DNA of 62,642 nucleotides, the filler included, from Stramenopiles sp. TOSAG23-2 (Eukaryota), in NCBI GenBank assembly GCA_900128395.1. It is 11 parts of 11 records of this genome, joined end to end, with 100 filler letters (N's around TTAATTAATTAA, not from the genome) between each part and the next. Parts side by side here need not be neighbours in the genome. Positions count along the whole stretch, not along the records: positions 40,416 to 48,376 come from LT650255.1; positions 48,477 to 56,432 come from LT650256.1; 9 more parts are not named here. One strand, 5' to 3'. Positions 1 through 62,642 of this stretch are shown here, one piece after another. The translations under genes and the position numbers were made by a program. The notes under the pieces are model-generated. The model was not told the DNA's origin and searched no databases. It saw only the letters and a program-made list of their open reading frames with translations. The first letter of the stretch is position 1. Every line of letters begins with the position of its first letter.

Positions 1-2
1 GT

Positions 3-917
3 GCAAATGTTGCAAAAAGTGACAAAGCACCTGTTTCTAGCGGTAAAGAAAACGGAGGAAAGCCAATGAAAGCGAATGGACAACAAGGAAAAAAACCAGA
101 GGGAAAAGCTGCAGCAGAGAAAGGCGGGGCAAACAACAATGGTGCACAGCAACAAAAACAACAAAATGGCGCAAAGAAAAATGCTGATGGTGGCAATGGC
201 AAAGGCAACCCATCAGCAAAACAAGCGGCACAAGCAAAGCCACCACCTGGTCCACCAAAACCAAAGACATGGGCATCTCTTGCAAAATCCAACGCGGAAG
301 TACCTGTGAAAGAGAATCCAAGTGTGCGCCGTCCAAGCCTTGGTAGCAAAGGGCAAGATGGCAAGAAAAAAGCTTCAAGTGGTGGTGGCGACAAAAAAGA
401 TGATGGAAAATCTGGAGGAAAGAAAAAATCGAACGATCAAGGCAAAAAGGATAAAAACAATGGTACCAAGCAGAAGCAATCTACTGATACGATATTGTTT
501 GTAAAAAATATTGACCCTGATGCAACGGTAAAAGAATTGAAGGACCTCTTCAATAAATTTGGAAATGTAAAGAATGTTGATCAATTGAAACGAAAACCAA
601 CACAAGAAAAAGGTACTGCGTATGTTGGCTTCAACTCTCCAAAATCACTTGAAAGAGCGTTAGATGAAACGAAAGGTACAATGATGTTTAAAGGTCAACC
701 AATCAATATCGAAGCAGCAAAAGCATCTGTACAAGCGGCAGCTCAGAAAAAAAGTGGTGGCAATCGTGGTGGTCGTGGAAGAGGAGGTAAAAACAAGGAT
801 AAGAATAGACGTGGAACGAAAGGTAATAATAATGATAATAAAAGCAACGGCAAAAATAATAATAATAGGTCTCGTAATAATAATAATAGCAATGGTAGTA
901 ATAAAAATCGAAAATAA
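3..917 (+). CDS. G3BP/Rasputin-like RNA-binding protein, C-terminal part (low-complexity linker, RRM, RGG tail); 5' partial
   Basis: Frame is open from position 3 into the 66..917 ORF. It has PKPKTWASLA (typical of G3BP/NTF2-family linkers), an RRM (RNP2 LFVKNI, RNP1 KGTAYVGF) and an RGG-rich tail. The expected NTF2 domain would lie off-contig. Confidence 0.62.
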   Translation, partial: ANVAKSDKAPVSSGKENGGKPMKANGQQGKKPEGKAAAEKGGANNNGAQQQKQQNGAKKNADGGNGKGNPSAKQAAQAKPPPGPPKPKTWASLAKSNAEVPVKENPSVRRPSLGSKGQDGKKKASSGGGDKKDDGKSGGKKKSNDQGKKDKNNGTKQKQSTDTILFVKNIDPDATVKELKDLFNKFGNVKNVDQLKRKPTQEKGTAYVGFNSPKSLERALDETKGTMMFKGQPINIEAAKASVQAAAQKKSGGNRGGRGRGGKNKDKNRRGTKGNNNDNKSNGKNNNNRSRNNNNSNGSNKNRK

Positions 918-1563
918 AAAGATATACTGCTGTGTGACATGTGAAACATCAACAGAACGATATATATTTATATTATTATACCACACGAAAAATATTATTA
1001 ATATATGCATTATGTATAAGATCTGCATACATAAACATTATATGTTGTGCCGACGGGTACATGTTGATATATATATATACATATATAACGATATTATTTT
1101 ATATTTGATATATTTATGATAAGCACATAATAAAAAAGTAAAAAAAAGTAAAAGTGACAAATATACACGACAAAGAGAAAAAGGGTGTGTACATATATTA
1201 TTTATGCGAGGATTGAAAGATTTTTGAATTTAAAATACTTAAAAGTTAGAAGTGGGAGAATGTGAACTGATTTGGTGGAGGAAAGAGAGAGTTAATGTTT
1301 AAAAAAATGTGTTTTTTCAAAAGCTGAGAAGAATATTTTTTATTTTTTTTCATACTTTTATTTAATATTTTAAAATACAATCATTAATGATAAACAAAGC
1401 TCTACACATATACACTTTTCTTTCTTCAACAAAAAAAAATATTTGTTTACACATGTGCGCACACCAGGCACACTCTCATCATAGAAATATTGTATATATC
1501 GATATATACGAGAGCATGTATTACGAGAAGTGTACGTGTGGTAAGGGTATTTTTTAATCACGG

Positions 1564-1611
1564 GAGAAGTAAAAATTGTTTTATAACACACTTTTAGATT
1601 TTTAACCATCA
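1564..1611. repeat. Copy of dispersed ~50-bp intergenic repeat (GAGAAGT..AAAAAT..TATAAC..TAGATTTT(T)AACCATC)
   Basis: Similar to 10489-10534 and 10679-10722, and to the reverse complement at 10428-10455, on a different contig. Confidence 0.6.
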
Positions 1612-1677
1612 TTTAATTTTTATTTTTTTTTTAAAATCATTAAAATACATACGTAATATCATTTTTATACTATCATT

Positions 1678-3213
1678 TTAATACTCCACGCCATATTTTG
1701 CACGGTATGCTTCAATACTTGGTAAAAAATTTGACATTTCATCACTTGATTTAGCATATGATAATAAATCATCTAGACGTACTACATTTAATACAGGAAT
1801 ATCATATTGTTCTTGTACTGTCTGTATTGCTGATTGTGTACTTGTATCATTAACTTTTTCTTGTCGATCCAAGGCAATTATTACACCACTTGCAGTTCCT
1901 CCACCAGCATTTAACATCGTCATAGCTTCACGTATTGCTGTACCAGCAGTTATTACATCATCGATAATCAAAACTTTTTTACCTTTAATTGGTGCACCAA
2001 CTAATTTACCACCTTCGCCATGATCTTTTTTTTCTTTACGATTATATGCATATGGAATATCCATACCATAATCACATAATGCAATAGATACAGCGCTGGC
2101 AAGGGTAATACCTTTATATGCCGGGCCAAATAAAACATCAAACTTTACGCCACTGTTTACTATCACTTTTGCATAATATTCCCCTACACGTTTTAATGCT
2201 AGGCCAGAGTTAAATAATCCAGCATTAAAAAAATATGGAGATATTCTACCACTTTTCAATGTAAATTCGCCAAATTTTAATACTTTACATTTCAATGCAA
2301 ATTGTATAAATTCTGTTTGGTACTTTTGTAAACTACTGGTCTTACTATCGTTATTATTGTTATTCAATAATGCAAGACTTTTCTCTCTTGCTTCATTAAT
2401 ATCTTTATTCAATTTTTCTGCTGCTTCTTTTGGATTTTCAGCACGTGAAATACCACGTGATACCGGTACTAATAATCCCATACCATCCGATTTTCGCAAA
2501 CCAGCAGTAACCGCCTCTACTAAATTACCGCCCTGTGCCCCGATTCCAGGCGCTAATATCCAAAGTCCAGGTGCAGCTGCACGTACACGTGTCAACGCAT
2601 TGACATCCGTAGCACCAACAACAACACCTACGTTATCTTTTGTATTCCATGATTCACAAAGTGAAGCAACGCATTCAAACACTGCGTTCCCGTTGTTTAA
2701 AATGCATTCTTGCAAATCTTTGGAGCTAGGATTCGATGTTTTACATATCACAAAAGCACCTTTTGAGCCATCTTTAATAAATGGATTAATTGATTCTGAA
2801 CCCATATATGGACTTAATGTAACAGCATCTGCTTTTAAGGATTCATATGCAGCATCTGCATATGCCGTTGCAGTAGAACCAATATCACCGCGTTTTATAT
2901 CTAATAAAACAGGAATTTCATCGGGTACATATTGAATTAATTTTTCCAACGCTTCAACGCCGCTTCCTCCAAATGCCTCAAAAAAGGCGGCATTGGGTTT
3001 GTATGACACAGCAATATGTTTCGTTTGATCCACAATATTTTTACAAAAGGTAAATGCACCATTGGCAGTCACATCTCCTAATTTTTCCAAATCAATACGA
3101 TGTGGGTCTAAACCAACACATAATAATGAATTCACTTCGTTACAACGTTTTGTTAATCTTGTAAAAAATGATGCTGTTGATGTATCATTGTTCTCACTTG
3201 CAATGTTAGACAT
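1678..3213 (-). CDS. UMPS: Bifunctional UMP synthase with reversed domain order (OMP decarboxylase N-terminal, orotate phosphoribosyltransferase C-terminal)
   Basis: OMPDC motifs LCVGLDP, YKPNAAFF, LDIKRGDIGST, LAPGIGAQGG, VPVSRGI. OPRT motifs FGEFTLKSGRISPYFFN, GPAYKGI, YNRKEKKDHGEGG, LIIDDVITAGTA. Confidence 0.96.
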   Translation of the reverse strand: MSNIASENNDTSTASFFTRLTKRCNEVNSLLCVGLDPHRIDLEKLGDVTANGAFTFCKNIVDQTKHIAVSYKPNAAFFEAFGGSGVEALEKLIQYVPDEIPVLLDIKRGDIGSTATAYADAAYESLKADAVTLSPYMGSESINPFIKDGSKGAFVICKTSNPSSKDLQECILNNGNAVFECVASLCESWNTKDNVGVVVGATDVNALTRVRAAAPGLWILAPGIGAQGGNLVEAVTAGLRKSDGMGLLVPVSRGISRAENPKEAAEKLNKDINEAREKSLALLNNNNNDSKTSSLQKYQTEFIQFALKCKVLKFGEFTLKSGRISPYFFNAGLFNSGLALKRVGEYYAKVIVNSGVKFDVLFGPAYKGITLASAVSIALCDYGMDIPYAYNRKEKKDHGEGGKLVGAPIKGKKVLIIDDVITAGTAIREAMTMLNAGGGTASGVIIALDRQEKVNDTSTQSAIQTVQEQYDIPVLNVVRLDDLLSYAKSSDEMSNFLPSIEAYRAKYGVEY

Positions 3214-3771
3214 GATGTTAATAGTATGGCGTTAATATTGATAATATGTATATATTCTATTTGTTTCTCCTATATTTGTTGTACCTGTACTATATCTTAT
3301 AAACTAATATATAAAAGGCACTATTATAAAAAGATATAATATTTTTTGTTGTTGTCCAACTTTGTTGTTGTTGTTGTTTGCTGGTTTGCTGGTTTGGGCG
3401 AGAATGGAATATTTTCATTTTTCATCAGATTTTTACATATATCATCATCTATTTATTGGAATTTTGATGATATTTTTTCCAATGTATAGTTTCTATTATT
3501 ATCTATAAATTATATCATAATATATTCGGATATTGTATATTTTATAAAATTAATAAATACAATAATTGTCATTTTGGAACTTCCGATTGAGGAACAAAAC
3601 AAAACAACATTCGGAGGGACTATATAAAAAGAAGGGGAATATTGGCTTGATATATATTCAATATATATCAGATTAAAACATGATTGAGAGAGTCACACTG
3701 TGATGTGTACAGTGTGAAGAGACAACAGTTGAACAGGTAACATACAAAGAGAGATAACATTGTTGAACAGG

Positions 3772-6700
3772 ATGAAGAACTATAATTATCATCTGATCAA
3801 TTTACTCTTAATAGCAACGAGTGTCGTTGTTGTAGCACATGCGAATGATGTGAAAACCTATCGTGAAAATAGGAAACAAACTGTTAAAAACATATTATTA
3901 GAACATTAATTATCATCTGATCAATTTACTCTTAATAGCAACGAGTGTCGTTGTTGTAGCACATGCGAATGATGTGAAAACCTATCGTGAAAATAGGAAA
4001 CAAACTGTTAAAAACATATTATTAGAACATTCGAAGGAAGCTTCGACAAATTGTTACCACTCTTGGATTGGTGATAAAAGTTGTGATAAAGCATGTGATA
4101 ATAAAGAAAATAATTTTGATGGTGGTGATTGTTTACCACACTTTCAACAAGTGCATTCAACAGAAAAAGTAGAGCAACAGGCTGGATTTGACGTGCAAGT
4201 TATCGGTTTCACTACAAGTGAGAGTACAAGGGAAGAACATCATGTATATGACGTACCATTTACTACAGTAAGACGTTTGCAAAAATTTCAATTAAGACCA
4301 CGTGATAATAATCCAAAGTTTAAAATTGTTATGATGCAAGTCTCAACTGATTATGAAAAAGCGCAATTAAAAGTACATCAAGATGGGCAAGGTAACTTAT
4401 TCGTGGATGCGATACCAGCGAATGTAGCAGTTGGGATTAACGAAGTATTATTTGTTACTAGTAATAACGATAAAATCGATGGTGGTCAAATAGTAGTATT
4501 ATTTAATCCATGGGCAGTAACTAGTCCAGTTCATATGAAGCCTTATAAAGGTACCGATTACCTGGAGGAATTTATATTAGAATTGACTGGTCAATCATAT
4601 TATGGTGATGCTTCAAGTGGTGTTGAATCTATAGGTACTAAACGTAACTTTTTTGGAACAAAAACATGGGGTTATCATCATGATGACGTTGCAGTTCAAG
4701 AAGTTGTTTTAAAATTATTAAACGTATTAGGTAGCTTGGATAGAAAGGATCCAAGAAAAGTGTCAAGACATTTCACGAAAGTTTTATCCGCAACTTGGAA
4801 TGGCAATGGTTATCAAGGTATGTTAAGTGGCCGTTGGGATGGAAAATACGGCGATGGTGCAAAACCAACGTCCTGGACTGGTAGTCGAGATATTTATCGT
4901 CAATATTTAAACAATGGTATGAGATCTTCCGTTAAATATGGACAATGTTGGGTATTTGGTGGTATTTTAACTACTGCATTGCGTTATTTAGGCATCCCAT
5001 CACGTATAGTTGTAAATTTTAGGAGTGCGCATGATACCGGCGACTTTGATCATGTAATTATAGCAAAAAAAGAATCAGTATGGAATTTCCATGTATGGGT
5101 TGATGCATGGATGAAACGGGATGATATTCATATGCCAGGATATGATTCATCCATGTTAGTAGGTTGGAATGCAGTTGATGCTACCCCACAAGAAAAATCT
5201 GATGGGGAATATCAAATGGGTCCAGCATTTATCCCATTCATTAAATCAAATTTTGGATTTAAAGCTGAAAATCAATTTGATGCGAAATTTGTTGCGTCTG
5301 AAGTAAATGCTGTACATAGATTCCCAAAGGCCGATTATCGTCAAGATGTTGGACGTGCAATGCTTACTAAAAAATCATTTGTAATGCAACCAATTAATAT
5401 CATGAAACGATACAAAAAATGCAAATCAATATTTTATGCTGTTTTAGACAAAGGCAAAACTTGTGGATTCCATATCGCCAATGGTAAACGTGGATACGTG
5501 TATGATTACAACGGAGGGCATTTCGAATACTATACCAGGTATGGAGGAGAAATAGTAAAAATACGGGTACTTTCATTAGTTTCAACGTTTAAAGCTAAAG
5601 TTTGCGCTGCAAGCAATTGCAATAATGAAGGTGGTGTAGTGAATTTGAATCAAATATTTAGTACAGAAAATGAAGTATCCAGTTTCTTAGAAACATCATG
5701 GTTTGGGTTTGGAAAGAAAAAAAAAGATGAAGTGGAAGAGAAAGATGTAGAACCGGAAATAGTTAAGGATTTACCAGATGGAACTTTAGTACAGAAAATG
5801 AAGTATCCAGTTTCTTAGAAACATCATGGTTTGGGTTTGGAAAGAAAAAAAAAGATGAAGTGGAAGAGAAAGATGTAGAACCGGAAATAGTTAAGGATTT
5901 ACCAGATGGAACAAAAAAATCCAGTGGTATAAAAGAAACGCATAAATTGCCACAAGAGGAAGAACCAGAAGATGAGGAGGAAAAGGAGAAGGAAGAGGAA
6001 GAGGAGTATGTACAAAAAGAAACAGAGCCAAAAAAAAAGAAAAAAGGTCTTTTACGTGGTATGTGGTCAAAAACAAAAAACTTCGCAAAACGTGCATATA
6101 AAAAAACAAAAGAAGTAGTGAAAAAAGTATATACAAAATTCAAAAGATTCCTAGTTTCAGCTGTAACTACAATCAATCCATTGCGACATTTATCAAAGAA
6201 AATGTTTGTAAGAAATAAAAAATTATGTAGGTATGTGGTCAAAAACAAAAAACTTCGCAAAACGTGCATATAAAAAAACAAAAGAAGTAGTGAAAAAAGT
6301 ATATACAAAATTCAAAAGATTCCTAGTTTCAGCTGTAACTACAATCAATCCATTGCGACATTTATCAAAGAAAATGTTTGTAAGAAATAAAAAATTATGT
6401 AGCAATTGTTTCGAAATTTCCAAAGTTCATCCAAAGTCATATGTCAAAAATCCATTTAAAATTCGTATTAAACGTAATTTGAAACATCAAAAAGATTTGG
6501 ACTTTAAAGTTAATGTAGTATTTGAAGTTGTTAGTAACAACGGCCAAGATGTTGAAAGGGGGAAACCATTTCATAAGATAAAGATTAAATTTGGAAAAGG
6601 CCAAAAGGAACATGTAATTACCGTAGCGAAGAAGCTTTACCATGAACATTTGGATAAAGCAATGTCAATTCGTGTTACGTTGCGTGCACTAAGTGACGAT

Positions 6701-7138
6701 AACAAATATATTGATTTTGATCAAGAAACTATTCAATTACACGTTGGAAAATTGGACGTCTCAAATATCAATTCCGTGAAAGATGCACAAAATCGGGAAG
6801 TTTTAACGTTTGATGTCTCCATTAAAAATCCATTATCCATGCCATTGGAAAATGTTAAATTATCAATCGACGAACCATATGGTGATAGGACGCAAAAAGT
6901 TGGTAAATTAGATGTAGGTGCTGTTCTAAAAAAATCTATTAAAGTGCCAATTGTAAAGAAAAAATGGAGTAAGAAAGTGAACCAACGATGTGTCATTGTT
7001 AGCGCATACGCAAACGAATTATTTGCAATGAGTGGTTGGGAAAATACAGTCTGTTATGATGAAGCTAAATCAAAAGAAAAGTTAAAAGGAATTAAAGTTG
7101 TATTAGCAAAATGGAAAGGTCTTAGTAAAAAAGAGTAA
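3772..7138 (+). CDS. Secreted animal-type (factor XIII-like) transglutaminase with N-terminal LNR/Notch module; reading frame broken by three tandem duplications
   Basis: ATG 3772 begins a signal-peptide-like MKNYNYHLINLLLIATSVVVVAHA. LNR-like CYHSWIGDKSCDKACDNKENNFDGGDC. Catalytic triad motifs YGQCWVFGG (Cys), WNFHVWVDAWM (His), GWNAVDATPQE (Asp). C-terminal beta-barrel-like IKNPLSMPLENV. Removing one copy of each duplication (124, 128, 172 bp) joins the 3772 leader and ORFs 3974-5818, 5860-6273 and 6233-7138 into one frame. Confidence 0.88.
3783..4030. repeat. Exact tandem duplication, 124-bp unit (3783-3906 / 3907-4030)
   Basis: Direct comparison; frameshifts the 5' end of the transglutaminase. 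Confidence 0.95.
5657..5912. repeat. Exact tandem duplication, 128-bp unit (5657-5784 / 5785-5912)
   Basis: Direct comparison; frameshifts the transglutaminase. Confidence 0.95.
6059..6402. repeat. Exact tandem duplication, 172-bp unit (6059-6230 / 6231-6402)
   Basis: Direct comparison; frameshifts the transglutaminase. The unit starts GTATGT and ends TAG. Confidence 0.95.
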
Positions 7139-7240
7139 ATACACTGCTGCTTATGCTGCTTTATATATGTTGTATTAGCAAAATGGAAAGGTCTTAGTAA
7201 AAAAGAGTAAATACACTGCTGCTTATGCTGCTTTATATAT
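7097..7240. repeat. Exact tandem duplication, 72-bp unit spanning the transglutaminase stop codon
   Basis: 7097-7168 repeated at 7169-7240. Confidence 0.93.
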
Positions 7241-7548
7241 GTAAATATTGAGATGGTTGTGCGTGTATCCATTTATTAAAAAAAGTAAAATAAAATAACA
7301 TATTATTTATACTTGTTAGACTACTTGTAGTATCTAAGCCTCTTTTTGGAAGCCTTAACCCACGGCTAATTTGAAATTTCCTATATTTCAAAATAAATAT
7401 TTATACTGTATTACAAGATGTACAGATAGATACTGTAACTTACCTGTATGTAGATAAGAACAACATGTTGTAGTTATCTATTGTCACCTTCTTCTTCTCA
7501 ATTTCCGATATATATATATATATATCAATAGAGTTGCAACTAAATATC

Positions 7549-7854
7549 ATGGGTGCTGGAGCAAGTGTTAGCCAGGATGAAATTAAAGAAATGGATGCTA
7601 AACAATTAGCTGAATTATTTGCAGAAAAAAATGAAAAAAACAGTTACCTCGTTGGACTTATCAATGAAAAACAAATAGACGGTAACACTTTAATGTCTGC
7701 TATTGAAGGGGACAAGGTTCAAGATTTAATACATGATGTAGAAAAAGATGAAAGGAAAAGACAAGAATTAGCAGAAACATTACAAGGATTGAATGAAATA
7801 TACTTTAAACGTTTTCAAGGAACTGGATTTACTGGAAAATGTAACGTTAGTTGA
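7549..7854 (+). CDS. Small predicted N-myristoylated protein with a SAM-like helical domain
   Basis: ATG 7549 gives MGAGAS (MGxxxS myristoylation consensus). LINEKQIDGNTLM resembles the SAM-domain (E/Q)IDGxxL motif. Confidence 0.55.
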   Translation: MGAGASVSQDEIKEMDAKQLAELFAEKNEKNSYLVGLINEKQIDGNTLMSAIEGDKVQDLIHDVEKDERKRQELAETLQGLNEIYFKRFQGTGFTGKCNVS

Positions 7855-7997
7855 TAATGTATATTAAATATATAGTCGTGTCTCTCAAGTAATAAAAATA
7901 AAAATTAAAATAAACAATATACGAAAAACTCTATACTTTAGCGTGTTTTCTGTCCACACGTTTTAATTACGAATAATTTAATTTATCCACATAAATC

Positions 7998-8097
7998 NNN
8001 NNNNNNNNNNNNNNNNNNNNNNNNNNNNNNNNNNNNNNNNNTTAATTAATTAANNNNNNNNNNNNNNNNNNNNNNNNNNNNNNNNNNNNNNNNNNNN
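7998..8097. other. Artificial contig-joining spacer (N44-TTAATTAATTAA-N44)
   Basis: Identical 100-nt spacers with stops in all six frames also occur at 16094-16193, 24172-24271, 32249-32348, 40316-40415, 48377-48476, 56433-56532, 57986-58085, 59539-59638 and 61092-61191. Confidence 0.99.
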
Positions 8098-8364
8098 TAT
8101 TAGATATTTTCATCCAATTAACATTGGCCATTTTTGGATTTTATGGATTTATTATCTCCAAGATCTACCTATCAAATATCTATAGTATACTAAATCTATA
8201 CTTATTTCAACCCCACTGTTTTGGGCAGGAATTTACTGGTTACTGGTGTGGTTGTTAGCTGGTTATAGCTGGTTAGTCTATCTGTTATCTGGCTGGCCCA
8301 GCTGGCCCAGCTGGGCTGGTTATCTCATCATTCTTCAAAGAAGATATATATCCCGTCATGATTT

Positions 8365-8660
8365 ATTATTATTTCTTTTTGCCATACATACTGTCATATA
8401 ATATATCACTAATACAGACTGTATGTACAGGTAGATCAAAAAGAAGAAGTGATATTCCATTCATACATCATATCATCATTTATTATTATATATATACAAG
8501 TAAGGAGAGAAAATTATTATTTCTTTTTGCCATACATACTGTCATATAATATATCACTAATACAGACTGTATGTACAGGTAGATCAAAAAGAAGAAGTGA
8601 TATTCCATTCATACATCATATCATCATTTATTATTATATATATACAAGTAAGGAGAGAAA
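8365..8660. repeat. Tandem duplication, 148-bp unit, in the 5' region of the carboxypeptidase gene
   Basis: 8365-8512 repeated at 8513-8660. Confidence 0.93.
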
Positions 8661-8674
8661 AAAAATCGGGGAAA

Positions 8675-10162
8675 ATGCGTACTACTATATGTTCATTAGT
8701 AATATTATCATTAATAATACAAATGACAAATGCTGCAATTGGATCATCTTCAAAATTTAGACCAAGAACTAATTTAAAATGTGAAAGTCCAAAATGCCCA
8801 AAAGAGGATGATGGTTTGGATTTAACAGAAACGATTAAAAAATTAGGAGTTGAAAAAGCAAGGGAATTGTCTGAAGTTAGTGATCTTGGTAATATAACAT
8901 CTTATTCAGGATTTTTTACAACATCTGAAATACCTGCTGGGAATAAAAATAAAATGTTTTACTGGTACTTTCCAGCTCAAAATGGCGATAAAGATGCACC
9001 TTTGTTAGTATGGTTACAAGGTGGACCAGGTGGTTCATCTATGTTTGGTTTATTTGCAGAAATGGGACCATTCACACTTCTTGGCCCAAATGGTCCAATT
9101 GAATTGAAAGAATCGTCATGGAACAAACGGTATCAAATGATATTCATTGACAATCCAGTCGGTGCTGGATTTTCCTCTCCAAGTTCACCAAATGGGTATT
9201 GTAATAATACAAAAGAATGTGTTGCATCAAATTTATATTCCTTGCTACAACAATTTTACGTATTATTTCCAGATCTAATGAACAATGATTTATTTATTAC
9301 CGGCGAAAGTTATGGAGGGCATTATGTGCCTGGAATATCGTATTACATACATGAACATAATAATGATTTAAAGAAATGTAATGGTCCAACATTATTAAAT
9401 ACACCATGCCAAGTATTACCATTCAAAGGTTTTGCTGTAGGAGATGGTTGGATAGATCCTGTAAATCAAATGAATGGTTATCCTGGTTTATTATATAATT
9501 TTGGCATGGTTGATGATCAAGAATTAGAGCAAGTAAATCAATATTGCGATTCAACGATCGATTTAATCAAACAAAATGAAATGAAAAAAGCATTTGATGT
9601 TTGGGATGAATTTTTAAATGGAGATGTGTACCCATATCCTTCCTTTTATAAAAATGTTACTGGCAGCTATGACTACGACAATATGTTGCGTACATATGCT
9701 CCAGATAGTTTTAGTTACTTTGGCACCTATTTAAATCAACCAGATGTAAGGGAGAAAATTCATGTTGGTAACTCTGTTTTCAATAATGGTCATGAATGTG
9801 AGATGCATTTATTATCTGATTTCCACGTATCTTTCGCGGATGAAATGACAGTTTTATTGAATTCAAATAAATACAATATTATCTTATACAGTGGACAACT
9901 AGATATTATAATCGGTGCACCATTAACAGAAGCATTTTTAAAAGTGTTGGATTGGGATGGAAAAGATAAATATTTATCATCAAAAAAAATCATTTGGCGC
10001 GTCGATCCATCCGATAAACAAGTTGCTGGTTATGTGAAAACGGTTGGTAAATTCAGTTATGCAATTGTACGTGGTGCTGGGCATATAGCACCTTACGATC
10101 AACCAAGGCCAATGAATGATTTAATTGATAAATTAGTCAGTGGTGAACCATTTAAACCATAA
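8675..10162 (+). CDS. CPVL: Serine carboxypeptidase, family S10 (CPVL/vitellogenic carboxypeptidase-like), secreted or lysosomal
   Basis: Signal peptide MRTTICSLVILSLIIQMTNA. Motifs WLQGGPGGSS, IDNPVGAGFS, catalytic GESYGGHY (Ser), GQLDII (Asp), GAGHIAPYDQP (His). Confidence 0.93.
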   Translation: MRTTICSLVILSLIIQMTNAAIGSSSKFRPRTNLKCESPKCPKEDDGLDLTETIKKLGVEKARELSEVSDLGNITSYSGFFTTSEIPAGNKNKMFYWYFPAQNGDKDAPLLVWLQGGPGGSSMFGLFAEMGPFTLLGPNGPIELKESSWNKRYQMIFIDNPVGAGFSSPSSPNGYCNNTKECVASNLYSLLQQFYVLFPDLMNNDLFITGESYGGHYVPGISYYIHEHNNDLKKCNGPTLLNTPCQVLPFKGFAVGDGWIDPVNQMNGYPGLLYNFGMVDDQELEQVNQYCDSTIDLIKQNEMKKAFDVWDEFLNGDVYPYPSFYKNVTGSYDYDNMLRTYAPDSFSYFGTYLNQPDVREKIHVGNSVFNNGHECEMHLLSDFHVSFADEMTVLLNSNKYNIILYSGQLDIIIGAPLTEAFLKVLDWDGKDKYLSSKKIIWRVDPSDKQVAGYVKTVGKFSYAIVRGAGHIAPYDQPRPMNDLIDKLVSGEPFKP

Positions 10163-10181
10163 AATGTTTGATGTATCAAAT

Positions 10182-10400
10182 ATTCAAAATATGTTTAATT
10201 TTAAATATTTGTGATATTGATACGAAGTTCGTATGAATACGGCGTACGTAATCATATCTCATATATATATCATAATATATACCCGATAAAAATTCAAAAT
10301 ATGTTTAATTTTAAATATTTGTGATATTGATACGAAGTTCGTATGATACGACGTACGTAATCATATCTCATATATCATAAAATATATACCAGATAAAAAT
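10182..10400. repeat. Imperfect tandem duplication, ~110-bp unit
   Basis: 10182-10291 vs 10292-10400; copies differ by a few substitutions and indels, like two alleles. Confidence 0.88.
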
Positions 10401-10427
10401 ATACGAACGTTTTTTATAATATATTAT

Positions 10428-10534
10428 GATGGTTAAAATCTAGGTTATAAAAATAATTTAACGTTTTTTATTAATATATTAATATATCGAGAAGTGTAAA
10501 AATATTATAACTTACTTCGTAGATTTTAACCATC
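10428..10534. mobile_element. MITE-like element with 15-bp perfect terminal inverted repeats (GATGGTTAAAATCTA ... TAGATTTTAACCATC)
   Basis: 10428-10442 is the exact reverse complement of 10520-10534. The same end sequence recurs at 10679-10722 and 1564-1611. No target-site duplication identified. Confidence 0.45.
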
Positions 10535-11011
10535 TTTTATTAATATTATGACATGTTGGAAGGATAGAAACCTACTTGTGCTTGTAGAGTATTAGTTTGC
10601 AGAGGTGCATTAGAGCTTTACTATAGTAGGATAACATATTATTCTTGCGATTGAGTATTGAGCATATTACTTTAACACGAGAAGTAGTGTAAAAATATTA
10701 TAACTTAGATTTTAACCCATCATTTATGCATTAATTAAATATATTTAATTTTTTAAATTAAAATTTAAAAATGCATTTATATTTTATTTATTTATTTGCT
10801 TAATATAAAACACTTATGATTATCATATTTTTTAATTTTATCATACTCATGATGATTCCTACTCTCCAGAAAGAATACAATAACTAAGACAATAATATCT
10901 ATCTCACTAAGCTGAAAGATGAACAATAAATCGTAACGTTGCGATGGAGTTCATTAAAATCCACAGAGTGTGCCAATATTTTAAGATATAAAAAAACATT
11001 GCGTATTTTTT

Positions 11012-12355
11012 TTAATTCTCTGATTTATGTATTAGACAATACTCGCAATAATAGGCATTTGTATCAGTTGTTGTGACTTCTTCTTCTTCTTTTCGATCAT
11101 CATCGTGATGTAGTTTTCGTTTTTTATGTTTTAAGTTTTCTTGACAATTAGTGCATACAAGTATCCATACACCACATTTATCACACGTGTAATCTGACAC
11201 ATATTTATCCACAGAAGCAATTTTACAAACAGTACATTTACCGATAATATTATCACCTACACGTTCAGAGGAAATACGTCTATCAAATACAAAATTTTTA
11301 CCTTGAAACAACCCATCTTTACCTAATTGTTCCACATATCGATGGATTCCTCCTTCTAATTGAAAACAGTTTTGAACACCTTTCGATATTAAATAAGCAG
11401 ATGCGCGTTCACAACGAATACCACCAGTACAATACATGTATACATTTTTATTTTTTAAATTTTCTTGTTCTATCAATTTATCAGCAATTTTAGGAAATTC
11501 GCTAAAGTGACGTGTTGGTAAACGTATAGCACCTTTCATTGTGCCGATTGCACTTTCATATAAATTTCGGACATCAAGTAATGCGACTTCTTGATTCGGA
11601 TTCTTATTTTTTTTATCATTATTATTAAGATTCATATTCATATTTGATAATAATTGTTCATGAAATTCTTTTGGTTTTAAATGGATACCACCATTACTTG
11701 CTGTTATTATATCTGGATCTTGACCCATTACAACTATTTCTTTACATTGCCTCACCCAAAAATTAGAAAATGCATTATTTGTATTATTATTATTACTTTC
11801 TTTAAAGTCAATATCATTAAAAAAACTTTTCCACACTATATTATACTTCATTGCTTCTATGTACAACATTATGGATACATCGGATCCACTAATCGTGCCA
11901 TTAATACCTTCTTTACCAATTCTGATACGGCCGCATAAATTCAATAGTCCTCCCAGGGCTTTTTGCCACTCGTGTAAACCATCTAAATTTTCAATATCAA
12001 TATATTTATAATATAATAATACTTTTGATGTTGTTGTTACTGACGGCGATGATGATACATTAGTTGCTCTTTTTTTTCCATATTTTTTGAACAAACTTTT
12101 TGCATTTAATTTCATTTCTCTCTTTTTTTTTAACATTGCCTTAATAGCAGCTTTCCAGTCCTTTTCTTTTTCATGGTTTTTTATTATATCTACCCCAAAC
12201 ATGATATTATATATATGGTCCACTGTTATTTTTGGTTGCAAATGTTTTCTACCTTTTTTATGATGTATAAATGCTGATTCTGATCGACACCATACTTCAC
12301 AATGTTCACACCAGATTGCTTTTGGATTGGTCGGGTGGACTGGTACTGCTTGCAT
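11012..12355 (-). CDS. TSTD2: TSTD2/TrhO(YceA)-family rhodanese with an N-terminal matrin/U1-type C2H2 zinc finger
   Basis: VLLYYKY, GRIRIGKEGINGTISG, LDVRNLYESAIG, active-site loop YCTGGIRCERAS, QLEGGIHRY, FQGKNFVFDRR, and a C-terminal Cys cluster. N-terminal CEHCEVWCRSESAFIHHKKGRKH. Confidence 0.88.
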   Translation of the reverse strand: MQAVPVHPTNPKAIWCEHCEVWCRSESAFIHHKKGRKHLQPKITVDHIYNIMFGVDIIKNHEKEKDWKAAIKAMLKKKREMKLNAKSLFKKYGKKRATNVSSSPSVTTTSKVLLYYKYIDIENLDGLHEWQKALGGLLNLCGRIRIGKEGINGTISGSDVSIMLYIEAMKYNIVWKSFFNDIDFKESNNNNTNNAFSNFWVRQCKEIVVMGQDPDIITASNGGIHLKPKEFHEQLLSNMNMNLNNNDKKNKNPNQEVALLDVRNLYESAIGTMKGAIRLPTRHFSEFPKIADKLIEQENLKNKNVYMYCTGGIRCERASAYLISKGVQNCFQLEGGIHRYVEQLGKDGLFQGKNFVFDRRISSERVGDNIIGKCTVCKIASVDKYVSDYTCDKCGVWILVCTNCQENLKHKKRKLHHDDDRKEEEEVTTTDTNAYYCEYCLIHKSEN

Positions 12356-13109
12356 TAAGATTTCAGTTATGTTTTTCTTTTAACTTTCAAATTAATCTAT
12401 ATGAATGATTTCTATATGTTTTTTTGCATACAAAATATCTGAGTAGCTAGCTGTAAATGTTTATTAAATATATCGATGCATTTATATTAATTATAGATAA
12501 ATTCGTAAATAAATTTATTCAATTCTTATAATAACTTTTAACTATAGTACCCAGGAATATAACAGCAAAAAACAAAAAATCCTTATAAGGTAATTACAAG
12601 AACCTCTTTGATGATCGACCTGGATCCGTTTACCACCGTGGTATAATAGAATACGAGTAAAATAGCACTTAAAAATATTAAAAATTTGCATATATACTAA
12701 ATCTTGCGGTTTTCTGATAAGATGTAAACACGTTGATTATTGTGAAAAAAGTCATAGGAAAATGCTAACTATAAATTTATATACATGTTCTAGGTACGTT
12801 AAGCTTGTAGATACTAATCGTCATTGCGTAATATAGTGAAAAAGTAGCAGTATGTTTCATTTTAAATTAAATTTTTATCGGAAATTCTAGAAATAGTATA
12901 CAGTACGAAAAGAAATTTGGAATTAATAGGAAAAAATACTACCACAACCAACAACCAACCCAACAACTACTTCTATTCTGTTATTTAAGGATGATTTTTC
13001 TGTCACGACGACTACCTTAACCTTAACCTGTGGTAATATCTGAACAATAATGAATTGCACCGCAATTAGAGCGAGCTACTGTACTGTACTGTGTACATGG
13101 TAGAGATCG

Positions 13110-14702
13110 ATGAGAGATATTCCTCAAATTGGTTACGTTATTGTGTTCATGGGATTGAATGAGAATCATTTAGAACCTACATATGATGGTGGAAACAACG
13201 TAATGCCAAATCAACGTTGTAATAGATTTTTAGTCGCAGAAAATGCTGGAATGGTATTTCAATTTCGGCATGATACTGAAGAATCTGGTATTTCATTGTT
13301 TTATAAAAATTGTCGTATGAAAGAGCTTGATAATTATTTTGGCGATGTACGTTCAATTGTAATCGATATGGAAAATAGCTTAATAAGGCAATTGCACGAT
13401 AAAGTCTTGGAACATAAACGTGCGTTAAATATCGTTGGTGATTTATTAGCTGAAACAGACGTTTTGATGGCATTTGCATCTTTGTCACAATCGCATCGTT
13501 GTGTAAAACCAAAGCTAACAAATGAAAATTGTTTCATCGTTGAAAAAGGTCGACATATATTACAAGAAACTGTATTAACCTCTGTTAATGATTTTGTTCC
13601 AAATGACACGATTCTCTATCCAGAAAAACGCCATGCGGTTATGATAGTGACCGGTCCAAATAGCAGTGGTAAATCTGTTTATTTAAAGCAAGTTGGTTTA
13701 ATAGCTGTTTTAGCTCATATTGGTTGTTACGTTCCATGCGGTAATTGCAAATTGGGTCCAATCGATCGTATATTTACTCGTATATCGACTGTAGAGAGCT
13801 CGATGGTTGGGCAATCTGCATTTACGATTGATACACAACAAATGTCTAACATGTTAAAATCTTGTACTAAAAAATCATTACTTTTGATTGATGAGTTTGG
13901 GAAAGGAACGAGTAGTAAAGACGGTCCAGCGTTATTGGCATCTGTCGTTTGTCATATTGACACGATGTTGACGAAATGTATACTCACAACTCATTTTTGG
14001 GAAATTTTTCAATTGAAATTGTTAAATACATGTTTAAACGTAAAAACTTTTTCAATGAAATTAAAAATTGTATCAAAACCTGTAGTTGTTAATGGGGAAG
14101 TAAGAGGAGCCGTAGAAGATAGTACTACTGTTCGAAAGAAACAAGAAGTTGCAGATAATGATGTCGATTACATTTTAGATGATTTTGTACCACTTTTTCA
14201 ATTGGAATTGAAAGACGATTTAGGTAAGTTTTATTAGTAAAATGTATAATCTCTCTTTCTCTCTCTCAAATTGTAACATTGTAACCAGTCTAGTATTAAC
14301 AAATTGTTTCTTCATTATACCAACCATATATATATATATATATTTATATTTTTTATATATTTCGTTATCCGATATTGGTGCAAAATTTGAAAATATTATA
14401 TAAAAAAATTAATTTTCCATTTATTCCTTGATAAATACGTATTGACAGGCGGCGAACATAATAACAATGAAGGTGATATGAATAGTTTCGGCTTAAACTG
14501 TGCACGAATGGCTGGTATTGATTTTCATATTGTAAAACGAGCAAGTAAAATAAGATCATCAATTATGAATGGCCGACAAATTGAGTCGATTGAATTGGAA
14601 AAAGAAGAAATTTACAACATGTTATTACAAAAAGATGATTGGAACTATGCAAGTGATACGGAAGTAAATGACATTGTCGCTTTGATTCAAAATATTTTAT
14701 AA
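13110..14702 (+). CDS. MSH5: MutS homolog 5 (meiotic MutS-gamma subunit), C-terminal half only; exons 13110-14223 and 14449-14702
   Basis: MSH5-type IPQIGY, Walker A TGPNSSGKSVYLKQVGLI, LAHIGCYVP, IFTRI..ES..QSAFTID..QM, LLLIDEFGKGT, TTHF. A GTAAGT(14224)...ACAG(14448) phase-1 intron joins in frame to the MutS HTH motif SFGLNCARMAGI. Confidence 0.85.
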
Positions 14703-14718
14703 AAAATACCTTTTGATG

Positions 14719-15765
14719 TCATATTAACTGGTCCTTTTCGATTTCTGCTATTAACTTTTTATGCAAATCATCAACCTCTGGTCGTAATGTTGGCCCTTGG
14801 ATGACAATGCAACCGCCATCATTCAATACAAAGATCTCGCCAACTTTAACCTTGACGATTTCATTGATTTTTTTGGATAATGGATATATCCGAACATCGT
14901 CATCTTCAAAGACTACATCGTCAAATTGGTGAAGAGCTTCACGCCATACCCGCATTTGGCCATTCCAATTCCGATTACTAAGTGCTTGTGTATGATCAGG
15001 TGTCCTTGGGTGAGCTTTATAATCACCATTACGTTTATTCTTTGGTATCAATTTTATATAATTGAAATACCCTTTCGTATCTTTCCCTAGATTTATTTGT
15101 TTCTTCCGTTGTTGTATTTTTTTCGGATCTGTCAATTTTTGTTGATCGACAAACATATCTCCTGTCCCTTTTGCTTCAACTTTATATTTCACACGTTTAT
15201 CAACGATTCCGTTTCTATTTGCTCCATTTGGATGCTCAAATTTACATTTTATATTAAAGCATTTATCACCGTACGTGCATAGGCGTGGTGACGTCGCTCT
15301 TTGATTATTGCGGGTGTTGTTGCTGCTATTTTTATTGTGATAGTTATTTCCTTTTTGAGAGTTATTGACAAAATTATTCTTCTTATAACTATAATTATTA
15401 TTGCGGGTATTATTATTATTATTATTATTATTATTGTTATTATTATTATTATTATTATTGTTATTATTATCATGACTATAGCGGCTTCCTCCTCTATTAT
15501 AAACATATGAAGACACGCTGTTATTGCAATTTCTTCCGATACTTTGATTATAGCTTTCATTAAACAAATTATGTTGTGGCGGCAGAGGTTGGCGGTATTG
15601 ACGACTATTATTGTTATTGTTGTAATTATTATTATTATTATATAATGATTGATGATTATTGCGATGGTAATAATTAGCAACGCGATTTCTTTTCTGTGGG
15701 TAATTTACATTGTTGTCATTACTGTAATTGTCACCCCATTCTGGGCGTCTTCTTTTATTTGACAT
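14719..15765 (-). CDS. SLBP: Histone mRNA stem-loop binding protein (SLBP RNA-binding domain) with a CCCH zinc finger and Asn-rich N-terminus
   Basis: QQRKKQINLGKDTKGYFNY..IPKNKR..HPRTPD..SNRNWNGQMRVWREALHQFD matches the SLBP RBD consensus (RRQKQIxYGKxTxGY..HPxTP..SxRxWDxQIxxWRxxLHxWD). CTYGDKCFNIKCKFEHP is a CCCH finger. Confidence 0.87.
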   Translation of the reverse strand: MSNKRRRPEWGDNYSNDNNVNYPQKRNRVANYYHRNNHQSLYNNNNNYNNNNNSRQYRQPLPPQHNLFNESYNQSIGRNCNNSVSSYVYNRGGSRYSHDNNNNNNNNNNNNNNNNNNNNTRNNNYSYKKNNFVNNSQKGNNYHNKNSSNNTRNNQRATSPRLCTYGDKCFNIKCKFEHPNGANRNGIVDKRVKYKVEAKGTGDMFVDQQKLTDPKKIQQRKKQINLGKDTKGYFNYIKLIPKNKRNGDYKAHPRTPDHTQALSNRNWNGQMRVWREALHQFDDVVFEDDDVRIYPLSKKINEIVKVKVGEIFVLNDGGCIVIQGPTLRPEVDDLHKKLIAEIEKDQLI

Positions 15766-16193
15766 GTTGGCTGGTTTATCTTCTATATTCTACTTTCTAG
15801 TTAACATCATATATATTTATATATCTATATTTTGTATTTTTTGTTATTTGATTTTTATTTTTTATTTGAAATTCCCATCATAATTTCAATACCTACAGTA
15901 CCTGGTATGATGGCCAAACACGCTAAAAAAAAATGATTTGCTAATTATTAATATTACTAGGGATCTAGCAGGTGTAATATTTCAAGTGCCTTTTTTTTAA
16001 AAGTTGCACACAGTCAATACGAATTTAGAGAGCCCAAAACGAAAAAAAAAAAAAAATAAATAAAATATATTGCGATAGGTAGATAAATAAAAGNNNNNNN
16101 NNNNNNNNNNNNNNNNNNNNNNNNNNNNNNNNNNNNNTTAATTAATTAANNNNNNNNNNNNNNNNNNNNNNNNNNNNNNNNNNNNNNNNNNNN

Positions 16194-16948
16194 CTACCTA
16201 TCAAATCTTTAGCATCGCCAACTACCCATTGTGGATATTCAAAATCTGCCCTTGCTATCGTTTTGAACAACAATGCCATCGTCGGTTGATCAAATGGTAA
16301 ATAACCCACTAAAAATACATATAAAATAACGCCACATGACCATGTATCTGCTTTGTAACCATCATATCCTTTATCTGCTAATACTTCCGGTGCAACATAA
16401 TTTGGTGTGCCACACGTTGTATGTAAAAGTTCTTTCATTCCACCTTCCATTTCATCTGCCCCTGCTAAATTCATTGCTGATAAGCCAAAATCAGAAATCT
16501 TCAAGTTATCACTGTCGTCTAATAGCAAATTTTCAGGCTTTAGGTCACGATGGGCGACACCTTGCTTGTGGCAATACAATACACCACTGACTAGTTGGAA
16601 GAAATATTTCCGTGCTTCGTCTTCCGAAAACTTGCCAGCATCAACAATTTTATCAAAAAGTTCGCCCCCAGTAACTAGTTCCAATACAATAAAGATTTTA
16701 GAACTGCTAGCTAAAACTTCCACTAAATTGCATACATTTGGATGATTGACTAACTTCATAATCGATATTTCTTTTTTAATTTGAGAACCCATATTTTGTT
16801 GTTGCAATTTAGCTTTGGATAATATTTTAACAGCAACTTTATCACCTGTTTCAATATCTGTGCCTAATTGTACTTTTCCAAATGTACCTTCCCCCAACAA
16901 TTTTCCTAACTCATATTTACCAACGGTTTTCTTCTTTTTCCTCGGCAT
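16194..16948 (-). CDS. CIPK: CBL-interacting (CIPK/SnRK3-like) Ser/Thr kinase, 3' partial
   Basis: VGKYELGKLLGEGTFGKV, QIKKEISIMKLVNHPNV, HRDLKPENLLLD, DFGLSA, LHTTCGTPNYVAPEVL..KGYDG..AD.WSCGVILYV. The diagnostic NAF motif would lie beyond the contig end, so CIPK versus another SnRK is not proven. Confidence 0.78.
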
Positions 16949-17025
16949 ATTTGTATTTTTACATTTCCTAACTCATATTTACCAACGGTTTTCTTCTTTT
17001 TCCTCGGCATATTTGTATTCTTACA
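16902..17025. repeat. Tandem duplication, 62-bp unit, spanning the kinase start codon
   Basis: 16902-16963 vs 16964-17025, with one mismatch. Confidence 0.9.
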
Positions 17026-18115
17026 TACACGCGTTATATATAAATTTATATATAGATTTATACATGTATATACTTTCTTGTTTAAGTATATATCCTATTT
17101 CAACAAATGGATCTATCCATTCATTTTTTTTTTAGTTGTTATGGGCACATGGATATTTTTTTATTTGTGCAAACCACCAGCAAACTGGCAAACCATCATC
17201 AGCAAAGCACCAAAATAACACATAGGTGTTAGTGTGCCTGCCCAGCCTGGTGTGCACAACAAAAAATGCATCAAAAAATATAAATAATAAAATGTCAATA
17301 TCATTTCCCTATCAAGTTGTATACATGTATAGTAGTAGGTATGCGAATGTAATTTAGTAAAAAAGTGGAATTTTTGCGTTTTCGCAGGGAGAACCACGAG
17401 GCTAAGGGATCGAGTAGTGTTCCTCTTTGTTGCAATTCTAGAATTTTATTTTCATAAATTAAAACTATTTATTATTGATTAAAACTAACCATGAACATGG
17501 CACAAATGTAAATGGAAAGTGCCCTCCCTCTGAGGACTTGAGTGAACTTTGAGCTCTCCTCGTACCAAATTATAGCAACTATAGCACTATATACCATTTT
17601 AATTTGTACATAATACCTTTATTCTAGAATTATGCAAAAACTCCATCAATCTAAATCTAGACTAACTCATGCCAGCATGGCTTCTTCCTTTGTTTCATCC
17701 AAAAATATTGAACCAACCTCTCTCTCTTGGTGGATTGTATTTACCAGAATAAAAGTATCATCCGGATATCCGGCTTAGGACACCCCGGAGCAGCCTGGTC
17801 CAGCAGCCTGGTCCGGCATCCCGGAAGAACACGCTACCATAGTCATAGCACGGGAACCAAAACAAGATTCCGGAAATCATCCCACATTTATCCAATGCCT
17901 TGAGCTTAGCACGGGCATAGCAGGCAAATCTCCAAATCATTAATTCCGATCGTTTGCGAACGTGCCCAGCTTGATAGCAGAGTTTCCGTCTTAATTTGTA
18001 CTTATTTTTGTATACCTGAATAAAAGGATCAAAGCCTGCTATGCAATGCTATGGGTCCTTAAGGACCAAACCATTTCAAAGTGTCACGAAAATCGAAAAA
18101 CCAGTGCATTGATAG

Positions 18116-21085
18116 ATGACCACTAAAAGTATGAGCCAAGCAACTAAGAATCATTTAAGACAATGTTGTGAGCCTGTTAATTACAAAACAGTATCGACAA
18201 TATTTTCCAGCACCACTGCACAAACGCCATACTGTCTTGATCTTGACGACGACGAGCTTCAACTAATCTCGTCCACTCGCAAAACCGTTTTCTTGAAGAA
18301 AGCCAAGACAGCAACGGGCCATCAATTTGTCGCATCAGGCAGCCCAACACCTGGAAAAACCAATTCCTTCAAGGACGACGCTATGCTTTTATATTTGAAA
18401 ACATTTACAACCAAAGGCAAAGCATGGAAAGATCCTGAACTACCAAAGACAACCTCGCCGGAAGAGGTTGCTGTGATTCGCGAAGGAACGCAGCTCGCTA
18501 TTTTTTACGATGGCGGTGTAGCGTATGTCTCGGACTTTGCTGTCGATGCAAAATTTAGGGCACCAATTCGTAGACTAGCAAAGTCCATGGGCGTGAAAGG
18601 GCACGTGCGTGTCAGCCGAGCAATGCGTGCTTTGCTTTTGAAGGAAGTAAGGCATTTTCCGGCAAAGCGTACAAGGGTTCCAGTCTACTTGTTATCTGAA
18701 TATTGTGAAATCATTAACAAGATCGAAACAAAGCTTCTGCCAATATGCTATAAAACATTTTTGTTCGATGCAAATAACTTTTTTTCACGCGAACAAAGAA
18801 AGTTGGCAGATGATGACCAAAAAGCTAGCTTGGTCTGCACTTTATTTCGTGGCTACGATAGTGGGTCGACCTACGACATTGACAAACAAGACATTATCAA
18901 CAGCGCGAATGCCGCAAACAACTCCTTTTGCCTTGGCGAGCGCCTTGTGGAGGGCCGATCCGTCTCAAGGCAAGCGACGAATTTGGCAACCACTTTGGTC
19001 ATACTAGCCTACTTTGCAGGCGTGCCAGAACAAGAAAATTATGAGTCGATTCACGAGTGCCATCGGATTGCCAGGGGCACTCGTTATTTCAAAAAAGGGG
19101 ATGCGCCAGGCAAACGCGAGAACCCTATGATTATCGACGGCAACACAAAAAGCGAAGTTCAAGCTGAAGTCGTAGCGTATAGGAATAGTATCCCAACCTA
19201 TGCTGCATTGGAGCAGATAAAAAGGGACTATTCTAGGGTACCATTCGACAAGCCATACGTCAAGAAAGGCCAAAAAACAAACACCGATGCAAAATTCTTG
19301 GAAAAAATGGCAGACCCTGAAACCTACAAGCCGCTGTACCCGTTCTGGAAATTTAGAAAATCCATTTTTGGAATTCGAATCAATTCATGGCGTGAGTTTG
19401 CTTATTTAATGCTGACGGATCCGAGGGTCAAGACATGGATTCGTTTCATTATGGCTGGTTACGCAATGGCAAAAGTCTTTGCACGAGATCAGAAACCAAA
19501 GGCATTTGGCGGAGATGCGACTATTACACGCGCAACGTCCTATGAGCATGACCGCTTATTCGCGGATGTCGTGAACTACTTGCCGCCGGATATCGAGGCG
19601 CACTTCTGGCAATTATATGTATTGTATTTGATGCCAAAATGGTTTGCGACAAGGCAAATTACAGCGTTGACGCTAAACATTATTTCTATCAAGGATTTCA
19701 ATGAACGCATTGCCATCCCAAACATGAAATTGCATCACTATGTCGTTGATTTTATACGTACAGGCGCTGGGCCAATCGATTACAGAGTACGTGTGATGCA
19801 CGGTAAAAAGCGTTTCCATAACAATGGCCTTACCGTCTCAGATATCGACTATGCTGGCGAAGATCTAAAACGATACGATGGTTTACTGGAAGCTTTGCCA
19901 AGAATTTTCAAGGCGTATGAACATTTAACGGGCCATGTTGTTCGGCATGATACTTCCGAGCCGAGGCGTATGGTATCCAATAGTGTTCAAGCTATTGGGC
20001 CATATCGTGGCATGAATCGTGTCGTCAAGTATCACAAGTTTCCTTGGATGTTTCCAGCATACAAACGTGGAAACTTCAACTGCTTGGAACCACTCTTGAG
20101 CGTTCCAGGGGCCTCGGATGTATTCGTCAAACTTCCGGACAACCTTTTGGCTGGCTGGGAGAAAATCAGTCGATGGACCAAGAACAATATGTCGGAAATT
20201 GAAGAGTGCTTGTCGAAGGAAGTGGACATTTTCATCGATGCCAAGAAGTTTAAGACTGCTTTGCGACCAACGCCAAATGCAACAAAAGCGTTCAAAACAA
20301 CGTGTGCCCTGTTCCTTCCAAAACAGGACAAGCCAAGCATCGTCCCAGATACCTACGATGTATTGAACAACTTTGTGAAGCAGTGCGTCGAATCCAGCTT
20401 GAATGGGACAGCAGTCTCCCTGGATGAAAGGCACTTTGGGCGCCCGTTTCAATTTCATTACAAAGGCACGGTTTCGAATCATTTAAAACTGTGCGTAGAC
20501 AATGGAAGACTTTGTTTTGAATTCTTAGGTCGCCACGGGACTGGTGTTGTCGAAATTCAAGCCTGCAACCATTTGATTGCAGAGCTGAGAGCTTGCCACC
20601 CGGCTGTGTTGGAGCTCACGGCATTGAAGAAGAAAATTCTGGGCGAGGAAAACCATGACAACGAGATGACGGTCCTAGAAAGCTACAACCCGTTCAAGTT
20701 GCAGCACTTGCATCAATTTTCGCAAATCATGAGCGCTAGGAAGGACAAACAGGTTGACTATTCGTTGAAACAATTGCACCGATTTTCGTCGCACAAAGAC
20801 GTCTATCCAACAAAAGATTTCTTCCATAGCTTTGTCACGCCACGTGCCGCCCAAGGCGAGTTAATCGATCGTTGCAAAGACATGCGTGACATGTCCATCC
20901 AAGAGCAATCTGCAAACATTCATTACCTCTTGATATTCAAGCGGGTTTATGAAATTATGGATACGTTCCGTGGCAATGGTGCAATCTCTGGACACGCTGC
21001 CTTCGTCCAATTGCAGAAGAGCCTGGACGAGGACATCCTAGCGGCACAAAGATTGCATCGCGAAAAATTTGGCATGAGGCGCTAG
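18116..21085 (+). CDS. 989-aa intronless orphan protein in a GC-elevated island; possible degenerate tyrosine recombinase/topoisomerase IB fold at the C-terminus
   Basis: Long uninterrupted ORF. Three 60-nt lines counted by hand gave 32-52% GC, against 23% in one line of a host gene (26821-26880). No poly-Asn/poly-Thr tracts. The fold suggestion rests on motif resemblance only. Confidence 0.75.
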   Translation: MTTKSMSQATKNHLRQCCEPVNYKTVSTIFSSTTAQTPYCLDLDDDELQLISSTRKTVFLKKAKTATGHQFVASGSPTPGKTNSFKDDAMLLYLKTFTTKGKAWKDPELPKTTSPEEVAVIREGTQLAIFYDGGVAYVSDFAVDAKFRAPIRRLAKSMGVKGHVRVSRAMRALLLKEVRHFPAKRTRVPVYLLSEYCEIINKIETKLLPICYKTFLFDANNFFSREQRKLADDDQKASLVCTLFRGYDSGSTYDIDKQDIINSANAANNSFCLGERLVEGRSVSRQATNLATTLVILAYFAGVPEQENYESIHECHRIARGTRYFKKGDAPGKRENPMIIDGNTKSEVQAEVVAYRNSIPTYAALEQIKRDYSRVPFDKPYVKKGQKTNTDAKFLEKMADPETYKPLYPFWKFRKSIFGIRINSWREFAYLMLTDPRVKTWIRFIMAGYAMAKVFARDQKPKAFGGDATITRATSYEHDRLFADVVNYLPPDIEAHFWQLYVLYLMPKWFATRQITALTLNIISIKDFNERIAIPNMKLHHYVVDFIRTGAGPIDYRVRVMHGKKRFHNNGLTVSDIDYAGEDLKRYDGLLEALPRIFKAYEHLTGHVVRHDTSEPRRMVSNSVQAIGPYRGMNRVVKYHKFPWMFPAYKRGNFNCLEPLLSVPGASDVFVKLPDNLLAGWEKISRWTKNNMSEIEECLSKEVDIFIDAKKFKTALRPTPNATKAFKTTCALFLPKQDKPSIVPDTYDVLNNFVKQCVESSLNGTAVSLDERHFGRPFQFHYKGTVSNHLKLCVDNGRLCFEFLGRHGTGVVEIQACNHLIAELRACHPAVLELTALKKKILGEENHDNEMTVLESYNPFKLQHLHQFSQIMSARKDKQVDYSLKQLHRFSSHKDVYPTKDFFHSFVTPRAAQGELIDRCKDMRDMSIQEQSANIHYLLIFKRVYEIMDTFRGNGAISGHAAFVQLQKSLDEDILAAQRLHREKFGMRR

Positions 21086-21095
21086 ACGTGCGGAG

Positions 21096-21302
21096 TTGGT
21101 CGATTGGACTATCAATGTATTTCGCATGGCAAGAAATGCCAGGTTTCAACTAGTAAAGGAGGTGGAGCAGGAAATGAAGACTGCGCAACGAGTTTGGGAT
21201 GCAAAAAATTCGCCCGGGATTTGTATGACGGTGACGCATGCCGGCAAACGGGTCTTGGAAAGCATCGGGTTGTGTCCAGCGAAGCGTCATAAGCCTAGCT
21301 AG
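21096..21302 (+). CDS. Short ORF directly downstream of the 989-aa gene, in the same GC-rich island (first ATG 21126)
   Basis: Coding-like composition continues to TAG 21300-21302, where AT-rich sequence resumes. No homology recognised. Confidence 0.3.
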   Translation: MVDWTINVFRMARNARFQLVKEVEQEMKTAQRVWDAKNSPGICMTVTHAGKRVLESIGLCPAKRHKPS

Positions 21303-21715
21303 GCTCGGAGCTTTATAAAATAAAAGAGTAGACTTATATGAGAGTGTAGAACTAAAAGTAAAACTATTTAAAGAACAAAAAAATATATATTTATACAGGA
21401 GGGCTTGGCCGGTAGCTCGCACATACTATCTATAGTCTTGGTCGTTCACACAGGATAGGTACCTCTACTTGTGCACAAAGCTGCCTTGGTTCCTCTGACA
21501 TTTGGGGTTTAGAATGGCAAAGAAAGTTTTGATTACTGGCATGATGGAAATGCATATTGGTAAACAAAGATCCTGAGATCCTGGATCCAATGCATATTGC
21601 AAAAACAATTTATGGGATACAACACGCGAATGCGGCAACCGTATTGTTTAAATTCTATGTCATAAGAATGTTCTCCAACTCGTCTGCTATATCGTGCCGT
21701 CTCAAACTATTATTA

Positions 21716-24171
21716 TTAACTATTTTTCTCAAAAAATTTCTTAGTATAATAATCACTGTAATAATCAGAATAATAGGATGCATAAAAATTTGCATAATGT
21801 ATTGCTTTGGATGTTTGCGTTGTTGTTCTAGCATCGCAATATACGCAATAGCTAGATATACCTTGCGAATGGCACATGTAGCAATAATATCTTTGTTCCG
21901 GTGTTTGTGACAATGTTTCTACTAACGTTGGGCTTAATGCATGTGTTAATGCACGTGTAATTGTTTTTACTAATGCCATGGTTGATGATGTATATAATTG
22001 ATTTGGAACTATCCATATATATAAAGAAGTATAGTGTTTTTTGTATTGTTAGATATTGTATATTTTAGATCATATATGTTTGAGTTATATGCTGTGGGAG
22101 ACGTAAAAATTTATAGTAAAATGTATGGATCTATAATATATACTTACGCATGGTAGTCAACATCGTTTTCACACCATGTGTAGTTGCTATGGAAACCGTA
22201 TTGCCAATAGAATGTTCAATGGCATGAGTTAAACTAATTCTTATTGATTCCATAACTGATTCAGATAAACTATGAATTAAATGATTTGCTAATTGTGGCC
22301 TTACTTGTTCATATACTTGTGTGGCTACTTCTTCTGTCATATCAGCAACTACATCTTCATATACATGTTTTTTCAAATATGGAATCACAGTATCACTTTT
22401 ACCAAATCCTGGGGCACTGGATCCGAGCCCACCTAATATGCCACCTATTAACGTTCCAACGATGCCTATGACGACGCCCATAGCCGGGGGTAACATTTTC
22501 GTATTTGTTGTAGTTGTCATTTTCGAAGTAGTGCGGCTTAATAAGTTTCTTCTTCTTGTTGTTGGTGGTGGTGCTATTTTATTGCCAGTGGATGGAGTTT
22601 CCTTTTCTGATGATGGTGATGTTCCTTCCTTCTTAGACCTTAAAAGACGGTGCGTAAATGCAAGAAGACGTCTATTACGTCCGTGTCGCCTTCTTGATTG
22701 TGGTGAGGTGAATCCACGTCCTGTATATGGATTAAAATTGTTCCAATGCTCTCTATCCTTTGTACTAAAACCACCTTGTGGAAGCGTGTCTGGTGTCGTT
22801 ACTTTACGACTAACAAGTGACGATCCGCCTCCTGGCTGTACATTTATGAGTCTACCAAGATCTGTATTTGTATTTAGTTTCGGTTTCTGTATAAACTTTC
22901 CCTCTCTCCAATTTTTCCTATTTTCTGCTTGCAATGGGTCAAAATTTGATTGTATTTCTTGACCCACGTGGTCTCTTCCGTTTTCTAGACTAAATATACT
23001 GTCAACATCAGTATTCACACTAGGGACGGCGTAACTAACACCTATACCATTAACGTCACCATTGCTGGAAGTATGTGTGAGTTCGGCGGAGGCGCCCAAC
23101 GAAGCCTTAAATGTTTGGTGATGTGGTTGCCATTTGTCGTCGACTTTTACCATCGTTGTACCAAGGTTTCCCTTTACCGCGTTAGCAGAGAATTCAACTG
23201 AATCTTGACCTGGTGTAAACCCTCGATTCGTACCCGCTGTAATCTGCGGTCCACTGAATTCCTTGCTTTTTGTGATTTGTTGTACGTGGTTGCCGTTTTT
23301 GTTTGTAAACGAGCGAATATGCGTAGAATCAACTGTTTGGGCAGCGTGTCCCCGTATAAACCCATTTTTTCCCTGCACAGTATTTGTTTCTCGAGATGTA
23401 TATATTTTATCTCCATTCCTAGGATCAGTATTAAAAGTTTGAACAACGTCCCTCCTAAGATTATTGGGTTGTCTACGCGTGATTGATGCGCCTCCTCTGC
23501 TCGTTGTAGATGTTCTTGTTCCGCCAAATTCAGTTTGTCGTAGATATGAATCCCCGGGTTGGCTATATATATTGTCTGGTGTAAATCGTTGAGTAACCTT
23601 ATAACGTCCGTTTTCATCAACTGTTGTCACTATACCCCCATTTGCATCATATGCTGCGTTTGGTGGTAGTCCTCTATATGTTGGGGTGGGATTAGCATAG
23701 TTTTCGAGGTTAGCTTTATTTTTATTTTCGAAGCGTTTTCTTGAGCCTTGTTCAACATGACTATCCCCTTGATAATCCCATTTATCCGTATTTGGGTTGT
23801 AAGAAAAAGGTTCATCCTTTCCATCAATTTTTACAACTTTTTGATCTCCAAGCTGTGGCCCTTCCCTAACCCAACTACCCTCTTTTGTCTGTACCCATTT
23901 GTCGTCTTTCGAAACACCATATGCGTTTTGGATATCGGTTTGTTTTTGTATCTCTTGGCGTTGTTTTTGTATCTCTTGACGTTCATGAGCAAGTTGGCTT
24001 CCACGACAATTGCGGTTGGTACATCGTGGTGTTGCAGGTGAAGCTTCTTGTTCTTTTGGCGATACGTATCTACCCGATGGATTATCACGATTGTATTGAG
24101 CCTGCTGGTCAGCAAAATCGGATGCTTTCTGGCCCATTTCCCCTTTTGTAGGCGGCCGACCAGTCGACACG
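21716..24171 (-). CDS. Uncharacterised protein with C-terminal CxxC..CxxC and YYSDYYSDYY tail; 5' partial; exons 24171-22148 and 22008-21716
   Basis: Minus-strand intron GTAAGT(22147)...TAG(22009) joins ORF 22131-24170 in frame to ORF 21716-21979 (..TTM-L-PNQLYTSSTMALVKT..). RRLL-type basic sites are followed by a hydrophobic Gly-rich segment. Confidence 0.75.
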
Positions 24172-24271
24172 NNNNNNNNNNNNNNNNNNNNNNNNNNNNN
24201 NNNNNNNNNNNNNNNTTAATTAATTAANNNNNNNNNNNNNNNNNNNNNNNNNNNNNNNNNNNNNNNNNNNN

Positions 24272-25475
24272 AATAAAAACAAGATGCTAGGAAATAAATA
24301 AGCAATATCACAAATGTTAGCCAAAGAAAAACATATGTTGCTATCCAATACTCATTTGCTCTGATATGCATGCAATTTCGTCGTACGTCTTTCTGAGACA
24401 GTCCGAAGCCCCATGTATCGGGGTAATTCAAATTTGAGGCAATTTCCATACATTTTTGTCGCAATAGATCATAATCAGAAATGGATTGGCATGGCATGTT
24501 TTCATACATTTGATATTCATATAACAAGTCTCCATTTGGCCATAATTTTGTTGGAAGTTGGGCAATCTGAATCGTTGAACCAAATTGAATATTTTTTCGT
24601 AGCTTACTATCATATATATACGTTGGTTTATGATAACGCAACGTTGGATATCGTTCCACTTGTTTCGTTCCAATATTATTCATAAATGTATATAATGATA
24701 ATACATTAAAAACAAATGTTAAAAACAATAACATAGTTACATATTTGAATTTTCTTTTTGTTTTGATGGAAACCTTTGCAGTGCCACAGCAACAACATGT
24801 CCCTTCACGAGTTTCACAGCAACCAAAGCAAGATATTAATAAATATACCATGCCAACAAAGCAAAATATGAAAATAGATGATATTGCAGATTCATTCAAA
24901 GAACATTTTTGCATTGGAAACTGGCATGGTTTCATCGGATCCCTACTCACATCATCTTGCGGTTCAAATATAAAATCTTTTTCACATTCTCGTTGAGGCT
25001 TTCCGCCAATTTCTTGTCTTTCAGCATTGTTAAGGTTGTACTGGACTTCTGGATTGCAAAAACCACAATAATTACCTCCCACCCTTGTCCGTCTCAATTT
25101 GCAATTTCCGCATTTGTAATCAGGTTCAATAATTTGTCCAGCAGCTGTAAATTGATTAACACTTGCTGGTATTGCAAAACTAAAAATTAATAGTACAAAG
25201 ATGACATAAAATGGAATTATGTACGGAGATAGGAGATTAACTGGGCAAGCATTTGAGCAAGATTTGCAAGAATCTGTTTGACAACAACATTCCATATAAC
25301 AACATTCCCCTTCCTTGATTTCTCTTTTTCTTCTGCTTGCAGTTCCAGCTGCGTTTCGAACGCCATTATTGTAATTTTGTTGTTGTATTGTTTGTTGTAT
25401 TATTCGATTATTTGAATATTGTTGTTGTTGTGGTTGCTGTAATTGGCCTCTTACATTTTTTACACTATTTAACAT
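24272..25475 (-). CDS. Cys-rich multi-pass membrane protein of unknown function, 3' partial
   Basis: Four or more hydrophobic segments, with Cys clusters (CCYMECCCQTDSCKSC, CFGCC..CCCC) next to TM segments. Probable start MLNSVKN at 25475. Confidence 0.7.
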
Positions 25476-26564
25476 TATTATATTATAATTATAAATATTC
25501 AATCTATAAATATATATATATATATATATATTATATAATAATAGAATATATAATGATATGAACGGTAAATATTATTATTAAATACAATATAGCAATAATT
25601 GTGGTAGTATAATAATCCTTCTCTCTTTGTGATATGTACTATCCATATGGATCTATCTATCTATCTATATCTATCTATCACTTACACTCTTACATATCTT
25701 ATAAATATATAATATATATAACTCGCGTTTAGCCATTGTTGTGTCACGTGTTAAAGTTGACACACACAAAACGGTGTTTTTGATCCAATATTGATAGGAT
25801 TTTTTGCCATATTAAGCACACGTTTCGGTACTCTTTTCCTCATCTCGTGCACACCATTCCTTATTTTTTTAAGTTTATATAATGATATATTATTATTCAA
25901 GTTTATACTGTTTAAGTTGTAAATATAATAAAAAAGCTAGTCTTATCCCCTATCAGAGTTGTACTTAATGAAGAATTAAGAATACCAAGCGAAAAACAGA
26001 GTAATTCTAATTCTCCTCTCTCCTCATATGCCAATATAAAAAAAGATATATCTCGTGATCATCTGAAGTTATCAAAATATTTCCGAACTATACCCTATAA
26101 TTATTTCATCTTTAAGACTTGATTAAAACTACCAATTGCACAATTTCACATAAATAATGATACTATTAATCCAAATTATCATATTTTCCTATGGATATTG
26201 AAATGTATACTATATATATACTAATAAATATATTAAAATACAAAAATGACAAAACTAGAAAATGAATAAATGAATTATTTTGAGAAAAACACTTCAATAA
26301 AAAATAGAAAATATATATTTACATCAAGATATATATATACATATACATTTTAATATTATCCATAACCATTAATAATATTCACTTACGAATCACAGTGTTC
26401 TCATCATTTAATACATTTTGCACGTGCGTGTGTCTCTGTGGGTCTTAGTATCAGTTGTTTTAATTTTTTTAAATTTTTTTTCAAAATTAAAATCATCAAA
26501 AAATAACCAAATTTTCAATTTTTTTTTTTAAACACACAAGTAAAAATATTTGTAGTTAACACCA

Positions 26565-27914
26565 ATGACATCAATCACCACCACCACCACCACTTCTATG
26601 GAAATAGAAAATGATACCATCGTTGAAATGATGAAATTATTAAAAGAATCAACATGGAATATCAAGGAAGTGTTAGAATTATTCACCACTTCATCCGATA
26701 TTTCAAACCTCTTTACATCGTTAGAAACAGCATATAAACATGATTTTGATGAAACAAAACGTTTACGATTATTATCTGTATTTTCATTAGCACCAAAAGA
26801 AATACATGAAAAATATAAAAATGAAATATTATCGATTGTCAAACTATCAAAAGAATTATCAGTAGATAATACATGGAATAAATTTCTATCAACTTTATTG
26901 GAAACAATCTTAAATGATGATACAAATGGAATTGATAATGGATTATTACAACAAGAAATTCAAACGATTTTAACTACTACGACTAATAATGATAGTAATA
27001 CAGAAGAAGACAAACAATTGATGATGAAATTCAATATATCATTTCTACCAAAACAATTTATGTATATGGAAACAAACGAATTACCAACATTTATTTTGGA
27101 TTCAATATCAAATAAAGATGAAGAAGAAAAACATTTTATACCACGTCCAAAACCATCGATGAATGCATCTACCAATAATAACGAGGATGTAATACGAGAA
27201 GGTTCATCTACTACATCCTCTACTACAACATCAGGTACCAAACGAAAAATGGTTGAAAAAGCAAAAATAGAACGATATGATCCATTGTCAGATCCAAATA
27301 ATAACCATATAAATAAACAACCAAGACTTATTAAACCACCAATATTTTCAGTAGAACCATCATCCACAACAAATAACAACAACAACAACAATAACAATAC
27401 AGAACCACCACCGAAACCATTACAACCACATTTTTGTGAACAAATAGAATTGATTATTAAAAATGCAGATCGTGCAGTCTTTTTACCACGTCGGGAAGAA
27501 ATTGTACGTGCATTTATGAAAAATCCAAAGGATATCAATTATGCAAAAAAAACACGGCAAGGTGTATTAGCAGTTCCATTGACAAAGAAAATAGTGGAAG
27601 AGAATGATGAATATGTGAAGTTTGAATTATCCGTATTATTATTAAGTTTTAAACAAGGTGGATGGAAATATAAACCAAAAACATATAAAAAAATGCGTAA
27701 AAGACCACAACCACAATCAAGTATCATAAACAATCCACATGATATTCGTCGATCTGGTAGTAGTAATATGAATGGTACACCTTCATATTATGGAATGTCA
27801 CCTAGTCCAAGTGCAAGTCCACCATTGGGTACGTCCCCACCAATGGGTATGTCCCCACCAATGGGTATGTCACCACCAATGTCACCCAATGGTGCATCGC
27901 CACCATACCAGTAG
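26565..27914 (+). CDS. NELFA: Negative elongation factor A (NELF-A/WHSC2) homologue
   Basis: N-terminal W..LFT..KRLRLLSVFSLAPK..EILSIVKLS..DNTW..LL parallels metazoan KLKLLLGTLHLP..EIIQLA..DPWV. FLPKQFMYM ~ LPLECQYL and KHFIPRPKP ~ KHFQLKRKP. C-terminal KNADR..EIVRAFM..VPLT..LLLSFKQGGWKY ~ KTANK..LILGFM..IKLS..FEMNYATGQWTR. Comparisons are from memory of the human sequence. Confidence 0.72.
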   Translation: MTSITTTTTTSMEIENDTIVEMMKLLKESTWNIKEVLELFTTSSDISNLFTSLETAYKHDFDETKRLRLLSVFSLAPKEIHEKYKNEILSIVKLSKELSVDNTWNKFLSTLLETILNDDTNGIDNGLLQQEIQTILTTTTNNDSNTEEDKQLMMKFNISFLPKQFMYMETNELPTFILDSISNKDEEEKHFIPRPKPSMNASTNNNEDVIREGSSTTSSTTTSGTKRKMVEKAKIERYDPLSDPNNNHINKQPRLIKPPIFSVEPSSTTNNNNNNNNNTEPPPKPLQPHFCEQIELIIKNADRAVFLPRREEIVRAFMKNPKDINYAKKTRQGVLAVPLTKKIVEENDEYVKFELSVLLLSFKQGGWKYKPKTYKKMRKRPQPQSSIINNPHDIRRSGSSNMNGTPSYYGMSPSPSASPPLGTSPPMGMSPPMGMSPPMSPNGASPPYQ

Positions 27915-27984
27915 ATGAACAATCCATGTCACCACCAATGTCACCCAATGGTGCATCGCCACCATACCAGTAGATGAACAATCC
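27867..27984. repeat. Exact tandem duplication, 59-bp unit, spanning the NELF-A stop codon
   Basis: 27867-27925 repeated at 27926-27984. Confidence 0.92.
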
Positions 27985-28278
27985 ACACGTGGTATTTGCG
28001 ATCTGGTATAGTAGTGGTATGAATGGTACATTTTGATCATATTGTGGAATGTCCCCACCAAATTGGGTATGTCACCACATACCAGTGGATGGGAGAGATG
28101 AGAGACTCGTGTAGTGTTAATATAATTATTTAAAATAACAGTATTTTCTTTTTTTAGTAAAACATTTTTATATGTTTGTAACCATATAAATATTATAAGT
28201 ATCTTACAGATAATAAAGAGCAAATTAAGCATTTCTATAAATTATAAAAATTTTTTACAAGTGTTTTTTATATATACA

Positions 28279-28557
28279 TTATGATAAAGAATTATTACTC
28301 TCTTCTTTCAATTGTTTTAATGACACAGTCAATACTTTGCCATCTATAACATAATTATGCATATTATCAATTGCATCTGCTGCATCATTTGCTTCTTCAT
28401 ATTGTACAAATGCAAATGAATGATTATCTACTTTCTTAATACTTTGTATTGGTCCAAAAGGTATAAATAAATGTTCAATTTTATTTTCTTCCAAATTATT
28501 AATATTCCCAACAAAAATGACACGACGTTGTTTTGTTGCCAATGCCATGTCTGTCAT
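28279..28557 (-). CDS. Small stand-alone RRM protein resembling the cyclophilin-E (PPIE) RRM
   Basis: RVIFVGNI, LFIPFGPI, SFAFVQYEEANDAADAIDNM. No cyclophilin domain. First ATG 28557. Confidence 0.75.
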   Translation of the reverse strand: MTDMALATKQRRVIFVGNINNLEENKIEHLFIPFGPIQSIKKVDNHSFAFVQYEEANDAADAIDNMHNYVIDGKVLTVSLKQLKEESNNSLS

Positions 28558-29423
28558 CTTTCTTCTTCTTTCCAATATATATTATACTATCTATTATATA
28601 TATATATATGTTTACTATTTTCTTATCTTTTCTGTTCTTCTACTGCTGCTCTTGTTCCTTCCAATATAATTGATTTTGATGAATTCAATGAATCCTCCAC
28701 ACTGCACAAATACGACATTTTGTTTGTTTTAAGGAAAATGCCCTATTATGAGGGCCGATCGATATTGTGGTCAATGCACACAGCATCGGCTATATAGCAT
28801 AGACACAGTATTGGGAGAGTTGATAAATATCAAAGATAAAAATTGTGATAGGAGTCGAAAACAGTAGTGTTAGTGTCGCTAAAACCACACCATTTTAATA
28901 TTTTTTATGATGCATTTTTTAATTATAATTAGTGTTATTAATTTTCTATAACAGCACAGTATGGGAAAAGTATTAAGAACATCCTCCATTATTTTCCAGG
29001 TACATAGCATGGGAGAAATAGCAGGTACACACAGTGTAATATTGAGAATTAGAATGTCAAAAAGTTAAAGTACCTTAACCCTTAACCTTTTTTTGCTGCC
29101 AAGTGTGCAAGTGCCCAACCACCAACCAGAGAGAACAACAACAGACTTTTTTTTATAATGTACATGGCATAACTATATATATTAATATTCATAATAAGAA
29201 AAATATAAAAGTTATAATACACATAAATATAGGATAAAATTAGAATATTCATCGCATTTTGTCCATGCACTTAATATTGGTAGATGATACACCAGAGGCT
29301 TTGCCCCTTGCACTTTAGGAAAGGTTTGTTTAATCTCTGTGTATATATGTGTGAAGACGGAAGAACAAAAAGAAAAGAAAAAGTATAGATTCAAAATCAA
29401 ACATATCAAAATCAAACAACACC

Positions 29424-30482
29424 ATGTTTCATATCAATAAAATATTAAAATTAACAAGATGGAAAAATAAATATATGAAACGTATTTTCACCACCACCTC
29501 CACTACTACTACTACTACTAAGACATCGTCATCTGAAGCAAAAGAAATAAATGAATTAATGAAACGTTTACCATTTTATAAAGATAATATTGAACAACAT
29601 ATTACACAAATTGAAAATGATGATTTAAACCGTGGAAAAATAGAATTTGATTTACCACCACCTTTAACCATGGAAGAATGTAAAACAATAAATAATGTAA
29701 AATACAATACATGGGGAGATTATTTCATTGGTAGAAAATGGGATGAAAAATGCATCAACAATCGATTAACATTGCAAACACTTAGTGGTGCATTATCAAC
29801 AACATTAACATTATATGATGCGATTTGGTGGTCTTTCATGGAAAAAAAAGAAAACATGAATAATATGAATAATAATACATTGTTGTCTTCTTCTTCACCA
29901 TATTATGAAATACATATAATTGGTGCTGCAAATGAAAATGAAGGTGCATTATTAAATTCTGGATGGGTGTTTGAAGAATTAATTAATTTAATTGATGTTG
30001 GTAAACCAATACATCTAAGTTTCATTGGACCAGAAATTGCAACGACGAAGGAACACATTGAATTAATTGAACATAAATTATATATAAGTTGTTATACAAA
30101 TGATTATATATCATTTAAACAACAACTACAAATGAAGAAACAAGATGATAATGGTATGCAAGACATTAATTCACCATCAATAGCGATGTGTTTAAATAGT
30201 GGTGTAGGTACAGATTCATTATTATGGGAAGAAACAATACATTTATTATTAGCAGAAAAAGATGTTACATTACGATTAACATCATTTGATGAATTAGATA
30301 GTCAAATGGATTGCAATGCACTAGATACATTTCAATCGAAATCATCATTGCATGATGAACGTCAAACATATATCAATCCATTTGGTAGTACAATGGGTGA
30401 AATACGAACTGGTAAACAAGGGGAAGCATCTGCTATACCACGTGTTGGTTATTCTAATTGTTTCATACATTCATATCATTAA
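29424..30482 (+). CDS. MSS51/ZMYND15 C-terminal-domain protein with a mitochondrial-presequence-like N-terminus
   Basis: WGDYF..R, LSGALSTTLTL, IHIIGA..E, LSFIGPE, LNSG, W..TI..L, TSFDELD..D and NPFGS follow the MSS51_C motif order. The N-terminus is basic and free of acidic residues. Confidence 0.68.
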   Translation: MFHINKILKLTRWKNKYMKRIFTTTSTTTTTTKTSSSEAKEINELMKRLPFYKDNIEQHITQIENDDLNRGKIEFDLPPPLTMEECKTINNVKYNTWGDYFIGRKWDEKCINNRLTLQTLSGALSTTLTLYDAIWWSFMEKKENMNNMNNNTLLSSSSPYYEIHIIGAANENEGALLNSGWVFEELINLIDVGKPIHLSFIGPEIATTKEHIELIEHKLYISCYTNDYISFKQQLQMKKQDDNGMQDINSPSIAMCLNSGVGTDSLLWEETIHLLLAEKDVTLRLTSFDELDSQMDCNALDTFQSKSSLHDERQTYINPFGSTMGEIRTGKQGEASAIPRVGYSNCFIHSYH

Positions 30483-30847
30483 TCAATACATCAGAGGATG
30501 GGGGCATTTAACACACTGCAGGGCACCGCCGGGTCACACACACCCTTTGATGAATGTCAAGCAGTGATGATTATCATATATATAAAGAAGGGAAAGGTGT
30601 GATGGGATGGAGATGTATATATATATATATATATTATGATATATATATGATACCTCTATGATACTAGTATCATATGATAGAGATGTGTACATATGAAATA
30701 TACTTTTTTAAAAAAATGTTATACAAAATAATACACGATGCATAATGATTTTATGATTTTACACATTTATTCACTAGGATGCATCTCACACACTTGTGAA
30801 AGTCGAATGAACATGTGTGAAACAATTGGAGATCTACATTTATTAAA

Positions 30848-31804
30848 TCACTTCGCAATACCAAATCTAATTAATAAATCAATTAACTTGTTGTATTCAA
30901 ATGTTTTTGCACGTGTTAATGGTGTATGTCCATAACAATTCGTTTGCTCCAATGAATCATGAATATCATTTAGATGATGATGTAATAAATATTCTATTAC
31001 ATCATATGAATTGTTTCTACACCCAGCTAAAAAGGGCGTTGTTTGATATTGATCAATTTGATTAAATTTCAATGGCACCATATCATTAACATCATTCAAT
31101 GCATCATTACTTCCATTTACATTTACATTCAATGAACTGCTTTCAATTAACAATTTTAACTCATTTAATTTATTCATACAACATAATATAAAAAATGGTG
31201 TCTCGCCATTATCATTACTTTGATTGAAATCAATCAAGGGTGTATTTAATAAAGATTTAATAATATTACTATTTGCAACACTAGTAGGACCAGCACATGC
31301 AATCGTTAATGCAGTTTCACCTTTTTCTTTACCTTTTTCAACCATTTTATTTACATTGATGTTGTTTGTTTGTAATAATAATTGTACGTTTCTATCAAAA
31401 CCCTGTTGTATTGCAATATGTAACGGCGTCATACCATTCATTTTATCGACTTTATTCACATCAATTGTATCTTGTACCAATAATTTTTTGATCTTATTGT
31501 AATGTTCTTCTTCTCGTTTCGTTGTCTCCCCTTGTTGCTGATTGTTATTGGTAGTAGTATCAGGTGGAATAATAGCATTACATGTTTCACATAATTCATA
31601 TAAAATTGTTTTACCATTTGGTTGATAATTATTAATTATGTCATCAGCAGCATTTAATATTATTATATTTTTCTTTATCTTTCTTATCTTTGTGAAAATG
31701 AAAGATACATATGTATTTTCATGTTTATTTTTCATTACCATCGATGTCATCTTTGCTTCTATATATTTTTCATTTTGTCTTTTTTGTTTTTCTATACCTA
31801 ACAT
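30848..31804 (-). CDS. Ankyrin-repeat protein
   Basis: GMTPLHIA, GETALTIA, GETPFFIL, QTTPFLAG and GHTPLTRA repeats. Confidence 0.88.
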   Translation of the reverse strand: MLGIEKQKRQNEKYIEAKMTSMVMKNKHENTYVSFIFTKIRKIKKNIIILNAADDIINNYQPNGKTILYELCETCNAIIPPDTTTNNNQQQGETTKREEEHYNKIKKLLVQDTIDVNKVDKMNGMTPLHIAIQQGFDRNVQLLLQTNNINVNKMVEKGKEKGETALTIACAGPTSVANSNIIKSLLNTPLIDFNQSNDNGETPFFILCCMNKLNELKLLIESSSLNVNVNGSNDALNDVNDMVPLKFNQIDQYQTTPFLAGCRNNSYDVIEYLLHHHLNDIHDSLEQTNCYGHTPLTRAKTFEYNKLIDLLIRFGIAK

Positions 31805-32778
31805 CCTCTAACACCCTGTCATCACGTATATTAATATGTAGTATATATTAATCAACACAACAAAAAGGACAATTATTTTGACTTTTGTTTTAGTTTGAGG
31901 ATGAATGAATGAAATATAAGGAGAGAGGAGAGAGGAATGATTAGATAGAAATATAAAACATCGAAAGAAAAAAATAATATTAAACGATATATATATATAA
32001 CTAAGTGGAAATTTATCATACATTTATACATATCATTATATTTATCAAAAGAAAAATACTATTAAACGATATATATATAACAAAGTGGAAATTGATTTTT
32101 ATACATATATACGGACGAAATTATATTTATATACATTATATAAGGAGATTTTGACATATATATATAATAAAGAATAAGAATTAGTCAACATAAAACAGAC
32201 AAAATGTGCATTGGTGAAACATTTTGTGGAAAAGATTCCGATGAAGTANNNNNNNNNNNNNNNNNNNNNNNNNNNNNNNNNNNNNNNNNNNNTTAATTAA
32301 TTAANNNNNNNNNNNNNNNNNNNNNNNNNNNNNNNNNNNNNNNNNNNNAAAATCTCTCGACATCAATAATAAGTAACCTCCCCTTTGTCTTTCTTTTTCA
32401 ATGTATTGCGAAATGAATTTGTATTTCTTAAATCTTGATTGCTATTGAAACTGCGAACGACTGGCAATGGTACACGTCGTCGTTTTGTTTTATCCGTCTC
32501 CCGTTTTAATTTTTTATTAATCAATGCTAATTTTTTTCGTTTTTCTCCCAAAAAAAAAAAACAATTCTACAATATTTATTGAATTTATCTTTGTCGAATA
32601 CGTCTAATGTGTCCACTATCAGCTATATGTATATATACAATGTGTCAAATGTTTTCCACTGTCCACACTGTCCGTATTGCTTTAATATATATTACAATAT
32701 TTATTGCTTTTGGATACAGAAAAAATATCTTTTATTAATTTTTAACGGATTTGCATTTTTTGGTCAAGCACAAATTAT

Positions 32779-33021
32779 ATTGAAAAATTATTTTTCCCCA
32801 TAGTGACTAGTGTTAATTTCTTAGCTGAAATCTATATATATTAGTATATACATTTCCGTGGTTTCTTCCTATCAAATGCCTCAAAAAATCGAAATTCTAT
32901 TGAAAAATTATTTTTCCTCGTAGTGACGACTAGTGTTAATTTCTTAGCTGACGTCTAACTATATATATTAGTATATACATTTCCGTGGTTTCTTCCTATC
33001 AAATGCCTCACAAAAATCGAT
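32779..33021. repeat. Imperfect tandem duplication, ~120-bp unit
   Basis: 32779-32892 vs 32899-33021, with small indels and substitutions. A similar diverged pair lies at about 31978-32110. Confidence 0.85.
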
Positions 33022-33189
33022 CGTTAGGCACACGTTACTTTTTTTTACGAAAACATATATATATAATGATTGATATGGTAGATGTTGTACGATGAACGAG
33101 GAGGGAGATGAATGAAGTGTAATGTACAGGTTGTTGATGGAAAAGAAGAGGATAGAACGATATATATATATATATATATAAATAAATAA

Positions 33190-33760
33190 TGTCGAATGTA
33201 CCAGATAATGAACAAAAGAATGGTGATGGGAAAACATCGGAGGAGGAAGATATTGTATTAGTAGCCCAAATCGTCGTGGTCGTGGTGGTAGGCGAAGTCG
33301 ACAAGGTAGAGATGATGGAACGTTATTTTCCCAAGAAGAAAAACAGTTCCATATGATAATTTTCCACAAAAAAAATCTCCAATTAAGTTTGGATCAAAAT
33401 ATCCAGTAGTAACACTCAACGACAAAATATGCTATGGCGCATACCAACGAAAAGAAATAGCGTTAGCAAGAGCGGATTGCATATTGATGATGTTACAAAA
33501 ACCAACAAATCAAAAAGTTAAAGGCTACAGATTTGGATTAATGCAAATGGCGAAAATGATGATGAAAGTATTATTCATATTAATGCAAATGGTGGATCTA
33601 TTAGTACTACTCGCAAATTACCAGCTCGCAGCAGCAATTCTAATAGTAGTAGTGGATCAAGAAATAATAATTTTACAACTCAAACTTTGATTAATAATAA
33701 TAGCAATCATCAAAGGGATATATTGACCAGAAGGAACGATTCAACAACTTCTTGCTAGAC
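33190..33760 (+). pseudogene. Coding-like but multiply frameshifted stretch (possible pseudogene)
   Basis: Starts MSNVPDNEQKNGDGK at 33190. Plausible low-complexity peptide continues in changing frames (SSPNRRGRGGRRSRQG; NMLWRIPTKRNS; IWINANGENDDE), but no single long ORF exists. Confidence 0.3.
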
Positions 33761-34044
33761 TAAGTATATTAAAAGGTATACTAAATATGAATTCCTATAT
33801 ATATATCCACCAAATCTTGAAGAATTGTGGGCTGATGTGGCACTCTTCATTCTTGCATGCACTTTTTATCTCACAAAAGATACATACTACTCTATACAGA
33901 TGAAGAATGATGAATGGCGAATTGATGGAAAATATAGTAGTGAATATAGTAATATATATATATAACTTATTAAACACCATCACGTTGAAGAATACAAGGA
34001 GCAAATATAACCCTAACCAACTCTAAAAAGAAATTCGAATAAGG

Positions 34045-34803
34045 ATGAAAAATATATATATAATTTTTTTAATACATGTAATATTAATTATTGGAATCAT
34101 ATTTAAAGCAACTGCGGAAAGTCCAGCAACATTAGAAAATGTAAACGCAGGTAATAGTGAAGAAGAAGAACAAGCATTATCTCAAGAAGATAAAGATGCA
34201 GAAGAATTATGGAAAAAAGTAACAGAAGATTATGGTGATTTAAGTGAAGATGAATATGATGCACTGAAAAAGGATAAGTTGAAAAAAATTGATGCTTTGA
34301 AAGCTGCCGGTGGAGACGATAAGCATGTGGAGGAGTTATTACAATTAGTGGAAGAATCAGATAGGCTTCGAGAGGAATATGCATCAGAATCAGCTGGTGC
34401 AGGTGATTTAATGAAAGAAATCAATGAATTATTAAATGGAGATACAGCAAATATATTCGATGACATGTTAGTACAACAAGTAGATGATGTATTAAATGAT
34501 AATGATGATTTAAAAGATTTAAAAGATTTAATGAAAGATACTGGCGCAGCTACCTTAGTTGATATTACACCTGGTAATAATAATGATAAAAAAACAAATA
34601 ATAATAATGATGAAACAACAACAACCACGGACGGAGAAGAAAATCCAACAGATCCAAGTATAGCAGATTTAATGGCAGAAGTAAAAAATTTAATGGCAGA
34701 TTTTGAAGTAGATGGAAGTGTACAAGCATTAAAAGATGCAATGATGGCGGCATATACAGAAGAAGGTGGTGAAAGTGCACATCAACAAAATGATGAATTG
34801 TAA
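34045..34803 (+). CDS. Acidic ER-lumen protein of unknown function (signal peptide + C-terminal NDEL)
   Basis: Hydrophobic N-terminus ending ATA-E, a very D/E-rich helical body, and a terminal xDEL retention-like signal. Confidence 0.78.
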   Translation: MKNIYIIFLIHVILIIGIIFKATAESPATLENVNAGNSEEEEQALSQEDKDAEELWKKVTEDYGDLSEDEYDALKKDKLKKIDALKAAGGDDKHVEELLQLVEESDRLREEYASESAGAGDLMKEINELLNGDTANIFDDMLVQQVDDVLNDNDDLKDLKDLMKDTGAATLVDITPGNNNDKKTNNNNDETTTTTDGEENPTDPSIADLMAEVKNLMADFEVDGSVQALKDAMMAAYTEEGGESAHQQNDEL

Positions 34804-35354
34804 AGTATCATACATAATTTGTTACTATAATCATCATCATTGCAAAAAAGAATTGTATATATTATTGTTCGCGCACCATAATAATAAATAACAAAACATA
34901 TATAATATATACATATGGTGGTATTCGATTAAACACACGATATATATATAATTCTAGATAAAGATTGCAATTGGTATACAACAAGAGCAACAAGAGCAAA
35001 ATCTCCTGTTACGATTGCTTTACTGAGAACATATATTTGTACATCATATATATAAGAACGAGAGACGATGATATTAAAACATATTCTTCTATATTTGTTT
35101 TTATTATAAATATCAATTTTTTTTCTCGATAGTTTCAGCACATTTTTACGTTTACAATTCAATTGATATAAAAACTAATATACATCATCTTTATAAAGAG
35201 ATTAAACGTAAAAAAAAATACTTTTTCACAAGAAAAATAAACCAAGAAATAATAATATCTTTAAACACAAAAACAATCTCATTTTAATTTCTATTAATCA
35301 TATTCAAAATTATCAAGCCTATATTTATTTTTTTTTAACTCTCAGTGAAACCAT

Positions 35355-37181
35355 ATGCATCGTTTCCAATACCAATATCGATACATCATTAGTATCTTTG
35401 CAATAACTATAATTATTGTCAAATCATCCACTGCAAATAGAAATGTCGACCATACAATAAAACCAGGTATATGGACTTGGGCTTGTGGCGGCGCTGCGTA
35501 CCATGGAACGCACCATCCAGGGTATTATGAACATATATGCCAAGAAGAAGTTCACGTTTCGCCCACACCAGAACTTCGTGGTGCTTTGCAAGTATACAAT
35601 TGGGCAGTATTAGAACCAGAAGATGGAAAGTTTGATTGGTATTGGTTAGATAAAAACTTAACAGCGATGGCAAATGCAAAAGTACAAGCAAATCCAATTA
35701 TATTTATTCATAAAGGACAAAAGATCAATGGTGCTGTTACTACTCCTAAATGGTTATTTCAAGTTTCCCCTGGTATTAAATATACGCATACGCCTAAGAA
35801 AAGGCCTGTCTTTGAAGCACCAAATTACTTAGACCCAGTATTTCAAGATAAATTTTCAAAATTAATTTATGCATTTGCAAATCATTTGAACGAATTGCCA
35901 GATTATGTAAAAGAAAATATTTGGGGTGTCCAGGCAGCATTGGGTATTACAGGTGATTCGCGGCCATGGAAAGGATCTCCGGTGAATAAAAGTCAAGATA
36001 TATCATCATCACAGTGGCAACAATATTCTAGGACAATGCTTGAAGTATTTGTCGATGCATTTGTATCAACTGGAATACCGATTGTAGCTAATGTTGATAA
36101 CCCAATGGTTGGTTCAGAGAGTGAAACTCAAAACATGTGGTTTCTTGATATGGCGGAGAAAAAAGGTATGAAAGGGCCAGGTCTTAAACAAGGTGTACCT
36201 ACGCATGGATACAATTTAAATGGAGAAAAATTCTTGTATGAACTTGAAGCAGTTCCATTATTATTGACCCCACGTTCAGATGGGACATATGCTCGTGCTC
36301 GAGGAGAATTAGCTCTTGAACCTGATCCGGGTGTTCCAGGTGAATATGGAAATTGGGAAGAAAGTCCATGGTGGTCTTTGCAAGCAAATGCAGAATGGAT
36401 TCTTACATATGGAATTTCGGCATGGAATTTATATGCTGGATTTTTATCAAATGAAACTTTTCGTGAAACATTACAATTTGTAAATCGACATGCTGGATAT
36501 ATGAATGCAAGTGCTTCCCCTGCAGCATTTATATCTTTCCGTGATTCATTGAATACTGAAAATGTAGAAAGATGGCCGGAAGCAAAATATGGCAAAGTTT
36601 CTGATCTACCTTGGTCAAATAGTACTAAACCGCCAGATTGCAAGGCAAATACAAAACGAATGCAATTAATTGCAGATGATTTTAAATCATTTGGTGCAAA
36701 ATTAGAAAATGCAAAGGAAGCATCTGACCCTCGAAGTATTATGCAAAAGAAAGGTATGTATTTAAATGATGTATGTTGGAACTGTTGGGAAGGTAATTAT
36801 TTTAGATACATTCAACAAATAGATCCGATCAAAACATCGGTTGGTTGGTGGAGAGTTGGACCAAAACATCAAGGTTATGGTCGATTTGCACGAGGGTTAC
36901 ATCATGCAACTGGACGGAAAGTAATAACATTAAAATTAGATGAAAACTTTAATGAAATGAATGCAGTTGCGACAATTGTATATTATAATAATGGTAAAGG
37001 TAGTTTTGCCATCGCATATAATGGAAAAACCAAAGAGACGATCACAAAAACATCAACAGATGCCTGGTTAACAACAAAAAATATTTCACTTGGTACAGTT
37101 TCAGGCAATGGAGAAATTACATTGTTTTCACCAGATCAAGAGGATTGCATATTTTCCTTATTGGAAGTTTTAGAAAGGTGA
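35355..37181 (+). CDS. Secreted glycoside hydrolase-like protein (GH-A clan TIM barrel, GH42/GH35-like N-terminus) with a C-terminal beta-sandwich
   Basis: Signal peptide; YNWAVLEPEDGKFDWYWLD, TPKWL and PNYLDPVF are typical beta-galactosidase-like motifs. The exact family cannot be assigned by eye. Confidence 0.7.
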   Translation: MHRFQYQYRYIISIFAITIIIVKSSTANRNVDHTIKPGIWTWACGGAAYHGTHHPGYYEHICQEEVHVSPTPELRGALQVYNWAVLEPEDGKFDWYWLDKNLTAMANAKVQANPIIFIHKGQKINGAVTTPKWLFQVSPGIKYTHTPKKRPVFEAPNYLDPVFQDKFSKLIYAFANHLNELPDYVKENIWGVQAALGITGDSRPWKGSPVNKSQDISSSQWQQYSRTMLEVFVDAFVSTGIPIVANVDNPMVGSESETQNMWFLDMAEKKGMKGPGLKQGVPTHGYNLNGEKFLYELEAVPLLLTPRSDGTYARARGELALEPDPGVPGEYGNWEESPWWSLQANAEWILTYGISAWNLYAGFLSNETFRETLQFVNRHAGYMNASASPAAFISFRDSLNTENVERWPEAKYGKVSDLPWSNSTKPPDCKANTKRMQLIADDFKSFGAKLENAKEASDPRSIMQKKGMYLNDVCWNCWEGNYFRYIQQIDPIKTSVGWWRVGPKHQGYGRFARGLHHATGRKVITLKLDENFNEMNAVATIVYYNNGKGSFAIAYNGKTKETITKTSTDAWLTTKNISLGTVSGNGEITLFSPDQEDCIFSLLEVLER

Positions 37182-37408
37182 TGAGATAAATGAGAGATGC
37201 ATTACATGTGTATAATTAAAATGACAAATAACCCCCAATATTTCAGTAGTTTATATGTAAATGATAAAATTTTATTTTTATAAAAACTTTCTATATTTTA
37301 TATATACACACAAACAAGTGTTTTTGTAAAACTTTTTCTCGTAAAAAAATATGAATCCGATATAATTTTTTTTTACATTTTTCATTTTGTATAAAATTTT
37401 ACACGTAA

Positions 37409-39190
37409 TTATTTTCCCTTCTTCTTGCCTTTCACCCAACAGCCTGTATCATAATCCAAATGATGATCAGGTTCTTGTAAGTTTCTTGATCGATACGTAC
37501 GGCTTAATACACTTGCACCATCAACTGGACACCATGTTTTCAATCCTTCTAAATAACATTCTTCTAATGGAAATATTTCATTACGTGGTATATTTACATA
37601 TTCATATTCTACATCTAAAAAATTTACACTTTGTATTGTTTCTGCAAAGTCTTTTCCTTTCGTTGCAGAATAATTACCAGCATACATTGCCCAAATATCA
37701 ACATGCCAATTTGTTGCACGATGTATCAAACGTGAATGTGGTGCAACGTAATCAGATACACCACTAAATCCATCTGCTAACGAACTAGTCTTTACTTGCC
37801 TACCATTTCTATTATAATATCGTCTTCCACCCCAATTCCCATCATCAAATTCATTAAATTTACATCTCCAATCTGGTTGTACAGTCAATCGAAATGGATT
37901 ATTTGGACGATTATTATATTCATCCATAAATTGTTCAATTTTTTCAGTATCATGTGCCCAAATTAAATAATCAAAATCAGTATCCCATTGCATAAGTATA
38001 TTACCACGAAAACGGGATGATATTAATGAACCAAAACAATTAAATGTACACATATTTAATTCACCTTCCCCGGATGTAAGTTGTAACCATTCCTTCAATA
38101 CAATTTTTAATGTTTTATCTATCTCTTGTCTTGCTGTTGAACATTTACTATAATGACATTTATTTTGACATTTATTACCCCATTTCTTTAAATCATCTTT
38201 TGTAATATTTGCATATGGACTTATTAATCCTGATGTATAACTTGATGTTTTTCGATTTACATCATTACTATTCCAAAAATTACTCTTTGTCTTATATATT
38301 GTTGATTTATCATTTACTTTATCAGGTCGACATGTTGGATTTTTTTCAATTTTATCAAATGAATGTGGTGGTAATGATGATGATGATGGTGATGACGATG
38401 AGTTGAATTTTGTTGGGTTTGCGGTTGGTTTTGAGTTGGGTATTGGGTAGGTGATTGTTGTTTTCGTTATTATATTTGTGTTGTTTTCAGTATTATTGTT
38501 ATTTTTCATGTTTATTATGTTCTTCACAACATTCTTTTTTTTGGATGTTGTGGAATTCGATGGGGACGATGGTAATGTGGTTGTGGTGGTTGTTGTTGTT
38601 CTTTTCGTTATTATCTTTGTGTTGTTTTCATTATTTTTATTGTTTTTCATATTGATTGATTTTTTCACCGCATTCTTTTTTTTTGATGGAGAAGATGATG
38701 GTGATTTTGTTGTTTTCATGGTAGCATTTTCCAATGTTATATTAGGAATTTTTTCCTTGGGCCTTTTCAAATTCTTCTCAATAACGAATTTATGTTTCTT
38801 TGCTTTTTGTTGTTGCAACGTATTAGTAGTATTATCACTTTCATAATCTATTTTACCTTCTTTAACCTTGTTTTTATTATTATTATTATTATTATTAATA
38901 TCATTTTGATTAAACCTTTTTTCAAAAACCTGTGTCACAGCTTGGACGCTTTTACTCTCATCAATTTCTTTCATCCCTTCTTTTATGCCGTCGTCTACGA
39001 ATGCATATGGATTAAGTTTATTATTATTATTCGACACTGCATCAGGAACTATGATATTCCTTCTTAACGATGTCATTTTCATTCTAGTTGGTTTGGTTGA
39101 TATCTGAAATAGCTCAAAATAATAAGATCCAAATGCTAGCAATGCACATAAAAGTAACATATATTTTAATAGATTAACAAATCGATTCAT
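37409..39190 (-). CDS. LicD/fukutin-related phosphotransferase, type II membrane protein with a long low-complexity stem
   Basis: N-terminal TM anchor; FGSLISSRFRGNILMQWDTDFD (GxLxG..R....PWDxDxD variant), HVDIW, IFPL....EG....P. Confidence 0.82.
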   Translation of the reverse strand: MNRFVNLLKYMLLLCALLAFGSYYFELFQISTKPTRMKMTSLRRNIIVPDAVSNNNNKLNPYAFVDDGIKEGMKEIDESKSVQAVTQVFEKRFNQNDINNNNNNNKNKVKEGKIDYESDNTTNTLQQQKAKKHKFVIEKNLKRPKEKIPNITLENATMKTTKSPSSSPSKKKNAVKKSINMKNNKNNENNTKIITKRTTTTTTTTLPSSPSNSTTSKKKNVVKNIINMKNNNNTENNTNIITKTTITYPIPNSKPTANPTKFNSSSSPSSSSLPPHSFDKIEKNPTCRPDKVNDKSTIYKTKSNFWNSNDVNRKTSSYTSGLISPYANITKDDLKKWGNKCQNKCHYSKCSTARQEIDKTLKIVLKEWLQLTSGEGELNMCTFNCFGSLISSRFRGNILMQWDTDFDYLIWAHDTEKIEQFMDEYNNRPNNPFRLTVQPDWRCKFNEFDDGNWGGRRYYNRNGRQVKTSSLADGFSGVSDYVAPHSRLIHRATNWHVDIWAMYAGNYSATKGKDFAETIQSVNFLDVEYEYVNIPRNEIFPLEECYLEGLKTWCPVDGASVLSRTYRSRNLQEPDHHLDYDTGCWVKGKKKGK

Positions 39191-39516
39191 ATTATTATTT
39201 ATGTTTTTTTATCGTGTTTCTTTTCACATATAATATGAAGATATGGCAGTAATAACGAAGTATTCACTGTATATATCTACCAAAAAAATTAAAACAAAAA
39301 TTTTCCGTTCTATCTCCGTATGTGGCAATGTGATGATGAATATATACATATATATATATATATATTCACTCTAATTCATTCGGTTATTTGTATTCTAATT
39401 GATAGGAGAGGGGGTATAAAGTATAAAATATTATTTTTTTACGACGAGAATTTGATGGAAAAAAAAAAAATGATTTAGTATTAATTTAAGTACTAATTTA
39501 GTATACTAATATATGC

Positions 39517-39628
39517 ATATTTGATAGAGAGATATTACCAAAAATCGGATATTCTTAATATATTCATCAAAATAAGTATTGGCTATTTTTGGATTTTTTG
39601 CAATATCCAGTACCTCTCTATCAAATAT
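39517..39628. mobile_element. MITE-like element A, 15-bp perfect terminal inverted repeat extended by an imperfect inner arm
   Basis: ATATTTGATAGAGAG (39517-39531) / CTCTCTATCAAATAT (39614-39628). Inner GATATTACCAAAAATC pairs imperfectly with GATTTTTTGCAATATC. Confidence 0.45.
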
Positions 39629-39635
39629 ATATTTC

Positions 39636-39834
39636 TATACACGAGGAAAAATTTCTGAAGAAGAAAATAATCGTGAAATCGTGTTCATACTTTTTTTAAA
39701 AAATATACTAAGTACATATATTGGTATACTATAGTGCAATCAAATCAAACAGGAATATTAGTATACGAATTTATATACTTAATATATATTTAGAAAAGTA
39801 AGAACGAATTTCAGAAATTTTTCCTTGGTGTGTA
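39636..39834. mobile_element. MITE-like element B, 16-bp perfect inverted repeat with TACAC...GTGTA ends
   Basis: AGGAAAAATTTCTGAA (39644-39659) / TTCAGAAATTTTTCCT (39810-39825), flanked outward by TATACACG and TGGTGTGTA. Confidence 0.45.
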
Positions 39835-40119
39835 AGAATTAATGTAAGAAGGAATGTGTCAATTGTAGAGAGAAATCAGAAGGGTCTCGATATACTCTGT
39901 ATGTGTTTAAAAATTATGAAGAAGCGTAAAATAAATATATACACTAAAACACCGTTGTCTCGTACTACAGTATAATGAATATCTTTTTTTACTTTTTTAA
40001 TATAGAAGAGCTTCTTTTTAAATAATTTATTACGACGTATTACGACGCGTACAAAGCACGACCATAAATACTAATAAAACAACCCTTTCTCCTGTTGCAA
40101 ACACTATGAAATCTAACTC

Positions 40120-40315
40120 TTATGACAAGTCTTCAAGTGTTTCAGTTGCATCTGCATGTCCTTGTTCTGCTGCTTTTGTATACCATTCAACAGCTTTTGC
40201 TTTATCCATTGTAACGCCATCACCATTTTGATACATTACGCCAAGATTATATTGACCTCGTGCATGTCCTTGTTCTGCTGCTTTTGTATACCATTCAACT
40301 GCCTTTTTGTAATCC
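40120..40315 (-). CDS. Sel1-like repeat protein, C-terminal fragment (missing from the ORF track)
   Basis: Minus strand reads DYKKAVEWYTKAAEQGHARGQYNLGVMYQNGDGVTMDKAKAVEWYTKAAEQGHADATETLEDLS*. Confidence 0.9.
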
Positions 40316-40415
40316 NNNNNNNNNNNNNNNNNNNNNNNNNNNNNNNNNNNNNNNNNNNNTTAATTAATTAANNNNNNNNNNNNNNNNNNNNNNNNNNNNN
40401 NNNNNNNNNNNNNNN

Positions 40416-40633
40416 CACAAAAAGAAAGGTTGAAGAGAAGATTAAACAATATTAAAGGCAGATTAGAAAACAAAAAAAGGAGAAAAAGTGAAATTAAAGT
40501 CAGATTTGAAAGAAGACTAGGTGGGATTAGTGAGAGGATAAAGCACTTGAAAAAGCAAAAGGAAATTTTCGAGGAAAAAATTCATAACCTTAACGAAGCA
40601 CGGAATCATAGTGCGAGTGCGACGAGGCCATAA
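40416..40633 (+). CDS. Basic coiled-coil C-terminal fragment, 5' partial
   Basis: Open frame near the contig start ending at TAA 40633, with a heptad-like K/E/L pattern. Confidence 0.4.
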
Positions 40634-41220
40634 AAGTACGGGAGTAAAAAGAAATTTATATAATTATACACATTCGTATGAGTAAGAGAATAATATCTAT
40701 CTGATCTATCTTATCTATCTATCTATTATATATTATATATATATATATAATATATAATACGTACGTATTTTATATACGCTCGTATATATTATTATTTCTA
40801 CTCTTTACTCAAATATATTTTTATGATATATAAATTTCTTTTACGCCCGGAAGTATACATCTCAAATCAAAAATGATTTAAATGCTCATTTATTATAAAA
40901 ATATATGATATCTCACACGAATGTGTTTAATATTCTCATATAAAAGAGAATACCAATAAAAGTATCAATATCATTATATTACAAATTTAAGTCATCTATC
41001 TCACATTACCTGCTGGAAACATGTCAAATATACGAGTAAATACATACAAACAAAATGTATATATCATACGAACGCTTCGTATACGTTTGGAGAGTAGGAA
41101 TTATCATGAGTAAATTAAAAAATACAAGTACAAATTCGTAAATAAAGTGATAATGATATTATCATACGAAGTATGCATATTTGATTTTTCTGGTATATAT
41201 ATATTAATATAAAATAAGAG

Positions 41221-41226
<6 letters not shown>

Positions 41227-41266
<40 letters not shown>
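41227..41266. repeat. (TA)n microsatellite
   Basis: About 20 TA units immediately 3' of the 2269-aa gene. Confidence 0.95.
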
Positions 41267-41268
<2 letters not shown>

Positions 41269-41269
<1 letters not shown>

Positions 41270-44200
41270 TAATTGCTATCCTTTTGCTCATCATCTGGAA
41301 CATGCTCTGCTTCCACAACGACAGATTTTGCTAATAAAGCTTGAAGATCTTCATTCTGTTTCAAATCATCGTGACAATAATCTATTGCCGATCCCTTATT
41401 TGCTACAGCTGCTTTAGCAATATCCATATCTTTTTTTAAATCATCGTGGCAGAGATCTAAAAGATCTCCATCATGCTCGACATGAAGCATCATTAAAGGC
41501 TTACACCTTATTAGTTCCTCAAAACTGTAGAAGGTCTTCAATTGCGAATTTTTAGTTTGAAGTCCAGTTTTTTTGGCTGTAATTTTTGGCTTAATGGCAT
41601 TCGTATAAAAGTCAAGCAACTTTTTGATACAAAAGGCCTCCATTGATGTTTGCATTTCGGTCTCCAACGAGACTGAATGATCTACATAATTCCAGCGATA
41701 GAGTGGTTTTCCCAGAGTTATTTTTCGAATCTTCCTCATTTTTTTTTCAAGCGCTTCCTTTAATACTTTTTTAATCTCTTCCATGGGGTCATCATACTTT
41801 TGTGGCTTGTTCTTCTTATAAGTATCATAATTAAACTCTTTTACTATGTAGTAAAATTTAAGCCTTTCTTCATTTGCATCCAACTCATTGTTGTTGGTCT
41901 CGTATAATTTTTTTTGTTCAGCATGAAGCTGGACAAGAACTTCCTGTATAACCTCGCATCTACGAAGCATATTCAAGATATTCATCAGTCCAAAATATAA
42001 CAATCCAAACATTTTTGTTAGTACAAATTCTGATACGGTTTTCTGATGGAACTTCACTTCTTTGTCACTACATTTAGATTTCCCTGTTAAAAAATCTTCA
42101 CTCCCCTTTATGGATTGCCATCTAAGAATGTTTTTTTCTATCCATGTTGGCTTTGTAAAACTTTCCATTGTTTTGTCTGGATAATATAAAAAATTCCAAG
42201 CAACACAGCCAACGTTTTTATGAAACTGACCAAGATCTGTTGACTTTTGTTTCCATCCTTTGAAACAAAACTTCAAATGCTCCTTCACTTCTTTGACATT
42301 CAAAGTATCTTCATCTTTTTCAGGTATCGCTACTGTTGGTAAAGCATAAGGTGGTAGGTTTGCATTCATTCGATCGTCGAGGCAACTCATATGCAAATTA
42401 TTAACCCCATTGGCAATTAAAACATTACGATGCTCTATAGCATGTTCCTCCATACAAGATGTAATACGTTTAATTTTCTGTCTCAAATATTCAAAACCAT
42501 ATTCGGTATTTACTAATTTGACTACCGTATCACGAAAATCTAGCTCACGAGCTAGCAACCCCAGCTTCTTATGAAGCCCACAAATTAACTTTGGAAATAG
42601 ATCTCCAATCCACTTAGTCTGATCGAAGGCAGCGATACGTTCATAAAGTTTTTGTTGGTTCTCGCAAGGTTCAACAAATATTACATTAATACTTTCAGAA
42701 TCATTATTTCTCTCTTCCGCGAAATATGCATTACTTTCAAAGTCGAGGAAATTTATTTGTTCATGTTGTACTACTACCCTTGTTTGATCTTCTAAATGTG
42801 ATATCTCTTCAATTTTATTTTTCCATTCCTTACACCATGTGTATACTTCCTTATATGCTAATATTGTTGCATTCACATTTAAATCCAAATTGAAGATAAA
42901 ACACTTGTATGTATGTATATCTTCTTTGCGAGGCCAGTATACTTTCATAGGATCGTGTTCCCAAAATTCTTTTAATTTTTCTTCGTCCCAAGGACCATCT
43001 TCTAACAATCCTTCTTTCATTTCAGAGAAAACGCTGGAGATATATCCACTAAATCCCGCAAAGTCACGGACCGCTTTGATTGCCTTTGCGACAGATTTAG
43101 ATCCTACAACTGAATCTTTCATTTGTTTATAAAACACGTACTTCATTACCTGTCTCAACAACATTTCTAATCGATGAATAGATAAGAAATTTGCAGCGTA
43201 CTCTGCTATGAAAGATGTACTACAACCGTCTGGCCTTTCGCTACCTGGAACGTCATACATATCGATTTTGTTTAAAATCGTGACCTGCGCTGCATGCGGA
43301 GAAGCAAAAGAGAAGGTTTTGCCGTTACTACTAACGAAACCATTACGATTAGCTGTTGTGCCTTGTTGGGTCGGCGTGGTAACATAAAGGTCGACAGGAA
43401 GGCTTTTTGTATAATTTACCCATCGGTCCAAAATATGATTATTTTCCTCTTTATCAAAGTTTTTGTAAACATTATCCCCTTCTCCAACAAAATCCAATAA
43501 TGATATATCCTGGTCCAAACCAATAAAGGCAGCATAAGCTTTCGAAACATTTACAGTCACTTCTACAAGATATTTCAAAACTTCAGCACTGTTATTTGCA
43601 TTTTGTCTGGCATCTCTGGCACTATTGTAGAGGCTTTTTAATTTTTCTTTTGCATCAGAAATACTGTATTTTTTTGCTTTCGATTCCCCACCCTCTCCAC
43701 ATAGCTCAATATGTTGAATATGAACCGATTTAAAAATATCGTCGTCAACATCCTTATTATCTACAATTTTGATATTAATTTTCGTCAGTGAAGCTGTTGT
43801 TGCTTTTGATCCCGTAGGGAAGAGATTGTAAATGCCAGTAAGTATGCCTATTAAAGTCGTCTTACCGCTGCTAACGACACCTCGGATCATTACTACCCTT
43901 TCCACAATGTTGGACAGTGAATGAAACACTTGGTTTACATACATCTTTGACAGTTTAGATGCACAAGTTGAGTCCCTTATACTTTGGCAAAACTGGGTTT
44001 TTAAACAGGTTTCAATAACTTTTTGATCACTTAAGTGATGATTACCTGGATGGTATAAGAAGAATTTTGAAGTATTTTGTTGTTGTTCCAATTCTTCGGC
44101 CTGCGCAATAGGAACTGCTTGTGCAGTTGGTAGCATTATAGTTCTTTGCAGTGTCAATAAATTGTCTAAACCACATTGAAAGATATATGGTATACATACT

Positions 44201-47200
44201 AATGCAGCTGAAATATTAAAAACGGTAAAATTGCCTGCCTCTAATATATCACCAGCAAAAAAATGCAGTATATCTCTTAAAATCAGCCTTGTTGCAACAT
44301 CTGCTCCACTCTTGATATCATTTTCATAGTCATTTTTGTATAAATGCATGCAAAAATGATTCATTACCCAAGCTTTCCTGTACAACAAGTAAAGGGCAAC
44401 GAATGGCATTTGAAACGGTAGTTCTTCGACTTCTAATGCTGTTGCATCTTCCACTTTGCCCATTTTTCTGAGCTTGTCAGCCTTGTTTCTTGATTCTGGT
44501 CTTTCCACGCAAAATAATTTTATCACCTTATCCTTTAAGAACATTTGAAAATCTGCTGAACTTTTTAGAATTTTTTTCTTGATATCTTTGCTAATACTTG
44601 CATTAACATTATTGCCAAAGCAGTGTCTATCGTTAAAATCTATATATCCAATGGTTTTCTCTAACTGAAATTTATATCTTTTCAACGTTTCATTTAAAAT
44701 GGAAGCAACTAACTCTTTTATCGATGATGTATTATCATACGAACTTTTCAATTTTTGTACAACTTGGTTAATTGCATCTCCTAACTCGACTCTTTGCGAA
44801 AATACAGGTTGTTCCATTTTATTGATAATCGACCATTCAAATATCCATCCCTCGATCACTTCATTTGTAAATGAAAAACCTGTTGCTGGTGTATTTATAT
44901 CTGTTGATTCCAAAAGACTGCATACATAAATATACGTAGCCTTAATAAGAAATGCCGGTATAACTACTTTTGCATGCTGGTCTCTACACTGTCGTATTTG
45001 GCAAAACATTTTCTCCTCACCTAAACCAGTGGTATATTTAAGATTAAAATTTAATTGTTCCCCATCCTCTAACATATCCAACAGTAGATTTTTATCAAGA
45101 AGGCCAATTGTTATTGTAAAAGAATTTGGAAGTCCCTCAAATAATTTTAAAATGTCGATAATTTGACGACATTCATAAAGTGGAACAAGTATCTTTTCAA
45201 AGACGCCTTTGATCCCATTTTCATTCATTTTTTCCAAAACAGTACGTGAACTCTCGAACTGTGTTAACATTTCATTAATCAATAACTTTATAATTGACTT
45301 CCATGATGTATTTCCATCGAGTCCAACACTGCTCACCAAATCGTCAATATTAAATTCCACGCCTTCGCAAACCATATAACACACTTTTAAGCATTGCATT
45401 AAGGAAGAGTCAGATTCCACATTCAAATTTTTTGTTGCCTCGCTTAATACTTCAATAAAACTTCTATTCGTAGAATTGCGAATTATGGAGCGAATGTCAT
45501 CAAGGATAGTACATAATACATTTAACCTAATTTCCCATTCCGAAATATTCAGATCTGGTCGATCTTGAAAGTTTATTTTGCCTAAATTTAAGAAATTTTT
45601 TAACAAGGTCAAACCTTCAATGATATAATTCTTGTCTATCGTGATACCTGCAACCCAAGAGCGAATCATCGTTACGATAGAATCTAAAGATGGAAGACCC
45701 TTTGGAATTTTATCTGGTTTCTTCTTATACCTCAATATGTATTTTACATATTCTGTTATGATTTGACTTGAACCAGCAGCAGAAATCTCCACATTTTCGC
45801 AATCTGAAAGAGGTATTGTATTAATGTTTGGGCACGACAAAGAACCATTAACGTTCGAAGGTGATACACCATTAATCGACTCGGAAAATTGTATCGCGTT
45901 AAGGCGAGCAACAACCTGTTCTTCCTCGAGCAACGCATCATGAAGTGATTGTGATGTCGTCCCATCTGCTGCATTTCCAACATCCTCAAATATTGCGCCA
46001 GTTTTTGCGCCAGTTTCTGCGCCAGTTTCTGCGCCAGTTTCTGCGCCAGTTTCTGCGCCACTGGAAAAGAGCTTGCTATATTTACTACAAACACGTAATA
46101 GCTGTTTCATGTTCTTGCAATTCCACCATAATTCCACCAAGGGCAATGCACTGCAAATTAATATCGTAATATATGACAGAATACCATGTACTCGGATTTT
46201 TTCATCAGAATTTACAATACATACTATTTCTATCCCGATATACATATAAAGGGACGCAATGCTGCGGCTTAAGATATCCAATTCAGATAACACAAACTTT
46301 TCAATGCACATTGCTAATGTCAGCAATAGCACACACCACCGCCAATATATAATATTTTCATAAAATACCAGTGGGTATGAATAAAATATGAAGCTAGAAA
46401 AGAAAACCCATGGTTGTGAGAGTGTCGATGAAATCCGAATTTCATCATTTCCAACTTTCGTAGTAAAAGACACCTGTCTTTGCAATCGATTTTGTAATGA
46501 ATTCTTTGCCCATTCCTCTGTCTCCGTCATCGCTTTATTTATTTCAGATACAACAGCAGGTACTGCAATAATCATACTTATATAGTCACCCTGGCTTGCT
46601 GCTGCAAATCCAAACATCAAAATACAACTCAACACACTTGGAAAACTTTTTTCGAACAACACCACAGATGCCTCTTCCAATACCGAAAAAACAGTACGGT
46701 TAGACTTCCAACCGAACAAATCTTTTACAAAGTCGATGACGTCATAACACCAATTTCCAACTATACTTGTAAATTTTTTTATGTATCCAAATACATATGC
46801 TGCTACAAGCGAAATATATAACATCATGCTGAAACAAAACTTTTCATACAAAGTTAAAATGAGTACATCATATGAAGATATACATATCATAAAACAGGCT
46901 GCGGTAAACAACAATAGCGATAATAACGAAATCACCACAGCTATTCTTACAGTGCCATCTTGATTGTTATCGGTACCACCTTTTAATCCGACACTTAATA
47001 TTAACGTTGATCCTATTTGAATGTTATAATCTTCTAGACTTTGTCCATTTTCCAAGCATTTTCCAGCATATGTAATAATCTGTTCAGTTGCTGAAATTCC
47101 CACTTCCTCTTCGATCACTTTTTTCACGTTTTCAACAAAATCAGTAATACCAACTTTAATTGTTATCGTCTTACAATTTAATGTTTCAACGAAAATGTCG

Positions 47201-48078
47201 ACCCCAGAAGTAGGGCCTGTGTTCCTTGATTTACCATAGCTCTCAGCATTATTATATATCGACTCTTGATATTGACGAGAAGCCAATTCATCTAGAACAT
47301 AACTATCTTGATTTAGCATCTGTAAATGAGAAGGAGGTTGCAACTTCTGTTTTTGCGCATGGCCATAACTACCACTAGCACCGCCAGTGCCTCTTGCTCC
47401 AACGTATCGTCCGGCAGCATCAAATTTTCCTTCTGCAAAGCCATACCAACTTTGTGCAGTTTTAGTTTTTTTTCCCATCACAGGCACACTATACCAATCT
47501 TTGATCACATACTTCCTTTGATGAAATATCAATATGTAGTATAATGATATCATCGCAGCAATAAGTGCCAAACAGCCAGACAATTGTTTTCCGTTTCTTA
47601 AGAATGATTCAAGCGTGTCTGTTTCAACATAATCAGTGGTGGGGGTATGTAAATACTCTTTGGCTGTTGATGTATTACCATAATGTGGTTGATCATTTAG
47701 ATTTTTATCAATTTTAACATGATCTATCTGGGGCGGTGGCACAAAATTACTCTCAAGCTTGCCTTTGATTTGCTTTCTGGTGGTAGCCGCAGACAAGTTT
47801 TTGAACGTGGACTTTAGCTCTTTTTCGTTGACGTTGTATTTAACATCACTTATTAATGTATTAAAATATACATTAACACGGCGTTCTTTACCTGGTTTGT
47901 TGCAAGTTTTGTGGACAACTTCTTCGCCGGTCGCATTAGTAAAACCTGCATGAAAAGCAGTAACGGTTGCAATAATATATATTATTGCTAGTATCTGCAG
48001 TGTTAGAGACACTGCTCTGCAATTTCCATTTCTACGAAACGAAATATTTTGCATAATGTCTTTCTTATTAGTATGCAC
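41269..48078 (-). CDS. 2269-aa multidomain protein: signal/TM, ubiquitin-like domain, multi-TM block, dynamin-like GTPase, DUF4116-like C-terminal repeats
   Basis: Ubl IFVETLNCKTITIKV..VKKVIEEEVGI..EQ.ITYAGK.LENGQSLEDYNIQIGSTLILSVGLKGG (about 47203-46975). G1 GVVSSGKTTLI with G2 FPTGSKATTAS (about 43881-43790), G3 DFVG (about 43490), G4 LNKID (about 43265). C-terminal GDLLDLCHDDLKKDMDIAKAAVANKGSAIDYCHDDLK. Confidence 0.82.
45994..46060. repeat. 12-bp coding minisatellite, about 5.5 copies (GAET)n
   Basis: TGCGCCAGTTTC units, in frame within the 2269-aa gene. Confidence 0.95.
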
Positions 48079-48477
48079 TCCTAGCGGGCTAGTTATAAAT
48101 ATATTAGAGCAGCAAAAGCAAGGAACAAGAAAGAGAGAGATTGTGAATCTTCTTTTTTTTTTTTTTCTTTTTCGATTTAGTACTTGACTTTAATTTTTTC
48201 TTTTTTCTTTTTTTCTTTTTGTAAAAGATCATTTTGGAATATATATATATATATATTTCATATCTATATTGCAGATCCTTCATTATATATATATATCTAC
48301 CCTGAGTTTCTCTTGTACGAAAATATACTACATTTTTCGGATATTTATTTTTAGTGGAACTCAGAATATTGCCAAANNNNNNNNNNNNNNNNNNNNNNNN
48401 NNNNNNNNNNNNNNNNNNNNTTAATTAATTAANNNNNNNNNNNNNNNNNNNNNNNNNNNNNNNNNNNNNNNNNNNNT

Positions 48478-48606
48478 TTTGGACGGTGGAATAGACACTA
48501 TAATTACACTGGTGATGTAAATTACACTGATGATGAAATTGACAGATTACAGTACTGCACTAGATATGGAACTGATAGTGATGAAAGTGATGAAGATGAT
48601 ATGTAA
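48478..48606 (+). CDS. C-terminal fragment of a viral ORF with an acidic tail, 5' partial
   Basis: FGRWNRHYNYTGDVNYTDDEIDRLQYCTRYGTDSDESDEDDM*, open from the contig start. Confidence 0.6.
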   Translation, partial: FGRWNRHYNYTGDVNYTDDEIDRLQYCTRYGTDSDESDEDDM

Positions 48607-48637
48607 ATTTTATAAGATTAATATTTTATGAAATTTA
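48604..48637 (+). terminator. 3'-end hairpin (15-bp stem including two G-U pairs, 4-nt loop) starting at the stop codon
   Basis: TAAATTTTATAAGAT-taat-ATTTTATGAAATTTA. Confidence 0.5.
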
Positions 48638-48689
48638 TTTTAGGCAAATCTAATTTAGAAAAAAAATGTTGTGGTATATATATACTGAA

Positions 48690-51600
48690 ATGGTAAAAAA
48701 ACCTAAAGTAAGTAAAAGTATGTCTCTTCCAGATATTTTCTTAAAATATTTAGCGAAGAAGTTAGTTGCGTTCGAACGAATTGATAGAAATGGAATAGCG
48801 TGGTTTAAAAAACGACACGAGAAAGGGTGTACGGGTGGAACATCATGCACAGGATGTTATAAACCGTTCACTATGCTTCACGAAATTTTAAAAAGAAAAA
48901 AATACAAAGATTATCTCCTAGTAAAAAATGAAACGTGGAAATTTGGAATAGTTAAGCGAAGTGATTTAAAAAAAATATTAAAAACGAAAAAAAATTATTA
49001 TATGCTAGAAGTTATACATGCGGAATATCCTAGAAGGCTGTATATCGATATTGATGGGAAAAAAGACTGCTTAGATAATGCAGTTAAAGTTATGAAGGAA
49101 CTATTGGGAGAAGATGTAAGAATGGCGATTAGTGGAAGTAAAGGAATAAAAAATAAATCTAAATTTTATTCCTATCATATCGTTTTTCCTGATATAGTTT
49201 TTAAAGATTTACAGCAAATGCTAGATTCTGGAATGGTAAATTACATTAAGCATATAACAAAAGGAAAAGAGCATGTAGAACAAGATGATTATAATGGAAT
49301 TGATGATGGAATATATAAGAAAAATCAAGCCTTTAAACTTATATTTCAGAAAAAGAAAAAAGGCGAAGGAGACGACCGTATACAGAAAATAATCAAAGAT
49401 AACAAAATAGAGAATCATATTGTTCAACTTTTACCTTCAGCATCATATCCAGAATTAGATAAAGCATTATTAGAAAAATTAAAACCTTATCAACCTGACT
49501 TCCAAATGGATAGGGAAACGAAAAAAATTGTTCGAGTAAAAGGAGAAAAAAAGAAATATGCACCAAAAGGAAAAAAAATAGAAAAATTAAAAAATGAAGT
49601 TGCTCCTAAGATAAATATAAAAAAATGCTCCCCAGAAGAATTACTGTTCACTATACCAAACACGAAACCAGAACACCATTTAGGACGAGAAAATCACTGG
49701 AAAATAGGTTTATGGTTTTACCATCAGACTAGTGGATTAGGATATGAGAAATATAGAGAATGGGAAAGACGACATTATAAGAATGATGATAAAAACCCGT
49801 ACACCACAGTAGCGAGTTGGAATAATTATAAAAATACAAAATGTTTAGTAAAAAGATATCATATAGAAAACATAATACAGAAATTTTATGGATTTATAAA
49901 TAAACCAGCAGTAGTTGATTTTTTGGAAACGGTGTTTAAAGGAGATGAACATGACAGGTTAATAAATCAAAAATTTATCAGTCCTTCACATTTCGATTAT
50001 AGTAAAAAAGTTCAATTAGTAAAAGCAGGAATGGGGAGTGGAAAAACTTATGGGGTGATAGAAGAACTAATTAAATTCTGTTCTGAAAATCCAGATTTGA
50101 AAATATTATGGATTACCAATCGTGTCAGTATGGCTAATAATATAATGGGAAGATTAAATGGTGATAATTGTAAAATGAGAAATCGAATAAACAACTTGTA
50201 TATTAAAGAGCAACATAATAAACTGATACGACAAAGAATAAGAAATGGTAATTCTATATCAAAATATTTTAAAAAAAGGGATAAAGCAGAAATGAGTGAT
50301 ATTGAAAAAAAATATTATGAAGAATTAAAAAATAAGAACCAACAAAATCGAGATTTAAATTTTACTCATTACAAAGAAGTAGTACGAGAAAATGCTAAAA
50401 TTCAAAAAGAATTAAATGGCGATGGAAATTATGGCACATCAAATAAATATCTCATGCAGCAGGAGAAACGGTTAGTATGCGAAGTGGAATCATTACATTA
50501 TACCGATGAGGTAAAATATGATATCGTAGTTATAGATGAATTAGAATCTGTTTACCATAGTTTTTTATCAGATACTTGTCATAAGGGAAGCGGTAAAAAC
50601 AATTATATATCAAACTATATGGCTTTTAGAAATCATATATTAAAAGCGGATAAAGTTTTTATCATGGATGCGTACCTTCATAAAAGAACACTGAAATATT
50701 TAAGTCTTTTAGATAATGATATGAAACAAAATCTTATTATGAGAGCAGATAAATATGATTTAGAAAACAAAGAAGTAAGAAAATTAGAGGCGAATAACTG
50801 GATTCGCAATATTGTAAATGATTTAAAAAACGGTTTAAAACTGTATATATTTTATCCATATAAAACTGGAAAAGGAAGTTTATGGAATTTATCAATAGAG
50901 AATTTTAAGAATAAGATAATGGCGATGAGCGACTTATCGAATAATGATTTTAGAGTTTATCATGGCGAAACAGACAGTGAAGTTCGTCGAAAATTAGAAA
51001 ATGTGAATGAAGAGTGGAAACAGGCAAAATGTATAATCACAAATAGCAGTATAACTGTGGGAGTAAATTATGATAACAAAAATGATTTTGATAAATGTTA
51101 TTTATCTTATGCTGATTTTATATTACCTAGAGATATTATACAGACTAGTTTAAGAGTACGAAATTTCAAATATAGAAATAAGAAAAATGAAGATGTTATT
51201 TTCTTATGTAAATTTCCTAGTTATAGAGTAAAGAATGGTGAATATTTAAATCCTGTTAGACTTATGAATATTGATATAGTAGATGATGAATTAACGCCAG
51301 TAGAGTTAAAGGAATTTAATTATATGAAGAAATTTTTAACTGATGAATATGACGCAAAATGCTTTCAGAGCGTAGTGGAATTTATGATAATGTCTGGGTA
51401 CAGAATCACAACTGAAAGTGGAGATAAGGAGTTGATAAAAAAATTTAAGGAAGATTTTAAAAATGCCACTTTTGGAGCGGAAGATTTATGGGCGTATGAT
51501 AACATAAAAGCAATTAAGGAAGAGGAGAAAGATATAAAAGAGGAAAGGATAAAACTAGATTATAAAGCATCTACAGATGATAAACTTGAAGTGAGAAAAT

Positions 51601-52400
51601 GGTATGTTGATAATATGTGTTATGTAAAAGCAGATACTCAAATATCAGATTCTTCGTTGAGATTTATTAATAATTATTATTTAGACTTAAATAAAAAAAA
51701 AGTTGAAAAAGATATTAAAAAATTAAAAAAGAACTGTAAACAGAAAGCAAATAAAGCAAAATGTAAATCAGATAAACATAGAGAAATATATTATGATAAA
51801 TTGTTTGCTGCCGCCATAGACAATTACAACAAAAAGAAAAAAGAACCGTTTGCAGCAGGAGAATTAAATAGACGATTATGGGAGAAACCTAGATTTTTCG
51901 AAGGTTTAAAAACCTACTTTTATGGAAATCGGGAATCGCACAAATTATTACATTTAGCACTTACTTACTGGAATGGAATAGGTGAAAATGATTATTATGT
52001 AGAAGAAGAAAATATAAATGTAAATAAACGCTTTTTTTATAACAGTAAAAAGTTAACAGAAGAGGATAGGATATTTATATGTGAACAACTTCATATTGAT
52101 TATGAATTAAAAGAAAAAGAAATATTTTTAAAACAGAAAGATTATTTACTAAAAAGATATATATTAAAAGAAGCGTTTGGTTGTCATGTTATAGAACAGA
52201 ATAATAAAGGCAAAGTCATATTATCAGACCCAGAATTACTAGGAATGTGTTTAGTAGAATTAAAATTATGTTGTGAAAATAATAAATTAAATTTTACAGA
52301 TGAAGAAATTAGACAGATGGACGAACAGAAAAAAATGGATAAACTATTTACAAGCGGCAAATGTCTTATTTTAGATAGAGAAGATTGTGAAAATTATTAA
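48690..52400 (+). CDS. AEP (PrimPol-like) primase-polymerase fused to a PriCT-like domain and a UL9/origin-binding-protein-like superfamily 2 helicase
   Basis: AEP motif I PRRLYIDID, II SYHIVF, III IDDGIYKKNQAFKL. PriCT-2-like HWKIG..F....G...YREW. SF2 motifs KAGMGSGKT, WITNRVSMA, CEVESL, VVIDELES, MDAYL, TNSSITVGVNYD, QTSLRVR. Likely start ATG 48690. Confidence 0.88.
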   Translation: MVKKPKVSKSMSLPDIFLKYLAKKLVAFERIDRNGIAWFKKRHEKGCTGGTSCTGCYKPFTMLHEILKRKKYKDYLLVKNETWKFGIVKRSDLKKILKTKKNYYMLEVIHAEYPRRLYIDIDGKKDCLDNAVKVMKELLGEDVRMAISGSKGIKNKSKFYSYHIVFPDIVFKDLQQMLDSGMVNYIKHITKGKEHVEQDDYNGIDDGIYKKNQAFKLIFQKKKKGEGDDRIQKIIKDNKIENHIVQLLPSASYPELDKALLEKLKPYQPDFQMDRETKKIVRVKGEKKKYAPKGKKIEKLKNEVAPKINIKKCSPEELLFTIPNTKPEHHLGRENHWKIGLWFYHQTSGLGYEKYREWERRHYKNDDKNPYTTVASWNNYKNTKCLVKRYHIENIIQKFYGFINKPAVVDFLETVFKGDEHDRLINQKFISPSHFDYSKKVQLVKAGMGSGKTYGVIEELIKFCSENPDLKILWITNRVSMANNIMGRLNGDNCKMRNRINNLYIKEQHNKLIRQRIRNGNSISKYFKKRDKAEMSDIEKKYYEELKNKNQQNRDLNFTHYKEVVRENAKIQKELNGDGNYGTSNKYLMQQEKRLVCEVESLHYTDEVKYDIVVIDELESVYHSFLSDTCHKGSGKNNYISNYMAFRNHILKADKVFIMDAYLHKRTLKYLSLLDNDMKQNLIMRADKYDLENKEVRKLEANNWIRNIVNDLKNGLKLYIFYPYKTGKGSLWNLSIENFKNKIMAMSDLSNNDFRVYHGETDSEVRRKLENVNEEWKQAKCIITNSSITVGVNYDNKNDFDKCYLSYADFILPRDIIQTSLRVRNFKYRNKKNEDVIFLCKFPSYRVKNGEYLNPVRLMNIDIVDDELTPVELKEFNYMKKFLTDEYDAKCFQSVVEFMIMSGYRITTESGDKELIKKFKEDFKNATFGAEDLWAYDNIKAIKEEEKDIKEERIKLDYKASTDDKLEVRKWYVDNMCYVKADTQISDSSLRFINNYYLDLNKKKVEKDIKKLKKNCKQKANKAKCKSDKHREIYYDKLFAAAIDNYNKKKKEPFAAGELNRRLWEKPRFFEGLKTYFYGNRESHKLLHLALTYWNGIGENDYYVEEENINVNKRFFYNSKKLTEEDRIFICEQLHIDYELKEKEIFLKQKDYLLKRYILKEAFGCHVIEQNNKGKVILSDPELLGMCLVELKLCCENNKLNFTDEEIRQMDEQKKMDKLFTSGKCLILDREDCENY

Positions 52401-52431
52401 AAATATTTAACTAAATAAATTAAATATTTTT
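52399..52431. terminator. Hairpin (12-bp perfect stem, 9-nt loop) between convergent primase-helicase and ATPase stop codons
   Basis: AAAAATATTTAA-ctaaataaa-TTAAATATTTTT fills almost all of the 34-bp intergenic gap. Confidence 0.55.
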
Positions 52432-52434
52432 TTA

Positions 52435-53121
52435 TTAGTCTAGTTCAATTTCATTAAAATTCTTTCGATAAATTAATGCCTTATGTTTTTCATCTGGAAC
52501 AATATGGAAAAAGTCATATTTCTTCTCTGTTGCTTTTTTAAATTTTCTTATCCATTCATCTTTTTCCAAACCCATTCCCAGTTCAGCATATAATAAATTC
52601 ACTTCTCTTTTTGATGGTACAGCAAACAGACTAATTACGGAGGTATTGATTCTGCATACTCTAGGACAATTAGACCATTTCTGGACGAGGCTCATTACGC
52701 TGCAATTTTTGTGTCTCGAACGAATCCAATATTCCACAATAGAATTTTGCTTTTCCATCATCATGTCATCAAACAACACGAGATTCTGACAATTCTCATT
52801 TAATTCATCTACAGGAACAACATCATTAATATCATTACTCATAAACAATATATCCTCACCTGTCTTTTCTTTTATTTTATCGAAAAAACTCTGAATCATT
52901 TGGAATTTAGGCTGACTGAGATGTTTAGAATAAATATATAATTTATCAAATGAAGCCATTTTAATAATGTAATAAACAGCCATATTAGTTTTTCCACTTC
53001 CAGAACTTCCTGAGATAATCCATCTAAATGGATGCTGCGGAAGCAGTTTGCTCTTGTTGCGGTATTTCTTACCAGCAGAAATGCGTTTTAAATTATCGCA
53101 GTTTTTAATATCCAATTTCAT
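52435..53121 (-). CDS. A32-like (FtsK/HerA superfamily) DNA packaging ATPase, Polinton/PLV type
   Basis: LLPQHPFRWIISGSSGSGKTN (Walker A), LVLFDDMM (Walker B), RSRHKNCSVMSLVQ (A32 RH..S....Q motif), PRVCRIN. About 230 aa. Likely start ATG 53121. Confidence 0.92.
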   Translation of the reverse strand: MKLDIKNCDNLKRISAGKKYRNKSKLLPQHPFRWIISGSSGSGKTNMAVYYIIKMASFDKLYIYSKHLSQPKFQMIQSFFDKIKEKTGEDILFMSNDINDVVPVDELNENCQNLVLFDDMMMEKQNSIVEYWIRSRHKNCSVMSLVQKWSNCPRVCRINTSVISLFAVPSKREVNLLYAELGMGLEKDEWIRKFKKATEKKYDFFHIVPDEKHKALIYRKNFNEIELD

Positions 53122-53223
53122 TTTATATATATCACTTAGAAAAAAAAAATCAAAATGTAAAAATGATTTAATCAAAAAATAAAAATGATAACTTCAAAAA
53201 ATATAATCTTTAGTAATAGTATA

Positions 53224-54333
53224 ATGAGTGTAGATTATCGAAAGATAGAATCGATAGATGACTTTAATAACTTAATTGACTCTTTTGTAGAGACAAGGAA
53301 AGCCCTAAAGCAGAAGGTGAAAGAAGACAGGGGAGAAACAGTCGCAACTTTACGAGTTGGAGAAAAACCTTTAACTAAATTAGAACAACAACAAGCACCA
53401 ACAGTGAAAGCAATTGAACGACTCCGTACTGATTTATCATCTTTAAAACAGAACCATAGCCACTGGGATTTATTTGAGAAATATGCTAATGCTCCAGATA
53501 AAAAAACATCAGAAGTCACCGCACGAAGAGAGCGAGGAAAGCCAATTTACAAAATTGGAGTGAACGGTACTGTAAATGTAGAAGATGTTCAGGATGATGT
53601 ATTTAGAGTGGTGAATCCTAAAACAGGTGAATCAATTGTAAAACAACTAACTCCTTCGTTAAGTCAACTGCTTTTTGTTCCATCTGGAAGTATTGAGTTT
53701 GATAAAATATCGAAAGATGCCCTTGTTAATTATTATGAAATAATGCAGTTTAGTGGAATTAATCCAAAATCAAATCGAAACAAAAAAATTAAATTAAGTA
53801 AAAAAGCATTTGATAAAGTATATGGAAAAGTGGAAACTAAGGAAGAAGCATTTACAACTCCCGTGAAACAACGACCTAGAAGAAGCAGTTTAACAGATTC
53901 TCAAATGAAAGATATTGAGTTTGCCATGCAGGATGCAGATGATGATGATACAGATGATGATACAGATGATGAGTCAGAAGAGGAACAAACTAAACTAGCA
54001 TCCTTAAGTGCAGTAAAAAATAGAAGAAGAAGAGGAAAAGGAATGCTTAAAAATAAAAAAATGACGAAACAACAGGTACTTCGAATTAATAGAGAAACGG
54101 CTAGAAGAATGCTGCAACAGGCAAAACCTAAAAAGAAAAGAAGTGGAACTGGTTTAATGACTATAGACGAAATGGTTAATAGACTCCACCTAATGACACA
54201 GAGCCAACATGCAGGTAATCTGTCATCCAACATGCAGGATGAAATGATGCAAATAATGGACACTTTATTAAAGAAAAAAGTTATCACTAAGAAACAGCAC
54301 AGAGTGTTATTTAAAAAATATATTGATTATTAA
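53224..54333 (+). CDS. Polinton/adintovirus-type uncharacterised protein with basic GxG sites and C-terminal RLxL..S..AGN motif
   Basis: RRRRGKGM, KRSGTGL, and MVNRLHLMTQSQHAGNLS..DEMMQIMDTLLKKKVI. I recall this C-terminal pattern from Maverick/Polinton hypothetical proteins (not searched). Likely start ATG 53224. Confidence 0.65.
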   Translation: MSVDYRKIESIDDFNNLIDSFVETRKALKQKVKEDRGETVATLRVGEKPLTKLEQQQAPTVKAIERLRTDLSSLKQNHSHWDLFEKYANAPDKKTSEVTARRERGKPIYKIGVNGTVNVEDVQDDVFRVVNPKTGESIVKQLTPSLSQLLFVPSGSIEFDKISKDALVNYYEIMQFSGINPKSNRNKKIKLSKKAFDKVYGKVETKEEAFTTPVKQRPRRSSLTDSQMKDIEFAMQDADDDDTDDDTDDESEEEQTKLASLSAVKNRRRRGKGMLKNKKMTKQQVLRINRETARRMLQQAKPKKKRSGTGLMTIDEMVNRLHLMTQSQHAGNLSSNMQDEMMQIMDTLLKKKVITKKQHRVLFKKYIDY

Positions 54334-54363
54334 TTTATTTAATATTTTATTGTATTATATTAA

Positions 54364-56432
54364 ATGAGTAATAAATTTCTAACATTAGACGAAGATGATA
54401 TTTTTGCACAACCAGAAATTACTAGGTCAAAATTAGGACTTGTTTTCGGACAGACGGTACAGTCTCATAGTTCCAAATTAGACAATATTAGTAATTTAAA
54501 TTTTGCTGATAATAAAATTCTTAAGGCTACTGGTACTAATACTTTTGAACTGATTAATATTAGTTCACATGGCACTAACGCCTTAAATTCAGATAGTGCT
54601 TTGTTAACTAGTGCTGCTTTAAGTAATTATGTGACTACTAGTGCTTTAACAACTACTCTGTCAGATTATTCTACTACCTCCAGTATAAACTCTACTTTAG
54701 CAGACTATGCTTTAACTAGTTCTGTCCCAACTAATAATAACCAATTGACCAATGGGGCTAATTTTATTACCAACACTACAGATGCTTTTTCCTACTTGAA
54801 TCTATCTGATAAACCCACTATTCCCACTAATAATAATGAACTAACTAATGGTTCTAACTTTATTACCAATACTACAGATGCCTTTTCCTATAATAACCTT
54901 AGTGGAAAACCCACTATTCCCACTAATAATAATGAACTAACTAATGGTTCTAACTTTATTACTAACACTACAGATGCTTTTTCCTATTCGAATCTATCTG
55001 ATAAACCCACCAATATCACAACTACAGATTCCGACCAAAATATTACTGGTAAAAAAACAATTCAAGATGAAATTGTGATAGACCAAAATAATTCTGGGGA
55101 ATTACAATTACATTTAAATAATGGTTTAGGACAAAATAAAATTACAAAATTAGTGGCTGTTCCACATGCATCAACTTCTTCTCCAATCACTTTATCCCTT
55201 CCATCTGTAAAAGCGGGTGCTAGTAGTGACCAGTTGGTCAGTTTAAATGCTGTCCAGACTATAACTGGAAAAACTATGGATTATAATTCCAATACATTTC
55301 AAAATTTTCCCACTCCAGAAATTACTGAATCCAGTACATCTACTTTAACAAATAAAACTATGGATTATAATTCCAATACATTTCAAAATTTTCCCACTCC
55401 AGATATTACTGCCTCCAGCACCTCCACTTTAACAAATAAAACTATGGATTATAATTCCAATACATTTCAGAATTTTCCATCAGGCGATGTGACAGCCTCG
55501 TCTACTGACACTTTTACAAATAAAACTATTAGTGGAAGCGATAACACTTTTTCCAATATTCCTTACAGCGTGTTAACAGGAACTCCTACAATCACTAATT
55601 ATGCTACAGCAAATAATACTTTTACTGGTTCACATAAAATCAATAATTATGATTTAAATAATAATGCGGAAATAGAATTTATGAGTTATTCTGCTGGTGT
55701 AAATAGTGCAGATAAATTAGTGTTGAGAAATAAAGCAGTTGGAGGTGGGGGATATTTTGCTATTCACCAAAACGATAGTGTAAATCCTGCTATTATGATT
55801 ATGGACGACACAAGTGTTTTTCTTCAAGGATTAAAAGTGGTTGGAGGAAAAGTAGGTGTAGGTGGTGTATTAGGAAATCCTGCTTATGTATTAGATTTAG
55901 AGGGGAAAATGGGTATTGAATATAATTTAGGTAATACTGCTCTATGTGCTTTTAAAAGTCTTACGACAACTTCGTATTCACAATATACAAGAGGTTTTGA
56001 ATTTCTAAATGCTAATGGAAATAGTATGATGTGTATTTTACATTATGGAACATCTTATACTGACCCTCGTGTAGGAATTGGTAGAACAAATCCATCTCAC
56101 CCATTAGATATATTTTGCCCCAGTAGTAGCGGGTGGCGTGTAGAGCGAACAGGTAAAAGTATAGACAGTAATTTAGGTATAGCAACTGGTAATTACACAT
56201 ATTTTAAACTGGGAGGAGGTAGTGTATTCCGTTCTGGTTCTGGGAGAAATAGCACCCTTGAAGGAACTTTATCTGTTAATGGTTCATCTGTTAGTAGTGA
56301 TAGACGAATAAAAAAAAATATAGTTGATGCAGATGCTAAAATAGCATTAGAAACACTAAAAAAAATTCCTTGTCGTGAATATGAATACAGAGATACAATA
56401 CATAAGTCAGGTAAAACCATAGGATTTATAGC
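54364..56432 (+). CDS. Virion fibre/spike-like protein with C-terminal peptidase S74 intramolecular chaperone, 3' partial
   Basis: S/T/N-rich. YxNLSxKPTIP and TLTNKT repeats, VGIGRTNPSHPLDI fibre repeats, and SSDRRIKKNI..ALE.LKKI...EY......GFIA (S74 signature). Confidence 0.85.
54727..55011 (+). repeat. Three 96-bp (32-aa) coding repeats in the fibre gene
   Basis: PTNNNxLTNGxNFITNTTDAFSYxNLSxKPTI starting at 54727, 54823 and 54919. Confidence 0.92.
55270..55530 (+). repeat. Three 84-bp (28-aa) coding repeats in the fibre gene
   Basis: KTMDYNSNTFQNFPxxxITxSSTxTxTN starting at 55270, 55354 and 55438. Confidence 0.92.
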
Positions 56433-58085
56433 NNNNNNNNNNNNNNNNNNNNNNNNNNNNNNNNNNNNNNNNNNNNTTAATTAATTAANNNNNNNNNNNN
56501 NNNNNNNNNNNNNNNNNNNNNNNNNNNNNNNNTGGTATTCGACATGTTGTTGTTGTTTTATTTTTCACTGGACGTCGTTTTACACGTCTACGTTTCATAT
56601 TCTTAGTATTTTGTATATAAATGATAATAATAATAATAATAATGTTTAATTAAATTGTTTAATTCTCTTTCTTTATTTATTTCTGAAGGGTAAGAGAGAA
56701 CGGGGCTTGTAGTAATATATTAAAACTCTCTCTCTATATATATATATATATTGTAGTATATTTTATAAATGAATAAGTAAGATAAAGACTTGTTAATAAA
56801 TAATATAATGCATACATCAATATGTGATGTATATATCTTATATCTACAGTACCTGTGGTGTACATCTAAGAAGCGCTACTATTATTATCCTCTTCTTTTT
56901 TTTTTTTATTATTTCAAAAAACGCCGTGGAAAAGGCGAGGACCTTCTCTGGACTCTGGACACCTTAACCTACCAGAGAGGCATTTCCTGGTGGTCCAGGG
57001 TGGTAGGGTGGTCCAAATCTACGTTTTCCTAGCGAGGACCCCTGCCCAAATTTATGTTAAAAGTATAATTTGCTTGATCAGGAAATTTAAGGAGGAATTT
57101 AAGAGCTGAAATGAAAATTCCACCAAAATTTTGACAGCTTGGGAGAGATTTTGCACATTTCATTTCTTTATTTCATTTTCGATTTGTGCATTTCCTGGAT
57201 TTATAATTTGTGTCGAAGAAAACATGCTTTTTCGTCGATTACACACACATATTGAGTTAATTTTTAAAATATTGTAGTGTCTAAGTATAATTTTAGATAG
57301 GATATTTATTGATAGGTTATTAAAATTTGTAGTGTTCAAGTAAGTTCACAAGCCTATTGTCTGCTAAACCGCATCTACTGAATTTATAAATACAGTGTTA
57401 ACAACCACACATACCGTATCCCACTATATCAATACATCAATACATGTCCCGTTTCACCACTACAGGACAGCTATGCTACGCCTATATACCTAAATCAACT
57501 TATAGTGCTATACCCAAAATCTTCCACTAAAACACAAAAACTATCGGAAGATTTTACGACAACAAATCCAACGTTTCTATACTTCTTACAATACCGTCAC
57601 CATACTATGTAGACGGTTAACAAAATTCGGCCACCTTTTTGGAAGTTTTTTAAAAAAAATAAAAAAAAATAAAAAAAAATGGCCACCTTTTAAAAAATTT
57701 CTGAAAATCGTTTACGCCTACACAGCTACTCAGCGTCCGGAAATCCTACTTAAAAACATTTTGATAGGAAAAAAGACTAGTTACAGAAGTTAATTAATCT
57801 TTACCTACCCTTTGATGTGTACACAGTCCCCTTATAATAAAATAGATATATAACATAAAATAACACTATAAAAACTTGTACATATATAATATATTCTAAG
57901 ATAAACATTATTCCTTATTTTTTATATAATTTATTTCCTTTAATTTATTTCCTTTGAAACCCCTACACATCAGGGCAGGGAAGCTNNNNNNNNNNNNNNN
58001 NNNNNNNNNNNNNNNNNNNNNNNNNNNNNTTAATTAATTAANNNNNNNNNNNNNNNNNNNNNNNNNNNNNNNNNNNNNNNNNNNN

Positions 58086-58582
58086 TTTCACTTGTGGCTT
58101 TTCTTTTTAATGAGATTGTTTCATCTTTTTCAGTGTCGACATTTCTGACAATAACAATTTCATTGTTTGCAGCTGTCTTTAATTTTTCATTTTCTAATAT
58201 CACTTTTTTCATTTGTCCTTTTAAATGTTTAATTTCATTTTTTAAATCTTCATTTTCTTTGTACCCATTCTCATAAAGCCATTTCATGATATAAAACTTA
58301 TTATAACGACATGCTATCCACATTGGTGTTTGTCCCTTATTATCTGCTTTTGTAACATCATCTTTTGCACCATTCTTATAAAGCCATTTCATGATTCTCA
58401 TACAGCCATTTCATGGTATCTAAATGATTAGAACGACATGCTATTCGCATTGGTGTTTGTCCATATTTATCAGCCCTCGTAACATCATCTTTTGCACCAT
58501 TATTATATAATTGTTTTACCTTTGCTAAATCACCTTTACAACATGCATGCCAAAGAGGTGTCCGTCCATATTTATCAGCCAT
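58086..58582 (-). CDS. Ankyrin-repeat + coiled-coil protein, frameshifted near 58390, 3' partial
   Basis: GRTPLWHAC, GQTPMRIAC and GQTPMWIAC repeats in ORFs 58376-58594 and 58030-58401. The break is a 22-bp near-duplication of ATGAAATGGCT.TAT.AGAAT, consistent with a collapsed repeat. Confidence 0.78.
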
Positions 58583-59784
58583 TTCAATATTCACTTCTTG
58601 CCCTTATCAAATCACAACTATATATATAATATATATATATTTGTCTCATATACATCCATATACATACAATCTACATACGTACACATCTATCGAATGAATA
58701 TAACATTATCGATATGACTTATAATATGTGCATATATATCGCCATCCATCACACCACAACGGAAGAATATTCCAATAATAATTTATTAAAAAATTCTTTT
58801 TTTCGTCACCAAAAATCCAATTTACGGTTGCTGAAAGAAGTGTTTTTATAAAATGCATTACACAGCATTGCATTTTTTTTGGATTAGACGCATGATGTAA
58901 TTATATATCCACATACTGTAAAATAATTTAAGTTTATTACGCATAATTGTATTGTTTAATTTTATACTCTCATAATAATTCCTACTTCGTACTCTTCAAA
59001 AGGAATAATACACAATAATTTGAAATAATCTCATAATCGGCATAACACGTGCAACAGGGCCACCTTGTTCGCCACCTTGATGCATACGATGATATTATAA
59101 TAATGATTTACATTCGATTTGATATTTTGATGTTGACTTAGATTCAACTAAACTTGGAAATAATTTGCTATTTTCTGCTTTATCCGAGATTGAAATCTGT
59201 TTCGATGATTTTCCTGTCCTACCATCACCGGCATTTGTTCGCGAATAGAAGAGAAGTATTAGAGGAGATTTGAGTTTCCACATATATTGATATTTCATAT
59301 TTCAGTGTACAGTGTACTATCATAAATATATTTACGAGCACTAATTTTAAATTTTTAACAATTTTATAAACTCGCGAGAAGTTCGAAGTATGCATACCTC
59401 GTACCTGGCATTACGTTTCTACGTTCTACGTTCATATATATTTAATAATATACCGTGTTCCAATCCTCATTTTTTTCAATTTTCAATATGTCTAAATCCT
59501 CTCTAATCCTCCTCCTTCTTCTTTGCTTGCATTCGTGGNNNNNNNNNNNNNNNNNNNNNNNNNNNNNNNNNNNNNNNNNNNNTTAATTAATTAANNNNNN
59601 NNNNNNNNNNNNNNNNNNNNNNNNNNNNNNNNNNNNNNGTCAACTCAATTGTCTTTATTCGCTTAATTTATTGTGAGATTTCGTCTGGTGATAGTATTAG
59701 AGATTTTAATATTAGTCTATAAATTGTTTATTGTGCTATATTAAATATTATTACGAGGTTTATTTAACAGTATAATATATGCGT

Positions 59785-59865
59785 AATGCCAGGAATGCAG
59801 TAATAATCATCCTGGTAATGCCAGAATGCTGGAATGCTGGAATGCCAGGAATGCCAGGAATGCAC
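59785..59865. repeat. Short degenerate tandem array of (GG)AATGC(C/T)(A)GG units
   Basis: aatgccagg-aatgcag...aatgccag-aatgctgg-aatgctgg-aatgccagg-aatgccagg-aatgc. Confidence 0.7.
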
Positions 59866-60483
59866 TAATCCTACTTTAAACCTGTCCTCTCTGGCTGTAT
59901 TAATACTCTCTACACAAGGGGACGACGATTTTATGAGTGTAGGGACCGAGTAGTAGAGCTAATTGCTAGCTGGCTAGCTAGCTATAGCTCTACCATAAAC
60001 TTCTCAAAAAGTCTGTTGTTAGTAATAATGCTGTGTCAATATACTGTAAGATTATACCAGGTATTAATATTATTATGAGGCACCTGCAGAAAGATGAAAG
60101 TGGCGAACTCTGGGAACCTTTTTACACTGTCTGTGTGTGTGGTGGGCCGGTAAGCTGTGGCAAGATGGCAAGATAAAGAAGATTATTATTTTTTTTAAAT
60201 ACCTGGTAAGATTAAGATAATACGAGTAGACTAGCCTGGCTAGCTCCTAGACTAATAAAGTATAATAAAGAATTTGAATGATTAATTAATAATAATAAAA
60301 AAGTATTGTAAGTATGATTATACTACCTGGACTAATAATAGACTAATGTATATTGTAATAAAAGCTGATATAAAACAAACTTATCATGTCTATATTATAA
60401 TATTGATATATTTATAAGTTCAGATATATAGCATATAACCTTGAAATTACATTTGCAAAAAATAAGTTAAGATTCGACAAATC

Positions 60484-61091
60484 ATGGAGGTAGAGCTTAC
60501 TGAATCAAATCCTATGAAAAAAAGGAATACTAATGAAGAAGAAGATATAAATACTGATGAAGAACCGGAATTTGAAACAAATATTCAAACAATTACAGAG
60601 ACAATAAGCATAATATGTAATCATTATCCCCGTTTAAAAAAATGTACATATTATTGCGCCTTCGCCTGGATTGTCGCAATTGTAGTCATGATTATTTATT
60701 CGTTTAAGTATGTCTCAGAGTTGCAATATTGTATAAAGTATAATACAGTTACCAGAGCGATTGACGATACTTTATATAATAATGGCGAACCAGGAACGTA
60801 TTTCCTTGGAATAGACAACGATTTTATATGTTACCCAAAAACTAGGCAACGTCTAATATATACTAATTCATATGATGCGGAAGCAGAAGCAAGGGATAAG
60901 GACACCTTTGATCCTGCCGTTGGTAATTCAAAAAAGTATCCATCTCTAGAAGCAAGAACCAGAGAAGGCTTGCCTATGCGTATGGATGTTACTGTTGAGT
61001 ACAAATTTGATGGAAGTAAAATTACAGAGTTATTTAAACTGGTTGGACAAGATTCCCGTAAACCATTACAAATTGTTATATTTAGCGCATT
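60484..61091 (+). CDS. SPFH/Band 7 family membrane protein, 3' partial
   Basis: N-terminal TM, then EPGTYFLG..FI.YP and ARTREGLPMRMDVTVEYK (SPFH-type T.DG..V.VD....Y motif). Confidence 0.72.
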
Positions 61092-61191
61092 NNNNNNNNN
61101 NNNNNNNNNNNNNNNNNNNNNNNNNNNNNNNNNNNTTAATTAATTAANNNNNNNNNNNNNNNNNNNNNNNNNNNNNNNNNNNNNNNNNNNN

Positions 61192-62642
61192 TTTTATTAA
61201 ATACGCTTCAACTATGTCTTTCCGCGCACGTAACGCTGTAGCATAATGAAGAGGAATCATTTTAAATTGATCTTCCATTTCAAGCAAGGTTGGCCCTTCT
61301 TTACATTCATTTAAAATATACTTGACAGTATCTATTTGTCCATCAGCTTCAGCTAAATAATGCAAAATATTACGTTTCCATTTGCCTTCTTTCATAATCA
61401 TTGACTCTTCTGCTTCAATAAGTTTTTTCAGCACACTAACTGGCGCACCGTACTTCGCAGCTAAATGTATTGCATGGTCTGTATTATCGTCTTGTGCTGT
61501 AGCGTTTAATTTTTCCAATAATTTTCCGTCAATCTCATAAGATTCGATAAGTTCCTCCGCTTCCTTCCACAACCTGGCTCTTAAAGCCAATGTTAGAGTT
61601 TGCACTTTTTCAGCAACCATTTTGTACCATATTCTCTTAGCAAACACTAGATTTCCTCCTGCAGCTGCAATTTCAATTGGCAGTCGACCTAGCCCATCTT
61701 TTTCCACTACCATACTCCCCATTACAAACAAGATGGCATCAATGGACTCTGGGTCGAAAATGCCTTCTGACACCAAGTAATGCAATGCAGTACCATCAAT
61801 GGCAATATTCATATAGTGGATTTTCATGTTTGGAAACCCTTCAATTAATATTTCTCCAGAATCATCTTTTTCTGCTACTTTAATGTCACTGACTCTATCA
61901 TCATCGCCTAACTTTTCAAACCTAGTTGGTCTCAAACGAATATATTTAGTTGAATTTGGCTGCCATGGATCTTGTTCTTTATATTTTGTAAACAGTAAAC
62001 GATCGGATTCATCGATTACTATTCTGTCTTGTTTCTTGCTTGGAGCTGCATGCTTGACCATTTTCATGAATTTGCTTGGGTGTATCCGACGGATAACCAT
62101 ATTTGCCCCATCTCTTAACGTCAATTTATGATGGAAGAGGTGATATTTTTTTAAACAATCTGTTACTACCCCTTTTACACAGCTTTCATGCTTCATCGCT
62201 TCCAAAAGAGTTCGATAATCGTCATGTGGAGCATTGAACATCATATTTGTTTGACCAAAATTTATGCTGTACTCCCCATTTTCAGATGTAATTGCAGGAA
62301 ACAAACCGACGGTATATTCCATATTATCCACCACATCGTAAATCCATTTTCCATTGACGCTAACATGAAAGCTTTTATTAGTACCATCGAGATCAATAGC
62401 AATGCCAATTACGTCATGCATAGTCCATTGTAAATCATCCATTTCCTTGGTTTCGCCATTAAAAAAGCCTAATTGTTGTACACCATCAACACCCCAAGAA
62501 CCACGTAATTCTCCCACACCGCTAGAAGAGTAGCCACTGCTACTTTTAAATGTTTTATCTACCCATCCAATTTGGGCACAAGTACCCTGTCTTACTACGG
62601 TGCATTCATAATATATTTTGCCTGTCTTGAATAAAAATCCTC
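61192..62642 (-). CDS. SPRY-domain + ankyrin-repeat protein, partial at both ends
   Basis: Frame open to the window end: GKIYYECTV..AQIGW..GVGE...SWGVDG..DVIGIAID...VNG..LFPAIT..INFG (SPRY). Ankyrin repeats GTALHYL, GRLPIEIA, DHAIHLAA, NILHYL, MIPLHYA. Confidence 0.85.

Follow-up and report, generated by a model that had tools for sequence, protein, structure and literature searches.

A GC-rich island in a marine eukaryote carries a gene with a predicted tyrosine recombinase/topoisomerase IB fold and may be a Crypton-like mobile unit

A compositionally foreign island of approximately 3.5 kb, a putative single-gene mobile unit, was delimited at positions 17760..21314 of the window (the whole 62.6-kb stretch of DNA analysed) by GC content and by contig divergence in X2. 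The first-pass annotation had pointed to a GC-rich island here, and the island is indeed 45.9% GC versus 31.8% for the window without it. The shift extends to the non-coding ends, with 46.3% in the 5' non-coding part (17760-18115), 45.4% in the open reading frame and 50.7% in the 3' non-coding part (21086-21314), while the adjoining stretches 17500-17759 and 21315-21569 hold 35.8% and 36.1%. The GC-richest 3.5-kb segment of the whole 62.6 kb starts at position 17751. GC3 of the island ORF (18116-21085) is 0.50, whereas nine other ORFs from the window have values of 0.19-0.31. The island lies between genes in the AT-rich DNA of a marine eukaryote. On one side lies a kinase ORF (16142-16948, minus strand). 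A gene previously noted at 21716 is present on the other side, but that position belongs only to its last exon; the gene is on the minus strand and also holds a 679-aa ORF (22131-24170). An RNA contig connects the two across 22006/22148, from which we read a minus-strand intron of the GT..AG type at ~22009-22147.

The island ends are approximate, at ~17756-17812 on the left and ~21314-21326 on the right. A repeat search found no terminal direct or inverted repeats bounding the island, in agreement with the earlier description of a Crypton-like, single-gene unit that lacks them; the ORF itself contains the longest inverted pair (30 nt, 73%). A candidate short direct repeat, AATAAAAG, flanks the island (17748 and 21319), yet it occurs 14 times in the window versus 10.6 expected. 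Perfect palindromes are found at the left edge (12 nt, 17762..17773), 49 nt upstream of the ATG (14 nt, 18054..18067) and at the right edge (14 nt, 21292..21305). The 585 non-coding bases of the island hold three of the six G+C-containing perfect palindromes (arms of at least 6) in the window.

The single long ORF of the island, 18116..21085 on the plus strand, is intact and encodes 989 amino acids (P0001); all 989 codons are open, as the first-pass annotation had it, and the other frames contain ORFs of at most 102 aa. An exhaustive HMMER search of 1.84 billion representatives returned 42 family representatives at E <= 0.001, making this a sparse family. One relative scores E = 6e-148, sharing 36% identity across residues 80-986, and another 6e-66, so P0001 is not a chance ORF. 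Pfam gave no match to P0001 at E <= 10 and nothing recurrent among 36 family members (Phage_int_SAM_5 in one member, E = 0.031), and a PDB profile search with P0001 gave 0 matches at E <= 10. The P0001 family is previously unnamed.

The gene is represented in poly(A)-type RNA libraries: contigs from an oligo-dT RNA library span 18571-21090 at ~98-99% identity and leave 16726-18321 uncovered, and 30-37% of the words of the stretch are present in six RNA-labelled runs. At the 3' end of the gene, at 21078..21302 on the plus strand, the C-terminal tail of the family is encoded a second time, in a shifted (+1) frame and including a basic, NLS-like end. This copy matches P0019 by BLASTP (E = 3e-08) and the family alignment A2 by hhalign (probability 81.5%), where it falls on the profile columns that P0001 964-986 also occupies, and an 81-nt deletion falls within it in X4 and X15. 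This is an old partial tandem duplication of the 3' end of the gene, and because the tail is duplicated out of frame P0001 ends ~30 residues before its relatives do. The relatives carry basic C-terminal tails that look like nuclear localisation signals.

The full-length model of P0001 has a pLDDT of 82.9 and a pTM of 0.71, and an independent model of residues 460-900 has 83.2 and 0.82. A predicted disordered N-terminus (residues 1-87) is followed by a small alpha/beta domain that may resemble the Dachshund/Ski DNA-binding domain (18380..18733, plus strand, residues 89-206) and, by the secondary structure of the model, an all-helical region (18743..19480, plus strand, residues 210-455). The last part of the helical region (residues ~331-455) may act as a core-binding domain; structure matches to human Top1 (1k4s_A), SroF (9rd5_H) and TelA (4f43_A) begin at model residue 331 or 332. 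The predicted tyrosine-recombinase/topoisomerase-IB-like catalytic domain (19511..20785, plus strand, residues 466-890) contains, between the candidate Lys hairpin and second Arg, a modelled beta-rich/helical subdomain (19931..20470, plus strand, residues ~606-785). This insertion gave no significant fold match, the weak Foldseek rows being to ribosomal chains (best E = 0.06). Towards the C-terminus is a family-specific conserved module (20780..20917, plus strand, residues 889-934) with R889, H893, P898, R919, E930 and Q931.

Sixteen of the 17 best matches to the full-length model among 48,161 PDB representatives are titled recombinase, integrase or topoisomerase; the seventeenth is Phi3T SroF. 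The best matches include Cre, Tn1549 Int, XerA, XerH, XerD, IntI and lambda Int, as well as human, Leishmania, bacterial and variola type IB topoisomerases (TopIB). With the model of residues 460-900, all 14 rows with at least 146 aligned residues belong to the recombinase/integrase/topoisomerase class. Foldseek returned nothing at E <= 0.001 for either model against PDB, nor for the full model against BFVD, and alignment of the family profile to 13 E. coli tyrosine recombinases (hhalign) gave a probability of 0.8%. Language-model features of residues 460-900 matched 'phage integrase' clusters best (0.85-0.86), which is a weak lead. The first-pass annotation had described the C-terminal half as tyrosine-recombinase/TopIB-like and proposed structure prediction of residues ~490-920; the likeness is borne out by the model matches, with no support from sequence profiles. 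As modelled, the catalytic domain has the fold of the tyrosine recombinase/TopIB superfamily, in which we place P0001. It is very unlikely that the family has another function and resembles recombinases by chance, through a widespread alpha/beta arrangement, since structure rows to unrelated proteins align only 38-77 residues and all long alignments are to recombinases or TopIBs, conserved residues stand in the right order and spacing (below), and the language-model lead agrees.

Five candidate catalytic residues were assigned from order, secondary structure, alignment ends and conservation in two family alignments, A1 and A2, with counts referring to rows that cover the residue. R513 of WFxxR (19652..19654) is the candidate first catalytic Arg (14/15 in A1, 9/9 in A2), and K564 (19805..19807), directly after strand 556-560, the candidate hairpin Lys (15/16 and 9/9). 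R806 of LGR (20531..20533) is the candidate second Arg (18/21 and 11/11), H847 of E-x-H (20654..20656) the candidate third-position His (19/21 and 10/10) and Y857 of YNPFK (20684..20686) the candidate nucleophilic Tyr (21/21 and 10/10), all on the plus strand. The five show no substitution in any long member of the family and follow the canonical order, and Y857 stands 10 residues past H847; in the superfamily the Tyr lies ~9-13 residues after the His/Trp. Model residue 848 is the last one aligned to the lambda Int core (1ae9_B, 177-334) and 849 the last aligned to Leishmania Top1 (2b9s_A, 270-455, the end of the large subunit); for XerD (1a0p_A, 111-277) it is 859.

The motif positions reported earlier are correct (R513 at 19652, FPWMFP at 20039, FLGRHG at 20522, YNPFK at 20684 and SLKQLHRF at 20762), and so is the box I Arg, R513. 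By contrast, box II had been set on YNPFKLQH and the Tyr motif on SLKQLHRF...FFH, as a result of which His, Arg and Tyr were read as lost. Family conservation and the alignment ends point instead to R806 (in FLGR) and H847 (in ENH), and the candidate Tyr is Y857 of YNPFK. The comparison of FEFLGRHG with FDFLGKD of TopIB stands by letters, but by position the motif holds the second Arg and not the hairpin Lys. With all five candidate residues present, P0001 does not look catalytically dead, as had been suggested. The residue three before the second Arg is His in recombinases and Lys in TopIB (K-x-x-R in the vaccinia topoisomerase literature). At this position (803), the 12 covering rows of A2 read F, F, F, H, N, S, Y, F, F, H, Y, H. 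The H-x-x-R of tyrosine recombinases proper is not conserved and the Lys of TopIB never occurs, and neither the Pfam Phage_integrase profile nor a Pfam topoisomerase matches.

Natural structural variants and alternative surroundings of the unit were identified. In X2 it forms a separate 3,495-nt contig (17971-21465, one mismatch), and the same data contain two different upstream sequences that join at 17812/17813, a third one joining at 17945 and, beyond 21314, an alternative downstream sequence. In a second organism (organism B, X4) 17824-21192 is present at ~99% identity, on a contig that departs from the window beyond 21569. The alternative flanks seen are AT-rich, like the genome of the window. 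Among metagenome proteins, P0012 reveals a copy with 18323-20889 deleted at a CAT microhomology and not at GT..AG, P0011 is a 90%-identical copy diverging after 18376, P0014 and P0054 are frameshifted and P0023 is a read-through variant. The 16 listed ORF differences among close copies comprise 5 synonymous and 11 non-synonymous changes, with 22% synonymous expected at random, so no clear purifying selection is evident among them. Paralogues and an empty site, for which the first-pass annotation had proposed searching, were not seen, as the 62.6-kb window holds no second copy of the gene and the four runs compared contain no empty-site joint.

An intact gene with a recombinase fold and the key residues, on a GC-rich insert, is most likely a new Crypton-like mobile gene. 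We give a probability of about one in two to the reading that the island is a Crypton-like single-gene mobile unit with a divergent tyrosine-recombinase-fold gene. The recombinase is its only enzyme, with neither reverse transcriptase nor DDE transposase, and it has no terminal inverted or long direct repeats. The foreign composition, the alternative flanks, the deleted and frameshifted metagenome copies, the palindromes in the non-coding ends and the poly(A)-type RNA contigs over the ORF suit this reading. The rearranged 3' end of the gene, the lack of a second copy in the window and of an empty-site joint in the four runs, and the absence of clear purifying selection among close copies speak against it. 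P0001 would be a large nuclear-type enzyme of the tyrosine-recombinase/TopIB superfamily that works like a Crypton transposase. From its disordered N-terminus it would run through a DNA-binding domain of Ski/Dachshund type and a helical region into the catalytic domain, which is interrupted by the 180-residue insertion, and would close with a helical hairpin at the C-terminus. It would bind putative sites within the non-coding ends of the element, and Y857, helped by R513, K564, R806 and H847, would attack the DNA backbone to form a 3'-phosphotyrosyl link. Strand exchange would then excise the unit as a circle, which could re-insert at short matching sequences.

The gene could instead belong permanently to the host, encoding a recombinase/TopIB enzyme that was domesticated or gained by horizontal transfer, no longer moves and serves, for example, to relax, resolve or rearrange nuclear DNA. 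The intact ORF under poly(A)-type RNA library contigs would fit this, as would the lack of a second copy in the window and of an empty site in the four runs, the NLS-like tails of the relatives and the existence of Crypton-derived host genes, as far as the available text of PMC3212892 describes them. However, we consider it unlikely: the composition is far from that of the host, third codon positions and non-coding ends included, deleted, truncated and frameshifted copies exist, the flanks differ in X2 and X4, and with 5 of 16 differences synonymous there is no clear purifying selection. Furthermore, the catalytic set is missing from the domesticated Crypton genes described in the available portion of PMC3212892, whereas the candidate set is kept here.

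Alternatively, the island may represent all or part of an undescribed virus or episome that lives in marine protists, with the recombinase used for integration or resolution. Relatives occur on contigs of ~3 kb, which could be episomes of this kind but may just be broken assemblies or transcripts. Six single-protein queries found no relative in IMG/VR viral contigs, five having no match whatsoever, and phage records, plasmid records and BFVD gave none. The sole IMG/VR match, L001, is spurious and lies in a T4-like phage contig. With no capsid, replication or other gene on the island, this origin seems quite improbable.

Lastly, the location could be an assembly artefact, arising either where repeats were joined into a chimera or from a second organism whose DNA was in the sample. 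The left junction (17700-17812) is covered by none of the four runs compared and has no independent support. The right link to the host gene runs through a high-copy repeat (21457-21502, depth 440 versus 50), so mis-assembly of the location is possible, and depth in X2 is 22 for the island versus 50 for the right flank. On the other hand, 96% of the words in 17500-21500 are found in X1 (which may be the source), the island is joined to 21315-21465/21569 in X2 and X4, and the alternative flanks share the AT-richness of the genome of the window. We regard an artefact as highly improbable, and the gene and its family would be real even if misplaced.

To our knowledge, tyrosine-recombinase-only DNA transposons are rare in eukaryotes, with examples so far restricted to animals, fungi, oomycetes and one diatom. 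That range would be broadened by a separate family in marine protists that are abundant but uncultured. More tentatively, the Crypton-like unit may be the earliest example to be described of a new eukaryotic superfamily of tyrosine-recombinase mobile elements or episomes circulating in such protists. Its previously unseen architecture would consist of a Ski/Dachshund-like domain and a core without the usual His/Lys before the second Arg, the core also bearing the 180-residue insertion and the conserved C-terminal module. The ~99% identity in two differently labelled organisms, with unlike flanks and a GC content 14 points above the host, would together imply recent horizontal spread, and the family would serve as a marker for gene flow among marine protists. 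Its site-specific recombinase, adapted to eukaryotes, probably nuclear and unusual in the composition of its active site, would also be a candidate genome-engineering tool. The family escapes Pfam and profile searches, and its recombinase likeness is revealed by structure prediction alone.

Compared with Cre, XerC/D, lambda Int, Tn1549 Int and IntI, P0001 is three times larger and has the 180-residue insertion. It differs from prokaryotic and phage tyrosine recombinases in having no fixed His three before the second Arg, no profile similarity to them and a eukaryotic, probably nuclear, setting. Ser-Lys-x-x-Tyr is the TopIB signature around the Tyr; relative to poxvirus, bacterial and eukaryotic Top1 enzymes, P0001 lacks this signature around Y857, the Lys three before the second Arg and any Pfam topoisomerase match. 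That the gene sits alone on a compositionally foreign island and has variant copies is more in keeping with a mobile element than with a topoisomerase of housekeeping function. Starship 'Captain' (DUF3435) and DIRS/Ngaro elements are, as far as the available descriptions go, likewise eukaryotic mobile elements with tyrosine recombinases. However, P0001 has no DUF3435 match at E <= 10 and the island is ~3.5 kb, not tens of kb, without cargo genes or a reverse transcriptase. When compared with Cryptons by description and Pfam, P0001 has no match to DUF3504 (the Crypton-derived domain) or Phage_integrase and no GCR1_C domain. Its putative Ski/Dachshund-like N-terminal domain and 180-residue insertion do not appear in the Crypton descriptions within the available text of PMC3212892. 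According to the same text, Cryptons carry a single large gene, for the recombinase, and lack terminal inverted repeats and long direct repeats, although 4-6-bp direct repeats occur at both termini; their boundaries are difficult to place, their copy number is low and non-autonomous or deleted derivatives are known. As far as that account reaches, the island resembles Cryptons in its one large recombinase gene, its lack of terminal repeats, its fuzzy boundaries and its deleted derivative.

The GC-rich island and the 989-codon open reading frame within it, both proposed in the first-pass annotation, were borne out, as were the coordinates given there. The island, delimited here as 17760-21314, has 45.9% GC and contains the GC maximum of the window, compared with 31.8% for the window minus the island, which is AT-rich eukaryotic DNA. 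The ORF (18116-21085, plus strand) is the only long one carried by the island, and its GC3 is 0.50 versus 0.19-0.31 in nine other ORFs. The non-coding ends of the island are also GC-raised (46.3% and 50.7%), compared with 36% in the 250 bases bordering each side. The island lies between a protein kinase gene (16142-16948, minus strand) and the final exon (21716-21979) of another gene on the minus strand. Neighboring genes in the window are ordinary cellular ones, encoding a fused OMP-decarboxylase/phosphoribosyltransferase, a serine carboxypeptidase, a MutS domain V protein and the protein kinase. No tRNA genes were found in the window and no Rfam families within 16200-24170, where a single row had E = 0.24.

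Several features elsewhere in the window were recorded. The UMP synthase at 1678-3213 (minus strand) has the domain order OMP decarboxylase then phosphoribosyltransferase; this inverted fusion occurs in stramenopiles and kinetoplastids, and the order hints at the affiliation of the host. A 706-aa ORF at 54364-56484 (plus strand) has at its end a match to Peptidase_S74, the 'chaperone of endosialidase' domain (E = 2.8e-05); this intramolecular chaperone is more familiar from the tail spikes of phages. The 348-aa ORF at 14719-15765 (minus strand) contains a run of 22 Asn plus many other Asn, and Asn-rich ORFs are typical of AT-rich protist genomes. Upstream of the kinase gene, at 16902-17025, a 62-nt unit is tandemly duplicated, with copies 98% identical. 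Within 21716-24170 (minus strand), 87-aa and 679-aa ORFs are exons of one gene with an intron of ~139 nt; an RNA contig joins 22006 to 22148, confirming a spliceosomal intron, which we read from the sequence as GT..AG on the minus strand (~22009-22147). The 679-aa part has no Pfam match and, at 40-44% GC, is richer in G+C than the DNA around it. Twenty 44-N runs between 7998 and 61191, paired 12 bases apart and with a pair spacing of mostly ~8.07 kb (~1.55 kb for the last four), are masks, not biology; they interrupt the kinase ORF and an ORF at 24216-25502.

A repeat search of the island found no terminal direct or inverted repeats bounding it, in agreement with the first reading. AATAAAAG is a direct repeat present on both sides of the island; it occurs 14 times in the window versus 10.6 expected, which is within chance. 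Perfect palindromes that contain G+C and have arms of at least 6 number six in the window, three of them (17762-17773, 18054-18067 and 21292-21305) within the 585 non-coding bases of the island; two of these three are at its edges. The three are candidate binding or crossover sites. Two collinear short similarities (19 nt at 84% and 26 nt at 81%) pair the AT-rich DNA directly left of the island, at 17594-17760, with an AT-rich patch in its 5' non-coding part, at 17986-18031. They could be what is left of an older copy or belong to the promoter; the possibility that they are direct repeats marking the ends of an element was considered and dropped.

A short repeat family at 21457-21569 adjoins the island and overlaps the minus-strand gene's likely 3' UTR. 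In X2, one of four sequencing runs (X4 and X15 among them) whose contigs were compared with the window, a 162-nt contig over 21457-21502 has a depth of 440 versus 50 for the neighboring host gene. Other contigs of X2, X4 and X15 follow the window over 21477-21569, with ~10% differences, before continuing into other sequence. The family may be a target of the island or a companion to it. Two copies of AATGCATATTG, 40 nt apart, are located at 21549-21599. The intervening stretch is missing from contigs of the repeat family, which have loose ends behind 21569, as if the window's copy had undergone a 40-nt duplication or gained a small insertion.

Relatives of the ORF product, P0001, were identified by exhaustive HMMER searching of 1.84 billion cluster representatives; 42 proteins reached E ≤ 0.001, with 26 of them at or below 1e-10 and 11 at or below 1e-30. 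Seven of the 42 are near-identical fragments of the same gene (89-100% identity), and the others are true relatives at 22-43%. The long relatives, of 896-1137 aa, align from residue ~80 to the end (family members P0003, E = 6e-148, and P0006, E = 6e-66). The clusters of the relatives are singletons or nearly so and come from metagenome assemblies, mostly from ~3 kb contigs. Longer contigs carry P0003 (22.2 kb), P0047 (52.7 kb), P0015 (10.6 kb) and P0016 (8.7 kb). Several relatives finish in KRKR-type basic tails, which look like nuclear localization signals. Parts of 17500-21500 recur in marine and seawater metagenomes, in at least 20 runs from 14 studies among those listed; of 20 listed runs, seven contain half or more of this interval and six are recorded as RNA.

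Searches beyond the family returned little. Pfam gave no match at E ≤ 10 for P0001, none for 10 fragments, nothing significant for 8 long relatives (best E = 0.1) and nothing recurrent among 36 members, one of which matches Phage_int_SAM_5 at E = 0.031, a weak lead toward recombinases. Against PDB sequences, phmmer with P0001 gave a single row at E = 0.23 and a profile search gave none. Word-indexed searching across 5.8 billion proteins returned nothing for P0001, and with the alignment of long members (A2) as query it recovered no more than a fragment of this very gene; likewise nothing was obtained from the ESM Atlas with the whole protein or from phage and plasmid records with tblastn. No relative was found in metagenome scans (with P0001 and the family member P0047 as queries) or in a genome scan (with the member P0016), and six viral scans yielded one locus, L001, on a T4-like phage contig where a methyltransferase-like ORF fits the pattern by chance. 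Comparison of the family profile with 13 E. coli K-12 recombinases by hhalign gave probabilities of 0.8% and 0.1%, which with so shallow an alignment is not evidence against the fold. A limited full-text literature search found no description of such a family in marine protists.

Five residues of P0001 follow the order of the recombinase/TopIB catalytic set. In an alignment of 13 long members and in the 36-row family alignment, respectively, the covering rows conserve R513 (WFxxR) in 9/9 and 14/15, K564 in 9/9 and 15/16, R806 (LGR) in 11/11 and 18/21, H847 (E-x-H) in 10/10 and 19/21, and Y857 in 10/10 and 21/21. H847 and Y857 are spaced by 10 residues. The general-acid Lys of recombinases and TopIB lies just after a beta hairpin, and K564 directly follows one in the predicted model. 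Three residues before the second Arg, recombinases have His and TopIB has Lys; the position three before R806 is variable, and the family therefore fits neither subclass. The first-pass annotation had correctly recognized R513 as the box I Arg. Its 'box II' (YNPFKLQH) instead includes the likely nucleophile, Y857, and its Tyr motif falls in a downstream family-specific module (R889, H893, P898, R919, E930, Q931). The suggestion that the protein may be catalytically dead is therefore unsupported. An intact catalytic set is probable.

The AlphaFold2 full-length model from the 36-row alignment has a mean pLDDT of 82.9, a pTM of 0.71 and 530 residues at pLDDT ≥ 90. The structure searches were divided. 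Foldseek gave no match at E ≤ 0.001 in the PDB, either with this model or with residues 460-900 modeled separately, and nothing in BFVD with the full model. However, in a VIA-align search against 48,161 PDB representatives, ranks 1-17 were all recombinases, integrases or type IB topoisomerases bar one, Phi3T SroF. The recombinases and integrases were Cre, Tn1549 integrase, a staphylococcal integrase, XerA, an integron integrase, XerH, lambda Int (three entries), an archaeal Xer and XerD; the topoisomerases were human, Leishmania, bacterial and variola topoisomerase IB plus one more 'DNA topoisomerase' entry. The predicted structure is equally near TopIB and the recombinases. Structural alignments end at model residue 848 for the lambda Int core (chain 177-334), 849 for the Leishmania large subunit (270-455) and 859 for XerD (111-277), presumably placing H847 on the conserved His of these enzymes and Y857 close to the Tyr of XerD. 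A weak lead in the same direction comes from language-model features of residues 460-900, whose best matches, at 0.85-0.86 and so under the 0.9 line, are 'phage integrase' clusters. P0001 probably has a recombinase fold, with a probability of roughly 0.8.

Elsewhere in the protein, residues 1-87 are predicted to be disordered and residues 210-455 form a helical region. An insertion of ~180 residues (606-785) separates the Lys hairpin from R806, and two long helices close the C-terminal end. The 3' end of the gene is rearranged. A frame +1 ORF at 21078-21302 is a second copy of the family tail, basic end included; its product matches the family member P0019 (BLASTP E = 3e-08) and the family profile (hhalign 81.5%, at the same columns as P0001 964-986). 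This copy is out of frame, and P0001 thus terminates ~30 residues before its relatives do. An internal 81-nt deletion is found in the second tail copy in X4 and X15. An intron linking the ORF to the out-of-frame tail was rejected: no plausible donor precedes the stop codon, and a contig from an RNA library continues unspliced to 21090.

In X2 the island is a separate contig of 3,495 nt (17971-21465) with one mismatch. For other X2 contigs, agreement with the window begins at 17812, 17813 or 17945, after different sequence, and one contig departs from the window behind 21314. By eye this flank is window-like for some ten more bases, so the right end of the island may be near 21325. Run X4, which shares its study with a further run, X1, but is labelled as a different organism, contains 17824-21192 at ~99% identity, and its contig has 774 nt unlike the window behind 21569. 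Further variants were read from proteins of metagenome assemblies: a copy with 18323-20889 deleted and CAT microhomology at the joint, which is not an intron (P0012), a 90%-identical copy diverging after 18376 (P0011), two frameshifted copies (P0014 and P0054) and one with the stop codon replaced (P0023). Five of the 16 listed differences in the ORF are synonymous, with a random expectation of 22%. Contigs of an oligo-dT RNA library cover 18571-21090 and not the intergenic 16726-18321, which fits transcription of the former and is not proof of it.

No second island copy is present in the 62.6-kb window. No empty-site joint was seen in X2, X4 or X15, where absent cover proves nothing; the same holds for the left flank at 16992-17523, which is without cover in these three runs. 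The left junction is uncovered in all four runs compared, and on the right the link between island and host gene is a repeat with a depth of 440 in X2, where the flank has 50 and the island 22. The placement of the island therefore rests on the window assembly and perhaps on X1. A retroelement was rejected, as there is no reverse transcriptase. A mobile, Crypton-like unit is plausible, with the chances about even.

Cryptons, as described in PMC3212892, are recombinase-only elements of low copy number that have no terminal inverted or long direct repeats, have boundaries that are hard to define, and give rise to non-autonomous derivatives. The anatomy of the island matches this account. At the sequence level, P0001 matches neither DUF3504 nor any integrase profile. 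We therefore file the P0001 family as a new, highly divergent one within the tyrosine-recombinase/TopIB superfamily, without assigning it to any named family. P0001 most likely works like a Crypton transposase.

Follow-up and report, generated by a model that had tools for sequence, protein, structure and literature searches.

What kind of virus left a 7956 bp contig among the DNA of a stramenopile protist, and does its presence there point to a host? Polinton-like viruses (PLVs), which are small double jelly-roll viruses of eukaryotes grouped with virophages and polintons, are abundant in the sea, and few of them have a known host. The window, i.e., the whole stretch of 62,642 nucleotides that was analysed from the assembly of Stramenopiles sp. 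TOSAG23-2, consists of 11 contigs (seven measure 7956-7997 bp, the other four 1451-1453 bp) separated by spacers of the form N44-TTAATTAATTAA-N44. The feature under study is exactly one whole contig (positions 48477-56432, GC 0.299), and because spacers flank it there is no physical linkage to the neighbouring contigs. The initial annotation had described an entire contig of viral organisation with minimal intergenic DNA, in agreement with the coding fraction of 0.977, and had noted that integration is not shown, as genes are interrupted at both ends and both ends lie inside viral genes. Its statement that the contig was binned with a protist is borne out by the other contigs, on which 20 scanned ORFs gave cellular eukaryote families (S10 carboxypeptidase, UMP synthase, SLBP, MSS51, kinase and ankyrin). 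Rfam returned 0 matches over the whole window. In a separate observation, words sampled from the contig were found at a fraction of 0.99 in one sequencing run, which may be its source, at 0.23 in one seawater metagenome and at 0.05-0.15 in a metatranscriptome and in eight metagenome runs of viral or seawater type, these figures reflecting word sharing alone.

The replication gene (48666-52400, + strand) encodes a primase-helicase of 1244 residues in which an AEP primase is fused to a UL9-like SF2 helicase. The helicase domain (approximately residues 456-832, nt 50031-51161) carries a Walker A motif GMGSGKT and a DExx motif VIDELES, and the protein matches the Pfam family Herpes_ori_bp (E 1e-14; 54 bits, cut-off 20). 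When a family profile built from 10 relatives was compared with PDB sequences, only four sequences of UL9, the origin-binding protein of HSV-1, were returned (E 1.5e-5 to 2.4e-5), and the helicase part is thus predicted to be an SF2 enzyme of the herpesvirus origin-binding-protein type. The N-terminal AEP domain (approximately residues 35-280, nt 48768-49505) was assigned from its motifs and its fold, because the AEP alignment, when compared by hhalign with the AEP protein on the PLV-like contig L002, showed no similarity (E 0.59). All 13 of the 13 relatives that were aligned retain a DxD motif (D128, D130), S169-Y170-H171 and D213 unchanged. An AF2 model of the folded N-terminal domain (pLDDT 68.5) gave 27 Foldseek matches in the PDB at E<=1e-3, with human PrimPol first (1.1e-8), followed by the AEP domains of VACV D5 and MPXV E5 (top matches E 1e-8 to 1e-6), and with ASFV PrimPol and HSV-1 helicase-primase entries lower down (E 1.5e-4 to 2.9e-3). 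With AEP motifs and a predicted AEP fold both present, the primase part of the protein is judged to be real. The large primase-helicase of the initial annotation therefore stands, as does its remark that the replication gene is not a protein-primed PolB, for which the four ORFs of the contig gave no Pfam match.

The primase-helicase gene converges on the gene of an A32/FtsK-HerA type genome-packaging ATPase of 228 residues (52435-53121, - strand; Walker A GSSGSGKT, Walker B LFDD), which matches Pox_A32 above threshold (E 2.5e-9; 37.4 bits, cut-off 22.8), as had been proposed. Its reading frame is open upstream to a TTG at 53175, and the ATG at 53121 agrees with the length of near relatives (228-239 aa). 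The 34 bp gap between the two convergent genes holds an inverted repeat (52399..52431) whose two 12 bp arms match perfectly around a loop of 9 nt, and which may form a transcript-end hairpin. Its folding z-score of -1.28, with 29 of 200 shuffles folding equally well, is a weak signal, and no covariation signal is available since the sequence is identical in the metagenome contigs L008 and L009. Overall, the contig shows inverted repeats at a level usual for AT-rich DNA, and promoter motifs (TCTA, AAAATTGA) gave nothing interpretable in it.

Following the ATPase is an ORF for a lineage-specific protein of 382 residues (53185-54333, + strand), with a possible alternative start at M21 (53245) suggested by the homologues P0051 and P0052, which begin at this residue. 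In the protein, a conserved core (residues 130-202) is accompanied by one acidic and one basic run and by a helical-looking C-terminal segment that is likewise conserved; in this segment, G321-x-G323 and H342-A343-G344-N345 do not vary among the 5 sequences compared. The "GxG/AGN" motifs of the initial annotation are thus present, and they point to no known family. Only 4 homologues were found at E<=1e-3 among 3269 candidates. The protein itself matches no Pfam family and nothing in the Atlas; three Pfam families appeared among five aligned members, each in one member (best E 0.0011), PHROGs gave one weak match to an uncharacterised family, the profile found nothing below E 0.49 in the PDB, and comparison by hhalign with 47 gene clusters from related loci reached E 0.038 at best. 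A virion-internal or DNA-associated role would be a guess.

At the right end, a fibre gene (54364-56432, + strand) of at least 689 codons runs off the contig. From residue 645 onwards (nt 56296), its C-terminal part is an intramolecular chaperone domain of the Peptidase_S74 family (E 3.5e-5; 24.5 bits, cut-off 22), which is interrupted by the contig end, since the profile is matched at positions 1-45 of 58 only; the chaperone-assisted fibre that had been annotated is present in this truncated form. The fibre contains in-frame tandem repeats (96 bp x3 at 54725-55010 and 84 bp x3 at 55270-55529, + strand). It has at least 203 relatives among at least 600 matched stretches, and such repeats are widespread in viral contigs. 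Among the fibre matches listed, the best full-length relative (L033) is 31% identical over residues 92-689; fibre-like ORFs are also found on the PLV-like contigs L002 and L041. At the left end lies the 3' end of an ORF with an acidic tail (48477..48606, + strand, 42 codons plus stop) that starts beyond the contig. The 62% relative L010 has a positional counterpart (1791-2441, 217 aa), also with an acidic tail, and their alignment is not significant (E 0.12). The 7956 bp contain no capsid, penton, protease, integrase or terminal repeat; PLV genomes often have terminal inverted repeats.

We then turned to the relatives of the contig. Two independent marine metagenome contigs, L008 and L009, show the primase-helicase (+) followed by the ATPase (-) in the same order, and L009 runs on into the start of the 382 aa gene; both are 86% identical to the contig in the primase-helicase, and 92% and 97%, respectively, in the ATPase. 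In total, 24 primase-helicase homologues were found among 5.8 billion proteins, and the 23 with a size on record are all on contigs of at most 28,727 bp. As initially annotated, the contig is viral and of the PLV/virophage size class. A group of contigs of 22-23.5 kb (L003, L006 and L029, partly L007 and L028) carries an AEP-SF2 replicase of 28-31% identity in one common gene order, which includes an A32-family ATPase, a protein of 567-582 aa and a 312 aa ORF with a Phage_integrase match (E 2.4e-5, 24.6 bits) that falls below the cut-off of 27.1, a weak tyrosine-recombinase match. The 582 aa protein is one of a large family, of which 494 representatives were found at E<=1e-3. Its predicted structure (pLDDT 81.5) gave 135 BFVD matches at E<=1e-3, with NCLDV major capsid proteins (MCPs) at the top and virophage MCPs at ranks 26 and 29, as well as 155 PDB matches at E<=1e-3, including SGIV, PBCV-1 Vp54, faustovirus and PRD1 P3. 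The modelled fold thus matches that of a double jelly-roll capsid protein. At the sequence level, the capsid-candidate profiles A2 and A3 found nothing significant in the PDB, and Pfam detected no capsid family in 60 members. ORFs of 480 and 456-492 aa that follow the MCP are candidate pentons. The contig L011 (primase-helicase 31%) has a Pox_A32 match (4.2e-7) and a possible capsid protein, encoded by an ORF of 490 aa that hhalign aligns with the capsid profile (E 6.8e-5, probability 64%).

The ATPase tells a different part of the story. At E<=1e-3 it has 26 homologues among 161 candidates, the best at 97% identity, and PF04665 is found in all 26. Relatives of at least 52% identity are all on contigs of at most 9.6 kb, P0003 and P0006 are encoded on contigs of 7.7 and 9.6 kb, and the closest ATPase with a long context, at 40% identity, is that of the 17.4 kb L002. 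This contig contains an AEP match, an SF3-type helicase match, two S74 fibres and a protein whose matches, to PLA2-like proteins and to the adenovirus protease (adenain-like; Peptidase_C5, 5.7e-6), are weak. In a midpoint-rooted tree of 43 rows, from which the near-duplicate P0001 was left out, the clade of the contig is set apart from the ATPases that belong to the capsid-bearing 23 kb group (support 98/90). The capsid evidence therefore stems from genomes that share the replicase and not from those with the closest ATPase. Searches with the ATPase alignment also found three distant relatives (27-37%) among GTDB genome contigs, on 7-19 kb contigs of bacterial MAGs that are presumably mis-binned, and five distant loci (28-32%) in IMG/VR, where ten ORFs from two of the loci (nine from L116, one from L115) gave no polymerase or integrase match. 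A tblastn search against 50,697 phage records gave no match. In PHROGs the ATPase weakly matched "terminase large subunit" (2.5e-7), and nothing useful was obtained for the other proteins.

How does this gene set compare with known systems? The available part of Yutin et al. (2015, PMC4642659) takes MCP, mCP and packaging ATPase as the defining genes of PLVs and gives their genomes as 18-28 kb. The contig resembles the PgVV/TVS-type PLVs of that account in its A32-type ATPase, in its small, compact and marine genome class and in having a primase-helicase in place of a polymerase, and its relatives carry a predicted double jelly-roll capsid protein and a tyrosine-recombinase-like gene. It differs from them in its replicase, which is AEP + UL9-like SF2 instead of TVpol-S3H, AEP-S3H or pPolB, and in that the contig itself is without capsid genes. 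With Polintons/Mavericks and adintoviruses it shares the A32-family ATPase, and a fibre and a double jelly-roll capsid class would be expected; unlike in these elements, pPolB, rve integrase and adenain are not found in the contig, from which about two-thirds of the genome is missing. As far as the accessible text of a 2026 preprint goes (10.64898/2026.10.13.758929), AEP-helicase fusions are common in these viruses, the SF2 type being "a sizable minority", and the "polisuvirus" AEP-SF2 replicases described there are identical in domain architecture, a likeness drawn from the description. The polisuviruses are also mosaic, as is the contig, whose ATPase and replicase have different nearest relatives. 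Given these reported fusions, and five IMG/VR contigs of 14.5-23.5 kb that carry a replicase like that of the contig, the proposal that the replicase marks an undescribed PLV lineage is not supported in the form given. The Maverick/adintovirus likeness that the initial annotation saw in the ATPase and the 382 aa protein stays at most a suggestion, the nearest ATPases with usable context being those of the PLV-like L002 and the 382 aa protein having few homologues and no family. The observations of the initial annotation hold, as do its readings that the contig is viral, of this size class and without a PolB as its replication gene.

The replicase alone is insufficient to fix the class of the virus, because AEP + UL9-like SF2 is also found in mimivirus (R8), ASFV (pF1055L), ostreid herpesvirus and some Yaraviridae according to the available portion of PMC11253617. 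The protein of the contig resembles the description given there, in which an AEP whose motifs are intact is joined, on the N-terminal side, to a UL9-like SF2 helicase (SF2_hel in Yaraviridae). This overlap favours a piece of a larger virus, either mriyavirus-like (35-45 kb) or a Nucleocytoviricota giant virus, as do the capsid protein of the relatives, which folds best onto NCLDV capsid proteins, and one fibre relative (L034) that is on a 155 kb viral contig among the matches listed. Larger viruses of both kinds carry A32 ATPases and S74 fibres alongside AEP-SF2 primase-helicases. However, NCLDV matches are expected from any double jelly-roll protein, and fibre repeats are common in viral contigs. 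The fusions described in PMC11253617 belong to genomes of 35 kb to >1 Mb, whereas none of the 24 primase-helicase homologues of the contig (size on record for 23) is on a contig above 28.7 kb, and the 22-23.5 kb relatives are compact, with a recurrent gene order and a recombinase-like gene. Furthermore, Pfam detected no polymerase or RNA polymerase in the 21 ORFs scanned from the two longest relatives, L003 and L006, and PolB, VLTF3 and HUH endonuclease were found neither in these ORFs nor in the incomplete contig. We consider an origin from a larger virus very improbable.

The absence of a polymerase match from the scanned genomes of the relatives would also suit a functional virophage, meaning a PLV whose replication requires co-infection of the cell by a giant virus; for one PLV, PgVV, the part of PMC4642659 at hand describes an association with a giant virus. 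Yet a nuclear virus using the host polymerase fits as well, the mimivirus early-promoter octamer occurs 0 times in the contig, and the 20 ORFs of the other contigs, a small sample of an incomplete assembly, include no giant-virus hallmark; such a dependence seems rather improbable. The contig could instead be an endogenous PLV-like element in the protist chromosome, as opposed to a particle, an episome or co-sorted DNA. It has the same GC (0.299) as most of the other contigs in the window, the relatives have a recombinase-like gene, and ATPase relatives of 38-41% identity (P0012-P0020 except P0014 and P0017), known here from their ATPases alone, are on ENA contigs of 0.35-1.4 Mb. The family is also found in two EukProt gene models, namely P0055, an ATPase from the cluster to which the 62% relative belongs, and P0034, in which a helicase is joined to a fibre-like part with 71% identity over 116 aa to the fibre of the contig. 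Against this, the contig has no host junction, with viral genes at both ends, and all four of its complete or long ORFs are intact, so that we regard integration as unlikely.

Altogether, the contig is probably a fragment of a small marine PLV that was assembled with protist DNA, representing roughly one-third of a linear or circular dsDNA genome whose size we infer. In such a virus, the AEP primase / UL9-like SF2 helicase fusion would open the viral DNA and lay primers, and DNA synthesis would probably be carried out by a host or helper-virus DNA polymerase, given the lack of a polymerase match among the 21 ORFs scanned from the two longest relatives. The A32-type ATPase would pump the genome into a preformed icosahedral capsid built of a double jelly-roll MCP whose gene we infer to lie on the missing part of the genome. 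With the aid of its S74 domain, which would then cleave itself off, the repeat-rich fibre would trimerise, and it would mediate attachment. A more specific proposal, which we put forward tentatively and with considerable doubt, is that the contig, L008-L010 and the ATPases P0001-P0007 form a distinct PLV lineage without a known complete genome, which combines a morphogenetic module like that of adenain-bearing PLVs (L002 type), an AEP-SF2 replicase from the recombinase-bearing 23 kb group and its own 382 aa GxG/HAGN protein, and which truly infects or resides in the binned protist.

Viruses of such a build have already been described, and the contig adds a member to a known group, leaving the current picture unchanged. 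It is a clean case of module shuffling, since its packaging ATPase and replicase differ in their nearest relatives, and its 382 aa protein is a conserved gene that merits a structure. A PLV contig co-assembled with the DNA of one protist is a lead to a host and nothing beyond, as the link comes solely from binning. If it is true that the virus infects or resides in the binned protist, this would be among the few direct host links for a marine PLV.

The window is made up of 11 contigs joined by N44-TTAATTAATTAA-N44 spacers and is not one chromosome stretch; seven contigs measure 7956-7997 bp and four 1451-1453 bp. The viral contig is exactly one of these (48477-56432, 7956 bp, GC 0.299), without physical linkage to its neighbours in the window, and 97.7% of it is coding. 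The 3' end of an ORF (last 42 codons, stop at 48606) is followed by a primase-helicase of 1244 aa (48666-52400, plus strand), a convergent packaging ATPase of 228 aa (52435-53121, minus strand, frame open to a TTG at 53175), a 382 aa ORF divergent from the ATPase (53185-54333) and a fibre gene that continues past the contig end (54364-56432, >=689 aa). Exactly between the convergent genes, the arms of a perfect 12 bp palindrome flank a 9 nt loop (52399-52431); this element is identical in the related contigs L008 and L009, with a folding z-score of only -1.28. In the short spacer between the divergent genes, 2.5 copies of a 22 bp repeat (53148-53203, 82% matches) may represent a promoter or an iteron-like element.

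In Pfam, the 1244 aa protein hits Herpes_ori_bp (E 1e-14), and its N-terminal third is an archaeo-eukaryotic primase (AEP). All 13 aligned relatives share the AEP residues D128 and D130 (DxD), S169-Y170-H171 and D213. An AlphaFold model of residues 1-360 (mean pLDDT 68.5, core 80-94) gave 27 Foldseek matches in the PDB at E<=1e-3, led by human PrimPol (1.1e-8) and then the vaccinia D5 and mpox E5 AEP domains, with ASFV PrimPol and HSV-1 helicase-primase entries lower in the list (E 1.5e-4 to 2.9e-3). Direct hhalign comparison with the AEP protein of L002, a related IMG/VR contig, found no similarity, and the AEP assignment therefore draws on motifs and fold. Between Walker A and Walker B, the helicase contains a K/R/N-rich insertion of ~60-70 aa (50580-50790, about residues 500-570) that is absent from all nine aligned homologues, save for a shorter one in protein P0030 (alignment columns 650-720).

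Pfam places the 228 aa protein in the Pox_A32 family of packaging ATPases (E 2.5e-9; 37.4 bits against a cut-off of 22.8); 26 of 161 candidate homologues were retained at E<=1e-3, all with PF04665. The last ORF is a fibre, with in-frame repeats (96 bp x3 and 84 bp x3) and, at its C-terminal end, positions 1-45 of the 58 of a Peptidase_S74 intramolecular chaperone domain (E 3.5e-5), cut by the contig end. In the 382 aa protein, G321-x-G323 and H342-A343-G344-N345 are invariant in five of five sequences. Only four homologues were found among 3269 candidates; the protein itself had no Pfam match, and a Pfam search with all five aligned members returned three families, each in one of the five (best E 0.0011). 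It gave one weak PHROG match to a family of unknown function, no match in Atlas, nothing below E 0.49 in the PDB and a best E of only 0.038 against 47 gene clusters of related loci. The initial annotation had listed an A32 packaging ATPase, a large primase-helicase, a GxG/AGN protein, a chaperone-assisted fibre and minimal intergenic DNA, and each of these observations was borne out.

Searching metagenome contigs with the primase-helicase alignment yielded 25 loci from 127 matched stretches, and IMG/VR yielded five from 57, four of which recur in the metagenome scan. In L008 and L009, the primase-helicase is 86% and the ATPase 92% and 97% identical to those of the window, with order and orientation kept; L009 also covers the 5' end of the 382 aa gene. 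L010 (62%) extends a further 2.5 kb upstream, with three ORFs lacking Pfam matches. Several relatives carry, directly ahead of the primase-helicase, a conserved ORF that contains an NPPY motif and likewise lacks a Pfam match (L010:1001-1726, L003:8935-9438, L022:3-440); this motif is typical of N6-adenine DNA methyltransferases. In the EukProt gene model P0034, a helicase of the window's family is joined to a fibre-like part with 71% identity to the window fibre over 116 aa, and P0055, an ATPase model with a similar naming style, shares a cluster with the 62% relative, which indicates that the virus group also occurs in at least one further data set from eukaryotes.

The IMG/VR contigs (14.5-23.5 kb), whose primase-helicases are 28-31% identical, share one gene order: an ORF of 1300-1670 aa, a 312 aa ORF with a sub-threshold Phage_integrase match (E 2.4e-5, 24.6 vs 27.1 bits), the primase-helicase, three short ORFs, an ATPase in the same BLAST cluster as that of the window, and four further ORFs (about 500, 567-582, 442-480 and 456-492 aa). 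The second of these four, at 582 aa, is a double jelly-roll capsid protein. Six of 30 matches in an Atlas feature search fell in Capsid_NCLDV clusters at 0.96, and HMMER gathered 494 representatives of its family at E<=1e-3. Its model (pLDDT 81.5, 60-row alignment) gave 135 Foldseek matches in BFVD at E<=1e-3, headed by NCLDV capsid proteins, with those of virophages further down (ranks 26 and 29) and one TVS1 protein (rank 49), and 155 in the PDB at the same threshold, including SGIV, PBCV-1 Vp54, faustovirus and PRD1 P3. In L011 (31%), besides a Pox_A32 match (4.2e-7), a 490 aa ORF could be aligned to the profile of the capsid protein (E 6.8e-5, probability 64%).

We compared the ATPases in a tree rooted only at the midpoint, whose 43 rows are the window's ATPase, those of 17 loci and P0002-P0026, with P0001 omitted as a near-duplicate. 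The window's ATPase clusters with L008, L009 and P0002-P0007 (98/89), and the link from this clade to L001/L002 is weak (81/54). A 98/90 branch parts this larger group from the clade that the ATPases of the 23 kb AEP-SF2 contigs form among themselves (100/97); replicase and packaging ATPase therefore differ in their nearest relatives. The nearest ATPase with long context (40% identity) is that of L002, a 17.4 kb contig encoding AEP_C962R/PriCT_2, DUF5906/VapE (SF3-type helicase), a GIY-YIG nuclease, two S74 fibres and one protein with PLA2-like and Peptidase_C5 matches. The two 77 nt arms of an inverted repeat in L002 (3370-3446 and 17336-17412) are 87% complementary; one arm lies at the very contig end and the other internally, beside six 21 bp tandem repeats (3136-3295). 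The AEP and SF3-helicase genes of L002 (116-3157) fall beyond the 14 kb that the repeat encloses, an arrangement in which the replicase module looks like a separate or inserted unit. Distant A32 relatives (27-37%) on 7-19 kb contigs of bacteria-labelled MAGs in GTDB (L118, L119, L120) probably come from small viruses of eukaryotes that were wrongly binned with bacteria.

AEP-SF2 proteins are present in mimivirus R8, ASFV pF1055L, OsHV-1 and some Yaraviridae, according to the mriyavirus paper (PMC11253617), and it is possible that the contig, whose nearest relatives are themselves all short, is a piece of a larger virus of the mriyavirus or NCLDV kind. However, among the 24 primase-helicase homologues (of 5780 candidates), every one with a recorded contig sits on <=28,727 bp, a ceiling for the wider family that speaks against this origin. 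On the other window contigs, a scan of 20 ORFs returned cellular eukaryote families and no giant-virus hallmark. These contigs include a UMP synthase ORF with inverted domain order, OMP decarboxylase ahead of phosphoribosyltransferase (1681-3213, minus strand). Another of them (16194-24171) has a GC of 0.41 vs 0.29-0.34 in the other long contigs of the bin, and neither of its two long ORFs (989 and 679 aa) matches a Pfam family. Integration into the protist genome is possible but the less likely reading; it would agree with some ATPase relatives (38-41%) found on 0.35-1.4 Mb contigs and with the family's occurrence in two EukProt gene models. Both contig ends lie inside viral genes, an ORF tail at the start and the cut fibre at the end; the initial annotation had likewise read both ends as truncated, with integration not shown. 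The link to a protist host comes from binning alone.

Most likely, the contig represents part of the genome of a polinton-like virus. These viruses were defined by a major and a minor capsid protein and a packaging ATPase, and have genomes of 18-28 kb (PMC4642659). The contig shares the packaging ATPase, whereas its replicase is AEP-SF2 and theirs, as then known, were pPolB, TVpol-S3H and AEP-S3H. The only literature we found on the AEP-SF2 combination is the mriyavirus paper and a 2026 preprint (bioRxiv 10.64898/2026.10.13.758929), which calls such fusions 'a sizable minority' in its virus assemblage and describes the same replicase/ATPase mosaic; the contig resembles the preprint's viruses in both respects. 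The initial proposal of a polinton-like or virophage-type element, perhaps of an undescribed lineage, stands in its gene observations and in part in its interpretation, the contig being a new member of an already known kind. Judging from gene families, the primase-helicase, A32 ATPase and fibre would serve replication, packaging and attachment, and the capsid module, which the contig lacks, would resemble that of the relatives. Since 21 ORFs scanned from L003 and L006, two of the 23 kb relatives, contained no polymerase match, the likely strategy of these viruses may be to use a host or helper polymerase.

Follow-up and report, generated by a model that had tools for sequence, protein, structure and literature searches.

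An AEP primase joined to a UL9-like SF2 helicase, probably the replication protein of a small protist virus

The 1244-aa ORF at 48666..52400 (+ strand; P0001) likely encodes the replicative primase-helicase of a small dsDNA virus with a marine protist as its host. This virus is probably a polinton-like virus (PLV) or virophage relative (Preplasmiviricota). It joins an N-terminal AEP primase domain to a UL9-like SF2 helicase, and the catalytic residues of both domains are conserved across a large family of related proteins. As a replication module the protein is not of a new kind, since its design is already known from giant viruses and, recently, from small virophage-like viruses.

We analyzed a 62.6-kb window, by which we mean the whole stretch of DNA. 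It consists of 11 unrelated contigs, with lengths falling from 7997 to 1451 bp, joined by N44-TTAATTAATTAA-N44 linkers in which a 12-base all-frame stop sequence sits between paired runs of 44 Ns. Because these pieces are short and unrelated, genes on opposite sides of a linker are not true neighbors. The primase-helicase lies on a single piece of 7956 bp (48477..56432). Ordinary eukaryotic genes, with a G+C content similar to that of the viral contig, occupy the other ten pieces (UMP synthase, carboxypeptidase, MutS, SLBP, a kinase and ankyrin proteins). Position 48690, at which an earlier note on this DNA began its reading, is the second Met of the ORF (M9). Full-length homologs are 838–1264 aa long.

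Searches with the single P0001 sequence gave one spurious match in the PDB (E 0.026) and one match in PHROGs (E 0.068). Family profiles were needed. The N-terminal domain (residues ~40–281; 48783..49508, + strand) has an AEP fold nearest to the PrimPol and NCLDV-herpesvirus primase branch, with the catalytic set intact. A family profile matched the AEP domains of the VACV/MPXV D5/E5 proteins (E 2.7e-4) and human PrimPol (E 3.5e-4), with motifs I to III aligned. The AF2 model of the domain had a pLDDT of 82.8, and its best Foldseek matches were D5, E5 and PrimPol, with E about 1e-7. Motif I is D128-I129-D130 (D-x-D, 49047-49055), motif II is S169-Y170-H171 (S-x-H, 49170-49178) and motif III is D213 (49302-49304), all on the + strand. 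In a family alignment, D128, S169 and H171 were invariant in 36 of 36 sequences, and D130, D213, Y217, K224 and K230 were conserved in at least 90% of the same 36. Pfam found no family in the N-terminal 440 residues of the protein. One candidate, PPL4 (Prim-pol 4), was matched by a single relative among 36 (E 0.0023), which was too weak to use.

PrimPol and UL52 carry a zinc finger C-terminal to the AEP domain. In contrast, the sole Cys/His cluster of the present protein is N-terminal, and alignment A1 contained no invariant or near-invariant Cys or His between residues 290 and 440 that would indicate a UL52-type finger. The N-terminal cluster, H51-x3-C55-x5-C61-x2-C64 (48816..48857, + strand), had been reported in the earlier note, and it is real. 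It is a subfamily trait: of 63 family proteins whose N-terminal sequence was long enough to be assessed, 17 had an H/C3 pattern. It may be a metal-binding zinc knuckle.

Between the two enzymes lies a conserved helical middle domain (residues 302–435; 49569..49970, + strand) in which W350, W366 and W385 are invariant. This region had been described as a PriCT-like linker, a label that our sequence searches did not support. None of 12 middle-domain sequences matched PriCT_1 or PriCT_2 (PF08707) in Pfam at E ≤ 1, none of 36 full-length proteins matched PriCT at E ≤ 0.01, and a profile of the domain found no relative in the PDB. The sole hint of PriCT came from one language-model neighbor cluster, where PriCT_2 is present on 52% of the members.

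Residues 442–850 (49989..51215, + strand) are an SF2 helicase, with a pair of RecA-like domains, whose nearest relative is herpesvirus UL9, as judged by Pfam, profile search and fold. The Pfam family Herpes_ori_bp (PF02399) was matched at 54 bits, well above its gathering cutoff of 20 (E 1e-14), and 17 of the 36 family members scanned matched it as well. When the A1 profile was run against the PDB, it gave five matches at E ≤ 1; the four significant ones were HSV origin-binding proteins at about 1e-6, and the fifth had an E of 0.047. With Foldseek, the helicase matched 9hgi_B at E 2.4e-12, with the next family at 2.9e-8. No SF3 or D5 family was matched in Pfam, and all top structural matches were SF2, in agreement with the assignment in the earlier note of a UL9-like rather than an SF3/D5-like helicase.

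Motif positions are Walker A GSGKT at G457–T461 (50034-50048), motif II at D624-E-L-E627 (50535-50546; the DE of VIDELES is D624-E625) and motif VI at Q826..R830..R832 (51141-51161), all on the + strand. In 34 sequences, G459, K460, D624, E625, E627, Q826, R830 and R832 were invariant. This conservation, together with that of the AEP residues, means that the motifs are not chance matches. The DID at about 49047, SYH at about 49170, Walker A and DE at about 50535 had all been placed exactly in the earlier note, and its PrimPol-type reading of the N-terminus was borne out by profile, fold and motif conservation together.

A basic insert occupies residues ~502–561 (50169..50348, + strand), between motif Ia and the ExES/DExE motifs. 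The spacing from Walker A to DExE is 162 residues, compared with a median of 81 and a maximum of 165 among 127 distinct family proteins. The insert contains 17 K+R against 7 D+E, has a pI of 10.1 and was modeled at low confidence (block means 39–60). Its existence had been noted before and holds up, as a lineage-specific feature common only to the two closest relatives, L006 and L007.

The C-terminal domain (residues 851–1244; 51216..52397, + strand) had profile matches in closer relatives. The best matches to profile A7 of these 394 residues reached no lower than E 0.19 in the PDB and E 0.03 in Pfam. Homology to the UL9 origin-binding domain was not detected by sequence profile; the structural search, in which matches to the helicase core prevailed, barely probed the fold. 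The suggestion that the protein could initiate replication by itself was not supported by these searches, in which this region showed no similarity to the UL9 origin-binding domain or to anything else.

Fusion of an AEP to a UL9-like helicase is the usual arrangement in a large protein family, most of whose members lie on viral contigs of 14–32 kb. Full-length relatives had an AEP profile match in 61 of 72 cases and, in a second count, 54 of 78. Contigs of 14–32 kb carried 56 of the 80 IMG/VR loci kept. The fusion had been presented as unusual for viruses of this kind; it is instead the norm in this family, and the available portions of PMC11253617 and of a recent preprint (bioRxiv 10.64898/2026.10.13.758929) already describe it. 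The earlier note had named, as grounds against its reading, a fusion already standard in a described PLV clade, and this largely holds.

The contig has four ORFs, all open, and both of its ends lie inside or beside viral genes. Convergent with the primase-helicase is an A32-type DNA-packaging ATPase (52435..53175, − strand; Pox_A32 E 2.5e-9; score 37.4 bits, cutoff 22.8), so the two fused domains do adjoin an A32 gene on the same contig, as the earlier note had it. A 382-aa ORF follows (53185..54333, + strand). Its product has an acidic D/T/E tract as well as basic stretches and matched no Pfam family, and a 12-nt GAT repeat lies within the ORF at 53941-53972. The last ORF encodes a tail-fiber-like protein (54364..56432, + strand) that has 96-nt and 84-nt tandem repeats, includes the first part of a Peptidase_S74 chaperone domain (Pfam, E 3.5e-5; score 24.5 bits, cutoff 22) and is truncated by the contig end. 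The EukProt gene model P0009 joins a helicase relative to a fiber segment 71% identical to the fiber on our contig. We also counted sampled sequence words in sequencing runs. Their share was 0.99 in the probable source run and 0.23 in one seawater metagenome. It was 0.05–0.15 in a marine metatranscriptome and in eight other DNA runs, of which seven were viral-fraction metagenomes and the eighth a seawater metagenome. Shares this small tell nothing about habitat, virion form or expression.

These surroundings bear on whether the contig is a viral element that has become endogenous to a protist genome and may be decaying, with a gene no longer active in replication. We regard this as possible but doubtful. 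The eukaryotic genes of similar G+C on the other ten pieces, the small and organism-labeled probable source run and the joined EukProt model would all fit such an element. However, all four ORFs are open, every catalytic residue is intact, and the reading frame is kept in relatives at 86% and 62% identity, through the insert. No host flank is present on the 7956-bp contig. Integration and function are also compatible, since PLVs integrate and reactivate. Our preferred reading is a replication protein of a virus that may be present as virions, through an ongoing infection or as an integrated copy.

L006, one of the two closest relatives, has the same gene pair with A32 in the same position (86% identity for the helicase and 92% for A32). 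Relatives on 22–23 kb contigs share an order of a giant ORF, a tyrosine recombinase, the primase-helicase, A32 and then four ORFs of 480–580 aa, and their ATPase falls in the same cluster (c3) as that of our contig. BLAST of the contig against the relatives' loci found no shared genes besides the primase-helicase and A32. The nearest language-model clusters of P0001 were labeled viral, most commonly Preplasmiviricota, which we treat as a lead. No capsid gene is present on the 7.9-kb contig, which encodes neither a double jelly-roll major capsid protein nor a penton protein. The relatives' 582-aa ORF gave a language-model lead to capsid clusters; a profile of this ORF found nothing in the PDB, and Pfam returned nothing for the ORFs of L001 and L004. 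Because the contig has no capsid gene and the capsid assignment in the relatives is a language-model lead, PLV membership is something we infer.

The contig could alternatively be a fragment of a giant-virus genome, a reading to which we give little credence. A32, the fiber and the AEP-SF2 protein all occur in Nucleocytoviricota, where A32 (Pox_A32) is a hallmark; the language-model neighbors of the relatives' 582-aa ORF carry that label too, and a contig of only 7.9 kb does not fix the size of its genome. Against this, the nearest relatives with long context lie on contigs of 19–23 kb with a conserved gene order and a tyrosine recombinase, the language-model neighbors of P0001 itself are labeled Preplasmiviricota, and the placement in the helicase tree also argues for a small virus.

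That tree had 100 rows and was midpoint-rooted. Since named reference sequences were absent from it, it does not show which way an ancient transfer would have gone. The window's helicase grouped with those of L006 (SH-aLRT 98) and L007 (100). This group fell inside a 33-row clade (99), itself within an 81-row clade (99) that comprised, besides the window, 58 small IMG/VR contigs, 20 metagenome contigs and 2 bin-labeled contigs no longer than 24 kb. Three copies on a viral contig of 526,783 bp formed their own clade (SH-aLRT 99) within the other, 18-row group.

The earlier note had proposed that a PLV captured the fusion gene from a giant virus (Nucleocytoviricota). The same architecture does occur in mimivirus R8 and ASFV pF1055L, according to the available text of PMC11253617 and PMC10653895, and distant relatives were found on the 526,783-bp contig as well as on 9 contigs named as giant-virus bins. 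However, the giant-virus copies were the most distant matches (23–29% identity, E 1e-8 to 1e-12), and those on the 527-kb contig stand apart from the strongly supported small-contig clade that holds the window. The helicase sequences, as placed in this tree, lend no support to a recent capture, which we consider improbable.

Under the preferred reading of a small-virus replication protein, the N-terminal AEP is predicted to make primers and the UL9-type SF2 helicase, with motifs I, II and VI intact, is predicted to unwind the template with ATP, while the helical middle domain would link both enzymes. The family-specific C-terminal domain and the lineage-specific basic insert are candidates for DNA or partner binding. 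Our analysis shows which domains are present and that their catalytic residues are conserved; the enzymatic activities we infer, and likewise the polarity of the helicase, the recognition of an origin and any processive synthesis by a polymerase activity. Among the 20 other ORFs of the near-complete relatives L001 and L004, none was a DNA polymerase recognizable by Pfam. Since no polymerase was recognized in these two relatives, elongation would most likely depend on a polymerase of the host or of a helper giant virus. The relatives' ORFs of 1300–1667 aa had no Pfam match and could hide a divergent polymerase.

The same observation could be read to mean that the AEP is a true primase-polymerase able to copy the entire genome, so that no separate DNA polymerase would be needed, and that the C-terminal domain recognizes the origin. 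That this domain is conserved would suit such a role. Fold similarity does not show processive synthesis, however; no homology to DNA-binding domains was detected in the C-terminal domain, the unannotated large ORFs of the relatives could supply other functions, and virophage-like viruses usually rely on helper machinery. We think this reading unlikely. A more specific version is that the protein is a self-sufficient initiator: the C-terminal domain of ~390 residues, aided by the basic insert and the H/C3 knuckle, would recognize the origin by a mechanism unrelated to that of UL9, and the AEP would both prime and extend. We consider this quite unlikely; if true, a virus of ~20 kb would replicate without a dedicated DNA polymerase of its own.

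Among the literature consulted, the AEP-UL9-like fusion is a recurrent but biochemically uncharacterized replication protein. It is known from giant viruses, mriyaviruses and a herpesvirus of molluscs, and our analysis adds a large family of small marine viruses (~20 kb). The present member is intact, compact and confidently modeled. It offers a clean in vitro system for studying how a PrimPol-type primase and a UL9-type helicase cooperate.

Among known proteins, HSV-1 UL9 (PDB 9hgi, 9hgj, 9zgf, 9vjh) is the best match to residues 442–850 by Pfam, profile and fold, with motifs I, Ia, II and V/VI aligned, but its C-terminal origin-binding domain has no detectable counterpart in the present protein. 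The AEP domain belongs by profile and fold to the same branch as poxvirus D5/E5, ASFV C962R (AsfvPrimPol), human PrimPol and HSV UL52. D5 and C962R follow the same logic of primase then helicase, but their helicase is SF3, whereas that of the present protein is SF2. Mammalian herpesvirus UL9 lacks an AEP domain, as stated in the available part of PMC11253617. The All3500-family AEPs of bacteria and phages have a C-terminal UL9-like SF2 domain most similar to PF02399 (available text of PMC5862659). Likened by that description, they represent an independent joining of AEP and helicase, in a prokaryotic mobile-element context and with a different AEP family.

The closest published counterparts are mimivirus R8, ASFV pF1055L, the OsHV-1 protein (AAS00940, malacoherpesvirus) and the SF2_hel of mriyaviruses (Yaraviridae), all reported as AEP-SF2 (UL9-like) fusions in the sections of PMC11253617 at hand; the accessible part of PMC10653895 also gives this architecture for Nucleocytoviricota. 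Compared by description, they share with the present protein a single polypeptide, an N-terminal AEP with intact motifs and a C-terminal UL9-related SF2 helicase, and they are likewise encoded beside virion-morphogenesis genes. For mriyaviruses, the authors argue that primase activity may be dispensable (same portion of PMC11253617). The present protein differs from these in its lineage-specific basic insert of ~60–80 residues and its N-terminal H/C3 cluster, and its lineage belongs to a clade of small contigs (~14–32 kb) that does not include the copies from the 527-kb contig. The October 2026 preprint, in its available portion, assigns a "sizable minority" of the AEP-helicase fusions of PLVs and virophages ("polisuviruses") to the SF2 type (bioRxiv 10.64898/2026.10.13.758929), which agrees with the fusion that we found on small viral contigs.

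The primase-helicase gene under study, P0001, is a single open frame of 1244 residues on the plus strand (48666-52400). An earlier note had observed this gene correctly, and its motif coordinates agree exactly with the codons: D128-I-D130 begins at 49047, S169-Y-H171 begins at 49170, and the DE of VIDELES (D624/E625) lies at 50535. The GSGKT Walker A motif occupies residues 457-461. Only the start differs: 48690, the position proposed, is the second methionine (M9), and the frame itself opens at 48666.

The window contains 20 runs of exactly 44 N, paired around the 12-mer TTAATTAATTAA. They form ten identical linkers (44 N, TTAATTAATTAA, 44 N) at 7998-8097, 16094-16193, 24172-24271, 32249-32348, 40316-40415, 48377-48476, 56433-56532, 57986-58085, 59539-59638 and 61092-61191, which split the window into 11 pieces with lengths falling from 7997 to 1451 bp. 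Because the linkers join separate contigs, gene-neighbourhood readings across them are invalid. P0001 lies on the 7956-bp piece at 48477-56432; the 2269-aa ORF seemingly upstream of it (41269-48078, minus strand) is on a separate piece and hence is no neighbour. Its product combines ubiquitin and DUF4116 domains with a weak match to dynamin-N, predicted membrane segments and a (GAET)n repeat. On the other pieces lie eukaryotic genes of ordinary type, for UMP synthase, SLBP, a serine carboxypeptidase, a protein kinase, a protein with MutS domain V, and proteins of the ankyrin and SPRY kinds.

Three true neighbours were found. An A32-type packaging ATPase is encoded on the strand opposite to P0001 (52435-53175; Pox_A32, E 2.5e-9, above the gathering score), a 382-aa ORF matched no Pfam family, and a repeat-rich, fibre-like protein, truncated at the contig end, has a Peptidase_S74 chaperone domain at its own end. 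The fibre gene repeats (three copies of 96 nt and about three of 84 nt, within 54725-55010 and 55270-55529) code for 'TNNNELTNGSNFITNTTDAFSY' and 'KTMDYNSNTFQNFP' units. Residues 729-872 of P0009, a EukProt gene model homologous to P0001, are 71% identical over 116 residues to this fibre protein (54364-56430), and this tail stands in place of the usual primase-helicase C-terminal domain. Either a merging of gene models or a rearrangement of the element, in a dataset derived from eukaryotes, might explain P0009.

Residues 1-440 of P0001 matched no Pfam family, and a family of relatives was therefore built by searching them against 1.84 billion representative proteins (E <= 0.001). This returned 35 proteins, mostly 930-1490 aa long. 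In the 36-sequence alignment D128, S169 and H171 are invariant, and D130, D213, Y217, K224 and K230 are at least 90% conserved; D128/D130, S169/H171 and D213 show the pattern of AEP motifs I-III. When 14 N-terminal sequences were combined into a profile, it matched PDB crystal structures of human PrimPol (E 3.5e-4) and of the vaccinia/mpox D5/E5 AEP domain (E 2.7e-4), with the three motifs aligned. The AlphaFold2 model of residues 1-440 had a mean pLDDT of 82.8, and Foldseek placed D5, E5 and PrimPol on top among PDB structures (E ~1e-7). Since motif conservation, profile matches and model fold agree, the N-terminal domain is an AEP with its active site intact, and belongs to the PrimPol/NCLDV-herpesvirus branch; the earlier note had likewise read PrimPol-type motifs here.

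The Cys/His cluster reported there is also present. H51-x3-C55-x5-C61-x2-C64 sits N-terminal of the AEP domain and is putatively metal-binding; the pattern occurs in 17 of 63 judgeable family proteins, all among the closer relatives. The PriCT-like linker proposed after the AEP domain fared less well. Residues 302-435 form a confidently modelled helical domain with invariant tryptophans, but none of 12 middle-domain sequences matched PriCT_1 or PriCT_2 in Pfam at E <= 1, and their profile found no relative in the PDB. The sole hint of PriCT is a language-model neighbour cluster with PriCT_2 on 52% of its members, and the domain is left without a family assignment.

Pfam, profile, fold and residue conservation agree that the helicase belongs to SF2 and resembles UL9; it is not SF3. 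The Pfam model Herpes_ori_bp matched with 54 bits, where the cutoff is 20. In the PDB, a profile made from 11 full-length homologues matched five sequences at E <= 1. Four of these were significant (E 1.1e-6 to 2e-6); all are HSV origin-binding proteins, and motifs I, Ia and II align with them. The fifth had E 0.047. The model of residues 441-1244 (pLDDT 74.6) gave HSV-1 origin-binding protein as the top Foldseek match (E 2.4e-12), with Lhr as the next family (E 2.9e-8). Across 34 helicase sequences G459, K460, D624, E625, E627, Q826, R830 and R832 are invariant.

A basic insert, noted earlier, does enlarge the helicase. The spacing from Walker A to DExE is 162 residues in P0001, against a median of 81 and a maximum of 165 across 127 distinct family proteins. 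The extra segment (residues ~502-561, pI 10.1, modelled with low confidence) is common only to P0001 and its two closest relatives, L006 and L007 (86% and 62% overall identity), where it is in frame and diverged. It is a lineage-specific enlargement of a variable linker. Residues 851-1244 are conserved among closer relatives, but a profile search found no Pfam or PDB relative, so homology to the UL9 origin-binding domain is unsupported. The same holds for the proposal that P0001 alone might recognise an origin and initiate by itself.

The fusion is common. Among 72 distinct proteins with the helicase and at least 300 upstream residues, drawn from collected proteins and loci, 61 matched the AEP profile; of the remaining 11, ten retain FDxD/FDxE and SYHI motifs. 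A second IMG/VR scan with a more diverse alignment yielded 103 relatives and 80 retained loci, 78 of which have an ORF matching the helicase (54 of these also matching the AEP). The median contig is 19 kb; 56 of the 80 loci are on 14-32 kb contigs, and the only contig of at least 40 kb (526,783 bp) has three copies. Nine contigs, none longer than 24 kb, are named as giant-virus bins. In locus L016 a gap of 72 nt separates an ORF for the AEP part (549-1607) from one for the helicase part (1679-3662), through either a natural split or a frameshift/stop. Seven metagenome loci (L033-L039) form a distinct subgroup whose N-terminal 450-500 residues lack an AEP profile match and keep FDLD and SYHI motifs; the longer five (L033, L034, L036, L038, L039) have a conserved block of ORFs of ~720, 585, 521 and 226 aa, then the helicase gene.

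We built a quick maximum-likelihood tree of the helicase core (100 rows, LG+G4, SH-aLRT, midpoint root), leaving out context-less database proteins, envelopes under 250 residues and exact duplicates. P0001 groups with L006 (support 98) and L007 (100), nested in a 33-row clade (99) and then an 81-row clade (99) that holds the window together with 58 small IMG/VR contigs, 20 metagenome contigs and two bin-labelled contigs. The other group has 18 rows, among them five of the seven bin-labelled rows and a separate clade (99) made up of the three copies from the 527-kb contig. Capture from a giant virus had been suggested, but nothing in this tree, midpoint-rooted and with no named outgroup, supports a recent one; any ancient transfer could have run in either direction. 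The three copies (L107, L110, L111) are diverged UL9-like helicases on a giant-virus-sized contig; in each, ~400 upstream residues lack an AEP profile match but have SxH-like motifs near residue 157-160.

Relatives of 22-23 kb share the order giant ORF, c7 (a protein cluster), tyrosine recombinase, primase-helicase, three small ORFs, A32 and four ORFs of 480-580 aa; the window's A32 falls in the same cluster as theirs. For one of the 480-580 aa ORFs a language model gave a lead, the only one, to capsid clusters; the profile of that ORF had no PDB match. Pfam recognised no DNA polymerase in the 20 further ORFs examined on L001 and L004. The 23-kb L001 encodes a D12-class N6-adenine DNA methyltransferase (4996-5796, E 2.5e-27); L004 has a tyrosine recombinase match instead (6832-7767). 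One 34,654-bp IMG/VR contig matched the helicase gene at both ends in opposite orientation (L116, L118), which points either to an artefact of assembly or to a long terminal inverted repeat that includes this replication gene.

PgVV-14T encodes TVpol-S3H. In its accessible text, a June 2026 preprint on PLVs lists SF1, SF3, pPolB and "unclassified" helicases, and the term "SF2" is absent from that text (10.64898/2026.06.19.733378). The accessible text of an October 2026 preprint does describe SF2-type proteins, as a "sizable minority" of the AEP-helicase fusions of PLVs and virophages (10.64898/2026.10.13.758929). The portions of the literature searched held no paper on the P0001 insert, H/C3 cluster or C-terminal domain. 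Bacterial AEPs bearing UL9-like helicase domains are described in the available part of PMC5862659. The AEP-UL9-like fusion is a known architecture and the norm within a fairly large family of small marine viruses, and P0001 is an intact, newly recognised member. Like P0001, some Yaraviridae, mimivirus R8, ASFV pF1055L and Ostreid herpesvirus 1 combine a conserved, intact AEP and a UL9-related SF2 helicase in one protein, according to the accessible sections of PMC11253617 (for ASFV F1055L, likewise those of PMC10653895), whereas mammalian herpesvirus UL9 is described there as lacking the AEP that P0001 has (PMC11253617).
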